A DNA stretch of 64,000 nt, from positions 628,272 through 692,271 of the forward strand of contig NW_002060958.1 of the NCBI RefSeq assembly GCF_000150275.1. The letters run 5' to 3'. Within the stretch, counting starts at the first letter, position 1. Every line of letters begins with the position of its first letter. Source of the stretch: Trichoplax adhaerens (taxonomy: Eukaryota; Animalia; Placozoa). The notes under the pieces are model-generated. The model was given only the letters and a program-made list of their open reading frames with translations. It made no database searches and was not told the DNA's origin. Below are positions 1-64,000 of this stretch, one piece after another. Made by a program: the position numbers and the translations under genes.

Positions 1-1014
1 TCAATGGTTTGATTTACCCGTTCCCATGCAAGCCTTCAGTTTTAATCTTAGGCTGATTCCGGACTGCACTACAGATACAAATCCTGATTCAGATCTATCT
101 AAAGCCATGTAATCTTCTTTACAGCTTGTGGGAAAAAATTTATAAATTGTGTTGTTTTATTTGTCTTTAATTATAATCAATACACAGACTTAGTACTTCA
201 TTATGAACTGCGATTTGTAAATTTTATTATCTTAAGAAAAGCAATTTTACTAAAGGAGTTCACATTATTATAATTTTCACCGAATGATAACGTAGCATCT
301 GAATAATGTCCTTACTTATGCTTTTATTTCGTTGGTGTAAGATATTATAAAACAACTTGCATGCATAGCACTTAATTAGATGCTTAATATTACTGGTACT
401 AATTTTGAACATTTTATTATTAACTTGCCTCGCTAATAGCCTATAAGCTTGCTATTTCTATTTAATTATACAATAATGTGTAGTTTAGGCCCATACTACA
501 TCTAGTTAGCTCATAATAAGCTTAAAATTAGCATTAAAACAGACTTTACAAATTAAAAGCTTCCTGCAGCTCTATAGAATATTTAATAGCCGGCTGATTC
601 TATAGAATTTATGAAATACTAGCTTCTAAATAACATAAAGCCTAAATCATAACAAAAACCTAGACCAGTAAAAATATGGAAGATTAAATACAGTAACAAA
701 TATGTTGCAGGTGTTACCGTAAATTTTACGTATACAATGAACTAGCTTACGCGTATCAACGTATTTAAAAATCAGATATTTAACTATGGAGGTAAATTTT
801 ATTATAATTTGAGATTGTGTTACGAGTACAGGTGCGATACACAAGTAAGAACTTTGACGTATGAGATGCTGTAATTTTGTTACAGATACGACAGTCAATA
901 AAAATATTACTTCGAAAGTCAAAATATAATTACTTCGATTTAAAGTTAATGAAACGATTATTTTATTTACTTTTAGCTATTTTAACTGTTCGCTAATAAC
1001 GTTCTCATGTAACA

Positions 1015-1390
1015 TGTCACGAAGTGACTTTTCTTATAAAATAGTTATCTCATATTTTCCTCAGATAACATTCCGTTATCCGTGACATATATATATATAC
1101 ATTTAATAGATAACTGCATGATTTTATAGTATTATCTGTAAACTGATAATTAATGTTTATATCGATTTACTATAAATTGAACTATTTTTCAATAAAGTTT
1201 GGGTTCAGTTTGTCGCAGAGGGACAAGTATTGTTACGGTTCCTCCCAACGATAGGAGATCAGTATTTAATTTACTGTAGAGTCGTACTGCTGGTAAGCAT
1301 CAGGGAAGATAAAACTTAGAGTAGATTTCTAGTGTATAATTCCAATAATAGTTTTTAAGTATTTCTCGTTGCAAATTTCGATTTGTAACG
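1015..1390 (+). mobile_element. Solo LTR-like element
   Basis: Starts TGTCAC, ends GTAACG (CA read as mutated to CG). Perfect 5-bp direct repeat TAACA on both flanks. 3' hairpin GTTGCAAAT-ttcg-ATTTGTAAC. Segment ~1140-1390 aligns with ~38240-38468. Confidence 0.65.
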
Positions 1391-4300
1391 TAACATTACT
1401 AGGAAAATTAGATGTTACAACGGTTTCACTTGTTTATCCAAAGTGTAAGTGCTGACAACATATAATACGCCCAGATGCTAACAAATGAATTGCTAACAAT
1501 GCGGTATACCCTGATATCTAATTTCTTTTGAAAGGTAGTGCCGTATAAAATTAAAATCTATACAGAATTACAGCTGCTGTAGTTAAATTTCAGTTCCGGT
1601 GTAGTGAAATATAGAACAGAAAGTAATACTTTTAATTAAGATTGCTTTATTTACTTGCAAAAAAATGTGCTTTATATTCTTATATAACGTCAATGTAAGC
1701 TTCCGCTGTCAAAGCTAGTTCCCAGTTTATTTATTATGTGTGCGAAGAGATCAACAAAATTGCAGATAAGATAAATACACTAAATATAGAATAAAATTAA
1801 TTATGAGAGGCGACTAAAGTAACTAATCAATTCAGAACGGTGCTATTGCTGTCAATCTAAAAAATAGTTCATTTAATAGCCAATTCTTAGAATCAATTGT
1901 AACAGTATGATGATAGAATGTCGATTGGTACATTATGAATTTTGCGATCTTGAAAACTGAAAGTGTGTTAGTGAGGTAATCAGGAGCTATTTTAATAAAG
2001 TTATAATAAGCTTGAAATTATATCACAAAAATGAACGTAGATTCATCTGGAAAGTCTGCTAATATCCTGAGTACTTAGTGTTTAGGTGACAACATTCGGT
2101 TAGGCATGAAATATTGACCACAAGGCATTTCTTGTACAAGAATTAGTCAAATCAAATAGGAAAAGATATTTTATTCATTAATGTATTTAAATTGAAATTA
2201 TGTAGTATGAATAAAAATATTTTGAGTTAAAATTTTAATGTAAAATATTTTAATATGTTAGTTATATTATATAATGTATGAATGTACGACCTGTAATACA
2301 CATACTTACTTGATTATTACTTTTTGCAATAAAGTATAACGTCTTACATCACGAAATTTCATAAACTAACAATAAAGTCTGAACTCTGAGGAAAACATAA
2401 TTGAGAATAACAACAGTTTTTGTTGCTGCAAGGAAGTATTTGTGCTTGCAGCCATGGCAGCAGTGAATATAACAATGCTATAATCATAAATACAATACAG
2501 AATGAATTAGTTACACATAAATGATGCCGACATCAAAAATTTTCTAGATGGATACTGCATTAAATGCCGACTAGAAATTGACAGAATAATTGAAATCTGG
2601 TTCAGTATTATAAGTCATAATCATGTAACAGTTCATCTGCAGAAGATTCATCTTTTCGCACTGGTCATGCCAAATTTGATGAAAACAGAAAAGATCTTGA
2701 TTAATTTATTTTCTATCTATTATTATTATCGAGAATTTTATTTATAGCGCCTCTCACCTCTTATTCTTTCAGCTTATAGGTTAAATTCAAATGGAAAATA
2801 AGTTTAGTTTTAAATATCAATTTTGATGCTTGTTTCCGTAGCTGGTCAGATTGTTCACAGGGTCTTACTGTCACCGTTGTGATCATGTAGTACCAGTATA
2901 ACTAATTTAAGTTCTTGTGCACAGGGCAGCCAACCATGAATTTGACAGGCTAGATCTATTTGACAGTTAAATGCTTATTAGATCCCAGAAAAATCAGTCC
3001 TGAAATTCTCGAAATAAGCTTAATTTTGATAAATTTATTAGCTCCTTTATCACATTTTAAGTTATTCATACCTATATCTTTGGGACAGAATAAACATGTC
3101 GTTATTAGTAATAACTCCTTTGTAATTTAATATTACCTATTGAAAGATGATAACAATGAAATACTGAATGTCGAAATTTAATAATTAATTCTTTTTCTAA
3201 GTTGATACATTAAATAATAGCCAGGCTTAATTTCTATTGCTAAGAGGTAGCTATCAAGGTATGACTAAGTCGTCGTGAACTATTATGACCAGCTGTGGCT
3301 TGATCATATGCTTTTACCGGGTAGTGATACAGTACCATATTAGCTTAGTTGTAAGTACTCAAATGCTACCAGCCGAATCTATTGAGAACCTTTGATATTT
3401 TTACAATGATGATTCACATTATCATTTATGTTACCGGAGGTAATTAGATTATATTTTAATAAGAATAGTTTTGTATATACAATATCTCAAAATCATGATT
3501 GCATACGGGTATTCTACCTTTCGCTTATCCTTAAATGCTTCGTCTAGAATTTAATCAAGTATTGCAGATATTGTTGCTTACGATACTAATGCAACAGAAT
3601 TTCTGTCATGCTTGATTTAACTGATTCTTATCCAAACATACACCCTGCTTATTGTTACGTTTATTAAAATCAGCGAGCCCGATTTAGAATTAAATAAAAC
3701 TTGAAATCAGTTACTCTTCATAAAAAAGGTATTCTTAAAAAAATACTGGTATGTTATTAAATTAATAAAACGGGCTCATAAATAATGTCGTATTAGAATA
3801 TCAAAGTCATTATGAAATTTTTGATAAGTTTTTTAGTTTTGGCAATTATTATTATCATTAATTTTCTTGACTATATAATTATTGCCGTAAAAACGGTATA
3901 TCTATGCCAGCTCATATTACAATATGTATCTGCTATTGCTATTGCCGAAGCATCATCTCAACCATATATTTGTACCAATTGTATATAAGTTATGTTTATT
4001 AGATATCATTGCAATTTAGATGTTTACGACCTAAAAATAATTCCGAAAATAAAATTAAAATGAGGAACAAAAATTTTTAATTAACCAATAAATTGAATAA
4101 TAAAATAATAATGCTTTTGGTATATTCTAAAACAGTCTGTCGCGGTATCTTTGTGTGACGTAATAAAAACTATTACTAGTATTGGGTAGAAAATTTCTTT
4201 CTAATTGAACTACCAGGGAAAAGAAAAACAGAATGAATTCGTGGAATAGTAGCAAACTGACATTATACTGCACAGTCTTGACGTAAACATCTGCTGCACC

Positions 4301-4871
4301 ACAGCAATTCACCATATCGATGTCAAAATATGACACCTGGTTACTAATTAAGATCTATAAATACTAAAGTATATTATTTTATCTTCTCCATAATTATATC
4401 CTTCATTTATGATTCGCTAACAAAGTTTTACTATCTGATTACCTTAAAAAGATTTATTAAATGATTGAAGCGGTCCATGAAAGTTCATTTATACCCCTTC
4501 TGATATTGATTTTCAACTTTGTTTGCAGTTATTTGGATATTGGAATTATCAGTCTATCACCGTCATTCATTCGCATTGCTTTATTACTATACTGATAGGA
4601 GTCTAATTGCTTTATAAAAATCCAGGAATTTTGAAAAAGTGAACTCAAATTAGTCTATGGTAATTATCGATTACGGATATAATATTTTAACAAAAACATA
4701 GAATAACTATTGCAGTAAAATATATCATTCATCACTAGCAGTTCTACTATCAAAATTTTGGAATTTAATACTTCATGTTAAAAGTGTGAAGGCATTCATA
4801 TAAATTATAATCAGCGCTAAAACTGTTAAAATCTCAAGATTACATAACTGTCTACCTACTATTGAATAAGT

Positions 4872-4921
4872 NNNNNNNNNNNNNNNNNNNNNNNNNNNNN
4901 NNNNNNNNNNNNNNNNNNNNN
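4872..4921. other. Assembly gap (50 N)
   Basis: Run of N characters. Confidence 0.99.
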
Positions 4922-6346
4922 GTTCAATATGGAAATAGCTTTCGTCGAGTTACCTTATTCCAAATTTAAGTGTAGAATTTCTGATACGAATTAAAGTGTA
5001 CTGTTCTCATCCTGGTCAGATTACACTGGTAAAATTATTTTAAGTTTATATGTCTGATCTGATATGAAAATAGTAAGCCCTATGAAAGATTTTTGAAAGG
5101 TTATCGGTAGCATTTATAGAAAGGTGTTACAAAATAAGAAATATTGATCTCCCCCTATTTGAAATAATTTACTACAGAGACAGTAGGATAGATATTTATA
5201 TAACACAAGCGTATTAACATGATATCAATTTTCATTCAATTCATACCAATATTATATTTCTTTTCCAAGATGGAATTGTGAATTTTTTAACAGTGGGATT
5301 TCATATTGCTTAAAATTATAAAAGATTATAAGTGTATTAAAATTTTTTGTATATTCGCTCATTTCTTTAGTCTAAGGTTATTCAGTTTAGTTTGAAATAT
5401 AGTTTGTGCTAGAATACCAATTTCGCGATTTGCATACCAAGTGATATCTATATTAGACAAAAAATTTCACTCATATCCAATACGAAATCGCACGTGACCA
5501 ATATTTAAAGGAGGATTTACCATTGAATATTAATCAGATTATAGCCATCATTGAAAATTAATTACTATTTTCATTCCATAAATTATATTTATCATAACTT
5601 ATTAGAGGTAAAGCCTAACCCATACACTGTCTGCTATAGTCGCCTTTAATCGAACAAGATAAATGATTTGACTCTTTACGTTGGTTGCTGTCGCTATCAA
5701 TAATTCAATATTTAGTTAAAGTACACATTTTATCAGAAATATTATCTATCAAAATATATTTACATTTATTTGGATAATTTTCTATGATAAAAATCTATAA
5801 ATAGATCGTGAAGTTGATTAACAACTTTGGTTTTGTTCTGACTAGGTTCAACAATGCCAGTGACCTGAGCAAAGTTTGAAGAATTGTAGCTTTCTATTCC
5901 AGATTCTTTTATATAGGGGTGTTACCTACGCAACCAACCGTTATTAAATCATTTTTTTGATATTTTAATCAAAGTTACGATATTAATAAGTCTACATACC
6001 CTTTTGTCTAAGAAGACACGACAGTTGCTAGAACTATAACTACCAAGTATCGATAGTTTACCTATTGTTTATTTGCATAATATAATTTTTAATGCTATTA
6101 TCTAATCGTTATCACCATTTGTTATTGTTTTCCAAGCGTATAGTATATATCCAACTTGTATCGAATAGGGGCATATTGATTTCTTATTGCATTCTGATAA
6201 CTTTTAAATGAAGTTGTATCTGTTTTTATTTTACTAATTATTGGAAGTTGTGACTTGGAAATTGCGTTTTAAGCTTAATATAATATGGATATAAGAAATA
6301 TTTTGTATTAACTTTCTAACTGATATTGCTGTAAATTTGATTCGCC

Positions 6347-7417
6347 ATGAGTTTCTCGGGTAATAATAGTACCTCTTCACAATTTTCGTTATTTAATCGC
6401 TATACCCTTTCAGCGTACGTATTTATTCCTACCATAATCATTAATCTAGCGTTCGTTATTTTTATTTTATCGAAATCCCAGCTGAGGGTGCCCTCGAATA
6501 TTATTATTTGTAGCAGTTGTATTTCAAGTCTGTTATTTGGTTTCATTATCGTCTTTACCGCTATCGTTAATCAAATTTCTGATAGATCACTTCGTATCAC
6601 ACTATTAACATGCGTTGTTGGAAATCCAACTGAATTGACCTGTGCTGGTATTTTTAATGCACATATTGCTGCAATTAGCTTGGAAAGATTTTTTTCCGTC
6701 GTATATCCATTTAAGTATCAACGTTATGCAAATAAAAAAAGTGCTGTAATTACGTTATTTTTCACTTGGGCTATTCCAATTTGCTCCATATATATTTTAA
6801 TTACTTTGACTTCGCTTAGGCAAGTTGGCCACTGCTATGGCTGGCTTACTATTTCTGAATTGTACTTTATTTTTAACTATGTTTTGGTACCAGCTGTTTT
6901 GTTTTTACCTTCTATCATTACGTTTATTTCATACAGCGTTATACTATGTAAAATCTATGCCATGCAAAGGAAAACTTGGTCGGAGACACGTAATCTTGTT
7001 CTATCTCAGCCATCATCAACTTATCAACTAATGCTACAACACAGAAAAGCGCTAATTCAAATGTTTATGGTGATCGGTATATATGCTATAGCATTTTATC
7101 CTTTTTTCATTTGCTATACTGCCTTACTATCAACGCGAAGATACGTCTTTCTTATACCAACCTACATAACATATTTATTTGCTATTATTTATCTTGGTAT
7201 TCATCCGCTATTAATTGTTTATTTTAACACATTAATTAAAGATGAAGCCAAGAAGTGCTGGAAGAATCTTCGGTTAATATGCAGCAAAAAGAAGAGTACA
7301 TCCTCACGTACGACCGTTTCTCAAGTGGTTATGTTATCATATCCTATACATTCGACTGCTAACGATAAAAAAAATGACTCTTTACCGATGTTTCATCAAA
7401 ATTTTGAGCTGCGATAG
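6347..7417 (+). CDS. Single-exon rhodopsin-like (class A) GPCR, aminergic-like, paralogue 1
   Basis: 356-aa ORF with 7 hydrophobic segments. LRVPSN before TM2, C3.25, ERF at the DRY position followed by YPFKYQR, W4.50, AFYPF in TM6, HPLLI at the NPxxY position, N-terminal sequon NNST. Confidence 0.95.
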   Translation: MSFSGNNSTSSQFSLFNRYTLSAYVFIPTIIINLAFVIFILSKSQLRVPSNIIICSSCISSLLFGFIIVFTAIVNQISDRSLRITLLTCVVGNPTELTCAGIFNAHIAAISLERFFSVVYPFKYQRYANKKSAVITLFFTWAIPICSIYILITLTSLRQVGHCYGWLTISELYFIFNYVLVPAVLFLPSIITFISYSVILCKIYAMQRKTWSETRNLVLSQPSSTYQLMLQHRKALIQMFMVIGIYAIAFYPFFICYTALLSTRRYVFLIPTYITYLFAIIYLGIHPLLIVYFNTLIKDEAKKCWKNLRLICSKKKSTSSRTTVSQVVMLSYPIHSTANDKKNDSLPMFHQNFELR

Positions 7418-8344
7418 ATGAAATTTTACGTTATCTAGATTTATATAATTTTTGATATATGTTTAAGTTTAATTGTAGCAAACAGTAGTATTAAACTATA
7501 AGCTTTACGATTCCTTTTTACGTCGTTTTTTTATTATAATGTAATAATAAATGATATTTTAAAAATTAGTGTATCAGATAACAGCTATAATAACTCAATG
7601 ATTATTATGCAATTATGTTCTTAGATTAATTTTAACTTCTTAATATTAAAACTATTTTTACTACCTTAGTTGATGCTATTGAAATCGATAATAATCGTTG
7701 CAAAATAACTTCATATGTTAACAATTATGATTTTATTGTTAAATATAATATCTTTGCCTGACTTGGTTAGAAAACATTTTTATCCTGTTTTAGTAGGAAA
7801 ATTAAAGCAAATTTACCACTAAGACGTAAATTTAAATATTGATAACTACTAGTATTGACTAAATTTGATGTACGGTAAATCAGTACGCCAAAGATTTATT
7901 ATTGAAAGACATTTTTCATTGTTATAGCTATCGTAATAAAATGTTTTTGAGTCATATTTTCGTTTATTTTATATAAGGCAATATCAAATAAATTCTGAAC
8001 ACTGTTCAATTAAAATACGTGTCAGATAAAATTTCAATTCTTAAGTCTAGTAAAATGATGATGAAGTTTTACCTACAGAAACTGTTATACATGTAGTAGG
8101 AGGGCAGCTTTATTAAGCTTACTGATCGTTATTTGCAATAAAAAGATCATTCTTTGAATCAATTTAAAAGATTCCTTTATCAGTAGAATGGCATTTTTAA
8201 GAAATAAACTTATCAAAAATTAATTATATGACATCGATTTTGACTTATTTAATTATTAATGTAATGAATCTTCAGCTGCCTTTATTTCTGATGATGTCAT
8301 AGACTTACTCACATTGGTGAGATTCATAAAACAGACTGTATGAG

Positions 8345-8904
8345 TATGATGAGGCATAGCTGCTCCGTCGTCTGTAATTGATTATTGTTATTGCCCTAGC
8401 CTCGATTATTAAACTTTTGATGAACACCTATCAATTAGATGTTTAATAATTTGTTCTAGTTGTTTCTATTGAAAAATAATGAGCATTACGAGATAGCCAG
8501 TGCAGCTCATACATAGTGTTTTTACTATACCGTGCTGAGCTTCTGAATGTTAATTGGTTCTTGATTAGTTCGTAACTCATTAGTGTTGTTTACGCAGTCT
8601 GGCAAACTGGACTCTGTAGCCAGTTAGCCCTACAAACTTATATATATATTAGAGTTGGATTGCTAAATTGTGCATTGGTGGTAGCCGACCTTGAGCATAT
8701 TCGTATAGAGGCCGGCGTTCCCATCAGTAGTTGAGTTGACGATGAGCCAACTAACCATGGATGCCAAGAAGAGCTAAATATAAGCTACTTTAAAAATCCT
8801 ATAGCCTAGTCCATCTCTTGTTTACTGAGGACGCACACAGCTGTCGAAGCTCAATCTGAAGATTATCTAGATTTAGTTGTCTTTGTCACGAGCTGTCTGT
8901 GACA
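8345..8904 (+). mobile_element. Solo LTR-like element (diverged)
   Basis: Flanked by direct repeat ATGAG (8340-8344, 8905-8909). Ends in hairpin TGTCAC-gagctgtct-GTGACA like the 58497-58929 element. 5' end reads TA rather than TG. Confidence 0.55.
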
Positions 8905-9940
8905 ATGAGTTTTTAACTTTCAGATCAATAAAATATTAGGTCGTAAGCAAGCGAAGGAGCTGGTCTTCTATGAGAAAAATTTATTAACGAAGGTAGCTCT
9001 TTGATTTTATTGATGACCCATTCTTCAGTAAAGAAAGGATCCTTATTCTTATTGTTGTAAAAAGCGATGAATCTGCTAATGCTATCGATATGATAATAAG
9101 TTTCCGGCACCTGTAGTCTGATAATAACAGCTACTTTGTATCATTGGCTATAAACTTTTTATTACTTGTAGACTATTTCAAATTAACTATAAATTAGCTG
9201 CAGATATTCTAGGCTATACCCCGAGATATCTGTATTCTTCTATCATTAAAGGATGCTCTCATAAAGGTTCATGTTTTTTATAATTTCCTGTGGTATTTGC
9301 TTCTTGTTTCAGATTTGTGAGCAGCGCGGGGCTATTTATACTACTGTTAGATGACTGTGATTATGGGTTCATTTCAATAGGTCAGTTTAAGATTCTTACA
9401 GTACTTTTTACCACAAGATTTCTTCATGTAAAACGAATAGCTCTAAGGTAGCAATTTGTGTAGAGTACTGATTTTTAAAATAGTATTCGTTATATCGCTA
9501 AAAGTGGCTACTGGGCCTTTCAATTTTGATTTGATGTAATAGTGTGATGAAAATTGAATAAACATAGAGTCTTTATAGAGTTTTCTACACAGTCATTTTG
9601 ATTATTACATTTTCTTATAATGGTTGTTATCGACAAAGTAAGCTTTGCTTGTATACGCAAGCGATCCTTAGACACATTATAATGATTGGTCTAGAATTGA
9701 CCACAGTACTAAGGACTTTATACGGCACAGTAGATATCTTACAGTACCTGCTAATCTTAACTTGGTATGTCCATCACGTACATTAGTTATCATAATGTGC
9801 TTTGGACCATTAACTAATCTTAATATAGCATTTCATAGCATTTCATCCGTGAATGCATTATTGAAAAGTAGTATTCTAGAAGCATAGCTGTGAATATTGT
9901 AGTGCCTGGCTATTTCCGGGATATATATAATGTCGAATGA

Positions 9941-10015
9941 TAATACTATCTGTTAATTATTAACAAATGGGTACATTATCGTAAACCGTCAGCAAAGCAA
10001 CGTGAGTTCGTACTA
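9941..10015 (+). mobile_element. Degenerate Helitron-like 3' end
   Basis: cattatcgtaaaccgtcagcaaagcaacgtgagttcgtacta matches the reverse complement of the ends at 16589 and 44477, with a decayed hairpin and terminus. Confidence 0.55.
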
Positions 10016-11741
10016 TTATCTTATAATAATAATGATATTTAAGCTATTAAAACATATCTACGGTTATTATAATACTGAAGTCCTTATTGAAATTTTATGT
10101 GGAAATATTCAATGACGACGTTCACTACGCTATACATTTTCTTTTTAATATGGTGAGTATTTTAGCATCACAAATTCAGTTTTGTTTAACTATACAATTC
10201 TTCTTTATAGAAATTATTAAATGAAAAATTTTAACCGACTAAATTTGAACCATTACTTTTCTTTACTAAAAAATTAATGTATATGACTTTATTTATGCAC
10301 ATATTTAATTCATATACTGTAGATATAAAGATGTTACATCTGCAGGCTAGCTATAAATAAATTAAATCGTTTAATTTTGAATACTATTGTTGATGCATAT
10401 GGCAATAAAAATTATCATTACATTCATAAATCTATTAAATCCTAAAAATTATGCTCGAGAAACTCATTGTGATGAGAGATGGTCAGAGTCAAAAGTACTG
10501 CTCATTATAATTACAAGTGTTGCAAGCCTTAATAAGTTAAAATCAGATTTCAGTCATTTATCGGTAAATTATAATGGTGTGAACTACTAAACAATTGTCA
10601 TGGATATAAAAACTCTTTCTAATCTTTACTTCAAAGATTTATTAGTCTAATTTGAAATTGAGGGGTCTAGTTTCTAATACATCCTGTGCCAGGTGTTGCC
10701 CAAGGTTTTGTTTTGCTGCTTTGTGGTGTTGATTCAGACTCAAGAATCTGAAATAATTTTGTCATCGGTAATAATTTATTTTATTTACTGTGGTGGACAT
10801 TGTGTTACCGACTGCTTTATTTACTAACTTCAGGATCTTCTATATCAGAATTGTAAGGGCAAAAGAAGGTTTATATGAAACTGATTGCTTCTATTTTGAA
10901 AATAGTTTCATAATTTGATTTCTCATCAGATTAAGGATTTAATATCAAAATTGGAAAGAGTATACCGAATAATACGTAACTAGACAGGTTTAATAGATGT
11001 AGATAGTATGCTAGACGACTACAATTAAGATATTTTCTCGCATTTATTCTTTTATTAGTGATTTCAATAATTGAATTATAGCATTAAATTAATTTTTGGA
11101 AGCAATCCTTTTATGTTTAAATTATAGATTACTGATGAATAGCTGATTGAAATTAGTTCCGCAAATAAAGTGAAAATATTATACATTGCAACTAATGCTA
11201 ATTACGGTTCTGTACTTGATTAATCAGAAATTTATTGCATATATGGCACTACTTTGCTAGAGGCTCAAAACTATTTTTTCATTTTCCTTTGTTGCTCATC
11301 AGAAGTTGACTTTTGAATTCTTTTTGGTCAAAGTAGCAGAAATACAATATATGTTTAGAGGCTGCAAATAATTTCTTTTGTACACCTTTGTTTAGAAATA
11401 TATATTAGTATGGTATATTTGAAACGTAACAAATTCATAGTAGTTAGGCCCACCAGTACACAAATGCAAGGCTATTCTTTAAGTAGCAGGAGAAGATATA
11501 GCAAGCATTTTATATTATATCCGTTTAGTAATTAATTTATTATACGCTATAATTAGCTATTAGAATTATAACGACAGATGCTTACAAAACATGTACTATA
11601 GTATTTATTTTAAAGAAACTAATACAAAATTGATCAGCAATTGTTATCTTGCGTAGCTTATGCTTTGGAAACTAGATTAAAATAGAAAATAGGTTCTTTA
11701 ATTCATTTGAAACTGATTTACTTAAAGAACATAAAGTATAT

Positions 11742-12275
11742 TGTGATATATACCAATCACGAGATTCCAAATTTTAGAAAAATAAGGGCTTTATTCAATC
11801 TTATACAAAGATTAACTACATACAGCTCTACTCTAGCCGAATACTACTACTAAAGACTTCTACAACGAACTAATAGAATAATCTAAAGTTGTCTGCTTTT
11901 ATACTTTCCGTAGCATTCGCGGCTACAATCCGCATGTCAACCTTTTACCTTATTTTACACATAGTTAAATTATTCTTAGTAACACTATTCTACTGCGGAC
12001 CATCATTAATCCAATATGGATACGACTACAGTACTTACGTAGACATTATTCACACCAGCCAAAGCACAATGAATTAACCATATCCTAATATATGATTTAC
12101 AGTTCTATTTTTACCTATAGCCATATTAGTAACTCAACAGCTTACTGTATATAGTCATCTGTACTCTAGCATAGAGTCTCTACCAATACAGTCTATAGTT
12201 ATAGCTACCAAATATCTCTTAGGATAAATATCTACCGTACATTATACTACACATGGCTAACAGTCTACAATCACA
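11742..12275. mobile_element. Interspersed repeat family R2 (TGTGAT...ATCACA; solo LTR or MITE), copy 1
   Basis: Aligns end to end with 61825-62376. Inverted termini TGTGAT/ATCACA. Contains ORF 11889-12077. Confidence 0.8.
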
Positions 12276-12290
12276 ATACTAGTTACATTA

Positions 12291-12412
12291 CAGCGAAGTA
12301 GACTTGTGTGACATTGTAAAAGATGACTAATGAGATCGTGTTATAAGTAAATTATGGTCGTAGCTTAAATAAACATTTGTAAACGTCTAAAAGAACTAGC
12401 AAACTCTATCTC
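12291..12412. repeat. Short interspersed repeat, second copy at ~16383-16510
   Basis: cagcgaagtaga(c/t)ttg(t/c)gtgacattgtaaaaga...tataagtaaattat...gtctaaaagaactag occurs at both loci, one on each side of the GPCR at 14353. Confidence 0.7.
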
Positions 12413-14352
12413 AGAGAATACGAGTATACACAATTTGCAATATACTATTACGCGTTGCTGCTGAAATATTCATTGCGTTATAGTACAGTGCAGTAGTTAT
12501 CAGATGGTTGCAATTATTAAAGTAATATGAATCAGTACCGAGCGTCCAGATAAGCGTAAATATCTGGTATTATGTGTTATCAACTGTACCTAATAAACTG
12601 TAGGTGAGCTGGTATATAAGATCGGGCCCATAAATAAAATGTATTTTATTTACAGGGATCTATACTACAGTAACAACTCATCATATTTCCTCTGTTAGAA
12701 AATGGGTAAGTGCTAACTTGTAACAATTCTAAATTTTGGATCTATCTACTTCATTACAGTAAAGTCCTATCTTAAAGCTGTGAAAGAATTTTTTCTTTGT
12801 ATGTATAATTATACTGAAAATTACTGTCTTTAATGAAACTATAATCCGTAGATTCGACGTAAGTACTTTATTGTCGTAAAAGTTTGATTTATGTAGATGC
12901 TTTGATATCATGATATTCTACTGTATTCTATTTTATTTTAAGTAAGCTAAGACCAACCAGTATAATCTTAAACGCCTTAGACTAACTTGGTAAAAACTTG
13001 ATTCGTACTCCACTACTAATCTCAAGCAAATATAATAGATTATTATTACTTTAGTGAAAATGAAAACAGAGATATTTTTAAGTTAGCTAAATTTTAATAG
13101 GACTACGAAAAGCATTTTTCTTATTTGTTGTCGAATGATTACCATTTTATTCACTCTACTTATAATTCATTCTTTGAAAATAAATCTATAATAACAAGTA
13201 TTCATTGCATTATTTAGAAATAGGTTTATGCAAAAACCTTGCTAGTATAATAATATCCTCCTATTTATAATAAAAGGCATAACATTGCATGAAAATAATG
13301 TTTAGATAACATCTGCAAAGACAGCTATTAAGTAAAATCACAAAGAAAACGAGTAAAATAAAAGATGACAATAGCCAAATAAAAAGGAAATTAAATTTCA
13401 TTTGGTGATAAATATTATGGCTATTATATATTTTCCTTTCAATGCACATTTATAATTATATAATGCATGACATGGATTGTAATATTGACCGCGTAGTCTC
13501 TTATTAATTATTGTGTTAGATTAGATAGAAGTTAACCATATGTTAGGCATCATTTATAAACTAATCGCTATATTAACCTTTTATTAGACCTTACAGAGAA
13601 GTCTGAACTACAACAAAACTTATTTCATGAACTATTTCTTCTTTGAAATCTAATTTTATTTCATTCTGAGCATTAAATTAGATTTTACGATCAAGAACTT
13701 AATCTATAAAAGCCATTCATCAAAAAGTTAGGAATGAGTGACTAATCAAGCCGCGATAAGTTTATCTTAATTTTATTGCCTTTATTATTGTCAATATCTC
13801 TATTTTAAGCTAAAAAATACTTAAAGATTTATTTTTCTTTTCTATTAACTACATTATTAATGTTTATTAATACTAAAATATTAACTTAGATGACGACTCC
13901 TAGAAACGATAAAATTGGATTTTGGAATTACTTCTCTCTTGTATAAACTGTCAACATATTTATTATCATCCGAACCCTGTATCCTGACATTTAATCTAAT
14001 CAAACAGCTCGTTTCCAGTTTTCTTTGTACTAATAAAATATAATTAATAGTACAGTGCCATATTTTGATTAAAAGTTTTAACAGTTAAATTCTTATAAAT
14101 CTCATCGTTAATTATAAATCATAATATACTAATTAGCATTTATTCTATCATTCTCAACAAGACTCATTTTTAAGCATTAAGATCACTTATTGGCAATCTC
14201 TTATTCCATATCTAACCATAAATTATTTATTATAAGTAAGACTAATATTTACGATTAAAATCATACGTACGTAATATTTTATTCTATAACTTGCTCCACA
14301 TCATCCATTCCCCTGTAAATAGAACGATATATTGATCGAATAAGACGACTTT

Positions 14353-15453
14353 ATGGACAATTTTAGCCTATATTCTGTGTTTCTTGAGATTGACTCGATA
14401 CGTCCGATAGCATGGTCTATCGCTCTAATTGGGTTACCGTTAAATCTATTTCTTATCAGTTATACAGTATGGGAATCACTTATTTATAAATTCTCAGCAA
14501 GAAAGAAAGAATATCATCGTCATTCAATGGTTGCTGTTAAGAATCCCTCCGTGTGGCTATTACTTAACTTACTTTTTTGCGATCTTGTAGGTTCTATTTA
14601 TATGTTTATACTCGTCATATCGGACTCTTATTACACCAGCTACTATCGACACATCTATGGCTCAAGCGCTAATTTTTCTCTAATAAAGAATGTATGGTCA
14701 GTTAGCACGACGTGCGGCGTAGCACATTCTCTAGTAGCCATAAATTTATTGATGGCAGCAACAATTACTTTATGTATCGGGATCGATCGCTTTATGTTAA
14801 GTGTCTATCCGCGTAGCAATTGGAGATTGACTATAAAAAGAGCTAAAATTATAACTACGATATTATGGATATTAGGAGTTGCCGCAACTGTAGGAAATGC
14901 CATCTTCGATTTCTCTTATTATCATCTTAGATCCGCGTACTATTTTGAGTTTTATCGTAATTTATGTGTTGGCGAATATTATTTGAACTCAAATCATACG
15001 ATAAGGGCATTTAGCGTGTTAGGTTACGTTATTCTCGCTTATTCTATAACAACCGTCTTATATGCGATAATAATATATAAACTAAGAAAGTCAAGATTAA
15101 CATTTAGATCTCAATTATCGTCTACTTTTGAAAGACGATTTCAGGTAATGCTTATTCTCATTACCTCTACAAATATATTTGCTTTTTATTTTATTTCGAC
15201 TGCTGGAGCTATTAGTTACCTAAATGGAACACCCACCCAAATATCTAAATTTCAGAAAATAATTGGTATACTTCCTCATTCTAATGCAGCTCTTGATCCA
15301 ATAATTTACTTAATCTTTCGATTTCAAGATATTAGAATTCGGCTACATTGTCAATCTCCGATATTAAATTGCCTCCATCGTAAAGTTGAACCTACGACTC
15401 CTAGAGAAATAAAATCTAGCCCACATGAAAATATCGTAATTACAGAGATTTAG
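14353..15453 (+). CDS. Single-exon GPCR with LGR/RXFP/GRL101-type 7TM domain and no LRR ectodomain
   Basis: 366 aa. TM2 NLLFCDLVGSIYMFILVISDSYY, ECL1 WSVSTTC, IGIDRF, ECL2 YRNLC and TM7 LPHSNAALDPIIY align by eye with the LGR 7TM at 45573-46659. In-frame TAA four codons upstream of the ATG (taa gac gac ttt atg). Confidence 0.9.
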   Translation: MDNFSLYSVFLEIDSIRPIAWSIALIGLPLNLFLISYTVWESLIYKFSARKKEYHRHSMVAVKNPSVWLLLNLLFCDLVGSIYMFILVISDSYYTSYYRHIYGSSANFSLIKNVWSVSTTCGVAHSLVAINLLMAATITLCIGIDRFMLSVYPRSNWRLTIKRAKIITTILWILGVAATVGNAIFDFSYYHLRSAYYFEFYRNLCVGEYYLNSNHTIRAFSVLGYVILAYSITTVLYAIIIYKLRKSRLTFRSQLSSTFERRFQVMLILITSTNIFAFYFISTAGAISYLNGTPTQISKFQKIIGILPHSNAALDPIIYLIFRFQDIRIRLHCQSPILNCLHRKVEPTTPREIKSSPHENIVITEI

Positions 15454-16588
15454 CAGTGCTAACGCTTCCAATGTACTGCCCTGCTGCGTTATTTATTCAC
15501 GTGTATTCATCATTACGTGATTAATAAAACATAGATTATTTCTTGTAATGAAATTATTATTAGCATGCTTAGATATTTCGAAAGTAAGCTGAATTACACA
15601 ATTTCAACAAGTTTACTATAATAAATTCAGATATAACTTAATAATAATATATAATTGGATTCGAGTAAGCTTAAGGTTACAGTTTAAAACCCATGTGTAT
15701 TAAGTAAGAGTAGTATTAGGTTTATACGGCTATCTTGTTGATATTAGGTTTGTAGATTAAACTTAATAAGCGATGTTACGTTTTAAAAAGTCTTCTACTT
15801 TCTAACGAGGAAGATTTACTAGAAATCCCTAGACGAGTCCAGTAGAGCTAGAGTATTGAACTAAACAAATAGTTATTGTGTTATTTTGAAATATCGTTAA
15901 TTTTGTAATAATTATTCTTTATATTTAGTCATGTATACTTTAAATTAAATCTTGCGCGAAATTAAGCATCGATATCATATATTTGCCTGTTATAGTAAAT
16001 TCAAACTAGAGAATAGTAATAATAACCAATATATTTTATTCTTCTCTACAGCTATAACTCACAATAAAAATTAGAAAAACTGAATAGAGATTTAAGTCTG
16101 CTTTATTACAATTTATGAAATTGTAGGCTCGTGATAAGCTAGTCTAAAATAACAAAATAGTACAACACGCGAATTTATTTTTAAGCTCCTATTAAGATTC
16201 TATCAAACGACTGACTTATATATCCTCGATATTTACCTCGAGCTTCAGTATATACTCCGACTCAACGTAGGAATAGACTGCAAATTAGTAGCATTAACAC
16301 AGATTAAATAAGTATCAAGTTAAAATTTTAAAACATTTAAGTGTATGGCGCAAATTTTATACAAGTTAGAAAAGTAGCAGTCCAGCGAAGTAGATTTGCG
16401 TGACATTGTAAAAGACGACAAACTGGATCACGCTATAAGTAAATTATAGCTTATAAGGAAGGAAAATTAATATGTGTCTAAAAGAACTAGTACGATACGC
16501 TCTCTATCTCATTGTCACAGTCATCAAAATAACTTAGATATGGAATTGTAGTTTATGGTAACATTTTGTTTTGATCTTTTTAGAAGTA

Positions 16589-16765
16589 CTAGTACAAACT
16601 CCCGTCGCTTTGCTGACGGTTTACGATAATGTGCTCATTTAACAGATAGTTTTACCATTTGATAGACCTGTCAGAGGGTTCAGTAACTTTATACTGTGTA
16701 CTGTATGCTGTACAAATGTACGGTACAGCACCACAATACTGTACAGTACTTTTACTACAGTACTG
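16589..16765 (-). mobile_element. Helitron-like 3' terminal fragment
   Basis: Minus strand reads CCGTC-agcaaagc-GACGG hairpin, 9 nt, then CTAG followed by T, the canonical Helitron 3' end. CAGTA/TACTG-rich interior. Near-identical to 44477-44590. Confidence 0.7.
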
Positions 16766-17047
16766 TATTGCACTATTGATGGTCAGCAGTAAAATAGTAT
16801 CAAAAATAATAATTTGATTACGTGTAAAATAAGGCAAAATGTTGCTTTGCGGATTGTAGCTGTGAAGGCTACGGAGAGTGTAAAAGCAAGCGATATTAGA
16901 TTATCTGATTGCTCATTCTAAAAGTCTTGCAGTAGTTGTATTCGGCTAGAATAAGGTGTGACAAAATCCAATTACGAAAATTCAGAATTTATAGAAAATT
17001 AGAACTTTATTAGATCTAATACAAAAACTAGCTACACACAGCTCTAC
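16765..17047. mobile_element. Rearranged fragment of repeat family R2
   Basis: ~16765-16955 is the reverse complement of the R2 interior including the small-ORF region. 16957-17047 is the R2 left end in forward orientation. Confidence 0.7.
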
Positions 17048-20000
17048 AAATAGGTTATAATTTTTTCTCCCGTAATTAATCGTTTCTTTCCGTATATGAA
17101 ATGTTGATTGATCTTAAAATTCTCTACGTATAGGTTTACACTTGATCAGCTCTAATAATTAAGTCATGTGATATCACAAGCTAGGAATAGCCCTAACTTG
17201 CTGCAAAGGATTGAAAGAGTAATTTGCATCCTATAGCGCTGCTATTCGAAACACCAGACAACTGGTATTCGAAGATAGATACCCTACGGTATAACCCGCG
17301 AGACCTTCAAAACTTACTAGAAAATCACAATCTAATTTATTGTCGGCGAACTCTTCGTTTACATAGGTTTCAGTACCTAATACTGGTTTAACTACACAAG
17401 TCGCCTTGTCTATTAGAAATTAACCAAATTAATTAATCTAAAGAGATTTTATCTGTACGGGTTAGATACAGCCTTATCCTATTAAATTTACTGTAACAGT
17501 ATTAAGATAATCATTGCTTATTAATAGCTTAACAGATACAAATAAAGTTATCCCAATATGACATTTCCTCTAAACTTAGGAATTGTCCTTTGAACCTTAA
17601 CAACTTTGAAGGTGATAGATACAGTCCAGTTTAGCTGGTTGGCAATTACTATTTTAGTCTATCTGATCCTCAATTAAGGATATCAACTATGAACCGCTGA
17701 AATTACAATTAAGGAAATCGTAAAACGTTTCTGAGATATAAACACATACAGAAAGTAACATAGAAATAAAGTATACTTCACGAAGATTACTTTCGTGGCA
17801 TGTAGCCATTGATTTAATGACATATCTTAATTTTAGGTACCGTAAATTTCTTTAAAGATATATATATTTGCGTAATTAAAGTTCGTTTTTATAGCATTAA
17901 TGCTTAGGAATAGATGTTCGCCTGCATCTATTATATTATGATGTGTTACAAATTTACTTAGGGTCCCTTATGGTACTATGGCTAAAGCTATCACAGAAAT
18001 CTATAGTCTCATAATTGGTTTGATGAATACTTTTTGCTATGTCTAACGCTGCCGATTTCACTAGTTCTTAACCGTCTTTAATTTACTGACCTAACCGTTT
18101 AAGTTCGCATTTTAGATAGATGCCCGCTGTTACATACTCCCATTTACGTGTTCAAAGAAATCTGCAGTCTTGTAGTTGGTTTAACAAACGCTCCACTTTA
18201 TTGCAAGTATAATGCTGCAGACTTAACTAGTTCTTAACTTTCGTAAATTAACAACTGATTTAACTTTCTAAATCTACTCTTCTAGTATCTATTAGTTCGT
18301 AAGGAACGATGTTCTGAGTATTCCTATACAGCAGTGTTGGGCTGAATCTGGCTAAATGACTGTATCCTACTATACTTTGTGTTTTAGCTACTGTCCCTTT
18401 ATACCGATATACTGCGTCATTACATACAAAAAATTATAACGTGCACCCATAGGGCTACTATAACCAATTTGAATTTACGTTTCGATAAAATATTTTGATC
18501 CGACAATTACATTTAGTATTCTTCATGTTGTAATGCTTGTAGCATAAATTGACCCGAGACACCACTTAATTATGCACGTTGATATATTTAAGTATGGCTA
18601 ATATACTGAGATACAAAGAGGACATGAAAGGAAGTCATGTTTTAGAAGCAGAAAATTCTATTTTGTTTAACTAAACAATCTTAGAGAAGTTTTTGTCTTT
18701 TTATTGGAAATTATCGTGTAAGTAGCCGTTCAAGAAATCGTTAGGAGAATGTACTTATCATAGATATGCGCTGTTACGAATTCGATTCATATACTAAATC
18801 ATTTACCCATCAATAAATATTAAATCTATTAAAGTAGATATGCCATCGACGATAAAAGTATTGTAATTTGCATCAATGAGTTCTCTCTTCATTACCGATG
18901 TTTTACCTTTTCGCAAAATCCTATTACTAGAATATTAGCATTCTTAGAACTGAAATTTTATTAACAGTAAAATTCTCTCAAATTTTATGGTTTTAGGTGG
19001 TGTTATATTAATCACGATTGATACAATACAGTGTATTATACGAATTTGAAGATATTACTTGGAAGATAACTATAGTAACGTGACGTGAGAGCCACGAGGG
19101 GCAATTAAACGTAATTGATTAAATAAATAACATCTGGCTTCTAAAAACGACTTTAAGATCTTAACAAAAACAATCACAGGTATATTTAATAATACGTGAG
19201 ATAATCGAAACTGACAATTTAGGATAGCACTGTAATCGAAGTTTTTATCAACTTTTTGAGCCAGTACTCGTCGTTTTAGGCTACCATTTCTATTGGCTAT
19301 CGCTTATGTTAACTTAGCAAAAATCTGTACGCTATAAGCATGAATACCGTAAACTACCGGAAGGTAATGACCATGCCGTTCCTATATTTAAATAATGATT
19401 TTTGTTTCATGAATAACGAAATTTTACCCGGTAAAATTTACAGTCATATGTACAAGTTTAATACACATTCTAATATGAGTGGCCTTTCATTTATTTTTTA
19501 AAATCGTTACGTAGTTATACAAATTTTGTAACTCTAAGTTTTTAAGTAAAAAATATTTTACGACTTTTCGATCTTTGGCGCTTTTATTCCACCAATCTAT
19601 CATAATTCAATTAGAGCTTAGTTCAGCTACAAATTATTTGACGGTCATATACTTTCAAGATCGAAGGAGTAATTCTTAAAAGTGCGAATTATACGATTAG
19701 CTACATGACATGTTTATGTGCATTATTTGTGTCAGTTGACTATAATGGATATATTTTGTCCTATTATTTCTAATGCGTGTTTAATTACTACCCAAACTAA
19801 TGTTGATAGCTCAGCAACTAACTGAAAATTTCTGTTATAGGTCTGTAGCGATAGCAGTCACTCATCGGAATAAATTTATTTAACTATTTACACTGTATAT
19901 TAGCACTTAGCTATTTTAATTACACTACTACACTAGCTAAATTTGGATAAAATATATTTTCATAAAAATCGCAATTTCAGAAACTACAAGATTTCTTTTG

Positions 20001-20693
20001 ATTACTTTTCCTTTAGATAGCGTTGTAAACCTTGGCTACATTACCCTGCAATTAATTGGCTTTCCCTGGGTTCGTTGTATATTAATCAGATCTCGGATAG
20101 CGGCGGATAAATCTTTCATTCAAGTACTTTAAGGCAAGATAGCGAGCCGGTAAGTGAAAATTTTTGCCTTAATGATGTAGATCATTGACTGATAAGATAA
20201 AAATATTGTTATTTATGCTCCAAGTTCTAATTTGACTCGGAAATGCCTGATAAGCTCTAAGATAATCAAAAGATTTTTATTCCCTACCTTTTTCTCATAC
20301 GGTACCTTCCACTTTCATGGACGATAGTTTGAAAACATTTCATTCCGTAAAAATGAATAAAGCAACTTAAACTCTTTCAGCAATAGGCGTTTTTACCGTA
20401 ATTTTCAATAACAAAGAGGAAAACATAATTGGCTTATGGCAAATTATATCATAACCACTACTTCACATAACTTTTACTTTCAACAATAATATTCGTTACT
20501 ACGGTTTGATAAAGATTGAGAATTAGTATTATAGACTGAAGATGATTCTTATTGAAGTAGAGTCTTTATAATTTTTTACCATTGCTTAAATCAGTACTGA
20601 ATCCAAATACGTATCATTTACGACAAGTCATGCATCATAATGCTGATATAAATTAGAGACGACACATTCGGTATTCAGTATTAATGATACTGG

Positions 20694-21332
20694 TGTTACA
20701 AAACAACTTTGCAACAAGATAACGTAATGCACGATCAATCAGTCGATTCCCTGAATCACGTATCAGGAAGCCGTATCTACTCTTTCAGGAACACTTTTCC
20801 TATACTAGTAGACTACAAAAAGACTTCGATGCCTCGTATCTTACGTTAAACACTAATCATAAGAGCTAACTTAATCATACGATTTATCGCATTTATTTAC
20901 TCTTTTACAATAGCAAAGACACCCTAGTTAGCAATATTACCGTTGAAAGCTGATAAAGAATCAAAAGCTAATTTTATCTACCGCTATCTAATAAAGACAA
21001 CAGTATTTACGAACATAGATATCGAATGACTAATATAAAATTGTCAGATTACAATATGTCCTCTCACAAAACATTTCTACGATAATCCACAATCTATCAT
21101 AAATAAGTTTCAATCACAAGGATTTGAATTGTAAGAATATTATTCTCAATTTCCTAATTAAACTTCTAATTTCAATAGGTTGTATATATCGCTATAAAAG
21201 CTAGTGTTATATTTAAATATCACATATCTAAATAAAAAACTCTTTATATAAGGGTAAATCAACAAAATTATCCTAACGTACAGTAGATGTTTCTACTATG
21301 ATCTCGATATTACAGTGTATTACACTGTAACA
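20694..21332 (-). mobile_element. Solo LTR, family R1
   Basis: TGTTACA...TGTAACA termini, flanks ACTGG/ACAGG (5-bp TSD, one mismatch). Highly similar to 44031-44707, 47254-47880 and 63825-64000. Confidence 0.85.
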
Positions 21333-22274
21333 ACAGGGTTACCCAATACGATTTCATCGTACTACAATCATTGTAACGAATGAAATGGTTACTAGCTGAA
21401 CGGAAATGACGAAAACAATATTTGTCATAAGAATCTTGTTTATTCACTGATTGATGGGTACTTTATAGATAATTTACACGCTTAATTTATTTTTTCTGTA
21501 AGATAGCTTTACTGTAAAGTTTGTTACGAAAAATATTATTGAAATTTCCCGGTAAGCTCTGATTAGAGAATTAAGTTATATTTTATCAGATTTAATAAAA
21601 TTAAAATAGAAGTATAGTAAATTAGATATCAAAGTAATGGCAGTATCTACAAAAATAACAGATTTATTTTGATATTAGCCTTATGGCATATTTGATGTTG
21701 TAAGATAACAGTTTATCAGTTGCATAATGTATTCTTATGGTCAAATGTTCTATCATTTTCGTCAGGGCTGCTAAGGGTTACCTGCTATCGTAAATTTGGT
21801 GCCACTGTTTCTTAAAAATCTCTATTATATAAAGAATGAACTATTGTGCACTATTGCAATATTGTGCACTAAGCATTATTATTATTTATTGAAAATTTAT
21901 CACATCCTAATCATAAATGATGCTCCAATTTTATATAATTCCGTTAGTAGAGGCTATAATGTTGAAGTAATTGATTTTAACAGCTGTTGTATCACTTTTG
22001 ATATTCTTATGAGTGTTAAACACTTTTCGTAACATAACAGAATACTAAAGTTAACTTACAAACTTACTAGATTTATGGTCATATAAACCTTTATGCGGAG
22101 GCAATCTCAGGTTACTCGTAGATAGTCTCTGTGGATACCGTACGTAAATTTTAAGATTATCGGATTGAATATTTCTAATTCCATTACTTTCCTTACGTCC
22201 TTTTAGGTTATTTTACTATCAGTTCGATTGCTGACGAGCTTTCAAAAAATAAGTTTCGATTACCTTTATAAAAT

Positions 22275-23219
22275 ATGAACTTATCGAGTCAGGAGTTTAA
22301 TAATCGAACAGAAGTTTCAAGTTCTGTTACATATTTAGTGGCTGCTATTATATCAATTGCAGCGCTCATAACAAATTTATTCTGTATTGCCTTTATTTTG
22401 GCGAAGAGTCAGCTAAGAACACCGACTAATGCTATTCTCTGCAGCAGTTGTGCATCTGTATTGCTTATGGTATTGCTAATTTTCTTTAATACGGCTGCTT
22501 CGATCAGTATCGAAAAAAATGAAATACGGGAGATTATTAATTGCATATCTGGTCAACCATGCGAACTGACATGTGTTGGTATCTTTAACATTCATACTTG
22601 CTTAATAAGTTTAGAAAGACTTTACTCGATAGTCTATCCATTTAAATACCAACGTCTCGCTACTTGCTATAATATCATGATCTTACTAATTCTTTGTTGG
22701 ATTATCCCAATTTGTAGCATACTTGTACCTTTTATAGTAAATATTTCTGTTCATGGTAGTAAATGCAGTGGTTGGTACGATTTAGAAGGAGTTTCTCATC
22801 ATATAGATTTCATTTTATTGCCGATTGTAGTTTTCTTACCTTTAGTGATTACTCTCCTGAGTTACTCGGTTATTATTCAAAGAATTTGTTCATTACAGCA
22901 TAAAACTTGCTTAGAAACAACGGCAAATTATGAACTATGTTATTTATCTCCATACAAATTAATACTTTTACACAGGAAAGCAATTCTTCAAATGGTATTG
23001 ATTATAAGTATTTACATGATTGCCTTTATTCCATTTTATGTCTTACATACGCTCATGGTTGTCTCTTTGCAACCTGATCTTGTTTTACCGACGTACGTTG
23101 CTACACAGTTTTGCATTACGTATATGATATTTCATCCCGTACTTGCAATTGCATTTAGATCTGCAATTAAGGTCGAGTTTTTAAAGATGTGGAAGAATAT
23201 TTATTGCCAATGGAAGTAA
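22275..23219 (+). CDS. Single-exon class A GPCR, aminergic-like, paralogue 2
   Basis: 314 aa, 7 TM. LRTPTN, PCELTCVGIFNIH, ERLYSIVYPFKYQR, AFIPF, HPVLA. Clear paralogue of 6347-7417. Confidence 0.95.
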   Translation: MNLSSQEFNNRTEVSSSVTYLVAAIISIAALITNLFCIAFILAKSQLRTPTNAILCSSCASVLLMVLLIFFNTAASISIEKNEIREIINCISGQPCELTCVGIFNIHTCLISLERLYSIVYPFKYQRLATCYNIMILLILCWIIPICSILVPFIVNISVHGSKCSGWYDLEGVSHHIDFILLPIVVFLPLVITLLSYSVIIQRICSLQHKTCLETTANYELCYLSPYKLILLHRKAILQMVLIISIYMIAFIPFYVLHTLMVVSLQPDLVLPTYVATQFCITYMIFHPVLAIAFRSAIKVEFLKMWKNIYCQWK

Positions 23220-26200
23220 TGCTGAACGAAAAAAATATGAGAAATATGCTCATCTAGTTCTAATCTACTATAACTGTTTTCTGTTGGAGTTTGAGCTCGT
23301 AAGCTCATATAGTACATGATATGTTGAACATTATTATTTTAATTGAACTAGTCATTATCGCTAGATATGACATTGTTGGCAGCATAATTTATTCGAGAAA
23401 CTTATCACCCGTATTTGTCCTTCCTATAAATTATCCCTTTAATAGTGTTCAATGATGCTAAATGCGATACAAAATTTATATATTTAGCATAAGTAAGAAT
23501 AAAATATTATCTTTTAATTTTAACGATTAAGTAGATAGAAATAATATATTGCGCTTATCGTAAATACGCTTGTCTAACATATTATAAATGAGTAAAGTAT
23601 AGTTCCTTTTCTGACCCTTTGGATCGGAAGTGTTGTGTAAGCCCGCACATTTATATGACAAAAGAAAGACATTGCTTATTGTCAATTGCTGATCGATCTT
23701 TTAAATGGATCAAATTCGATATACATGTATATAGCTTCTGTAACTAAACTAAAAAAAGTAAGTGATATAATAGCATAAATTTTGTAATGGCCAAGAAGAT
23801 ATTTGTGATCAGAAATTCCCATTTAGATTAGCAGTTATCAAATGTGTTAAGTTTTATGAACATGCATTCGATATTGGCTGGTGTTATGATCTAAAGCAAG
23901 ATTACGGGTGATTGACAGATAGATAGATCTACAGATTGTACGGATAATATGGAAGAGAATACCCTCACCGACAGTCTAGTATGACGCTTAAAGGATATAC
24001 AGAAGTGGAAATCAACAATATTTCAGATATTATTATAGACGTAGCTTTATGTTGAGTTGGTCAGTTTTAGACCGGTTCTTTAAGTGAACTTCCCTAAAAA
24101 TTTGATTACCGTCATTTATTATATAATAAAGCTATTGATAATTAAAAGAAACTTCTAAAATTTGACGAAATCTAATGTGTAAAACTATTTGTAGATAATT
24201 CAAGAATTGATCTAAATTATACTGTTGTAAATCTCAAAGAGAATAAAGGCCTTCGTCACAATGATCGTATTCATTAGTGAATTAATGCTGTATTTCGATT
24301 GAAGTGGTCAGATTCATCTTATGTTTAGGAAGGATCGAGCTCGTAAAGAGTGTCTTGCAGTTTTGTTAAATAATTCAAAAGATGATTCCCTTGCTGATTT
24401 TCAATGAAATTGCTGGATATGCTGCTACTTTTCGTGAAATCTAAAATTGAACATTATTTCTTAAAGTTGCAAATATATAATAAGCATAGAATGAATTTAT
24501 TGTTTGGAGTAAAATTTGGCATTCTGCAGTCTCATTCTAAGAGTTCCTGGAAGTTTCTACTAAAAGATAAACTGCTTCGCTACGATGTCTAGGGTAATAC
24601 TGAATCACGAAGAAAGTTTGATTGCATAGCTGTGATTTATATAAAAAAATATAGCGAACATAATCAAGCTACCGAAAAGGATTCTTATCATTTCTATTAC
24701 AGGGAAGGTATCGAATCAAAAACTAGCGAAATTTATTAGCCTTTATGTAAAATATTTATTTAACATTTAGTGTAGATAGGCTGAATTCACTTGCATTAGA
24801 ATGCAATCGCTACATAATAGAGAAAATAGAACAGTTAAAATTGTTAATTAATGTTACAAGAGATGAGCATTTAGGTTCATGTATTCCAGCTAGTTTACTT
24901 AAAACTTTGCCTGTTAAAAAATTGCTAGAAAAAAGATTATTAAGCTAAAATATTACAATATTAAAAAAGCTCAATATATGAAAGCTTATATATAGGAGAA
25001 AGAATTAGGTTAATCACAATATCTGGCTTCAATTGAATTTCTTTAGGAGAATTAGTATAACTTCGGTTACATTAAAAAGTAGCGAAGAAAGAAATTGTTT
25101 CTCCAGGTATTCGGTCTTGTACTTATAGGTAAAATGATTAAAACCATATACTAATGGAAATATAGAATAAATTACTGATGCTTTTTCATTACTATAAAAA
25201 TGATATTTCTGTATTACTTCTAAATTAATTAATTTAATTAAGTACGAAAAATACCATACGAAATCGTAATTTCAAATAAGATATTACAAGACCGTTCGTA
25301 TTATTCTATATAACAGTTTTTTCACTCTATGGCGCCTGCTAAATAACTTACGGTAAATTTATCAGTCTCTAGTTGCTATAATTTAATATAATACAGATAG
25401 TTAAATATGCCAGCAATTAATTGGAGTTGAATTTACCTTAAAATTTTTTAGAGTTGTAAGTATGAGTCTGTTCGATTAGAGAAGTGGTTGCAGTTCATCG
25501 CAACTTCTATACTAAGAGATCTATTAAAATTAAAGTCAGTTTAACTGTAGTTCAAGTTGCACTTTTAATCTGACAAGGTCTTATTGGGAAGTTAAATTAA
25601 AGAGTAACACGGAATTTATCTATTGTAGACTTGAATAAGATAATTGTCCTCCAAATACCGAGCAAAGTACAATAAAGGATCATGATACTTAGAATGCCGA
25701 TTAAGCTTTCGAACTTTGTTAATTAAAGAACTGTGAAGGGTGAAAGTAAAGTGCTAATTCTAGAATATTGTACGCTGTAACAGTTATAGTACTCATAGGA
25801 TGATTTAAACCGCTATACTGTCATGAATTTATTGCAATTTGAGGGTAATTTTTCTTCAGAAAGCTTTATTAGGCTGAGCAAAATCTGTCATCTGTAAATA
25901 ATCCTAGTCAAAACCTATCTTAATGGAATATGCATCCTCATAATTAGAGTTAATAGCATGCTTGAAAAGTGTAGATAACGGGTTATGAAGTGAATTAAAA
26001 AAATTTAATATTATTCTATTATACATCTGCAAAGCTTATAATGTTCTATTATTTAGGCGAAAAAGATAAAACTAAGACAAAACACATAGATGAATTGATA
26101 AAGAAAATTCTGAAACAATAGATTTGTTACAGTAGAAACAATTAAGATCCACCATGAGATAGTTAAAAAATCACTTTCAATCAATATTATTAAATAAAAT

Positions 26201-28375
26201 GCTTTTGGGTTTCTTTACTGATGATACCTTGTCAGCCATTGAAGCCTACAAAATTACTACCAAATTGATTTTAGATTTTAAGGAATCTATTTCAAAATTA
26301 GTTCAGCATTTGCTCCGTATGTCCTTGTACTAGGTATGTCTTCTGATTTATTATTATGATCATGGCTGTTCACACTAAGTCTGTTTACGATTAGAATATT
26401 TAGCGAATTATTTTATGAATACCTCAACCTAGCGTTAAAATTGTTTGATCTTACGCTGGCAAACCGATAGTATCCTTTAATGTAAATGATATTTTTACTG
26501 TTTCAATCGAACTGCCTGTGCAATAATACTCATTTAATTAACTGCCTTAAACCAAATTATTTACCGTAAGTGTTGATTAATTCAAATTAGGAAATAGAGT
26601 ATTGCAAGGCGATTTCGTTATTCAACTCTTGATTGGTATGATTTTTCTAAAGCTTTTACTAAATTTGTGAATCTTATAACATGCTGATCTTAGATAACTT
26701 TGACGTCGTGTAAATTCTAAAATCATCTCTTAATTTACATAAAAGCAACCAGATTTAAGGAGGGATAACTATAATTAGACGAAATATATATTGATTGCAA
26801 CATTTACCTCTTTGAAATGATGGCTAAAGCACTAGCTGGTCAAAAAATTTTTCGATTATTATTGCATTAATTTGCATCAATATTAGGTGTCATTTTAGAC
26901 TATAGAAGAGTACATCATTCAAATAGTATCACTTTTATTACGATACAAATTCGCTTATAAAAGAAATCTGCTACTGTAGATATCTATTTAATTGAAATGG
27001 CGTTCAACGTTAGCTTTCAGGTTTAGATAGATTCACTGCTGCTTATTATAAAATAAGATTATTTTTTCCTATTGGTGATGATTTCCGTATCTTTTTCCAC
27101 TGTATTTTGGTGCAGCTGTCTAGTTTGATATAATTAATTAAAGTATGGAAGAAGATCTCATTACTATATTAAAATGAAACAGGTTTAAAATTGTACTACA
27201 GATTGCCGAAGTTGTCGTTAAGATTTCAACCTCGGAGTAAATAACATGATAAATATTAAAGGTAAACTTAAGGTCAAACTCAAAATTAAACAATCTTTGA
27301 GTCTATAGTAATTCTTTTTTGTTAATTTGAAACTGCTTCTCCTGCTTTAAGTAAAGTCTCATAGTCTTATCAAAACCAAATGTCACATTAGAATATTTTG
27401 TGCAGCAATTAAATGTAAACAAAAATTAAATTTAACGTAAACTCATCGAAAATGCCTCCAAATTTTTACGTTATAAGATTTATAATCCAAGATCAACAAT
27501 AACTTTTACTAAATTTTAGTTTTTTTTATTCTTTAAATTCAAGTACTGTTGGTAAAGTGGTATTGCGATCAAGAAAAATAAATTTCCATTATTTTGTAGG
27601 TGGTCATCGATCATATTATAGATCATTAATCGATTACTTTAGTCTAAAAGTTTGCTGAAATTTTAAAATGCACAAGCTAGAAAATGATTTCATTATTTGA
27701 GTTGTGATAATCTTAACTTTTACTGTTGTGACAGTTATCTTTAATAAAACATAGAAATTATTTGGGATTAAGTCGCACGTACTGTATACTGTTCATTCCA
27801 TATTTTTTACAATACCGGTATCGATGTAAAGTATTTATCATTTTATTGATAAGCTTTACTAATGGCTTTAGTCTGCATAATGATTACTCATATGTTTCGA
27901 ATGATTTTCATTTACGATACTTAATATCACTGTTATAATCGAATGATGACTGCTTAGAGCCTTTAAGTTTGTGTTAATTTGTAATTTCTGAGTAATTTTA
28001 TTTACTACTTATTTAACTCTAGTAAACAATTTATATATGTTAATTTCACAATTCGAATTTAGATTTGCTGTTGGTTAGCAGAAGCTATAGCGATAACTCG
28101 AGATGTAATATACTCCATCCTCCTTTTGGAATTTTTGGTTACCGATTGTAGTTATTTAAAAGCAATGCATGTACATCAGCTGGCCCTTAAAAGAATCGTT
28201 TCATAGATATTTCATGTAGATAAATTTCGATATATATTAGATGACTCAAGCTTCTTTACGTCGCTTTTTAGATTATTTCGATAATCATCAAGTAAAATCT
28301 TCGGTAATATACTAAAAGTAATTGATTTGAAGAAGATCTCGTTCATATCTTAACTGCTTATAAGTTCAATAGACT

Positions 28376-29323
28376 ATGGATCAGTATTTTATTCTACATA
28401 TCTACAATATTACGCTGCCTATTTCAATCTCTCAAGGATCAACGATCGTGGCAAGCCTATCGCTCATTCCAAATGCATTACTACTTTATCTGTTTTTGAC
28501 TACGGCATCTTTAAGAGAATCCTCTAAGGCTATTATATATAGTAGTTGTATAGCTACTACTGTGCTATCTTTGTTATTGATTTCAACTGAATTAATATCT
28601 ACATTTACTGTTGAGCCACTTCGCCGATACTTGGTTACTTGCATTTTTGGAAAACCCTCCGAGATATGTTTGATGGGTGCTATAAATATACATGTAGCTG
28701 CTATAAGTACTGAGCGATACTATGCCGTTACTCATCCATTTAAATACCAAAGATTCGTTATAAAGAGAAACATGATCGTAGTTTTAACGATAATTTGGTC
28801 TATTCCCGTTTGCGTTACTTATTTACCGTTGATAATTGATCTTTCTGTGACCGGGAAAGACTGCATTTCTTGGTCTATAGAATTTTATGAAAATGTCCTT
28901 TACAATGTTTGCATATTACCATTAATGCTCATCTTTCCACCAATTTTAGCTATTTTGATCCATATAGCAGTTATTTGTAAAACAGGTTTATTTTCACTAA
29001 AGTTGTGGCCATCTTCTATATCCAGTAGTCAAGGAAATCCAATTAATTACCGTGTATTAAATCGTAGAAAATCTATATGTCAAATGGGAGCTATTCTAGG
29101 TGTGTCATTCATTGCGTTCTTTCCATTTGTTGTTTTATATATTTATTTAATTTCAACTCGGAATTCTACTCTAGTCTTACCGGTAATGATAGCTCGGGTA
29201 GTATCGATGATATATATTATATTGCATCCTATATTTTCCATCGCTTTTAATTTAGATATTAAAAGGGAATTCATTAAATGGTTTAAAAAGTGCTACTATG
29301 ATCCCTTATCATCAGTTTCATAA
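28376..29323 (+). CDS. Single-exon class A GPCR, aminergic-like, paralogue 3
   Basis: 315 aa, 7 TM. PSEICLMGAINIH, ERYYAVTHPFKYQR, AFFPF, HPIFS. Paralogue of the two above. Confidence 0.95.
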   Translation: MDQYFILHIYNITLPISISQGSTIVASLSLIPNALLLYLFLTTASLRESSKAIIYSSCIATTVLSLLLISTELISTFTVEPLRRYLVTCIFGKPSEICLMGAINIHVAAISTERYYAVTHPFKYQRFVIKRNMIVVLTIIWSIPVCVTYLPLIIDLSVTGKDCISWSIEFYENVLYNVCILPLMLIFPPILAILIHIAVICKTGLFSLKLWPSSISSSQGNPINYRVLNRRKSICQMGAILGVSFIAFFPFVVLYIYLISTRNSTLVLPVMIARVVSMIYIILHPIFSIAFNLDIKREFIKWFKKCYYDPLSSVS

Positions 29324-29500
29324 TTAAAATTACAGGAATACAATGAAATTGTAAAATAAATGCATCGGATTGAGATCCAATATGTGGTATACTACGAGAG
29401 ATAGTTTAAGGCTAAAACAGTCGACTTTATTCTCATGTCGTGGATTTCTAAATTAAACCTATACCGAGTACCATTAGCATCTCGTGCAATTGTTTAATAC

Positions 29501-29986
29501 TGTGATGGAGGGTTCGCTATCTCAGAGGATTGAGATTTAGTCGCCATTTACAATTATTACAACAAAGGGTTTATAAAAGTTATGCTTTATTGTAGGTTAG
29601 TAAAGTGAAGTACAGTGAGGTAGTTACGGTAGATCAGCGTGCAAGCTGTCGTGAGTAACGAGTAGAAGTATTAGACTGTGAGAGACTAACTAGAAGACTA
29701 ACTGAGAGGCTAATGAACTCTGAGGTAGAAATCGCCGGTATTTATAGTTTTAAAGATAGAGCACATGCAGAGAATAGGATTGTGGAATTAGGTACAACAT
29801 ATACCATAACAGGTTACAAAATAGCAGATGATTGTAGAAAACAGCGAGTACCGTAATAACTAAATACAGTAGTCTATATATGAATGTAGAGTAAGCGGAC
29901 TGTAGATCTGTCTAAATATAAGAGCAATACAACATGTCTATATTTAAGAGTAGAATATAGTTACAGTATATTCTAAATACACTACA
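29501..29986 (-). mobile_element. Solo LTR
   Basis: TGT...ACA termini with perfect 5-bp TSD AATAC. Minus-strand CTATAAATA (29739-29747) followed by AATAAA (29586-29591). Confidence 0.8.
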
Positions 29987-30845
29987 AATACGATAAGAGG
30001 AATTATTATTAGATAAATTTTACGAACTATTTTATATGATTACTATGTAGGTGCTACAGTTTAAAATATTGGAGAATCTACTAATCGAATTTGATACTGA
30101 ATTTATGCATGGAACTTTAAAAGTGTTATAGATGAAGATTTTATTTTTAATTAAAGCTATAGAATCTATGTTTCCGTAAATTGTTCGGATAAAAGTCAAG
30201 TATCTTAATGTCGTTCTTATTTCACCGATTAACGGTTAACGCCAGGAAGCTCATAGTTAAGGTAGTACCGCATTTAATAAAAAATTTTATAGACTATTTT
30301 TACGTTTTGCAGCAAATATTTCATAATGGGCTCTTTCTAAAATATAGCAGAAAAGACTCTCATAAAAGAAAAACCAATTGTTTAAATACACGAACATCCG
30401 ATGAAATTATCTATAAATAAAAGAACTATATAATGCCGTAGCTGATAGCCATATTAGGTACTGTTATTCAGCACTGCACTAATGTGATTGATGACTCCTA
30501 TGTAGAGGAGCAATTGATGATAATTTGTAAAATTGTATAGTATCGTGGAGGCTAAGTCGATTATCCGGTTTATCTTAGCCATTTCGACTGCTAATATGAG
30601 GCGATGAAATTGGAATTCTTCGCTAACGTAAGACACACGGACGTTAAAAAAACTTGACTGTTAGAAGTCAATTATACGGTGTTGACTATTTTGTGTCGCC
30701 TTAGGGATTTTCTCGATTTTAACAACTTAGAATTTTGAGGTGACGGATTACGAACCTAGGGCTAGCAACCCGTGCAATACAGCCATAAGTATATGATAAA
30801 TTGCAGAAATTATTGTGCTACTATTATATATGTAATTTTTTCCCC

Positions 30846-31456
30846 TGTTATGGAGCCATGCTCCGAAATATTAATTGCTATGTTAATTAAAATATCTGAT
30901 TTAAATTATTGTTTGCTTCTATAGCTTATTAGATATTAATGTTTATTAATAAGTACTTGTTATTGCCAAGGTATCAGAAAGTTCAATATTGTTGACGTGT
31001 CGGAGCTAACACGCTTAGTCAGTAAACGTTAATTAATAACACATTAAGTGTAAGGTCAATTACTTTACAGAACCTTGAGGCTCTAGTTGCTACACTAGGA
31101 TATGTATACTGTACTGTGTAAGTCGCTATGTCAAGAATATTCACAAGTGTACCATCGGCGTTGGCCGAGACTATAAAAAGCCGAGCACTAGCTTAGCTGC
31201 TCAGTTCCAGTTGGTCACTTGCAGGATCTTTTGACTATTATTGCTAAGAATATTCTTACGTTTTTCTTTAGTACATTTTACGACTAAGTTTAACGAAAAT
31301 AAAGTGAAGTATTTAAACCTATTACTCCTTAGTAGCTTATTTGTGTAGCTGAGAGTTAGTTCAACTACGATAGGTCCCTAAGTTAGCTGGGAACATGAGT
31401 ACCAGTGAAGATGGTGTTTAAGACCCGGTTTCTTATTACAAAGGAGATTTGTAGCA
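30846..31456 (+). mobile_element. Solo LTR
   Basis: TGTTAT...GTAGCA with perfect 5-bp TSD TCCCC. TATAAAAA at 31172, TCAGTT at 31201, AATAAA at 31298. 3' end resembles the R1 terminus. Confidence 0.8.
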
Positions 31457-32814
31457 TCCCCATTCTTGGTTTAATTTTGGTAGTACAGCTGAATGTCTTA
31501 ATAATTACGTCTCTTTCACTAATATGTTAGACGTTTAAGGAATTTCGTTAGCTATAATAAAATGACGGTAGCTTAGCTAGTGCGTAGATAAAACAACTTT
31601 TAGAAAAGATTGATCACTAATAAAGCTCTCATACTGAACCGTATTAATTTTTTCTGCTTTTTCAATATATAGGCAGTATTTAATTGGGTTAAATTTATAA
31701 TGTGTTTGAAAAATTTCGCTCAATTGTCACCCTCATTAAATGACTCCTTTTAGCTTGTTTTCTCACCTCATCTTAAGTTCATGTATTCGTGTAAATAGTA
31801 ATAGGATTTGTGAGTGCGATGAATATAATAGAGTTTTGGTGACATTGTAATAGCTGCGATAAGAAATTTATCTGTGAGATCGTGATAGGGTTACATGCAG
31901 TAGCCCGCTAACTGGCTTTAGGTTAAATTAAGGAAGCCGTAGTAGAAGCCCTTTTTTTAGCCAAGATTTTTACTTAAAACGTAGAATAGCTTTTATGATT
32001 TGCTTCATAAGGTAGTTTCTCTAGATTATAGGGATTATAGACACTTGGTAGTCCTCAATATTGGACTAAGTATGCAATAAAAAAGCAAAATTGTGTGAGC
32101 TACGACTGCAGCTGTGACAATGAGATAATGAAATTTATATAAAGTACCGGTGTATCAGCCTAGACTATACCCATCCAAATCATACCTGTATTAAAGGCGT
32201 GGATTAATGCAGATAGGGCATTTCTTTTCATTGGATGACCAGTTTTAATAGATTAGACACAGGATTGAAAATTGAATGGGATCTTTGTTATCAATCTAGG
32301 CATATTACAGGCATGCTCATGCAGAATTAGAATCGAAATTTATGATGTTGGAATCAGGTTTCTTGTTAATGTAAATAGTATTATATATTAGTCACCACCA
32401 TCTAGTTAAAATCATATTAACTCCATTAATTTTATTTTAATATACTATTCAAGTTAAAGCTTATTTAGTTTTATTTACATAGCTTATGACGTCTTCTTAT
32501 TTCGTAAGATTATATGGTCGTCAGAAAAGAGTTAAAGTACTTTACAAAGCAAAGGTCATTTTCTTGTTGCTGACAGAAACTCCAATTATATTCTGTGTTA
32601 ACAATCCAAATCGCTAGCTTCATTGTTCGCTAAATAATAATTAAATAATTTATTCCTCTCCGCTGGATAGTGTATTCAAATTTGGATGGATTGACGTATT
32701 TATAAGATTTTGCTATTATTGTTGCTTTATAATGATAATGAATTTTGGTCTCTATATTACTTTGTTCAGTTGATATTTCGCACTACTTGTTGATTCGTGT
32801 TACCGATCACGAAG

Positions 32815-35800
32815 ATGGAGAAGAAGAAATCATCTTCGAAATCGCCTAAATTAAGAGCAATTGATAGTACCAAAGATACTGACAACACCGAGTTGGGAAC
32901 GAAAGAACGTTACGGATGCTTTAATATTCACCCGGATTGGTTACAGGTTTTTAATAATCGCAAGTGGCTAGCATTTTTGATAGGCGTTTGTCAACTTTTA
33001 TTTAGTACAGTCACATCAGGTTACGAATCTAGCATCGTATCAACTTTACAGAGAGGATTTGGACTAAGTAGTACTGACATTGGTGGCATATCTGTGTGTT
33101 TTAGTGTTGCACAATCTACTTTAGGCGTTATTTTATCGCATAAAGCAGCTAATTCTCATAAGGGAAGATGGGTAGGCATAACTGCAATTATTGCTGCAAT
33201 CGGATGCTTTATATACGCATTACCACATTTTGTAACAAAATCTTACGGTATACTGAGTTCTTACCAAAATGGTAACCAAAGTTATGGAATTTGCTCTTCG
33301 ACTAGCAAACCGTCTCCACTTACTGATCAGGAACAGGCATCGCAAAAGGGTCTTTACATATTTCTTTTTTGTCTTGGCCAATTTGTTATTGGCGCTGGTA
33401 CATCTATTTTAAGATCAATCGGCTGGTCATACTTAGATGAAAACGTTAGTCCCTCGGTATCTGCTTTATATACTGGCATTAACTTGTCGTTACTAGGTCT
33501 TGGAATTGCATTAGGTTTTGTATTTGGTGGCACTGCATTAGATTTATACGTGTATTGGCCTGCTGAAGTTTCTGGTAAGTGTCAGTAGCATGTTTATTGG
33601 CCAAAGTGTGTAAAAGTTTGACGCAAACCTCACATTTCTTACTAATATTATGTCCTATATCTTTAGATCCAAGCCTAACAATAGATAATCCAAATTGGAT
33701 TGGTGCTTGGTGGTTAGGTTATATTGTAATAGCAGCGATCATAATCTTGATGGCTTTCCCAATTTTAGCTCTGCCACGCCATTTACCGAATTATGAGTAT
33801 TATAAAATGAAACGTGCGCAGCAAGCCGAAGGCAAATCAAAAATTGATCGTTATAAAAGTAAAACTTTAAAAGATTTAATCCCATCCTTGAAGGATTTAT
33901 TGCTTAACATGCCCTTTATGTGCACTGTCTTAAATTTGGTGGGCAACTTGATTGTGCTAGCGGGCGTTGGAGTCTTTTTTCCTAAGTATATAGAATCTCA
34001 GTATGGAGTACTAGCTTCATCTGCCAGCATGTATACTGGAATAATGATTGTTGTAGGAATGCTAGTTGGTATTGTTTTGGTAAGATTTAATTTCAACTAG
34101 TTGTACAATTAGTATTACATTTTCATTGCGATAATGTCTTATGCTAGTAACTGCAGCGCAACTATTTCACCTAGTTACAGCCGTTATGTGCTAGGGAATA
34201 TACTGATAGTGTGTAGTGTACAACTCTACATCTTCATAAATAAGTGTTTATTATGGCTTAAGAATCCATAAGTTAGATACGGTAGTTGGTATCTTAATAT
34301 TTCATTTTAAAACCTTTCAGTCAACTTATAAGTTGCCCTGGATGCTGTAATTGAAGCTTGTGTTGTAACTTAAATTATTCAATGCTTAGGGAGGAGGATA
34401 CATGAAGTACAAGAAATTGAAAGTTTTAGGCTTGGCCAAGTTTGCAGCCATTTCTACTACATTAAGTACAGTTACGGTAGCAGCGTTTCTTATTGCAGTA
34501 TGTCCGAGAACTTTGATAGCTGGAGTCAATATTCCATATCATAAGTATGTATCAGCGCCTTTCAATATTTAATGCTATTGCGATATAATTCTTAATTAAG
34601 CATAAATAGTAGAATGCCAAGATAATTAGATTTAATTGCTTCAGCCATTGCAAAAATTCTATTAGTCTGAATCAATTATCAAACGTTAATTCTCATCATA
34701 TTCCCTGTCACACCGTACTTTCACAAAACAATTCGAACACTGTATTATATGATTGTCACTCAGCTGGCAGTCTACGCCTATTCAGATCATTTAGTAATCA
34801 ATATAGACACCAAACCATGCAATATAATGACATCATTAAAGAAAATGTGACAAATTGATACGACTTGATAGATCGATTTATTATCAGGCTATCAATCTGA
34901 TTATGTACTGAGTCTGTTTTCAGCGGGCTTAACAACGAATAGATCAGATATACATCAGCCACATCATGCATTAAAACTTTGTCAATCTATCTAGATATAC
35001 TCTATAAAAACTGTTCAAGTGTTTCCTAGTGTTTATGCGTTTTTTTTACTGGCGATAGATTTACTTATGTCCGAGTTTGGTCCGTGTAGCGCCAATAACG
35101 ATATCAGTGAATGTTACCTTTGAATAATTTTTAAATTTAGCGAAACAATTCTATGTAAACAAAAGTTTTAGCCAGTGTACGCCTATTTCAAACTTGTTTT
35201 ACGATAAGATAACGAAAAGGCCAAATCCACTAAACTTGTCCTTAGTTCGCGTATAACTACCCTGATTAAGAAACTTTTGAAAGTAGTTATCCTTAATCCT
35301 ACCTAATCACAATAATTTGAGCACCTTTGACCAGTTAGCAAGTACTAGACTTACGAACTAATATTAGTACGCAACATGTTGTCTTTATATAATTTGTACG
35401 GTAGCAACAAAATATAGGTAATGAGTACCAACAACCATCATATAAATCAGTCTAGCCGTTAATAGTTTTAAGTACAATTTCTAGATTAAACAGCTATAAT
35501 TACGGACTTAATACATCTAATGGCTAACATGAAGTAGACTAAGTACGTTATATTCGATTAAGAAATATTCTCGTTAAAGCATTGAATCTATTTATAAGTT
35601 AGTTACCATCACAATGTTTCGAGCTATAAACAGGTTGATCTCCAGTACGTTACCATATAGGCCGTATACTACTCCGAGTACAAGACTCATCATTGCTATT
35701 TTATGCGCTACTTTTTACAATAATGAAGCTTTCTATTGGTACACTATGGTACTTGTCTAAATTATTAATTCAAACAAGGCTTAGCTAATAAAATTACCCT

Positions 35801-37546
35801 ACCGTAGACTTTAATATTTTAATCTCTACTGCAGTATATCACTTTCATAGTAGTAGATTGTAGCGTTATAGGCTAGTACAGCAGATTTCAACTATATTTT
35901 ATAATTACAACAGTCCTGATCGGCTAGTCTAACATTTACTGTTATTACATTACACATCACAACAAATTGGTGTAACTATTTGCTCATGATGGGGAAGCCA
36001 TTAACCGATTACTGCGAAAATTTAGGATTTAACCCCAAAAGTCTCGACAACAGAACCTTTCAATTTTTCTTTGTCGCCCAATTTATTCATCTGCAAATAA
36101 TATTGCTGACTTGAAATTCTGAAATTACTACTTGCAGCAGTTAAAGTGGACTGGCAAACTTAACTAGCTTTCGCTTAAGCTTATTTTTTGTCAGCTAGTT
36201 ACAATTCGTCATTATTTATCAAAAACATATTAGACACTTTTATTTCAATAGATGTTCATGCGGAAATGGGAATGCTTTTTTTGTTATGATAGTCTGATTT
36301 AGAATTTGATTTTGCTCAAGCTCTAATTCAGTACTATGCAGTCGTCGGAAGCATCTTATAAAATAATCAGTAGATACATTTTATGGAAAGAATTGTTCTT
36401 AATTATTCGCTTATGTTTTAATTTATGCGTATGCATTAACTACGAATTATGCTTTTTACAGTTTCACCAGCGAAATTGCAGTATCACAGACACATAATTT
36501 ATCAGATAATTGTAATTCTGGATGTTATTGTGATTCCGAAACTTTCAAGCCTGTTTGCGATCTCTCGACTGGAATCACGTATTTTTCACCTTGTTATGCT
36601 GGATGTACCTCTAAAGGAATAGATTTTAATAACGGACAGCAGGTAATTGTAAAATTTAATCAATACAGCCTGTTATATCCTAAATGTCAGCATGATCGAA
36701 GCTTGATGGTAATATTGCTTATCAAAGGACATTTACTTGACATCGACAGGTCTCAAGACTTTTTATTAGAGGCCAAAATAAATTCTACATTACCGATTGC
36801 CATCTCTCCATAACTCTAGCTCTATTTTTTTTAATTTGGATTTGCGCAGGTATTTGGTAATTGCAGCTGTTTAAGCACTAATACGAATGCCATGAGAAAT
36901 CATACTCAGTCTTTGGATGTAGTTTTGAATTATTGTCCAAAAGAATGCAATGCTCTCATTCCTTTTATTATCATGGGAATAATATTTGCATTTTTGGTTT
37001 ATTGCAGTCTCATACCTTCATATCAAGTTATCTTGAGGTTAATAGAAACTCCATTTTCATTCCTTACAATTTATATAACACGCTAAGAAGTAAAAAATTA
37101 AAAATTTTATCTTTCAAAATAGGTGCGTTCCGGAGAGTCAGCGACCATTAGCTCTCGCTGTTCAATGGGTATTTATCCAGTGTTTAGCGAATATTCCAGG
37201 TCCAATTTTACTCGGAACTTTCATCGATGGTGCATGCTCTCTGTGGGAAGTTCAAAACGGAGAGAGAGCTTTCTGTTGGATATACGACAATCAGTTACTC
37301 GCATATGGATTAGCTGGTGTTATATTAGCTATGAGGATATTTTCTGCAATTTTTTCGATATTAGCATGGTATTTTTTAAAACGTGATATCAAAAAATACT
37401 CTGGAATAGAGAAGGAAAACATCAAAGATGATCATGAAGCGGATGAAAAGGAGCCGGAAAATAATATTATTAAGCCATCTAGTTCAAATCAAAATATGGT
37501 TGAAACAACATCTAAGTTGAACGGATTCACTGAAACTTTAGTATAA
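32815..37546 (+). CDS. SLCO/OATP family transporter, copy 1 (6 exons, ~706 aa)
   Basis: Exons 32815-33574, 33667-34079, 34390-34544, 36462-36642, 36850-37037, 37123-37546. All introns GT-AG, total 2121 nt in frame. Motifs ALPHF, YLDENV, WIGAWWLG, PKYIESQYG, Kazal-like CNSGCYC...FKPVC...YFSPCYAGC, PGPILLGTFID, CWIYD. Confidence 0.93.
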
Positions 37547-38178
37547 TGTTAATGTGGTAAATTAAAATTTTAATTTTAAAATTACAACGTTATCCTTTTT
37601 GGCAAGCTATGCAAACCCAATGGTATTTAATCCTAATACACTACGTCTACCTGAATGTGAAAGAATGCAATAGTAAAAACTTTTGCATTATGGTCAGAAG
37701 ACCATTAATTAATTTTTCATTTGATGCAATGATATATACTTAGATGAAAATATCTTGGCAGATAAAATTTTGGACATAACCCTATACTATCCAATCAGTA
37801 AAAAGTAGAATCAAGTCAGCAGACCTGTAAACATTTGTGGTTTATTGCGGCTTATTATTACATCTATATTGCTTGTAGTCAAGATATTCCTTTCGATCTG
37901 AGTATTCTACGATGAACTTTCACTTGTTGGAGCAAATTAATTCAAGTGTAATCCATTTTTTTTGCATTCTTCTTTATTATAAAACAGCACAATTTCAATA
38001 ATTAAGGTGTTTTTCATCTGCAGCTATTACCCTTATATTAGTACTACATACAATTTTAATAACATTTTATGAATAATACAATTATTATAATAATTCTCAC
38101 ACTCTATTGTTAATTATATATAATTACCGTTAATATAAAGCTAAAATTAGAAATAAGATAGCTGTCTTGAGTTTTAAT

Positions 38179-38468
38179 TGTCACTATAATTAGAATTCAC
38201 ACTGGAATCTACAACAAGTACACCTTTTGTTACTTTAAGTACCAATAATTCAAGTTTATGCCGATTTAGTTTAAATTGACTGAGTTTTTCCGTCAAGTTA
38301 GGGTTCATTTCGTCTAAAGAGGTAGAGGTTATGATTACTGTTCATTCTGACGATAGGAGATCGTCCGTGCTTAGAGTAGGACTTGATAATGTCAGGGAGG
38401 ATAAATCCGATACAACACTCATAAAATAGTTTTTACTATATCCTCGTTACAAATTTCGATTTGTTACA
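38179..38468 (+). mobile_element. Diverged solo LTR-like copy related to 1015-1390
   Basis: Shares gggttca...cgataggagatc...caggga(a/g)gataaa...ctcgtt(g/a)caaatttcgatttgt with 1140-1390 and ends ...TTACA. Left boundary uncertain, no TSD found. Confidence 0.55.
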
Positions 38469-38903
38469 CACCGTAACTGTATCACAGGAAATATCTTCAT
38501 TCATTTTAAGAAGCCATCCATTCAGATTATTCAGTGACGGATGATCAAATGCTAGCAAGTATTGAACTGAATGTAAAGAAATTACTTTTCTCTCGATTTT
38601 TTACAATTTTATACTAATTATCTATTTATATTAGTACATCATCTATTCGGCAATCTTCTATGACAATTCCAACCCTAACTGCTTCGCAGGAAATACTTTA
38701 GTTCATTTTAGACGCTAGACATTAACGACCGAGTCACGGATGATGAAATGCCCGCAAGCAGGTAATGTACTGTACATACTGTAGAGTACAGTACTTTCTG
38801 TATATTGTACTGTATAGGATGTACTGTAAGGCAACGTTGCGATTGCGCAGTTTCATTACTATTGATAGGGTATGAACTTTTGTCAACGGATTTTGACTCA
38901 TCG

Positions 38904-39202
38904 GTACTGTTTCTCATAGTCCTGTACTATTCTGTACAATACAGTACCATGGACTATAGTACAGTATTAGCAAATACTAAAGTTACTGTAGTGTATACTT
39001 GGACCTGAAACTCTCCTCGGATGGACGGACCTTGCATATCAGATAAGGGCGAAACTATCGTACTGTTATCTCATAGTACTGCACTGTACTGTACAATACA
39101 GTACCATCGACGACAGTAGAGTACTAGCAAATACTATACTGTATACTTGGAGCTGCAACTCCCCGCGGATGGACGGACTTTTCAGATAAGGGCGAAAATG
39201 TC
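38904..39202. repeat. Tandem duplication of a ~150-bp CAGTA/TACTG-rich unit
   Basis: 38904-39059 and 39060-~39202 share gtactgtt..ctcatagt..tgtacaatacagtaccat..tagcaaatacta..tgtatacttgga..cggatggacggac..tcagataagggcgaaa. Confidence 0.85.
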
Positions 39203-40139
39203 GAAAAACAGTTTACTCAGTATAATGTAGAGTGTAGATCTATCGTATCTATTTTCTAAATCGATCGTATTCATTTGAATAACGTTCATGATCTAAATTG
39301 ATTGCTTCTAAGCAGAACTTAGTAAGAGACAATGGAATGCAACGTAATATTACTTCATTTAGATCAATGCAATCCATATTCAGAATCGACTGCCTGCTTC
39401 CAAAAGTACTGGTCATAATGAAGTGTTGGACACAATTTATTGACAAAGTAGGCCCAATGTCTGTCCGTCCAAAGAAGTTGCAAGTCCATGGATTCTTTCT
39501 AGTACATCGATCGAGTTAGCTAGTTCATCAATTAAGTCGCAAGTTTCCAATGTGGAGCGAAATGTTGAGCGAATAGGCCCAATGGAGGTTTATTCGATAA
39601 TTAGAGCAACCCTACTGATTGATCATCCAATTTAATCTCGTACAAGCAGGCGGATCATGAGCATTAGACCTTCGAATTTACACGCACTTGATCCAAGCAA
39701 CCGTACTATTCGTATTCTCCCCCAAGAATTTGACCCCTAATATAAGGCTTATTGTTCTTGGTTGAAAGTTCATGCATTGTGCTCAAACAGGGGGCCCTGT
39801 TTACACGACTATATTCGACAAAGATTGTGGCATTGAATAGAAGAAGTAAGGCATAAAAAAATCAGAATACGTACATTGGGACAAAATTGGGCATATTGAC
39901 CATCTATCATTTGCTTTAGGGTCGGCGAATTGAGCGACGGTGTTTAAATTAGGCTGTGTTGTACCATCCCATTATTCAGGAAAGATAGAAATATTGGAAA
40001 TGTGAGCTGGAGCCCAACTTTGATTTGTGATTGGCTTGGTGGATATTATTATTTTTTACAATCGCAAAATTAATATTGAATTTGAAGCCTTATTATCAGT
40101 TTCATTGGAAGGAGTAATTAGGAGATTGTGAGTGTTAAA

Positions 40140-43100
40140 ATGGACACAGAAGTCAATTTTGGGTCATCGTCAGATGATGAAATGAAAGAACAGAAAACTG
40201 AGCGTAGAGGCTCTCAGTTACCACCAGATCAACGTTTTGGTTGCTTTAATTTTCACCCAAATTGGTTACAAGTATTTAACCATCATTTATGTTTGGCATT
40301 CTGGATTGGTATTTGTCAACTTTTTTATGGTTTTATCACCACTGGTTATGATGCAAGTATAGTTTCCACTATACAGAAAGGATTTGGTTTGAGTAGTGCT
40401 GATATTGGTGGCACAACGGTCTGCTATAGCATAGCGCAGTCAGTATTCGGTATCATTATATCACATAAAGCGGCACATTCTCATAAAGGAAAATGGCTTG
40501 GTTTAACTGGACTCATCACTGCCGCTGGATGCATCGTTTATATTTTGCCTCATCTTGTAACTCCCAGTTACAGCACTTTAGATTCATATCAGCTTTACGA
40601 CAATCAATCTGATTTTTGCTTGGAACATAATAGGTCGATTCCTAATGTCTGTCAGCAACAGAATATAAGCAAAGGAGTATACCTTTTTATTTTCTGTATT
40701 GGTCAATTTGTCTTGGGTGCCGGTACGTCTATTCTCGCTACAGTCGGTTGGTCTTATTTAGATGAAAGCGTTAGCCCAGATATATCTCCAGTATTTACTG
40801 GTATCAATGTAAGTATAATCGGATTAAGTACTGCTTTTGGCTTTGCTTTTGGAGGGACGGCTTTGGATTTATACGTCTATTGGCCTTTTAGAAAGCCAGG
40901 TAAGACACCGTAATCACATTCAATGTAGTTGAATGTTGTTGATATAATTAAGCAATAAGTGCAGAAATTTCTTACAATGTTATGTTAGAACTGTTACGTT
41001 AGGATTTAAAAACAGAAAATATTCAATATTCGAGATAGTACTGAAACACTACAACAGTATTACCAACTGCTAATGTAAGATTAGCTAGCCCATAAACCTA
41101 TTTAAAAAGTAGACCCTTGGCATAAATATGATCATTATACGCGTACATCATTGCCACTATGTACTGTGGTATTACAGCATTGAACGAATTAAGGATGGCA
41201 TGGATGAAAATATTAAGCTTCTTCAATTAAATTCTACCTTAGAAATGGTAGCAACTTCTTAATTTAAGATCCCAAGTCCTCATTCTTTATCGAGCTAGAC
41301 TTTGTAGGCTATATATGATTCCCAATTAAGTTTTAATACCATCCATGGTAGAGTAATATTAGCGGTTATGCAGCGTAAATTAAAATAAAATATATTTTTG
41401 ATACTCTTCAATCAATATGAAAAAATTACTGTAAATGATACTGATTTATGTTACTTAGGCCCGGGATTGACACCAAATAATCCAAACTGGATTGGTGCTT
41501 GGTGGCTTGGTTACGTCCTTACCGGTATATGTGTGGCAATAGGTTCGATACCAATGTTCGCTTTTCCTCGCCATTTGCCAAATTATGAACTGTATAAGAA
41601 ACAACGTAAAGAGCAGGCTATTGGTAAATCAAGCGTTGATAAACAGTATGGCACAAATCTGAAAGAAATTATACCAGCATGTAAAGAGTTGTTATGCAAT
41701 TTACCCTATGTATGCACTACATTAAGTCTAGTAGGGCATCTTATAGTGCTAGCTGGTATGGGAACATTCCTTCCAAAGTATTTGGAAGCACAGTACGGAA
41801 TAAGTGCAGCCGATGCGAGTATGTATTCTGGCCTAATAATCGTTATAGGAATGCTGCTTGGAGTTATACTGGTATGTTAATTGATGGTCTTAATGCTAGT
41901 TAGTAGAAATTGCCGAGCTAGTTTGTTCTGTAGTTAAAGATACAGTATTAAGAGAATAAGCTCATTTAACGATTAAGCATCTTACACATTATCTTGATTA
42001 ATACAATTTTGTGTAGTTTTTGAACATCAGAAAATTGAATCGATTTGCAAATCATTTTCTATAACTATGTTGCTATACGTTTATACACTCAGGTAGGGAT
42101 ACTCCTGAAGAAAAAGAAATTAGGCGTTTTAATGTTGGCAAAATATAACTGGATGGCTTGTTGTTTAAGTATACTGACTGCATTCGCGTTTATCATTACG
42201 AGATGTCCAAGTACAGCTATTGCTGGAGTAAATGTTTCTTATTTCAAGTAATTGCTAAATAATAGAAAGAGCACTGTAACTAAAAGTTTTATATCATTTT
42301 AATTATTTTTACTATTAGTTTAAGATGAAATAGTGCGAATTTATTTTAAATAACAAGCATGGATGCATATTTGCGAAATTACATTAACAATTAGCCGTAA
42401 AATTAAGTTATCTTGGCATAATCTCGTTTATTAATTTGCTATCATAACCCTGTTTAGTGATACTTCCGCTAAAGGCACTAATCACCTGGCCTATAATCTG
42501 AGTATTGAATGTAATCTTGGCTGTCACTGTAGCACCGATAATTTTAAACCAGTATGCGATCAAAGAACTGGAATAACATACTTTTCGCCTTGTTATGCCG
42601 GTTGTTTATCTGGCAATGATAGCATAGCAAAAGAGGAGGTCAGTTAAATAAAATCAACTAATAAGGTTATGGTAAATCAACGAATTAATAGCATTTTTAA
42701 GATATGCATCAAAACTTAGCAATTGCTTCATTATATAAGCTTGAAAGCAGCCGTTCCCTAATTATTTTTGTTATATTTTAGATCTTTTACAATTGTAGTT
42801 GTCTAAGTGGTTGGAATTTAATGAACAACAGCGACGCAATTTCTCAACATGTTATAATGAATTATTGTCCGAAGCCCTGCAATGCCTTAATTCCATTTTT
42901 AATTTTAGGGACTTTATTTGCTTTTCTAGTCTTCTGCACACTAATACCTTCATTTCAAATTATCTTTCGGTAAGTTAAAATTAATGCGAGATGATGTCAT
43001 CATCATAGTGTAATCCTGATATAATTAAAATATTATCTGAACTATAAGGATACATAATCTCATGCTAATTAAAGTAATATCAATTTAGCTGCGTCCCAGA

Positions 43101-43500
43101 GAGCCAACGTTCACTTGCTCTAGCTATAGAGAAGGCAATTATCTTGGTTTTAGCGACTACGCCAGGTCCTATTATAATGGGTGCATTTATTGATAGCGCC
43201 TGTAATTTATGGAAAGAAGACTGTGGTGAAAGAAAGTTCTGTTGGATATATGACAGTCATTCCTTGGCATTAGCTATAACTGGTGTTCTTGCAATTATGA
43301 AAGTGTTCTCAACGATCTTTTCCTTTCTAACATATTACTTCATGAAACGTGATATTGAACGATATGAAGTAGGAGATGAACAGACGATTATAAATGAAAA
43401 CTTGAGTAGTGCAAGTAAAGATGATCAATCCTTTCATGAGCATCCTTTACTACAACCTGAAGATATTTCCAATGATTTAGAGAAATCAGTGGTATTTTAA
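40140..43500 (+). CDS. SLCO/OATP family transporter, copy 2 (6 exons, ~702 aa)
   Basis: Exons 40140-40899, 41459-41871, 42093-42247, 42458-42638, 42782-42969, 43089-43500. All introns GT-AG, total 2109 nt in frame. Same OATP motifs. First five coding exons equal copy 1 in length. Confidence 0.93.
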
Positions 43501-44030
43501 GCTTAAAATGCATTATAATTTCGTTTCTATGTGATGGAGTCCACACCATTTGCTATGCATGATTGTGTGACAACCTTATTTTATTCTAAGAATAGATAGG
43601 CTGCATGAAGTAAGCATTTAATGGCGCAATAGATGATATCTGTACGCCTAATAGCGTTATATTAATGCAGCAGAGAATGAATTTAAGATTATAAAATCTT
43701 ACAGTAATCTGTAATACTTAATATGGAATACAGTAATTTTGTTTCATGTTAAAGTCATGGAATAAGTTTATAAGACACTCCCAATGCAGTGCTATATTTT
43801 GTACTAAACATAGTATTCGATAAAACTTCTGTTGCTTCAGTAAGAAATTCGTAAAGGCCTAAAAATTAAAAAAAGCGGTATATAACCATCTAACGTGTCA
43901 TCAAAACTAAGGGGTGCTGTACTCCAGCAATACTGAATAAATGAAGTTCGATAGGTATCAGATCAAGACTTCATAACCTGCTGTTTCTATGTATACAGAT
44001 TCGTAACTACAAATAAAATCAATGGGCGGC

Positions 44031-44707
44031 TGTTACAAAACAGCTTTGCAACAAGATAGCGTAATGCAGGATCAATCAGTCGATTCCCTGAACCACGTAT
44101 CAGGGAGCAGTATCTACTATTTCAGGAACACTTTTCCCATACTAGTAGACTACAAAAAGACTTAGACACCTCGTATCTTACGTTAAACACTAATCATAAG
44201 AACTAACTTTATCATACGATTTATCACATTTATATACTCTTTTACAATAGCAAAGACATCCTAGTTAGTAATATCAACGTTGAAACCTGATAATGAATCA
44301 CAAGCTGATTTTATCTACTGCTACCTAATGAAGACAACAGTATTCACGAACATAGACATCGAATGACTAATACAAAATTGTCGGATTACAATATGTCCTA
44401 TCACGGAACATTCCTACGATAATCTACAATGCACCATAAGTAAATTATAATCACAGTGATTTGAATTATAAGAAGACTAGTGCAAACTCCCGTCGCTTTG
44501 CTGACGGTTAACGATAATGTGCTCATTTAACAGATAGTATTACCATTTGATAGACCGGTCAGAGGTTCAGTAACTTTTTACCGTGTACTTAGACCTGTCA
44601 GAGGTTCAGTAACTTTATACCTTGTATATAAGGGTAAATCAACAAAATTATCCTAACGTAGATGTTTCTACTATAATCTCGATATTACAGTGTATAACAC
44701 TGTAACA
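44031..44707 (-). mobile_element. Solo LTR, family R1, with internal Helitron-like fragment
   Basis: TGTTACA...TGTAACA, collinear with 20694-21332 except 44477-44624. Flanks GCGGC/AATAC do not form a TSD. Confidence 0.85.
44477..44624 (-). mobile_element. Helitron-like 3' fragment nested in R1 LTR
   Basis: Same hairpin plus CTAG-T end as 16589. Internal ~32-bp duplication tagacc(g/t)gtcagaggttcagtaacttt. Confidence 0.7.
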
Positions 44708-45572
44708 AATACTTATAATTTCAGTACGTTTATAGAGTGTTATGATTACGATTATTGAAAGTCTTTTATTGAAATAAGCACCATCATCTCTACTTCCTTC
44801 ACAGATGACTCAAACTTAAAAGATATTTGTTTCATCGATTGCATAAGTGTTTTTACTAGCTGGAATCTTTTATTAGACGTCCATATCGTGACTATCTATC
44901 ACAAACATTATGATTGATGAAATGCATAATAGAAACATTTGCAAGCTTTTACTAGTAAATAATAATAACGATATCTGCAATAGTACTTAGTTATGGGCTA
45001 CAAATCCACAAAATAGTCAGGCAGTAGACAAAGTAGCCGTTCGCAACTTAATTATATATATTTGAAATATATGAATTAAAATTGTCTGCATGCTTTAAAA
45101 ATCTTCAACTATATCTAAAAGTGCTTTACTGCATACAGTTGTAAGTGTACTTTAGGAATGCAAGCATAAAATTAACGTGCTGGCAAATTGAAATATTTTG
45201 GAAGACGATTTAGCTCCAAAAATTAATTTTTGCATCTGCAAATTCATTTATAAATATTTTAACTGCCAGTACTGCTGACAATCAGTTTGCATAAAATGTA
45301 AGAATATTATCAGATGGAATATATTCATATTTATTCTAAATATTTTATATTACTAGTCTTCTATAGCATTAAAAGAGGCGATAACTTCCTTTAAAAGTAG
45401 GCAAGATTTAGCAGCAGCTCGTGATGAAAAGCAAAATGTGATGGCATGGTCTGCTTCGATAACAGTCTTCCTTCAGTAAATACTGTAAATAATTGCTAGT
45501 AATGCTGACAATAGCTTTATATCAATTGTAATACATTTAAATTTACTGTAATTTTAAATATTTTTTGTATCG

Positions 45573-48500
45573 CTAGTCTTCTACAGTATTGACAAACGTA
45601 ACAAGTTGCATTGAAAGCACGCTAGATTTAGTTACAGCTTGTGATGAGAATGCCGATTTTGATGGCTTGGTCTTTTTGGATAAAAAAGTTCTTTTGAGTA
45701 CTTTAATGCTAGTCAAAGTGTAGAGGAAAGGATTTATAGCAGAATTTAGAGGCAGTGTAAATGTAGCAATAAATTGTAATGTAATTGTGTCAACTTTGCC
45801 TTCTAGTATGAGCCCAGAAATAGTAATATAAAGATACGGTAGCCAAGAAATTAAATCACTTATTAATATTAACGACAAACGTATCGCCAATATTTTGTTA
45901 TCGTTTAGAGATGACTTTCGTATTCCCTTACTACTTTGTTGTACTGCCATGAAGATGCGAGTATATAAGGCAATCATTATTATCCACACTATAACTGTTA
46001 TTGACAAATATGAAATCATCCATGTCGCATTAAATATACCGCGATAATTATTTGGCATGCACATACTATTATAGGCGTAGATCCTAAGATGTCCCGGCTG
46101 ATTTATACTAAACATAACTGGAATGCTAGAGAACGAGATAATTACTAGCCATACCAGTCCAAGAGTGATTCTAGCAACTTTCAGAGATAAATTAGCAGTA
46201 GAGAAAGGATAAGCAATGCAAATAAATCTATCAACACTAATGATAGCCATAATAAGAACCGACATTAGTGTTGATATTATTACTAGAAGGCAAGCGATAT
46301 GACAACCAGGATTCGATAGCCAATTTTCGGAATGTAATCCAAAATCACCATCAGAATAAATTAAATTTGCTATCCCAATAGTTAATAGATAAATAGACAT
46401 AATAAGATCTGATATTGCTAGATTACTTATGAGAAACGTTGGTACAAGATTGCTCTTGATTGACTTTGAATAGTGATTTTGTAATAAAACTATAATGTTC
46501 CCAATTAAAGCTAACGATCCAACTATCCAAACAAAAGCATCCAGAGATGCATGAGCTAATAAATAACTGCAAGACGAAAGGGTATCGGCAAACATACTTG
46601 GTTGGCAAGTCTTAACTTTACCAGGAACCATACAACAAAGATAATCTCGCCCAGATAGCCTAAAACAATAATATCGAATTTTTTGATTGCTTGTATGCCA
46701 AGCTTAGTTGATATTAGTAGTGCTTATGTCTATTTAAACTGATTGAATATTAAATTGAACTTACACCGTAGATAGATCGGGTGGTCCAAAAAAGGATGTC
46801 TGTGTAACGAAAGCTAAGCTATTACCTTGTACGTATCTAAAATAGCAATAGAGTTAATTATGTTAACATGCAAGATAATAGAGTAACTTCGAGTCTACAT
46901 GTTTTATTTTAATTTGCTGCATAAAAATAAGAAAATATTTGTTAACGTATAATTTGTAATAAGAGTGCTTACAAAAATTTTATTCTCAGTAAACCTCTAA
47001 AACACCGGTTATGAATAACGATTATCTCATTATTTCTAATATCCCTACCACGAAAAAATCAGAGACGGTCAGAAATATTACCGGTATTAAAAATCTGCAA
47101 TTTACTTATTAGCTTTTAATTTATTACAAAGTTTCGATGAATGGAAAATAAGTTCCTAGTTTTTGTTCACAAATATTGGAAATTTTGTTATTCGAAATAT
47201 TTCTAAAAGCGATAGTTGAAGATTATAATAATTTAGTACCATATATAAGCAGCTGTCTCAAAACAGCTTTGCAACAAGATAACGTAATGTACGATCAATA
47301 TGTCAATTCTTTGAACCACGTATCAAGCAACGATTTCTGCACTATCTGGAACACTTTTGCTCTACTAGAAGACTACACAAAGACTTAGACGCCTCGTATT
47401 TTAAGTTAAACACTACGTTTCAAAAATTAACTTATTACACGATATATTGTGTTTATATACTCTTCTTCAACAGTTCATGAGTCATAGTTAATACGATTAA
47501 CTTTAGTATCATTCACTGAATTAGACATTAATTTTAGCTACTGCTCTCGAATGTAGACCACAGTATCTACGAACAGAATATCTAATGGCTAATACTGAAT
47601 AGTCAGATTACGATATGTCCTATCACGGAATATTTCTACGATAATTTACAATCTACCATAAGTAAGTTACAATCACTATGATTCGAACTGTAAGTAAATA
47701 CCTCGTATTCCCTAATATAACTATTAATTTAGTATATGTATATATGTCACTGTCATATAAAGTCAGTGCTATATTAAAACACAGTATGTAAAAATTAGAA
47801 GTTAACTAAATAAGGATAGGCTAACAAAATTATCCTAGCATAGATATTTCTACTCTAATACAGTATATAACACCGTCACAGAAGCATTCTAAGCATCGTA
47901 CCTATGGAAAACTAAAGCATAAACTACACTAAATCGTTTAAGTAATTAAATACTGATTCATTTGCCATTAAATTATGAATCACGTTAATTTTTGACACTT
48001 ACAGACTCTTCAACGCATAAAGCTGTAGCTCTGTAGAGAATGTTAGATTGTAGAGTCTATTTCCTGCAATATGGCTTTCAAAAAAACGAAACGGAATAAT
48101 TCATAATTAAATTATTTCTAAGGTTTAATTCAGCGTATACCATAATGATTAATTGTAGGTAATTTAACAGGAGTTTAACTTATCTAGAATTCCTTTGTTG
48201 AATTTTGAAATTTTTAACAAGAGCTAATGCGTAAGCTATTTCGGAATATAGAGAACTTACAGCGCCTCGAGATTCTTGTAACTGTCCGCAGCAAGGTTTG
48301 CAATATCGATTGATCCTAGGTTATTATTGCTGATATCTCTATTGTTATTGTCACGCAATATAATGAATACAATAAGCATGCATATATGCAAAATTTAGCA
48401 TTATAAATTATTGTAACTAGTGCATAAAGTATATGAAGCATTAACATACAAATATTGTAAAGATGAATACAAGCGGAAAGCATTTTGAGGGATGTCAGTA

Positions 48501-51500
48501 ATTGCGCAATTTCTCATTTTGCTGAAATGTAATTATTTTGAAGGTAGTAGTTAATAAGGAGTGTCTCAAGATACTCGGACTTTAAAATTTATAATACGAA
48601 AGTAATTAATAGATATATTTTAGTCTTATAGCCAAAACTATTGATGTTTAGTATTGAATGCGTTACTAATTTTAAAGTGGTAGAATTTTGGTGCAATTGA
48701 TTGCCAGCCAACTCAAAAGGGTGAAGCTTATTCAACTATTTATAGCTTTAATAAAAGTAACTAATTAAAAATTAAGCTACATTTTGCATTCATAGAGCTA
48801 TTTTGGCATAGTAGTCTGTCTTTTCAACTGTCAGCATAAGTACAAGAAATGGGAAATTCTACTATTCATGTCGTTATTCAGGTCAAGCAAAGGATGTAAA
48901 GCTTACAATGCTGTTATGTAAATTACTGTTCGTCTTCTCAGAATTCCTTTGATATTTTGCAGTCTTATAGGATTGTCACTAATATCCCTAGAAGTATTTA
49001 ATAGGAGTATAGATAATATTTTATAGTAGTAATCATCCATTGCCATTTTTTGTTGTGTGCATAGGGATAGATTTACTGTTAAGGATTTCTAATTCAGATC
49101 ACAAAAGAGGTTATAGCTACCGAATGGATATCTTAATTTATTGTTTTACGTAATGGCAAATGGAATCCTTACAGGCTTCGAAAAAAATACGGATCAATAT
49201 CGGTAGATAGTTTCTTAACGTTATTTCCAGCTATGTTTCTATCAAAAAATAAATTTGCGATGATCCAATGGAATTTTGCTTAAAATTTTCAGAGATAATG
49301 TGGACTTACATTTCATATATTGTGTGGAGGTGATTCAAAAGCTTTTTACCAATGTCTACACCATTTTTTATCAAATTGTTGTAACTTGCATTTCTGGAAG
49401 TAAGGGGAATGCAAAAACTGTATTGCTGACCAGTATGATTAATTTTTATTAAAGTACTTTAAGTAACATAGTAATAATACTTACATGTGGCTTAATCTTT
49501 CGAATATTAATTGGCAATTTGATTCGATGTGGGAAATATTATTGTTATCAAAGATACTATAATAGAGTAAAATTTATATTCTTGGATAGCACGTAAAAGT
49601 ATGGGTACATTTTTATCGATTTCTGTAGTGTAAATATATAATTTAAAATATTTTTGCTGAAAGTTTTCAATACTGCTATTCATGATTTTTAAGTTAGGAC
49701 TGATGATATGATATTAAACTATATAAGAAATATTACGAACAAGACACTTAAAGGTGACAGCCCCTCGCAAGAAAGATTGCTAATAATATTGTTTCCAATG
49801 TCTCTGTTTAGAGGTAAAATAATAATTTAAAAGTTCACTTAAGTTTTTTTGCATAATATTTGTTACAGTTTCTGAAATCTATAGCTTACAGGTTTTTTAT
49901 CTTGGTGTGTTTCATATTTCCAATGGCGGATAGACGATTATTACGAATATTTCTAAATAAAAAAAGTTGACTTATTCGCTAACGTATATTTATCTAATAC
50001 TTTTTCCTTTTCCCGTAGGAATTCGGTAATTACAGTAGCAAACCGTATGACAAGAAATCTTATATTTCTTACAGGCTTATTAATTTGGTATTATTAAATC
50101 GTAATGCATTCCATGAATCGATGTGATTACCCTCCAAGGATCTAATATAGACATAAAAATGCAGCTATAATTTCTTAAGTTTTTGTCCACTGTAGTATAG
50201 AAATAGGAGAAACCTAGTAAGCATTTGTTGTATAAAAGTTTCAGAGTAGAAAAAGTCACTTTCGATTTGAATCCATTAGTTAGGATTGTAACATTATTAT
50301 AGTAATAGATTATCATAAAGGCATCGCCATAGTATAATCTACTGCTTACGATTAGTAAGTATGTTCTCGCAGCCCGTTTCAAACAGTATAAAAACTTACA
50401 GATTTGTTAAGGAACTTATTCCATCAAAGGTACTCTTTACCGATCGAATTCGGTTATTGTCTAGATATCTAGACAAATAAGGTGTGATATTTAGTTTTCG
50501 ATGTTACTTACTATTAAAATTTTTGATAGACCTATACACATAAAATATTAGAAGGAATCTTACAGAGTGTTTAATCTAGTATTTGCAAAATAATTTTCCT
50601 CTAAATACTGGATTTTATTGTTACCAAGATACCTAGAATTACGGATTAAAATCAATTCTGTAATTTGGGAATAACGAATCTATTAGCTGCTGATGACTGG
50701 TGTATATTTTAATTTTTACATGCTTACAATTCAGTGAGTAGAGATAAATTTCTGAAATTTTTAAGGTCCAAAACTTGGATATCATTTCCGGCTAGATTTC
50801 TGGTTTTCGTTATTAAGGCAATTAATTATTTTTTATCATTTGTAAGCTACCTTTTTTACTTAATCGTTTACCAGTGTATAGATCATGCGAATCTTTTCGT
50901 AACTATCAACATTTTCAAGGTCTAAAACTTATCTTACACCCAGTAAATATTATGAAAATAAAATTATAAAAATTATAATATTTGTTAGGATTATTCAGAT
51001 AAAATTATTTAGACTTATTCTGGAGATTTTTTACTAATATTGCAGCATCAGTAGTGCATTAAAACTTTAACTGCTTAACAAACCCTATTAGTCTGGCTTA
51101 ATTTAGATGATGTAACATGATATTGTACACGTTTGTGTACGAAGTTCGCTGTATTGGCGAAATGCCTAGTCAGTTCGTAAACGGCAAAAATACCAAAATA
51201 CGTAAATTAGAGAAACCGTCTTCCTTTATAAATCAGAGAAACTATCTTTATTCATGCAGTAATGTTACTAAAAAGACAGAGATTCTCTGTCCTTTTGATG
51301 ATTATAATAATAATAATAATAGATTAATTCAAATAATCAATAATATATATATGAAACTTGCACTAACTGAAGTAATAGCCAAACATTTAGAGCTACTATT
51401 ATCAATTAAGCAGTTATTATTGACCTCATATGCTCTCAAAACATGAAATGATTCAATAAATAGAAATTTTGAAAGCTGTTGATAATCTGCAAATTTTATA

Positions 51501-54500
51501 ATTATCGTTAATTCGCAACGAGCTTAAACGATCAGAAAATATCACCGATTAGTGAATTATAGATATTAGCCGTCGGCTGTGATGGATAAAGTACAATTAG
51601 CCTTTACCGAACTTAATTCTGTGGTACTAGAGAATTAATGCTATTTCAGTTAACTAACTATAGAAACTAGGTACGCTATGCTATGATCGTAAAGATTGGC
51701 GTGAAATTAAGTGATGTTTTTAGCTACTGTATAGATTTCTATTTCTAGTCCTTAATTTCAACATTATCCAATAGTATTGTTACTTGTACGCTATATATTG
51801 ACTATCAGATTTGGTCTTATGTTAATTTATACATTGTTTTAGATTAATGCCACATATATATTTACTTGTTAAAGTAAACGGGCTAGGGTTTGGATTTGTT
51901 ACATAACTATTTAGGATAGAAATATTTAATCTAAATTATATCTACTCGGACTTACAGAAAACTTAGACTTATTAATGGTTGCAAAAAGGTCAAGTCTTTT
52001 AGGTGATTTCCACGTAAGTCTCTATACGTATAAAAATCAAGAGAATTTCAATTTCTTAATTTACTTTAATAAATAATTTCTAAGAACGAAACTAAACATT
52101 TGTAGAAATTTCTATATTGTTTCATTGTCTGTACGTGAATAGGTACTCTTACAGTTTCCTGAGACTTTTTAAATTAGCCATAGTCAGATCATGAACACTA
52201 TTCAAACGATTATTACGTAGAAATCTGAAATTGGAATATTGACGTTAATATATTTTAATAAAGTTCAAAGGCTCATGTTAGTAGATTTATTGTTGTAGAA
52301 TAGGATTCTAAAGAATCATTTAAAAGATAGCAAAACTTACGATGATTTATAGGTATAACTTATCTAGTTAAATATTATTTACATTAGGCAGTGGATAAAT
52401 TAGAATCTCTATACTTACAGTTCTTGCATTTTTATTGGATGATTTAGTGTAACAAAAAAATTTGCATCAATGGTATGATATCTATTCCAACCTAAATGAC
52501 TGATATTCATTGGCAATTTTATTTACCAATTCTAGTAAAATAATTGTTTAAATTGCGATTCTGATACAGGCTGACTTACAGTGATTCTAGCGATGGTACA
52601 CCATTAAAATTGAGCGGAGGGGATTCTTGCAAGTAGTTATGTGTTATTTTCCTATTATTAGTTAGTCGTAGTGTTAGTAATAGGAGACATTCAATAAATA
52701 GATGCTCAATTCATTGACAAGCTTTTAGTAGGTAATACTTTAGACAATTTAATACATATTTAAGATTTCATTTGCAGCTGCTAAAGTATTGCTATAAATT
52801 TATAAATTTTATTTCTAATTAAGCAGATTTATTTGAAAAATAAATTTAGCGTATGCCTTACAAAGTTTTGCAATCGTAAAATTGCAGGTTCGGATTTTCA
52901 CTTATTTGATTATATGATAAATCTCTAAACAATAAAAGTAAATTTAAATGTAGAAATATTGTATTTGTATTCTATAGTATTGTATCGAATATCGTATAAG
53001 TTGCCATCGTTTTATATGTTTGAGAGCATATACTATTATTGCAATTCGCATCATAAATAGTTTTCTGTAATGTACAAAGATTTTAAAACTAGCGTTTTAA
53101 TTATCAGAAGTAGATTTCTCTCCGTGAATTTCATTCTAAACTAAAATTTTATCACCGAAGACAAATGGTAAAAAATGTAATATTTCATTATTTCAAACGT
53201 TCTATCTAAGCCTACAGTTATTGGTACAATTCTAATTATATAAAACTAATATTAAGGTAACTGCGATCCAAAATTTTAATTCTAGGTAAAGTTACGTAAT
53301 TGCATCAGGTTATTAGAATTATTGCTTCCCAGCAAAGTACAAATTTTATTTTTTACCTAATCCCTGTAACACAATGATTAATAGTTTATCCCTAAAATAG
53401 TGACCCAAATTTATACTTATACGATCAAGTTTAACTTACAGCTCGGCAAGCGTTTGGTTTCCATTGAAAATATCAGGACCGCTAAGTCTTCTGATATTTG
53501 TCTTTTCTAATCCTCTGTTAACAAATGTTGCATTTTGAGTAAAATCTGAGGCTTATGATGGACTTTACAGATTTTTGAGTTGCCCCTTAGCTTTTAAAAG
53601 TGCATATCCGTACATTACAGTGTAACTTTCACTAGTAAGCCGTAATATACTGTCAAAAAATAGCTTATCTAGGAATGTAGTAGTGATGATTTATCCATGA
53701 TATTTTACGTAATTTTAATAGAGAATGGCATACCTCAGTACCAAAAATTAATGTTTACTTAGATTTACTATAAATACTGTCGATTTATCAACAGCGTTTA
53801 AGTTCAAATTTGTCTAAAGAGAGACGTATTATTCGCTGTAATTTCCTGAATATAAGAATGTTATTGCTATTTAGAGTCGTACTATAGATAAATAATGAAC
53901 AAAATGGGGCTGATATCAGGCTCGTAAAGTTTAATATTTTCGTTATAAATTTCGGTTTGTAACTATGACATTCCAATGTATTTGTGAATAAGGAATTACT
54001 AGATCTAGTGCTAAATATAACGATCAGAGAAGCGTAGAGGCCGTAAGTTTAATAATATTTAGTATTAATTAACTGATACAAATTAAGCTTAATGCAGGAA
54101 AATAATGGATTTCATAAATTAGGAGCAATATATAAACCTTAAGTTATCTATTTTTGTGTTTTTCAAAGAGATAAAATTTACTTACAAAACGCTTAGTGTA
54201 ACATTTGCCGAAAATATTAAGCCATTGAACCTGGATAAGTGATTTCCTGCTAATTTCCTTAGTATTGTTAGACAATAATTGATTATTACTTTATATAAAA
54301 TACGCTTTAGTCTTTACATGATTTCTAGCTGACAAATTAATACAAATATTTGACTACTCATTTCATCCATTACTATCGTGTATACTGGTACATATTTGCG
54401 CAATATTGTTCTTTAATGAATCTAACGTATCTAATGTGGTCGATTTCTTACAGATCAGATGGTAGTTAATAGCAATGTTAATGATTCTTTGTTGTTTGAA

Positions 54501-57500
54501 CTACTATTCCGAGTGTAGAAGAATTTAAGAAAATATACTATTGAGAGTACTTACAGTGTAGCAAGTTTTGCTAGTTTGGTAAAGGCGACTGGGCTAATTG
54601 TGGATATCTGATTACTTTCTAAAGATCTAAAATTGAGATTTAAGGCACATCTTGATTATAAGATTATTGTTTGATGGAATAGGTTATTAGTTAAGAAAAC
54701 TATGCTAGCTTTAAATTAGGATAGTTCCTAGTGAGATATCAGTATGTATTTCTATCTGTTCCACTTGCTCCTAATTAAGAATCGTAAGGCCTGATAAAAA
54801 TATTGACATTTCTATCTACGAAGCCTATTAATTTTTTAACTAACTGTTGGTGCTATAGGCTTACCAAGAGAACATCTTATTATCCTATCTGATAACTACT
54901 GCTAAACCTTAAACTAAAATCTTATATTACCGCTTTATTGTTTAGAAACGAATGTTAATCGTCTGCCGAGTGCAGCTGTAGTTTGAAATATGATTTACGT
55001 ACACATACAAATATAGCGATTATACGCTAAAGTAGAAGAATTACTAGAATTTGTATTGTTTTACTAAAGTGTTTCACCCAGAATTTAGTCGTAATTTAGT
55101 TAATCATCCATCTGAGATTTCATGAGAAGGTGAACATTTACATTTATAATTAGCGTTTAAAAAAAAGATTGAATAACAGAAATAATATAATTGACTTTAT
55201 ATAAGCGAAATGATAAGATATCCCTACAAGGTATGCAAATCCTTCATTTTCTCAAAATCTTGACTTCCAATAGAGCTGATGATATTCTCGTCTAGTTTTC
55301 TAACAGATTAATTGATGTGATTGAATTACACTTACTTAAAATTTTGTTTTACGAAGGCGGAAGAGCTTAGTATTCAATTCTTTAATGTAGATTTTATAGA
55401 AATTGTAATAAAAAGTATCTAACTAATCTATCTAACAGGAAATAATTTAATTGTCTCTAAAAAAGTTGTCCAAGTCAAGATAAAGTTAAAAGTGATCTTC
55501 ATTACGATGTTCTAAAATACTGTAGAGACAAGAATCTGAAATGAGGTATTCTAAACTGGCATGAAACAGGTTTCTATCATACTCCTTAAATATCCCATTT
55601 TAGCTTAATTTATAACAGTAATGAATTCATCTATAATAATATTTAAATCTGATTCACTAACTTACTCAAATAGATGATATGATCAAAATATTTTACTGTA
55701 TGAATCCTTTTACCTAAGATGTAAATACTCTTGTATTACAATCTAATTACATAAGATTTTGGGCACCACCTGAATTATAGAGTATGACATTATGTTTAAC
55801 GTACACCTTATTTTGCTTAGATGTTCGACTGTAATTGGTAAGTATCATCAACCAATAAGTATAAGAAATCAACACTTTCTAATATTAGCAACCTAATTAT
55901 ATCAGATATTACTTCTAAAATAATCATGCATAGTATGCATCTCTAAAAGTATGCAGTAATATAGTTAAAAATTTAAAATAGATTGAAAACTTACAGCAAC
56001 TGTATAGAAGTTAAATTGTAGAATAAACTTAAATCAAATATTAGATTATCGACCAGTCTCCTAAAGTTACATAAGAAAGGCGTGTTTTAGGAAACAGATT
56101 CGATATACAAAGTTGGTATTGTTGTTTCAACTACTAGCATAATAGTAAGTTTTTAAAATAAGATCGAAGGTTTCGCAAGAAATTTCACAGCAGTAATTTT
56201 AAACTTTCTCGTTGCTTGTAAATACATGACGCCAAGATAAACGTGTTAAATTAAAAAATGACGTGCAGTTTAATAAAATTTTATGAATGATATAAGTGTA
56301 CACATATTATGTATATTCTAGTCATATTTTACATTTCTGGTTCTTTATACATACAGTTCTCGCAAATTTCGCAGATTCCGAAATACATTATCTGAAATGT
56401 TGCTGATACTGTTTGAACTCAAGTGACTAGAGGAAATAAATTATGCGTGGATCAGCTATTAACTATAAATATATGCATTACTTGAGAATTAATTAGTGGA
56501 GAGTCGCATAATATCATTATGGTATATAATCTCTTTTAAATCCTGTCAACATATCAATATAATGATAAACTTCAGAAAACTCTACTTCATTAGCGACTGG
56601 ACGCAATTGATACTATTCTTAAAATACATCGTTATATAAAAGCATCATACTGACTGCTGTAAAAAAATCCACTATTCTGCCAATTTAATAACTTACAGCT
56701 CTTGTAAAATAACAAGATCCTCAAATGCACCGACCATGATGTTGTTTATTTCGTTTAGATTCAGATTTCTAACATGATTTATATTTACATAAATAATAAT
56801 TTGTAGCAATCTCTAAAGGTGATATTCGTAGAGAGCTAAATGCCGTGGTTATTTTTGCTAATGCAATTAAGTAAAGCGACTACTGCTTGGATTTAAATTA
56901 GTCAAATAGCTCTATAGGTAGGCAAAAGTTCATAACAGTACAATAGGTTTTGTGGTTTATCTAAGTTAAAACTGTATTTTTCTTAACAGCTTTACAGCTA
57001 CATTAGAACGAGCTACTATGACCAGATTATATTTGCTAGCATGCATTAATTTCTGCATCGTATTGCAGGCAGGCAAATACTAATTTTGACTTTGCTTGAA
57101 AGTAGAAGTTTGCCCAAATTATACATTTCATACGGCTATTGTAAATTTATTTATAAGGTATCAAAATGATATGAAGGACTTACAGAGTCAGCAATTTTTT
57201 TAAACAACTAAGCATCGATTCTGATATATTTTGCAGTTTGTTTTGATCTAGATATCTAAAAAAATAGACAAGAGTATATTGACGTTTACTCTGGTATTTT
57301 TCATTGATACAGGTGCCTCATTTCTAGGAGTATTGCATATTTGTAGATTCGGTAGTGCGGTATCAAAGTCCAAAGTTATTTATTAAGTATTCTAGATTAT
57401 AACTTACAAACGTTTTAGCTTCAATAGCGTACAAAATGAACGAGGAGCAATATCTTGCATGTTATTATAGCTGAGTTGGCTAAGAAGTGAAAATATGATA

Positions 57501-60500
57501 TACAGAAACTATATTTAGAAAGGTTTTCCACTGTATGTAGTCATAGGTTTACTGTAAGTATCGTGTAATATGATAAGTTTTTATTTCTACCATAGGCGTT
57601 AATAAAATTGTCTGGATACTAAAAAATTGACCAGCATGTTAAAAGACAAGGCTAATGTTTGCTTACAGCTTAAAGAGTTTGCCTAGGCATGCAAAAGTTT
57701 TATTAGTAATCTTAGTCAGTAGATTTCCGGTAAGATCTCTATTAATCAACATATTAGTATCAGCAATGAAAATTAATGAACGAATTAATGAACGAATTAA
57801 TGCATATTGTTACTTTACTATTTCGGTGTTATAACCGAAATTTAAAACGAGGAACTAGAACTATCTAGGCCGACCATGCGATTCAAATTTATTGGCTTAT
57901 GGGCTCTAGGTTATCTATGCTTTAGCTAGTTAGATAATGATTATATAAACAGGGATATAGAAACTAAGCTGTAATTTATGCAAGTATCCGAACATATAAA
58001 TTCATTAGTAAAGTATGATCAGTAAATTCCAGGTAAAACTATCTATAGACAAATACTGTATGTTACGTTTAGAGTATAAAAGTAATTTTATAGCAAGTAA
58101 CTTTAAAAGTAGTTTAGGTTAGCATTTTGTAAAATAAGTGAAATTAACCATAGCAAAGAATCTCACACTTACAATGCAGTTAGGCTCATGGTTTCACAAA
58201 ACGAATTATTTTCTATGTCTTGGATGGCGTTATGACTTAAATTTCTTTAATCATTCAATAAAAGTTGGTTTAGGTAAGTGTTCAGTACAATTATATGCTG
58301 TAAATTAAGGAGACTTGTTCTCCAACAAAATTTCCGTAATCATTTAAACTGAGCACGTGTAGCTGCTACTATCTTTTAGCATTTTCGGATTTTGCATTAA
58401 ATGAGAGCGAATAAAATATGTAATTTCCAACAAGGAAATTTTATTATAAATTTGCTTAATAGGGAATTAGCGTAGGTATTTCGGCTATTGTCTACCTGTC
58501 ACGGTACGAACTACCGTGAAGAAATAGCTATCTAAATTTGGTTAATATAATATAGTGATAATATATTACAACTAGTTACTTAAAATAGGAATTACTCTAA
58601 TTATAAATGTGTTACAGTAAATTTAATGCTGTGCTGTAATGTGCACTGAAATGATTCTGTGAATGGACATATTGTAGTCTGACTGTGAAAAATTAGTTAG
58701 TAGATGTTCTCACCTAAGTATTTTTATAAGATGACTCATGATTGTTAGTTGCTGTAGAAGGGTATATAAACCCATCAGATAGTTGAATAAAGTAGTTCTC
58801 AATTGTCTAGTTGAGTTTAACGAATCAAAGGCGTCTAAATTCTTGTGAGTAGGGATACTGAATCCCGGAGACTACAGTAATTTAGAAATTTATTTTACGT
58901 TATCCTTGTCACGAAGCTGGTTTGTGACACTACCCTAATAAAGAGGTGCCAAGTACATCCGCAGTGTTAATGCACAGTAAGCATTCATAATTCATAACTG
59001 TCTACAGTATAAACAGTAACAATAGCAAATTTAGTTACAATATGACATCAGTCTTCATAAGATACCATTGAATTGGTTTCTAACTAATAATAAAGTATCT
59101 AAATGTAAATGTGGAATTTGAATAGTTATGACGCAAAGATATTACGTAAAGAATGGATCTTGAACACCTAACATTTATTTGGTTGATGATTTACTGTATG
59201 AAAATTAAAAAGTGACGGTTACTACTGAATCGATTTTTAATTAGGTGCATCTTTCTAGTAAAATTTTCGAAACATACCCTAAGTATTAAATTAATTTTTA
59301 TACTCGTATTAATTTATGAAGTTTATCTTACAATTTTTGAAGGTTATTTAAACAATTTAATCCATTTCTGTTAATCTTCCTGAACTTGTTAGAGTCCAAA
59401 TCTCTATAGTCCAATGGAGTGTTAGCAAGAAATACCAATAATTTGTAAGTAACATTCGTAACTTTGGAAAGCCTTATAAACTTATCAATTAACAGTGTAG
59501 TGCCAAGTCAGGGATTTCTCTAAGCAAATTTATGAACCCCAAAATCTTTCATAATGTTAAGGTTAATCAATTTTACTACTTTTGTATTTAGCGACTTCAC
59601 ATTTATGAAGTAACCTTAATTTTGAAGCTCACAACGCTAACTTGACTGGCTTGCTTTCATTGCAATTAGCAATTTTTAGTAAAAATAGCAAAGTCTGGAG
59701 TCTATTATTTTCACTTACAGAAGGGAAAGTGAAGGCATGTCGCAAAATGCCGATGGCGCTATTTCTTTGATTAAATTCTGGCTTAAAATCCTGTGTACGA
59801 GATATTATAGATTTTTTAATTTGGTTTCTTATAGGAAAGATAGTAAAGGTTACACTAGAAAATTCTCCTTCTCTACACTTAATTTATCCTTTAATTTAGT
59901 GGTTACTAGTAGAATTAAATTACGACCATAAATATTAATGGAACTTTCAGAACGTTATTTTATATTAAATCGCTTTATAAAAGATACTTTCGTATTAAAT
60001 TTTTGAATAAAGATTGCCGAAATAGATAATTTTAAGTCATCATACACGAAAGTATCAAAACATAAAATTATGGATACTGTTTAAATTATGTTGAGAATAA
60101 TACATAGAATTCATTCTCTATCATTATCTAAATTTGATTAATTCTATTTTAGATATAATCATTATACTGTAACATTTCAAATGCTAACAGAATTAAATAG
60201 TATCAAACAGGCTGAAGATCGGTGCAAATGAAGCTTACAGGCGATCAGTTTTCGGGAGACAATGAAAAGAATATTTATCAATTTTAGTGAGAAGATTCCG
60301 GTCGAGATGTCTAATTTCCTCAGAAATAAATTATTTTTCAAAGAATATGACGTACTAATATTAGCAATCTTTTGAGTCATTAATGTTATTATTTAAATGT
60401 AACTTACAATGCTTGTAAATTGGTTGCGCCACAAAAAGCTCTTGCTTCAATATCTTCTATATCATTTTTCCTTAAATATCTGTAAAAATTCAATACGTCG

Positions 60501-63232
60501 TAGTGATAATCGAATTAAAGATGGTCGAACTAAATTACCAAAAGATTTAATAGGTGATGGATAGACTCTAGACTGAAAAATTCATAAAAATTTAGAAAAC
60601 TTCTTTAAATATTTGACGGAAAAGGAGTACTGTAGCTACTCCGATCGATCTAGGATGTCATAACATATCGGCTACAATAACACGCAGCTACAGGTAATAC
60701 TATACAACTGTAAGTAGATGATAGCTATTGCAAATTTCTCCGGAATAGTATGCTGTGCAATCCACTTGTGTGCTACAGTTAACGAGATGAGTCTTCCTGT
60801 TAGCTGTTAAGCAAAATGCGCATGCTATCCTAATCTAGCTATAGTATCAATTTAAGAAACGTTAGTGAAATTACTAAAGTTGTTCAGTACGTTTTGCCGT
60901 TAACGAATGAATTTAAGGAAAACTAGAATAGGTGCAATGACAGATAGCACCTTATACACAAATTAGAGCTATCTTGTGAGATAATGTGGCCTCTAATTTA
61001 GAAGAAGAGACTTTAAACATGACTATGTGTACGATTAATGCTATTGATAATATTAGTTTCAGACTACAGCAGACATAAATTTTCTTATCATAAATATCCT
61101 GGTGATGTTGCTATCAATTATGAATTAATATACTGTTGTTTGACTAATGAAGTAACATAATATAAGGAATAAATGTTTTGATATCTTACTGAATTTTTAG
61201 CTTACAAAGTGCTTAGTGTCTTAAGGCAGCTTATAGATCCTCTAGTAAGATTGGTAATGTGATTTCCTGATAAAACCCTAAAATGAAACATTTTAGGTTA
61301 ACAAATTATAAAACTGGCGCTAATTTCCAAAGTTTATATAAAATTAAAAATTTATTTATTGCCTATACGGAGAAGCATTACGCATCCTCCTTTAGCTCTA
61401 ACATGATGCAACTAGAAAAATTTTAGAAACAATTGCTATTTCCTGCTTCAATATGTTTCTTAGTCTTTGCAACTTGTTAGGCACTACTGGATAATACTCG
61501 TATTTTACGAGTTCATCAACTATTGGCAGTATTATATGTACACATTTCGGCAGATCTCTTCAATTTCTAGCAGAACAGCCACGGCATTTATGCAAATACA
61601 CTATTTTCTGGCTATAGAACTGAAAATTTCTTAACCAAAAATATGAGCTACACTTGTTTACTTATCATCACTATTTATGGTAACTCACAGCGACACTGAT
61701 TGTAATCAACGACATTCTAGCAAATCATTGTAATTCTTTAAGAATTATAATCTGTAAGAAACGTAATGCTAAATATAGCCGATAATCTATAATTCAAATT
61801 AGCTATACCATATATTAGTAGTATTGTGATAAAATCCGATCTTGAAAATTCCAAAGTTGTAGAATATTAGAACTTTATTAGATCTAATACAAAGACTAGC
61901 TACACACAGCCATACTCTAGCCGAGTACAACTACTCTAAAAGACTTTTAGAAAGAACAATCAGATAATCTAATGTCTTATGCATTTATGCTCTCTGTAGT
62001 CTTCGCAGCTACAATCAGCATAGAAGCATTCTACCATATTCTACGTATATTCAGCTTAATACTAGTCACAATATTTTACAGCGATCCATCATTCATCCAA
62101 TATAGAAATGATTACAGCATTTTCATAGACATTATTCTTACCACTCAAAGTACGATGAACGAAGCATTTCCTAATATATGAATTACAATTCTATTTCTAC
62201 CTCTACCTCTAACCTTATTAGTAGCTAAACACCTTACTGTATATAATCATCTGTATTCTAGCATAGAGTCTGTTCTTACAGTCTATAATTATGGGCTACT
62301 AAGTATATCATAAGATAAATATAGAAAAGACACTACCGTATATCGTACTAAACATGGCTAATAGTCTACAATCACAATACTAACTTATTTTACAAGTACT
62401 GACTGATGTTATTTGGTTAACTAGTACTTTGATATTTGCAGGTGCACAATAAAGGATAAATTATAAATTATAAGGGCTAAAGTGATACTGAAAGGTACTT
62501 ACAGAAGTTGAAGTTTTCCTAAGCTGCAAAATGACGACGAATCAATCTCTTGTAATCGATTGTTCGATATATGCCTATGAATTAGTGACAAGGTAACTTA
62601 GACTTGGTTTTTAGGAAAGTATTTCCGTAAAGTACCCGTATGCGGTGTTGTTTTATTTTCTATCTCTAGAGTATTTGATTTAAAAGTCAATGCAGGCGAA
62701 GTAATTGTTATAACATATGTAGCTTTGCATAGTTATTAGATATTCAATTAAATATTGTGATTTTCTACGCTGTTTCTACGAATTACCAAATTCGACCAAA
62801 CGTGATAAACCGTATGGCTATGAGATATCATAAGTTGCTATACACTTCTAACGGAATTGAAGGAAAATAGTAAAATTGTTTCCGTTACAGCATATCGCTG
62901 ATAAAAAGTATATTTAACGAATCCCCAGTCATACTGGATAAAACAGACTACCATGTCATCTAAAGTAAAGTTTCAATTTATAAATTTACCGGCTGCTCTA
63001 ATTACTTTGTCAATCCAAAAAATTATGCTAATTCTACTTATTTTTTCCATCCTATTGAAATTTTAATGAAATCTAATCGATAAAACTGAGATTGTTTATA
63101 TGAATTTAACCATAAAGATATTTCTGAATTGCTAGAATAGCGTACTATCGCGCCACTTACAGGTATTTTATGCCGCATCCGTCTCCGAAAACGTTCGACT
63201 TCAAATTTCTGAGAGCATTACTTGATAAGCGT
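45573..63232 (-). CDS. Leucine-rich repeat-containing GPCR (LGR; type C-like hinge and 7TM) with at least 37 LRR exons; 5' end probably outside window
   Basis: Terminal exon 45573-46659 encodes hinge DYLCC-MVPGKVKTCQP...LSSCSYLL and 7TM (NLAISDL, SVDRF, ISWLP, LPLNSAINPFLY). Phase-2 AG/GT-bounded LRR exons: 46765-46836, 46973-47044, 48003-48074, 48261-48338, 48907-48987, 49173-49238, 49310-49393, 49485-49556, 49741-49803, 49890-49952, 50073-50141, 50400-50468, 50564-50632, 50728-50799, 51956-52021, 52153-52224, 52419-52499, 52580-52651, 52862-52924, 53440-53514, 54186-54257, 54555-54626, 55228-55299, 55995-56060, 56355-56426, 56697-56768, 57184-57255, 57408-57479, 57667-57738, 58173-58244, 59332-59403, 59719-59790, 60239-60310, 60408-60479, 61206-61277, 62503-62574, 63161-63232. 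Possible extra exons 53569-53649 and 55751-55828. Each is a multiple of 3, stop-free and fits or approximates xLxxNxIxxIxxxxFxxLxxLxxL. Confidence 0.88.
47254..47880 (-). mobile_element. Solo LTR, family R1, in LGR intron
   Basis: TGTCTCA...CGTCACA, flanks GCAGC/GAAGC (one mismatch), collinear with other R1 copies. Confidence 0.8.
58497..58929 (+). mobile_element. Solo LTR, diverged relative of R1, in LGR intron
   Basis: TGTCAC...GTGACA with perfect TSD CTACC. TATATAAA at ~58763 and AATAAA at 58786. Blocks such as ggacatattgtagtctgac match the reverse complement of R1. Confidence 0.8.
61825..62376. mobile_element. Interspersed repeat family R2, copy 2, in LGR intron
   Basis: Collinear with 11742-12275. 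Inverted termini extend to TAGTATTGTGAT/ATCACAATACTA (61819-62382). Confidence 0.8.
61972..62181 (+). CDS. Putative repeat-encoded small hydrophobic protein (69 aa)
   Basis: ATG-to-TGA ORF whose frame is kept without indels in two other diverged R2 copies, with many synonymous differences. Confidence 0.35.
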   Translation: MSYAFMLSVVFAATISIEAFYHILRIFSLILVTIFYSDPSFIQYRNDYSIFIDIILTTQSTMNEAFPNI

Positions 63233-63824
63233 CTTAAAATAAAAATAAGAACATATACTAAAATCACAATAAAATTTTAATGTTAAATATTGCTATCTTT
63301 CTCTCTTATTTACCCTTGCTACAGCCATTCAGGCAACACTGTACCATTAAATTAGTTTATTTATGTATCGGTGTATGAAATCACACTAGCTAATCGTGGA
63401 GTGTAAATTTCAAGATGTTAATTAATAAATGTTGCTCATAAGAAACATAGAATATTGATTTTAAATATCGGGACAAAGACCTTTATTCTGCCATATCTTT
63501 CAAGTCGAAAAAGAAAAACACGTATAAAATATCCATGTAGGTGTACTAGTGTGCTATGTGAGAGTAAAATTTGGCAGAAATCTCTACTAATTTTAAGTTA
63601 GGTATTCCGACAGTACATTATTTCCTTTCCTAATAAGGTATCATAGAACGTACAGTACTAATATACTGCGGAACTATAATATTAATGATATGTACACATT
63701 AAAATATTTAAGGAAAATTCCTTTATCAAATTCCACATCGTATGCTATACGATAGTTCACCTATTCGCACTATTACCATTTAATAGATAATTGTACTTAT
63801 ACTCATTTATATTTAGTATGTAGC

Positions 63825-64000
63825 TATTACCGTGTTATACACTGCAATATACACTGTAATATCGAGATTATAGTAGAAACATCTACGTTAGGATAATTTT
63901 GTTGATTTACCCTTATATGAAGAGTTACTAATTTAGATATGTGATATTTAAATATAGCACTAGCTTTTATGGTGATATATATTAACATATACAGCCTACT
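63825..64000 (+). mobile_element. R1 LTR, truncated by window end
   Basis: Reverse complement of the R1 end at 44625-44707 and 21180-21332 (acactgtaatatcgagattatagtagaaacatctacgttaggataattttgttgatttaccc). Confidence 0.85.

Follow-up and report, generated by a model that had tools for sequence, protein, structure and literature searches.

A probable 44-repeat LGR gene, TRIADDRAFT_60575, on the minus strand of a Trichoplax adhaerens contig

The minus strand of the window (the whole stretch of DNA analyzed, 64,000 nucleotides) carries the larger part of the Trichoplax adhaerens locus TRIADDRAFT_60575, which is very probably one protein-coding gene assembled from 5' to 3' out of a signal-peptide exon, an LRRNT cap exon, 44 exons of one LRR each and a last exon encoding the hinge, 7TM and tail. 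The window contains 38 of the 44 LRR exons together with the 7TM exon. The model comprises 47 coding exons spanning 23.5 kb with a CDS of 4434 nt, which is divisible by 3 and keeps its frame over all 46 junctions, giving a protein of 1477 aa. The ectodomain of ~1,150 aa is far above the canonical LGR size and larger still than the ~880 aa or more expected in the first-pass annotation of this DNA. Pfam identifies LRR_8 (E 1e-77 to 1e-87) and 7tm_1 in the two public models of the locus (740 aa, and 1062 aa in strain H2), both of which are truncated and skip exons. Most likely TRIADDRAFT_60575 encodes the 1477 aa with signal peptide, N-cap and 44 LRRs, and the public annotation is corrected accordingly.

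The LRR exon array

An LRR profile made from 15 candidate exons and run on both strands returns 20 matches on the minus strand and 0 on the plus strand. Nineteen of the 20 fall within 46975-63231 and abut an AG acceptor and a donor of the GTAAG type exactly at their ends; the remaining match lies outside this interval at threshold. Splice-aware scans define 38 stop-free LRR exons of 63-84 nt bounded by AG and GT between 46765 and 63232, within one of the 37 and two possible exons counted before; as the profile matches on the minus strand only and the scans agree, the phase 2 array of one-LRR exons first read there is real. Every LRR exon is phase 2, with 1 base of a split codon at its start and 2 at its end, each intron falling after base two of a repeat's first Leu codon, and every junction codon is Leu or, rarely, Phe or Ile. 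Across the whole gene 29 of the 44 LRR exons are 72 nt and the others 63-84 nt. A tandem paralogue, TRIADDRAFT_60578, is located 40 kb upstream with its exons in the same order; 40 of the 44 LRR exons have a colinear partner in it, with odd lengths at matching places, and the colinear chain scores 79.8 compared with 32.8 +/- 3.2 in shuffled exon order.

Numbered from the 5' end, the last LRR exon in the window is exon 7 (63161-63232, 72 nt), which RNA joins to exons beyond the window. Exons 8-17, each of 72 nt, form a two-repeat pattern in which two Cys types alternate by repeat, type a in exons 8 (62503-62574), 10 (60408-60479), 12 (59719-59790), 14 (58173-58244) and 16 (57408-57479) and type b in exons 9 (61206-61277), 11 (60239-60310), 13 (59332-59403), 15 (57667-57738) and 17 (57184-57255). 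The profile, splice-aware scans, comparison with the public models, the paralogue and the a/b alternation all support exons 9, 10, 12 and 14-17, and exon 8 is detected by the profile and scans and is present in the H1 model. The alternation requires exons 11 and 13, which are absent from both public models; both are found by the splice-aware scans and match the paralogue, exon 13 also matching the profile.

Profile, scans, public models and paralogue likewise support the 72-nt exons 18 (56697-56768), 22 (54186-54257), 25 (52580-52651), 35 (49485-49556) and 43 (46973-47044), and profile, scans and public models support exon 29 (50728-50799, 72 nt). Neither public model contains the 72-nt exons 19 (56355-56426), 39 (48450-48521) and 41 (48003-48074), which are located by the scans, with paralogue matches, the first two also by the profile, or exon 42 (47128-47202, 75 nt), which is located by a splice-aware scan and is identical to the paralogue exon at 88019-88093 in 16 of 24 aa. 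Exon 19 contains three H1/H2 differences within its 72 nt. The hinge-proximal exon 44 (46765-46836, 72 nt) comes from a splice-aware scan, is in both public models and matches the paralogue at 87582-87653.

The remaining exons are mostly of other lengths. Exons 24 (52862-52924, 63 nt), 28 (51956-52021, 66 nt) and 34 (49741-49803, 63 nt), supported by the scans and public models, and exons 23 (53440-53514, 75 nt, 11 of 24 aa identical), 38 (48907-48987, 81 nt) and 40 (48261-48338, 78 nt), supported by a single scan and public models, each have a paralogue exon of the same length, as does exon 20 (55995-56060, 66 nt), found by a scan and present in the H1 model. A splice-aware scan, public models and the paralogue support exons 21 (54555-54626, 72 nt), 27 (52153-52224, 72 nt) and 32 (50073-50141, 69 nt), and the scans, public models and paralogue exon 30 (50564-50632, 69 nt). 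Exons 31 (50400-50468, 69 nt) and 37 (49173-49238, 66 nt) are seen in the scans and public-model comparison, and exon 36 (49310-49393, 84 nt) in a scan and that comparison. Exon 33 (49890-49952, 63 nt) is found by the scans and is in the H2 model, with no partner found in the paralogue, and the irregular exon 26 (52419-52499, 81 nt) is in the H2 model with a weak paralogue match.

The 5' end and the integrity of the gene

The array continues past position 64000, as the first reading had expected. Six further minus-strand LRR exons are located at the window-equivalent positions 64604-64675, 65090-65161, 65248-65319, 67197-67268, 67437-67508 and 68349-68420, preceded by an LRRNT exon (68637-68754) with a C-x3-C-x-C-x6-C cap, whose Pfam match is under the cut-off (E 0.043), and by a Met-led, hydrophobic signal-peptide exon (69028-69100, ATG at 69100), both on the same strand. 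A 658-nt RNA-seq contig from run X4 joins exon 63161-63232 to all eight of these exons, from the nearest LRR exon to the signal-peptide exon, crossing eight GT..AG introns and thereby covering the nine most 5' exons; its 73-nt loose end is exon 63161-63232 and it reaches 35 nt into the signal-peptide exon. An LDLa module is absent, the signal-peptide exon being spliced directly to the LRRNT exon in the contig, and Pfam detects no LDLa in protein P0001 or P0088. Sampling of 45573-51500 finds 23% of its words in run X4, which by estimate is about the expectation from exons alone. Continuous frames, the two public predictions, the paralogue and constraint together suggest that the distal LRR exons are linked to the 7TM exon.

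The symmetric exon design would permit length variants via exon skipping. Because all LRR exons are symmetric (2/2) and the junctions restore Leu, skipping would yield in-frame receptors with fewer repeats, the junction codon being Leu, Phe or Ile for any pair of neighbors joined. The two public models, which are independent, omit different exons from each other, the H2 model beginning at 61277, and some skipping may thus occur in vivo. That the gene is real and its 44-LRR form one of several products, among which shorter isoforms may dominate, is nevertheless improbable: across its eight successive junctions the sole RNA contig leaves out none of the predicted exons and shows no skipped form, exons that the models omit are required both by the a/b cysteine alternation and by paralogue colinearity, and exons of 72 nt are often missed by gene predictors.

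It is very unlikely that some exons of the array are pseudo-exons decaying after exon duplication, with a working receptor of fewer than 44 LRRs. Several of the proximal exons are irregular in length (63-84 nt), their LRR motifs being weak, and four of the 44 are without a partner in the automated chain, but all 44 are still in phase, free of stops and flanked by splice sites, and exon 36 does have an 84-nt counterpart in TRIADDRAFT_60578 at 90714-90797. The irregular lengths are kept in the paralogue at ~40% aa identity, which requires long-term selection. Strains H1 and H2 differ by 0.36% in the exons compared with 1.04% in introns, an approximately three-fold difference (Fisher p 7e-6), and by 0.29% in the LRR exons alone, 10 of the 15 exon changes being synonymous. 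Least credible is a division into an upstream LRR-only secreted or membrane protein and, downstream of it, an LGR of lower repeat number, for which the long introns 53515-54185 and 54627-55994 are the candidate breaks (0.7-1.4 kb, above most introns of the gene), since nothing in these gaps could plausibly serve as a terminal exon, a signal peptide or an LRRNT motif (real LRRNT-type Cys motifs occur only at 68740 and, in the paralogue, at 118021), AATAAA is absent from 53515-54185, the paralogue exon order is unbroken at the same places and both public models span the gaps; the break near 53700-54100 that the first-pass annotation had envisaged as counter-evidence is thus not found.

The hinge and 7TM exon

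The array of this very probably single gene runs in frame into an LGR hinge and 7TM, as first proposed, both being encoded by one exon. This last coding exon (45573-46659, minus strand) comprises the Cys hinge, 7TM and C-terminal tail, with an acceptor AG before 46659 and the stop codon at 45573-45575. It matches Pfam 7tm_1 with E 1.4e-28 over profile positions 1-260 of 260 and contains the DRF, NPxxY and SWLP motifs and the TM3/ECL2 cysteines. The hinge, of ~30 residues, opens the exon with the motif YLCC..C.P..SSC and aligns to the RXFP1 hinge. RXFP1 (7tmw) is the best solved relative of the hinge and 7TM with 126 bits, followed by TSHR with 99, LHCGR/FSHR with 85-86 and LGR4 with 40, the closeness to RXFP being judged by these match bits. 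The nearest 7TM relatives are Trichoplax paralogues with 40-62% identity, and a search of the same genome turns up 55 or more intact paralogues with the 7TM in a single exon. A TIR domain is not found by Pfam, the C-terminal part being a 7TM GPCR.

The long LRR solenoid would bind an extracellular ligand, and the signal would pass via the RXFP-like hinge to the G-protein-coupling 7TM core, in which the DRF and NPxxY motifs are intact. A tentative and rather doubtful suggestion is that the giant LGRs act as placozoan environmental or microbial pattern sensors instead of hormone receptors. The family is large, tandemly clustered and lineage-specific, and the two tandem copies have only 22-26% identity in the LRR surface residues, compared with 75% at scaffold positions and 58% in the 7TM. 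In a similar vein the first-pass annotation had envisaged a superhelical ectodomain, more like that of a pattern-recognition receptor; this too is conjectural. Placozoans are without true TLRs and have C-type-lectin ectodomains coupled to GPCRs (PMC6321704).

Comparison with known receptors

The claim of novelty made for a receptor of this size fails, as Trichoplax LGRs with an "unusually high number" of LRRs, for example Tadh-LGR-15 with 34, were published in 2022 by Hauser, Koch & Grimmelikhuijzen, who assign 41 of 46 T. adhaerens LGRs as Trichoplax-specific (PMC9545775). TRIADDRAFT_60575 opens no new category, since oversized LGRs have been documented before as a peculiarity of placozoans; its LRR ectodomain would be among the longest joined to a GPCR. 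The 2022 paper is without exon structures or full-length models per gene, and the identifiers in its Supplementary Table 2 are CoGe TriadITZ only (PMC9545775). New here are the complete exon-level model, the evidence that two neighboring copies have kept a ~44-exon arrangement since duplication, and the two-repeat cysteine pattern, which could guide structural work. The ligands of ~50 oversized LGRs in an animal without neurons are a question worth testing.

Outside placozoans, the LRR region of the public model best matches chaoptin, artichoke and Toll/TLR (E 1e-73 to 1e-42, 24-30% identity), which have similar repeat numbers; this similarity is one of repeat type, not orthology, as these proteins lack a 7TM and the Trichoplax protein lacks a TIR. 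In Toll-like pattern-recognition receptors a cytoplasmic TIR lies behind a single TM helix, which is not the arrangement here. Vertebrate glycoprotein hormone receptor genes have one LRR per small exon, phase 2 introns and the hinge and 7TM in one last exon. The same gene plan and a related 7TM (86-99 bits) connect TRIADDRAFT_60575 to the type A receptors FSHR, LHCGR and TSHR, but in type A LGRs the LRRs number 7-9 and the hinge is long (PMC9545775), compared with 44 LRRs and a short hinge here. Type B (LGR4-6), recorded as absent from Trichoplax in the 2022 review (PMC9545775), has an LRR ectodomain and 7TM in common with it, but with 14-18 LRRs and a weak 7TM match (40 bits). Type C (RXFP1/2 and molluscan GRL101) provides in RXFP1 the best solved hinge and 7TM match, with the alignment running through the C..C.P..SS..LL hinge, and the H2 orthologue is named "GRL101-like" by NCBI; however, type C receptors have LDLa and ~9-10 LRRs, whereas this protein has 44 LRRs and no LDLa. 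With its high LRR count and its own hinge the locus lies outside types A, B and C and is a member of the placozoan-specific LGR expansion. It has in common with the Trichoplax-specific clade the species, a long LRR array, an own short Cys hinge, a rhodopsin-type 7TM and the lack of LDLa, and differs in having 44 LRRs compared with the 34 illustrated (PMC9545775).

Exon architecture of the receptor gene

The minus-strand LGR gene TRIADDRAFT_60575 is modelled with 47 coding exons comprising 4434 nt (a multiple of 3) and encoding 1477 amino acids with 44 LRRs, of which ~1,115 amino acids are encoded upstream of the last exon. The window has a G+C content of ~30% and belongs to an assembly of 105.6 Mb in 1414 contigs, the locus contig having 1,633,787 bases; a gap of 50 N is present at 4872-4921. 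The sole long ORF in the region of the array, at 45573-46631 on the minus strand, matches the full Pfam 7tm_1 profile (E 1.4e-28). The last exon begins at 46659 after a good acceptor and encodes the hinge followed by TM1-7 with the DRF, SWLP and NPxxY motifs.

A regular expression for LxxLxLxxNxL shows no enrichment in six-frame translations because each intron splits the motif, so that a splice-aware profile is required. The LRR profile of 23 columns, built on 15 candidate exons, gives 20 matches on the minus strand compared with 0 on the plus strand, and 19 of the 20 fall within 46975-63231. The matched exons are preceded by AG and one base and are followed by two bases and a GTAAG-like donor. 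Splice-aware scans define 38 LRR exons within the window, each opening with one base of a split codon and closing with two, which places the introns in phase 2. The exons are 63-84 nt in length (72 nt in 29 of the 44 in the whole gene) and the junction codon, which corresponds to the first leucine of the LRR motif, encodes leucine or, at a few junctions, phenylalanine or isoleucine. The array of phase 2 exons of one LRR each joined to a 7TM exon that was proposed in the first-pass annotation is thus borne out with a count differing by at most one exon in the window. No convincing additional exons were found in the long introns, and LRRNT-like cysteine patterns at 62028 and 47895 are chance matches, each lying in an open piece of 23 amino acids.

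The public H1 model of the gene, P0088 (XP_002116616.1, 740 amino acids), is assembled from exons of this locus, and the orthologue in Trichoplax sp. H2, P0001 (RDD37320.1, 1062 amino acids), is titled 'G-protein coupled receptor GRL101-like protein'. Domain and homology searches were made with individual exons and with P0001 and P0088 as proxies for the 1477-amino acid translation.

The 5' end and probable continuity of the array

The array was expected to run past 64000, and six further LRR exons are identified there with the LRR profile, at 64604-64675, 65090-65161, 65248-65319, 67197-67268, 67437-67508 and 68349-68420, all on the minus strand (window-equivalent coordinates, the window numbering being carried on along the contig). 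A single 658-nt contig from RNA-seq run X4 links these six exons with an LRRNT exon at 68637-68754 (-) and 35 nt from 69028, and 73 loose letters at its other end correspond to exon 63161-63232. The parts skipped by the contig are all bounded by CT..AC in plus-strand orientation and so by GT..AG in that of the gene. The LRRNT exon lies in an open piece (68636-68788) that reads C-x3-C-x-C-x6-C and then '..TQVP' in the manner of an LRR N-cap, and its match to Pfam LRRNT is weak (E 0.043). The signal-peptide exon (69028-69100, -) has a frame upstream of 69028 starting with Met (ATG at 69100) and continuing into a hydrophobic stretch, with a GTAAG donor after 69028. The X4 joins and the signal-peptide frame together indicate that the array finishes in a cap and signal peptide that have neither an LDLa nor any other module between them. 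RNA-seq runs X5, X6 and X10 give only repeat-derived contigs on 63901-69900, with no exon joins.

The X4 contig has 4 differences from H1, confined to the LRRNT exon. In the H2 contig NOWV01000252.1 (L009:1-2945) the 5' unit of the gene, composed of signal peptide, LRRNT and first LRR exon, is present twice, the copies being separated by 20-N gaps and showing, exon by exon, 100% identity to H1 for one and 94-97% for the other. The doubling may reflect two alleles placed one after the other by scaffolding, and the 4 differences would fit the divergent H2 copy.

A single gene very probably encodes the full 44-LRR array, on five indirect lines comprising the public models, the tandem paralogue, H1/H2 constraint, intron content and the share of sequence words in X4. 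P0001 and P0088, from different pipelines, both carry LRR exons into the 7TM exon; they omit different exons, with ten absent from both. Compared with the paralogue TRIADDRAFT_60578, 40 of the 44 LRR exons form colinear pairs with the odd lengths (63, 66, 75, 78 and 81 nt) in matching places, and the colinearity chain score is 79.8 compared with 32.8 +/- 3.2 when exon order is shuffled. Divergence between H1 and H2 is 0.36% in exons (0.29% in LRR exons alone) versus 1.04% in introns (p 7e-6), and 10 of the 15 exonic changes leave the amino acid unchanged. Scanning the long introns for an LRR cap, a signal peptide or a terminal exon found none of these. Of the words sampled from 45573-51500, 23% are present in X4, a share near the estimated exon-only expectation. 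A gene break, such as the poly(A) site near 53700-54100 that the first-pass annotation named as a refuting result, finds no support, as AATAAA is absent from 53515-54185 and colinearity with the paralogue spans 53.7-54.1k. When RNA-derived protein fragments were searched with the 7TM exon, only paralogues were returned and none came from this gene.

The introns and flank of the gene contain multi-copy repeats. A dispersed element of ~134 bp at 63849-63982, present on many contigs in at least 40 copies that are 88-96% identical, is probably a MITE or SINE, and copies of a ~450-bp element flank the gene at 44030-44476 and window-equivalent 64032-64484. Two intronic stretches attract very deep contigs with many loose ends from several runs, as in transposable elements, and an intronic repeat is placed at window-equivalent 66260-66806 (L003:2360-2906). 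Two genes for SLCO-type organic anion transporters (OATP) adjoin the 3' end of the receptor on the opposite strand (window 43144-43500 (+) and downstream; H2 L009:28028-35839).

The tandem paralogue and cysteine alternation

TRIADDRAFT_60578 has the same plan and extends over window-equivalent 86231-118500 (contig ~714500-746800). Its 7TM exon is at 86231-87340 and its ~43 LRR exons span 87582-116877; beyond these come an LRRNT motif at ~118021 and an open piece resembling a signal peptide (118339-118491). The public annotation has only 505 amino acids; by its exon content the paralogue is as oversized as TRIADDRAFT_60575, and it is badly under-annotated. Identity between the copies is 58% in the 7TM and 40% in the LRR exons; within the repeats, scaffold positions are 75% identical, those of the concave face 22% and others 26%. 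Between the two LGR genes, open pieces on the plus strand at window-equivalent 80427-82504 have kringle-like and SRCR-like cysteine patterns and match the N-terminal regions of very large GPCR-like proteins from other animals.

In LRR 2-5 and 8-17 (window 57184-63232 and window-equivalent 64604-67508) a single cysteine switches from exon to exon between positions 16 and 17 of the exon peptide, giving the pattern -abab--ababababab, and is then absent from the 27 proximal repeats. An identical pattern is present in the paralogue at window-equivalent 105454-116207. Exons two apart have an identity of 0.32 compared with 0.23 for neighbours, and with the alternation this indicates that the distal array is a two-repeat super-repeat. 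The cysteines of neighbouring distal repeats might pair as disulfides. We know of no earlier description of this alternation.

Relation to known LGRs

Against solved structures the hinge and 7TM score 126 bits with RXFP1, 99 with TSHR, 85-86 with LHCGR/FSHR and 40 with LGR4, and the RXFP1 alignment extends through the cysteine hinge. Type C LGRs are defined by an LDLa module and a ~10-LRR ectodomain, and the gene falls outside this type because it has neither. The repeats belong to the common 24-residue type of LRR, with chaoptin, artichoke and Toll-like proteins as their best outside matches, and at least 55 intact single-exon 7TM paralogues are present in the genome. A single-sequence AlphaFold2 model of P0001 (mean pLDDT 33.5) is unusable for ectodomain shape.

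We infer function in general LGR terms only, in which a ligand would be captured on the LRR solenoid and the signal then relayed via the hinge to the G-protein-coupling core. Kamm et al. (2019) describe placozoans as having no true TLRs and C-type-lectin domains coupled to GPCRs (PMC6321704), in light of which the gene may have the pattern-recognition role suggested in the first-pass annotation.

The novelty claimed there fails on its own terms, as high-LRR Trichoplax LGRs are published: the re-annotation of T. adhaerens by Hauser, Koch and Grimmelikhuijzen (2022) has 46 LGRs, with Tadh-LGR-15 drawn with 34 LRRs (PMC9545775). Novelty is low, and the structural interpretation is supported. LRR numbers are 7-9 in types A and C and 14-18 in type B (PMC9545775), and judged by its exons TRIADDRAFT_60575, to which the identifiers of that study are unmatched, extends the described family by a longer member that is resolved in full.

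What the first reader, a model, noticed from the sequence alone, without database searches (positions are those of the whole stretch)
57184..62574. Strict A/B alternation of Cys-bearing LRR exons: candidate disulfide-stapled two-exon super-repeat
Seen, in transcript order: A HISNNRLQEIDSSSFCSLGKLQLL; B VLSGNHITNLTRGSISCLKTLSTL; A YLRKNDIEDIEARAFCGATNLQAL; B HLDRNLLTKIDKYSFHCLPKTDRL; A ILSQNLIKEIAPSAFCDMPSLSLL; B DLDSNKFRKINRNGLNCLNNLQKL; A NLSHNAIQDIENNSFCETMSLTAL; B DLTGNLLTKITNKTFACLGKLFKL; A QLSYNNMQDIAPRSFCTLLKLKRL; B YLDQNKLQNISESMLSCLKKLLTL. Every A has Cys at position 16 (FC) plus an acidic [D/E]I motif. Every B has Cys at position 17 (CL) and tends to be basic. All ten exons are 72 nt. 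Known: extracellular LRR disulfides usually sit in the N- and C-caps. Inference: five disulfides link adjacent coils on the convex face, and the unit of duplication was an exon pair.
Basis: partly seen in the sequence, partly recalled or inferred. Interest (0 to 1): 0.8.

Follow-up and report, generated by a model that had tools for sequence, protein, structure and literature searches.

The report
Cysteine-paired LRR exon doublets, placozoan receptor
A giant leucine-rich-repeat GPCR gene of the placozoan Trichoplax adhaerens has two alternating types of 72-base exon, each carrying one conserved cysteine; comparison with six sister genes indicates that each exon pair forms a disulfide-stapled double coil, a regular array of a bond so far described only as a single occurrence.

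Summary
All ten exons exist on the minus strand at 57184-62574. Each is 72 nt, phase 1, with AG/GT borders, and each carries one Cys, alternating between position 16 (type A, F-C) and position 17 (type B, x-C-L).

The gene is TRIADDRAFT_60575 of Trichoplax adhaerens, a lineage-specific LGR-type GPCR with about 40 one-exon LRRs, an LRRNT cap, a Cys-rich hinge and a single 7TM exon.

The array runs past the window end. There are seven A-B Cys pairs plus one Cys-less a-b pair.

Six paralogues (7TM 50-62% identical) all have the same in-phase A/B block:
- The cysteines are present together or absent together: 42 both, 11 neither, 2 single.
- Every block starts with A and ends with B.
- A and B stay distinguishable with the Cys columns masked.
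- A-to-B introns are three times shorter than B-to-A introns.

The F-C / F-x-C register matches the disulfide of the decorin LRRCE cap.

So the disulfide-stapled two-exon super-repeat is well supported by comparison but not physically shown: no model coordinates were obtainable. Both public gene models skip two of the B exons.

Each staple is a known kind; the tandem array is a new variant. The scan noted the same pattern on another piece of this genome (s1-742987).

The parts
62503..62574 (-). LRR exon, type A (F-C, Cys at position 16); first of the ten exons of the finding
   Evidence: 72 nt, AG/GTAAG, phase 1
61206..61277 (-). LRR exon, type B (x-C-L, Cys at position 17)
60408..60479 (-). 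LRR exon, type A
60239..60310 (-). LRR exon, type B; skipped in both public gene models (P0123, P0041)
59719..59790 (-). LRR exon, type A
59332..59403 (-). LRR exon, type B; skipped in both public gene models
58173..58244 (-). LRR exon, type A
57667..57738 (-). LRR exon, type B, with an N-K-T sequon at positions 12-14
57408..57479 (-). LRR exon, type A
57184..57255 (-). LRR exon, type B; last Cys-bearing repeat of the block
63161..63232 (-). LRR exon in a B slot without Cys17 (it has an odd Cys at position 19). It is the second half of the Cys-less a-b pair; the a exon lies beyond the window at L004:604-675(-).
   Evidence: this unit is the best match to unit 3 of four paralogues
46765..56768 (-). 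C-terminal part of the LRR array: about 27 further one-repeat exons (63-81 nt, all phase 1) without the A/B cysteines. Includes two other conserved adjacent-repeat Cys pairs near 49485-49556 and 46973-47202.
   Evidence: public models
45573..46659 (-). Single exon encoding the Cys-rich hinge (Y-L-C-C..P..C.P....C) and the whole rhodopsin-type 7TM domain, to the stop codon
   Evidence: ORF; Pfam 7tm_1, E 1.4e-28; acceptor AG at 46661-46660; hinge Cys invariant in 15 homologues

Best explanation
The ten exons are the core of a block of sixteen LRRs (eight two-exon units) in the extracellular domain of a Trichoplax-specific LGR-type GPCR. Two repeat types alternate in each unit. Type A has the consensus x-L-x-x-N-x-I-x-x-I-E-P-N-[SA]-F-C-G-L. 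Type B has x-L-x-G-N-x-L-K-x-I-x-N-x-[TS]-F-A-C-L. The Cys directly after the conserved Phe of an A repeat most likely forms an intramolecular disulfide with the Cys two residues after the Phe of the next repeat (B). This staples the two neighbouring coils on the side of the solenoid away from the beta-sheet. Seven such staples in this gene (five inside the finding, two upstream of the window) would make the N-terminal third of a roughly 40-repeat solenoid a rigid, reduction-sensitive rod. The ligand-facing concave sheet stays free to vary. Shown: exon anatomy, alternation, conservation, joint presence and absence, pairing register, intron periodicity and gene identity. Inferred: the bond itself, its position on the convex side, and the stabilising role.
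For: Anatomy and alternation. Gene identity: 7TM exon with Pfam 7tm_1 E 1.4e-28. Public models are TRIADDRAFT_60575 (P0123) and the Trichoplax sp. H2 'GRL101-like' protein P0041. A canonical four-Cys LRRNT cap exon lies at L004:4637-4754(-), and N-x-S/T sequons are enriched in B repeats (23/53 vs 8/56); both fit an extracellular, oxidising location. Conservation: all six paralogues examined carry the same A-then-B exons in phase after LRRNT and LRR1. Covariation: of 55 scorable units, 42 have both Cys, 11 have neither and 2 have one. The script gave 41/11/3 with Fisher p 7.5e-9; one of its 'single' units is a B repeat with a one-residue insertion read, which I recount as both. In the alternative B-then-A register the association is negative. 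Every block begins with A and ends with B. Cys-less repeats are still A- or B-type (23/25), so they look like paired losses. At least four positions are involved, one of them shared by five genes. Small residues flank the cysteines: Gly after the A Cys in 21/56, Ala before the B Cys in 18/53. Structural precedent: the LRRCE PROSITE pattern has [F]-C in one LRR and [F]-x-C in the next, joined by a disulfide in the decorin and biglycan crystal structures. The same paper describes internal disulfide-bonded LRR pairs without the ear extension, for example in TLR3 (PMC2637281). The AlphaFold2 model of P0123 folds the block as a regular solenoid with block pLDDT mostly 80-94.
Against: No distance could be measured, because the structure tool gives no coordinates and none appear in /data. 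Both public gene models omit the B exons 60239-60310 and 59332-59403; an mRNA spliced that way would leave unpaired cysteines. Two units in paralogues carry a single Cys. This gene also has an extra Cys at position 19 of exon 63161-63232. The unit counts are not phylogenetically independent, since many units are orthologous between paralogues. The signal-peptide exon was not found. The best solved LRR by sequence, IGFALS (7wrq), has Arg/Leu/Gly at these positions, so the fold does not need the cysteines.
Confidence: 0.72

Rival explanations
1. The cysteines are conserved for another purpose: free thiols, metal binding, or intermolecular disulfides (covalent receptor dimers, or tethering of a ligand or matrix partner), rather than A-to-B staples within one chain.
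For: No bond has been observed. This gene's ectodomain has an odd extra Cys (exon 63161-63232). Two paralogue units carry a single Cys.
Against: Joint presence or absence in adjacent A-B slots (42 both, 11 neither, 2 single) and the fixed A-first, B-last borders are what an intramolecular pair predicts. They are not expected for independent thiols. The register equals that of a solved LRR disulfide. The location is extracellular (LRRNT cap).
Confidence: 0.1
2. The staples run in the other register: each B Cys bonds to the A Cys of the following unit.
For: The sequence distance is similar (23 residues instead of 25).
Against: Every block in seven genes starts with A and ends with B, which would leave two unpaired ends. 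Each Cys-less a-b pair would create two more orphans. The association in this register is negative (23 both, 25 single, 0 neither). The LRRCE precedent has F-C first and F-x-C second.
Confidence: 0.03
3. Not all ten exons are in one mRNA. Because every exon is 72 nt and phase 1, some are cassette or decaying exons, so the strict alternation is a property of the DNA and not of the protein.
For: The independent public models of T. adhaerens (P0123) and Trichoplax sp. H2 (P0041) both skip exons 60239-60310 and 59332-59403, as well as other LRR exons. Skipping keeps the reading frame.
Against: Both skipped exons are open, have AG/GTAAG borders and keep the LRR consensus and Cys17. The equivalent B slots are filled in all six paralogues. 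The two models also disagree with each other on other exons, which is typical of ab initio prediction on repeats. No transcript data could be consulted.
Confidence: 0.13
4. Chance, or a neutral quirk of recent exon duplication: the cysteines were simply copied along with the exons.
For: Tandem duplication of an A-B pair would copy both cysteines.
Against: Same-type exons within the gene are only about 47% identical in DNA, so the copies are old. The cysteines are kept in paralogues with 50-62% identical 7TM domains, while the neighbouring positions 16 and 17 of the other type vary freely. Losses come in pairs.
Confidence: 0.02

Closest known systems
Internal disulfide-bonded LRR pairs and the LRRCE C-terminal cap of small leucine-rich proteoglycans (decorin 1XKU, biglycan 2FT3; Park et al. 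2008, PMC2637281)
   Same: One Cys directly follows the conserved Phe of one LRR, and a second Cys lies two residues after the Phe of the next LRR. They are joined by one disulfide that ties two adjacent coils together in an extracellular LRR protein.
   Different: LRRCE is a single, strictly C-terminal cap with a 7-20 residue 'ear' after the first Cys and a longer second repeat, and it is limited to chordates. Here there is no ear (4 residues), both repeats have the standard 24 residues, and the pair is internal and iterated seven times in tandem. Known internal pairs (for example TLR3) are single.
Trichoplax-specific LGRs (41 of 46 T. adhaerens LGRs; Hauser, Koch and Grimmelikhuijzen 2022, PMC9545775); 'GRL101-like' in NCBI names
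   Same: This gene is one of them: rhodopsin-type 7TM, own hinge type, unusually many LRRs.
   Different: The review notes the expansion, the hinge and the high LRR number. The passages retrieved with the terms disulfide and cysteine say nothing about cysteine pairs inside the LRRs or a two-exon periodicity. More distant members (P0042, P0050, P0052, P0053, P0045) lack the A/B cysteines in their available models.
LRR super-repeats: the S-T-T super-motif of TLR7/8/9 and SLRPs (Matsushima et al. 2007, PMC1899181); alternating A/B repeats of ribonuclease inhibitor (my own knowledge)
   Same: Two or three distinct LRR types alternate regularly, which is taken as evidence that the multi-repeat unit was what duplicated.
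   Different: Those super-repeats are defined by repeat length or type, not by a cysteine pair. The many cysteines of ribonuclease inhibitor are reduced and cytosolic, and its repeats have 28/29 residues.
Cysteine ladder of Listeria InlJ (named in papers found; details from my own knowledge)
   Same: A regularly repeated Cys in an LRR solenoid.
   Different: In InlJ the Cys replaces the ladder Asn at the same position of every repeat and is not disulfide-bonded. Here Asn5 is kept (50/56 and 50/53) and the Cys alternates between two positions after the Phe.
IGF-binding protein acid-labile subunit (7wrq), the closest solved LRR by sequence (E 4.9e-79)
   Same: Long run of regular 24-residue 'typical' LRRs with the same L-x-x-N-x-L...F-x-G-L skeleton.
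   Different: It has Arg/Leu/Lys and Gly where the A and B cysteines sit, so there are no staples.

Membership tests
LGR (leucine-rich-repeat-containing GPCR) | Rhodopsin-type seven-transmembrane domain | tested here: met
   Pfam 7tm_1, E 1.4e-28, covering profile positions 1-260 of 260 on the exon 45573-46631
LGR (leucine-rich-repeat-containing GPCR) | Large N-terminal ectodomain of tandem LRRs in the same gene | tested here: met
   About 40 phase-1 LRR exons lie upstream on the same strand. Public models P0123 and P0041 join LRRs to this 7TM domain and carry LRR Pfam families.
LGR (leucine-rich-repeat-containing GPCR) | Cysteine-rich hinge between the last LRR and TM1, and an N-terminal cysteine cap | tested here: met
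   The hinge cysteines C645, C646, C655 and C680 of P0123 are invariant in 15 homologues. The LRRNT motif C-x3-C-x-C-x6-C is at L004:4637-4754(-).
LGR type C (relaxin-receptor / GRL101 type) | LDLa module(s) at the N-terminus and about 9-10 LRRs | tested here: not met
   There are about 40 LRRs. No LDLa family appears among the precomputed Pfam domains of P0123 or P0041. The first exon was not found, so an LDLa module further upstream is not fully excluded. The review places such genes in a Trichoplax-specific clade.
LRRCE capping motif (SLRPs) | First half of the PROSITE pattern: N-x-[ILVF]-x(2)-[VIMFLY]-x(4)-[FIMLV]-C | tested here: met
   Type A consensus N-x-I-x-x-I-x(4)-F-C
LRRCE capping motif (SLRPs) | Ear extension x(7,20) after the first Cys, x(8,9) before [F]-x-C in the second LRR, and a C-terminal position | tested here: not met
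   Only 4 residues separate the A Cys from the next repeat's first Leu, and 7 residues separate L7 from F15 in B. The pairs are internal and N-terminal.
InlJ-type cysteine ladder | Cys replaces the conserved Asn at the same position of successive repeats | tested here: not met
   Asn5 is kept in 50/56 A and 50/53 B repeats. The Cys is at position 16 or 17.
Disulfide-bonded pair (general criterion) | The two cysteines are gained or lost together across homologues | tested here: met
   42 both, 11 neither, 2 single in seven genes; there is no such association in the other register
Disulfide-bonded pair (general criterion) | Sulfur atoms within bonding distance in a structure or confident model | not testable with these tools
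   Structure prediction returned confidence and secondary structure only. No coordinate file is available.

The most novel reading that the evidence does not exclude
The stapled A-B doublet is an autonomous folding module encoded by a compact two-exon cassette (short internal intron, symmetric phase 1, 144 nt). Whole cassettes could then be added, lost or alternatively spliced without breaking frame, repeat register or cysteine parity. On this reading the subfamily uses the cassette to vary the length and reach of a rigid receptor stalk, which would help explain how Trichoplax built dozens of giant LGRs.
Probability: 0.15. Interest if true: 0.7.

Novelty: new variant of a known kind. Interest (0 to 1): 0.52.

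Why it matters
LRR solenoids are usually held by their hydrophobic core and capped by disulfide knots only at the ends. Internal inter-repeat disulfides are described as occasional single events. A conserved tandem series of seven such staples would be a natural example of a covalently zipped LRR rod. Here it is built from two alternating repeat types, mirrored in a two-exon gene periodicity and kept across a gene subfamily. That is of interest for repeat-protein design and for understanding how very long LRR ectodomains (about 40 repeats) stay rigid. It also gives a concrete structural signature for one branch of the unexplained expansion of LGRs in placozoans. Finally, it flags that the public gene models of these genes drop in-frame exons.

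Tried and rejected
(1) Cys-Cys distance in a model. AlphaFold2 was run on the public model P0123 with a 15-sequence alignment. The tool returns no coordinates and none are in /data, so the test could not be done.

Exons were analysed one by one in local scripts, and the public models were used by id. P0123 lacks two B exons.

(3) More distant paralogues.

(4) Search for the pattern elsewhere. None of the other 300 proteins fetched has even one A-then-B pair. These include LGR/GRL101-like proteins of other phyla, chaoptins, Tolls, TLRs and plant LRR kinases. This is a sample, not a census. Full-length paralogue proteins are outside the length window of the word search.

(5) Foldseek against the PDB gave only generic long LRR solenoids such as TLR3, TLR8, SHOC2 and LGR5.

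(6) The best solved sequence relative, IGFALS, has no Cys at these positions.

(7) UPGMA on all 16 own exons, or on all 109 exons, did not split by type (ARI 0). Only the ten-exon set and the nearest-neighbour test did.

(8) The signal-peptide / first exon was not found.

(9) Apparent A-A adjacencies in two paralogues fall on assembly gaps (N runs). In one of them the B exon is visible up to the gap.

(10) Rejected readings: chance, the B-to-A register, an InlJ-type ladder, and LRRCE membership.
Full report
**What is there.** The window is AT-rich eukaryotic DNA (about 30% G+C). It maps to contig C1399:628272-692271 of a 105.6-Mb, 1414-contig assembly. Protein hits name the organism as Trichoplax adhaerens.

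The ten exons lie at:
- 62503-62574
- 61206-61277
- 60408-60479
- 60239-60310
- 59719-59790
- 59332-59403
- 58173-58244
- 57667-57738
- 57408-57479
- 57184-57255

Each is exactly 72 nt, preceded by AG and followed by GTAAG, and is in phase 1 (one base, 23 codons, two bases). Each has exactly one Cys. It alternates between position 16 (F-C, type A) and position 17 (x-C-L, type B).

**The gene.** The exons belong to a much longer minus-strand gene.
- Downstream there are about 27 further one-repeat exons (63-81 nt, all phase 1) down to 46765.
- A single exon at 45573-46659 follows. It encodes a Cys-rich hinge and a complete rhodopsin-type 7TM domain (Pfam 7tm_1, E 1.4e-28).
- Upstream, the array runs past the window end. 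Using the neighbouring sequence (locus L004 = window coordinate minus 64000) I find, all on the minus strand, in transcript order:
  - an LRRNT cap exon at L004:4637-4754, with the classical C-x3-C-x-C-x6-C motif;
  - LRR1 at L004:4349-4420;
  - A at L004:3437-3508 and B at L004:3197-3268;
  - A at L004:1248-1319 and B at L004:1090-1161;
  - a Cys-less A-like exon at L004:604-675.
- Then, inside the window, comes a Cys-less B-slot exon at 63161-63232, followed by the ten exons of the finding.

The block therefore reads AB AB ab AB AB AB AB AB: seven Cys pairs, not five.

The all-against-all protein search with the 7TM exon returned two public models of this gene:
- P0123 = TRIADDRAFT_60575 (740 aa)
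- P0041 = 'GRL101-like' of Trichoplax sp. H2 (1062 aa, 100% identical over the 7TM domain)

Both omit the B exons 60239-60310 and 59332-59403, and each omits several other LRR exons. This is possible without a frameshift because all exons are symmetric.

The genome holds at least 75 related 7TM exons. A review counts 46 T. adhaerens LGRs. Of these, 41 are lineage-specific, with their own hinge and 'an unusually high number' of LRRs (PMC9545775). The passages retrieved from that review with the terms disulfide and cysteine say nothing about cysteines inside the repeats.

Exons were handled one by one in local scripts, and the public models were used by id.

**Are A and B real types?** Three results say yes.
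- Within this gene, with the two Cys codons masked, same-type exons are more alike than different-type exons (nt identity 47.4% vs 44.1%, aa identity 32.5% vs 27.7%; permutation p about 0.002).
- UPGMA of the ten exons splits 9 of 10 by type.
- Pooling seven genes (below), a leave-one-out nearest neighbour with the Cys columns masked assigns 91-92 of about 110 exons to the right type (binomial p about 4e-13).

The family consensus is:
- A: x-L-x-x-N-x-I-x-x-I-E-P-N-[SA]-F-C-G-L
- B: x-L-x-G-N-x-L-K-x-I-x-N-x-[TS]-F-A-C-L

Other A/B differences:
- B is more basic: mean net charge +1.1 against -0.1 (p 0.002).
- B more often carries an N-x-S/T sequon, mostly at positions 12-14: 23/53 against 8/56 (p 0.001).
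The family-wide acidic position is 11.

**Conservation and covariation.** I read 24-40 kb upstream of the 7TM exon of each of the six closest paralogues (7TM 50-62% identical). All six carry the same in-phase A/B block after LRRNT and LRR1.

Apparent A-A adjacencies in two paralogues fall on assembly N runs. In one of them the B exon is visible up to the gap.

Taking units as A slot plus the following B slot, the script counted 41 units with both cysteines, 11 with neither and 3 with one (Fisher p 7.5e-9). One 'single' is a B repeat with a one-residue insertion that shifts its L-A-C-L motif. My recount is 42 both, 11 neither, 2 single.

In the alternative register (B with the next A) the association is negative: 23 both, 25 single, 0 neither. 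Every block starts with A and ends with B.

The Cys-less repeats are still recognisably A- or B-type (23/25), so they look like paired losses. One such pair (unit 3) is the mutual best match in five genes. The others are at different positions, which gives at least four separate paired absences against two single ones.

These counts are not phylogenetically independent and should be read as descriptive. Even so, the pattern is the one expected of a disulfide pair.

Positions 16 of B and 17 of A vary freely but favour small residues next to the Cys: Ala in 18/53 and Gly in 21/56.

More distant members of the clade lack the A/B cysteines in their available models (P0042, P0050, P0052, P0053, P0045). 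None of the other 300 LRR or LGR proteins fetched has even one A-then-B pair. The block is thus a trait of one subfamily.

**The exon pair as a unit.**
- Introns inside a pair (A to B) have a median of 151 nt. Introns between pairs (B to A) have a median of 448 nt (n = 54 and 47 in seven genes; Mann-Whitney p 7.5e-9).
- Arrays differ between paralogues by whole units (7-9 units).
- Same-type exons within the gene are only about 47% identical, and some units are orthologous between paralogues. The duplications therefore predate the paralogue radiation, and no recent pair duplication is visible.

**Geometry.** The direct test was not possible. AlphaFold2 on P0123 gave a regular solenoid with block pLDDT mostly 80-94 across the Cys block, but the tool returns no coordinates. 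Foldseek finds only generic long LRR solenoids.

The best available substitute is a solved precedent. The LRRCE cap of decorin and biglycan is defined by a PROSITE pattern in which one LRR ends ...x(4)-[F]-C and the next has [F]-x-C. The two cysteines form the single disulfide that joins the two last LRRs in the crystal structures 1XKU and 2FT3. The same authors state that related internal disulfide-bonded LRR pairs without the ear extension 'occasionally occur', for example in TLR3 (PMC2637281).

Type A fits the first half of that pattern exactly. Type B has the same F-x-C but one residue fewer before the Phe, and there is no ear. The A-B unit is therefore not an LRRCE motif; it is the internal kind of pair.

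The closest solved LRR by sequence, IGFALS (7wrq, E 4.9e-79), has Arg/Leu/Lys and Gly at these positions. The fold does not require the cysteines; they are an addition.

**Verdict.** The reading as a disulfide-stapled two-exon super-repeat passes the two refutation tests that could be run and agrees with a solved precedent.

Unproven points:
- The bond itself is not shown.
- It is not known whether all exons are present in the mRNA. The public models skip two B exons, and no transcript data were available.

Each staple is a known kind of feature, and LRR super-repeats are known too (PMC1899181). What I did not find described in the papers I searched and read is a conserved tandem array of seven staples with matching two-exon gene periodicity in a placozoan LGR subfamily.

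I rate it a new variant of a known kind, of moderate interest. Another first-stage note of this scan reports the same pattern on another piece of this genome (s1-742987), presumably one of the paralogues.

Noticed in passing
window 46973-47202 and 49485-49556 with the preceding exon; same positions in six paralogues (loci L005-L027): Two more adjacent-repeat Cys pairs in the C-terminal LRRs are conserved in all seven genes. One is ..L-S-C.. (position 12 of a short repeat) followed by ..N-C.. (position 14 of the next). The other is ..I-C.. (position 11) followed by ..R-C-F.. (position 14). They may be further internal disulfide-bonded LRR pairs with a different geometry.
   Followed up: partly
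window 60239-60310 and 59332-59403 (and other LRR exons, e.g. 48003-48074, 47128-47202): The public gene models TRIADDRAFT_60575 (P0123) and its Trichoplax sp. H2 counterpart (P0041) skip in-frame 72-nt LRR exons that have intact frames, canonical splice sites and conserved counterparts in paralogues. The models are probably incomplete, or the exons are cassette exons.
   Followed up: partly
window 63161-63232: The Cys-less B-slot exon carries an odd Cys at position 19 (G-D-G-C-G). The paralogues have no counterpart; it would be an unpaired cysteine.
   Followed up: no
window 63848-63982: A short interspersed repeat of about 134 bp with at least 40 copies at 88-96% identity on many contigs of the genome; MITE- or SINE-like.
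   Followed up: no
L005:2231-3340(-) and upstream (contig C1399:714505-715572): A tandem paralogue (TRIADDRAFT_60578, 7TM 58% identical) lies directly upstream on the same strand. It has an identical block architecture, ABAB..ABABABABAB. Two more paralogues lie on the same contig near 1.16 and 1.19 Mb.
   Followed up: yes
window 6347-7417, 14353-15453, 22275-23219, 28376-29323 (+): Four intronless rhodopsin-type GPCR genes in tandem on the plus strand (Pfam 7tm_1, E 1e-13 to 1e-17).
   Followed up: partly
window 32797-37546 and 40128-43500 (+): Two tandem multi-exon genes of the OATP/SLCO organic-anion transporter family. Pfam OATP E 1.6e-37 was obtained for the first exon of the second gene. 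The first gene is assigned by its visibly similar ORF translation and was not scanned.
   Followed up: partly
window 4872-4921: A 50-base N run (assembly gap). Similar gaps interrupt B exons in two paralogues.
   Followed up: no
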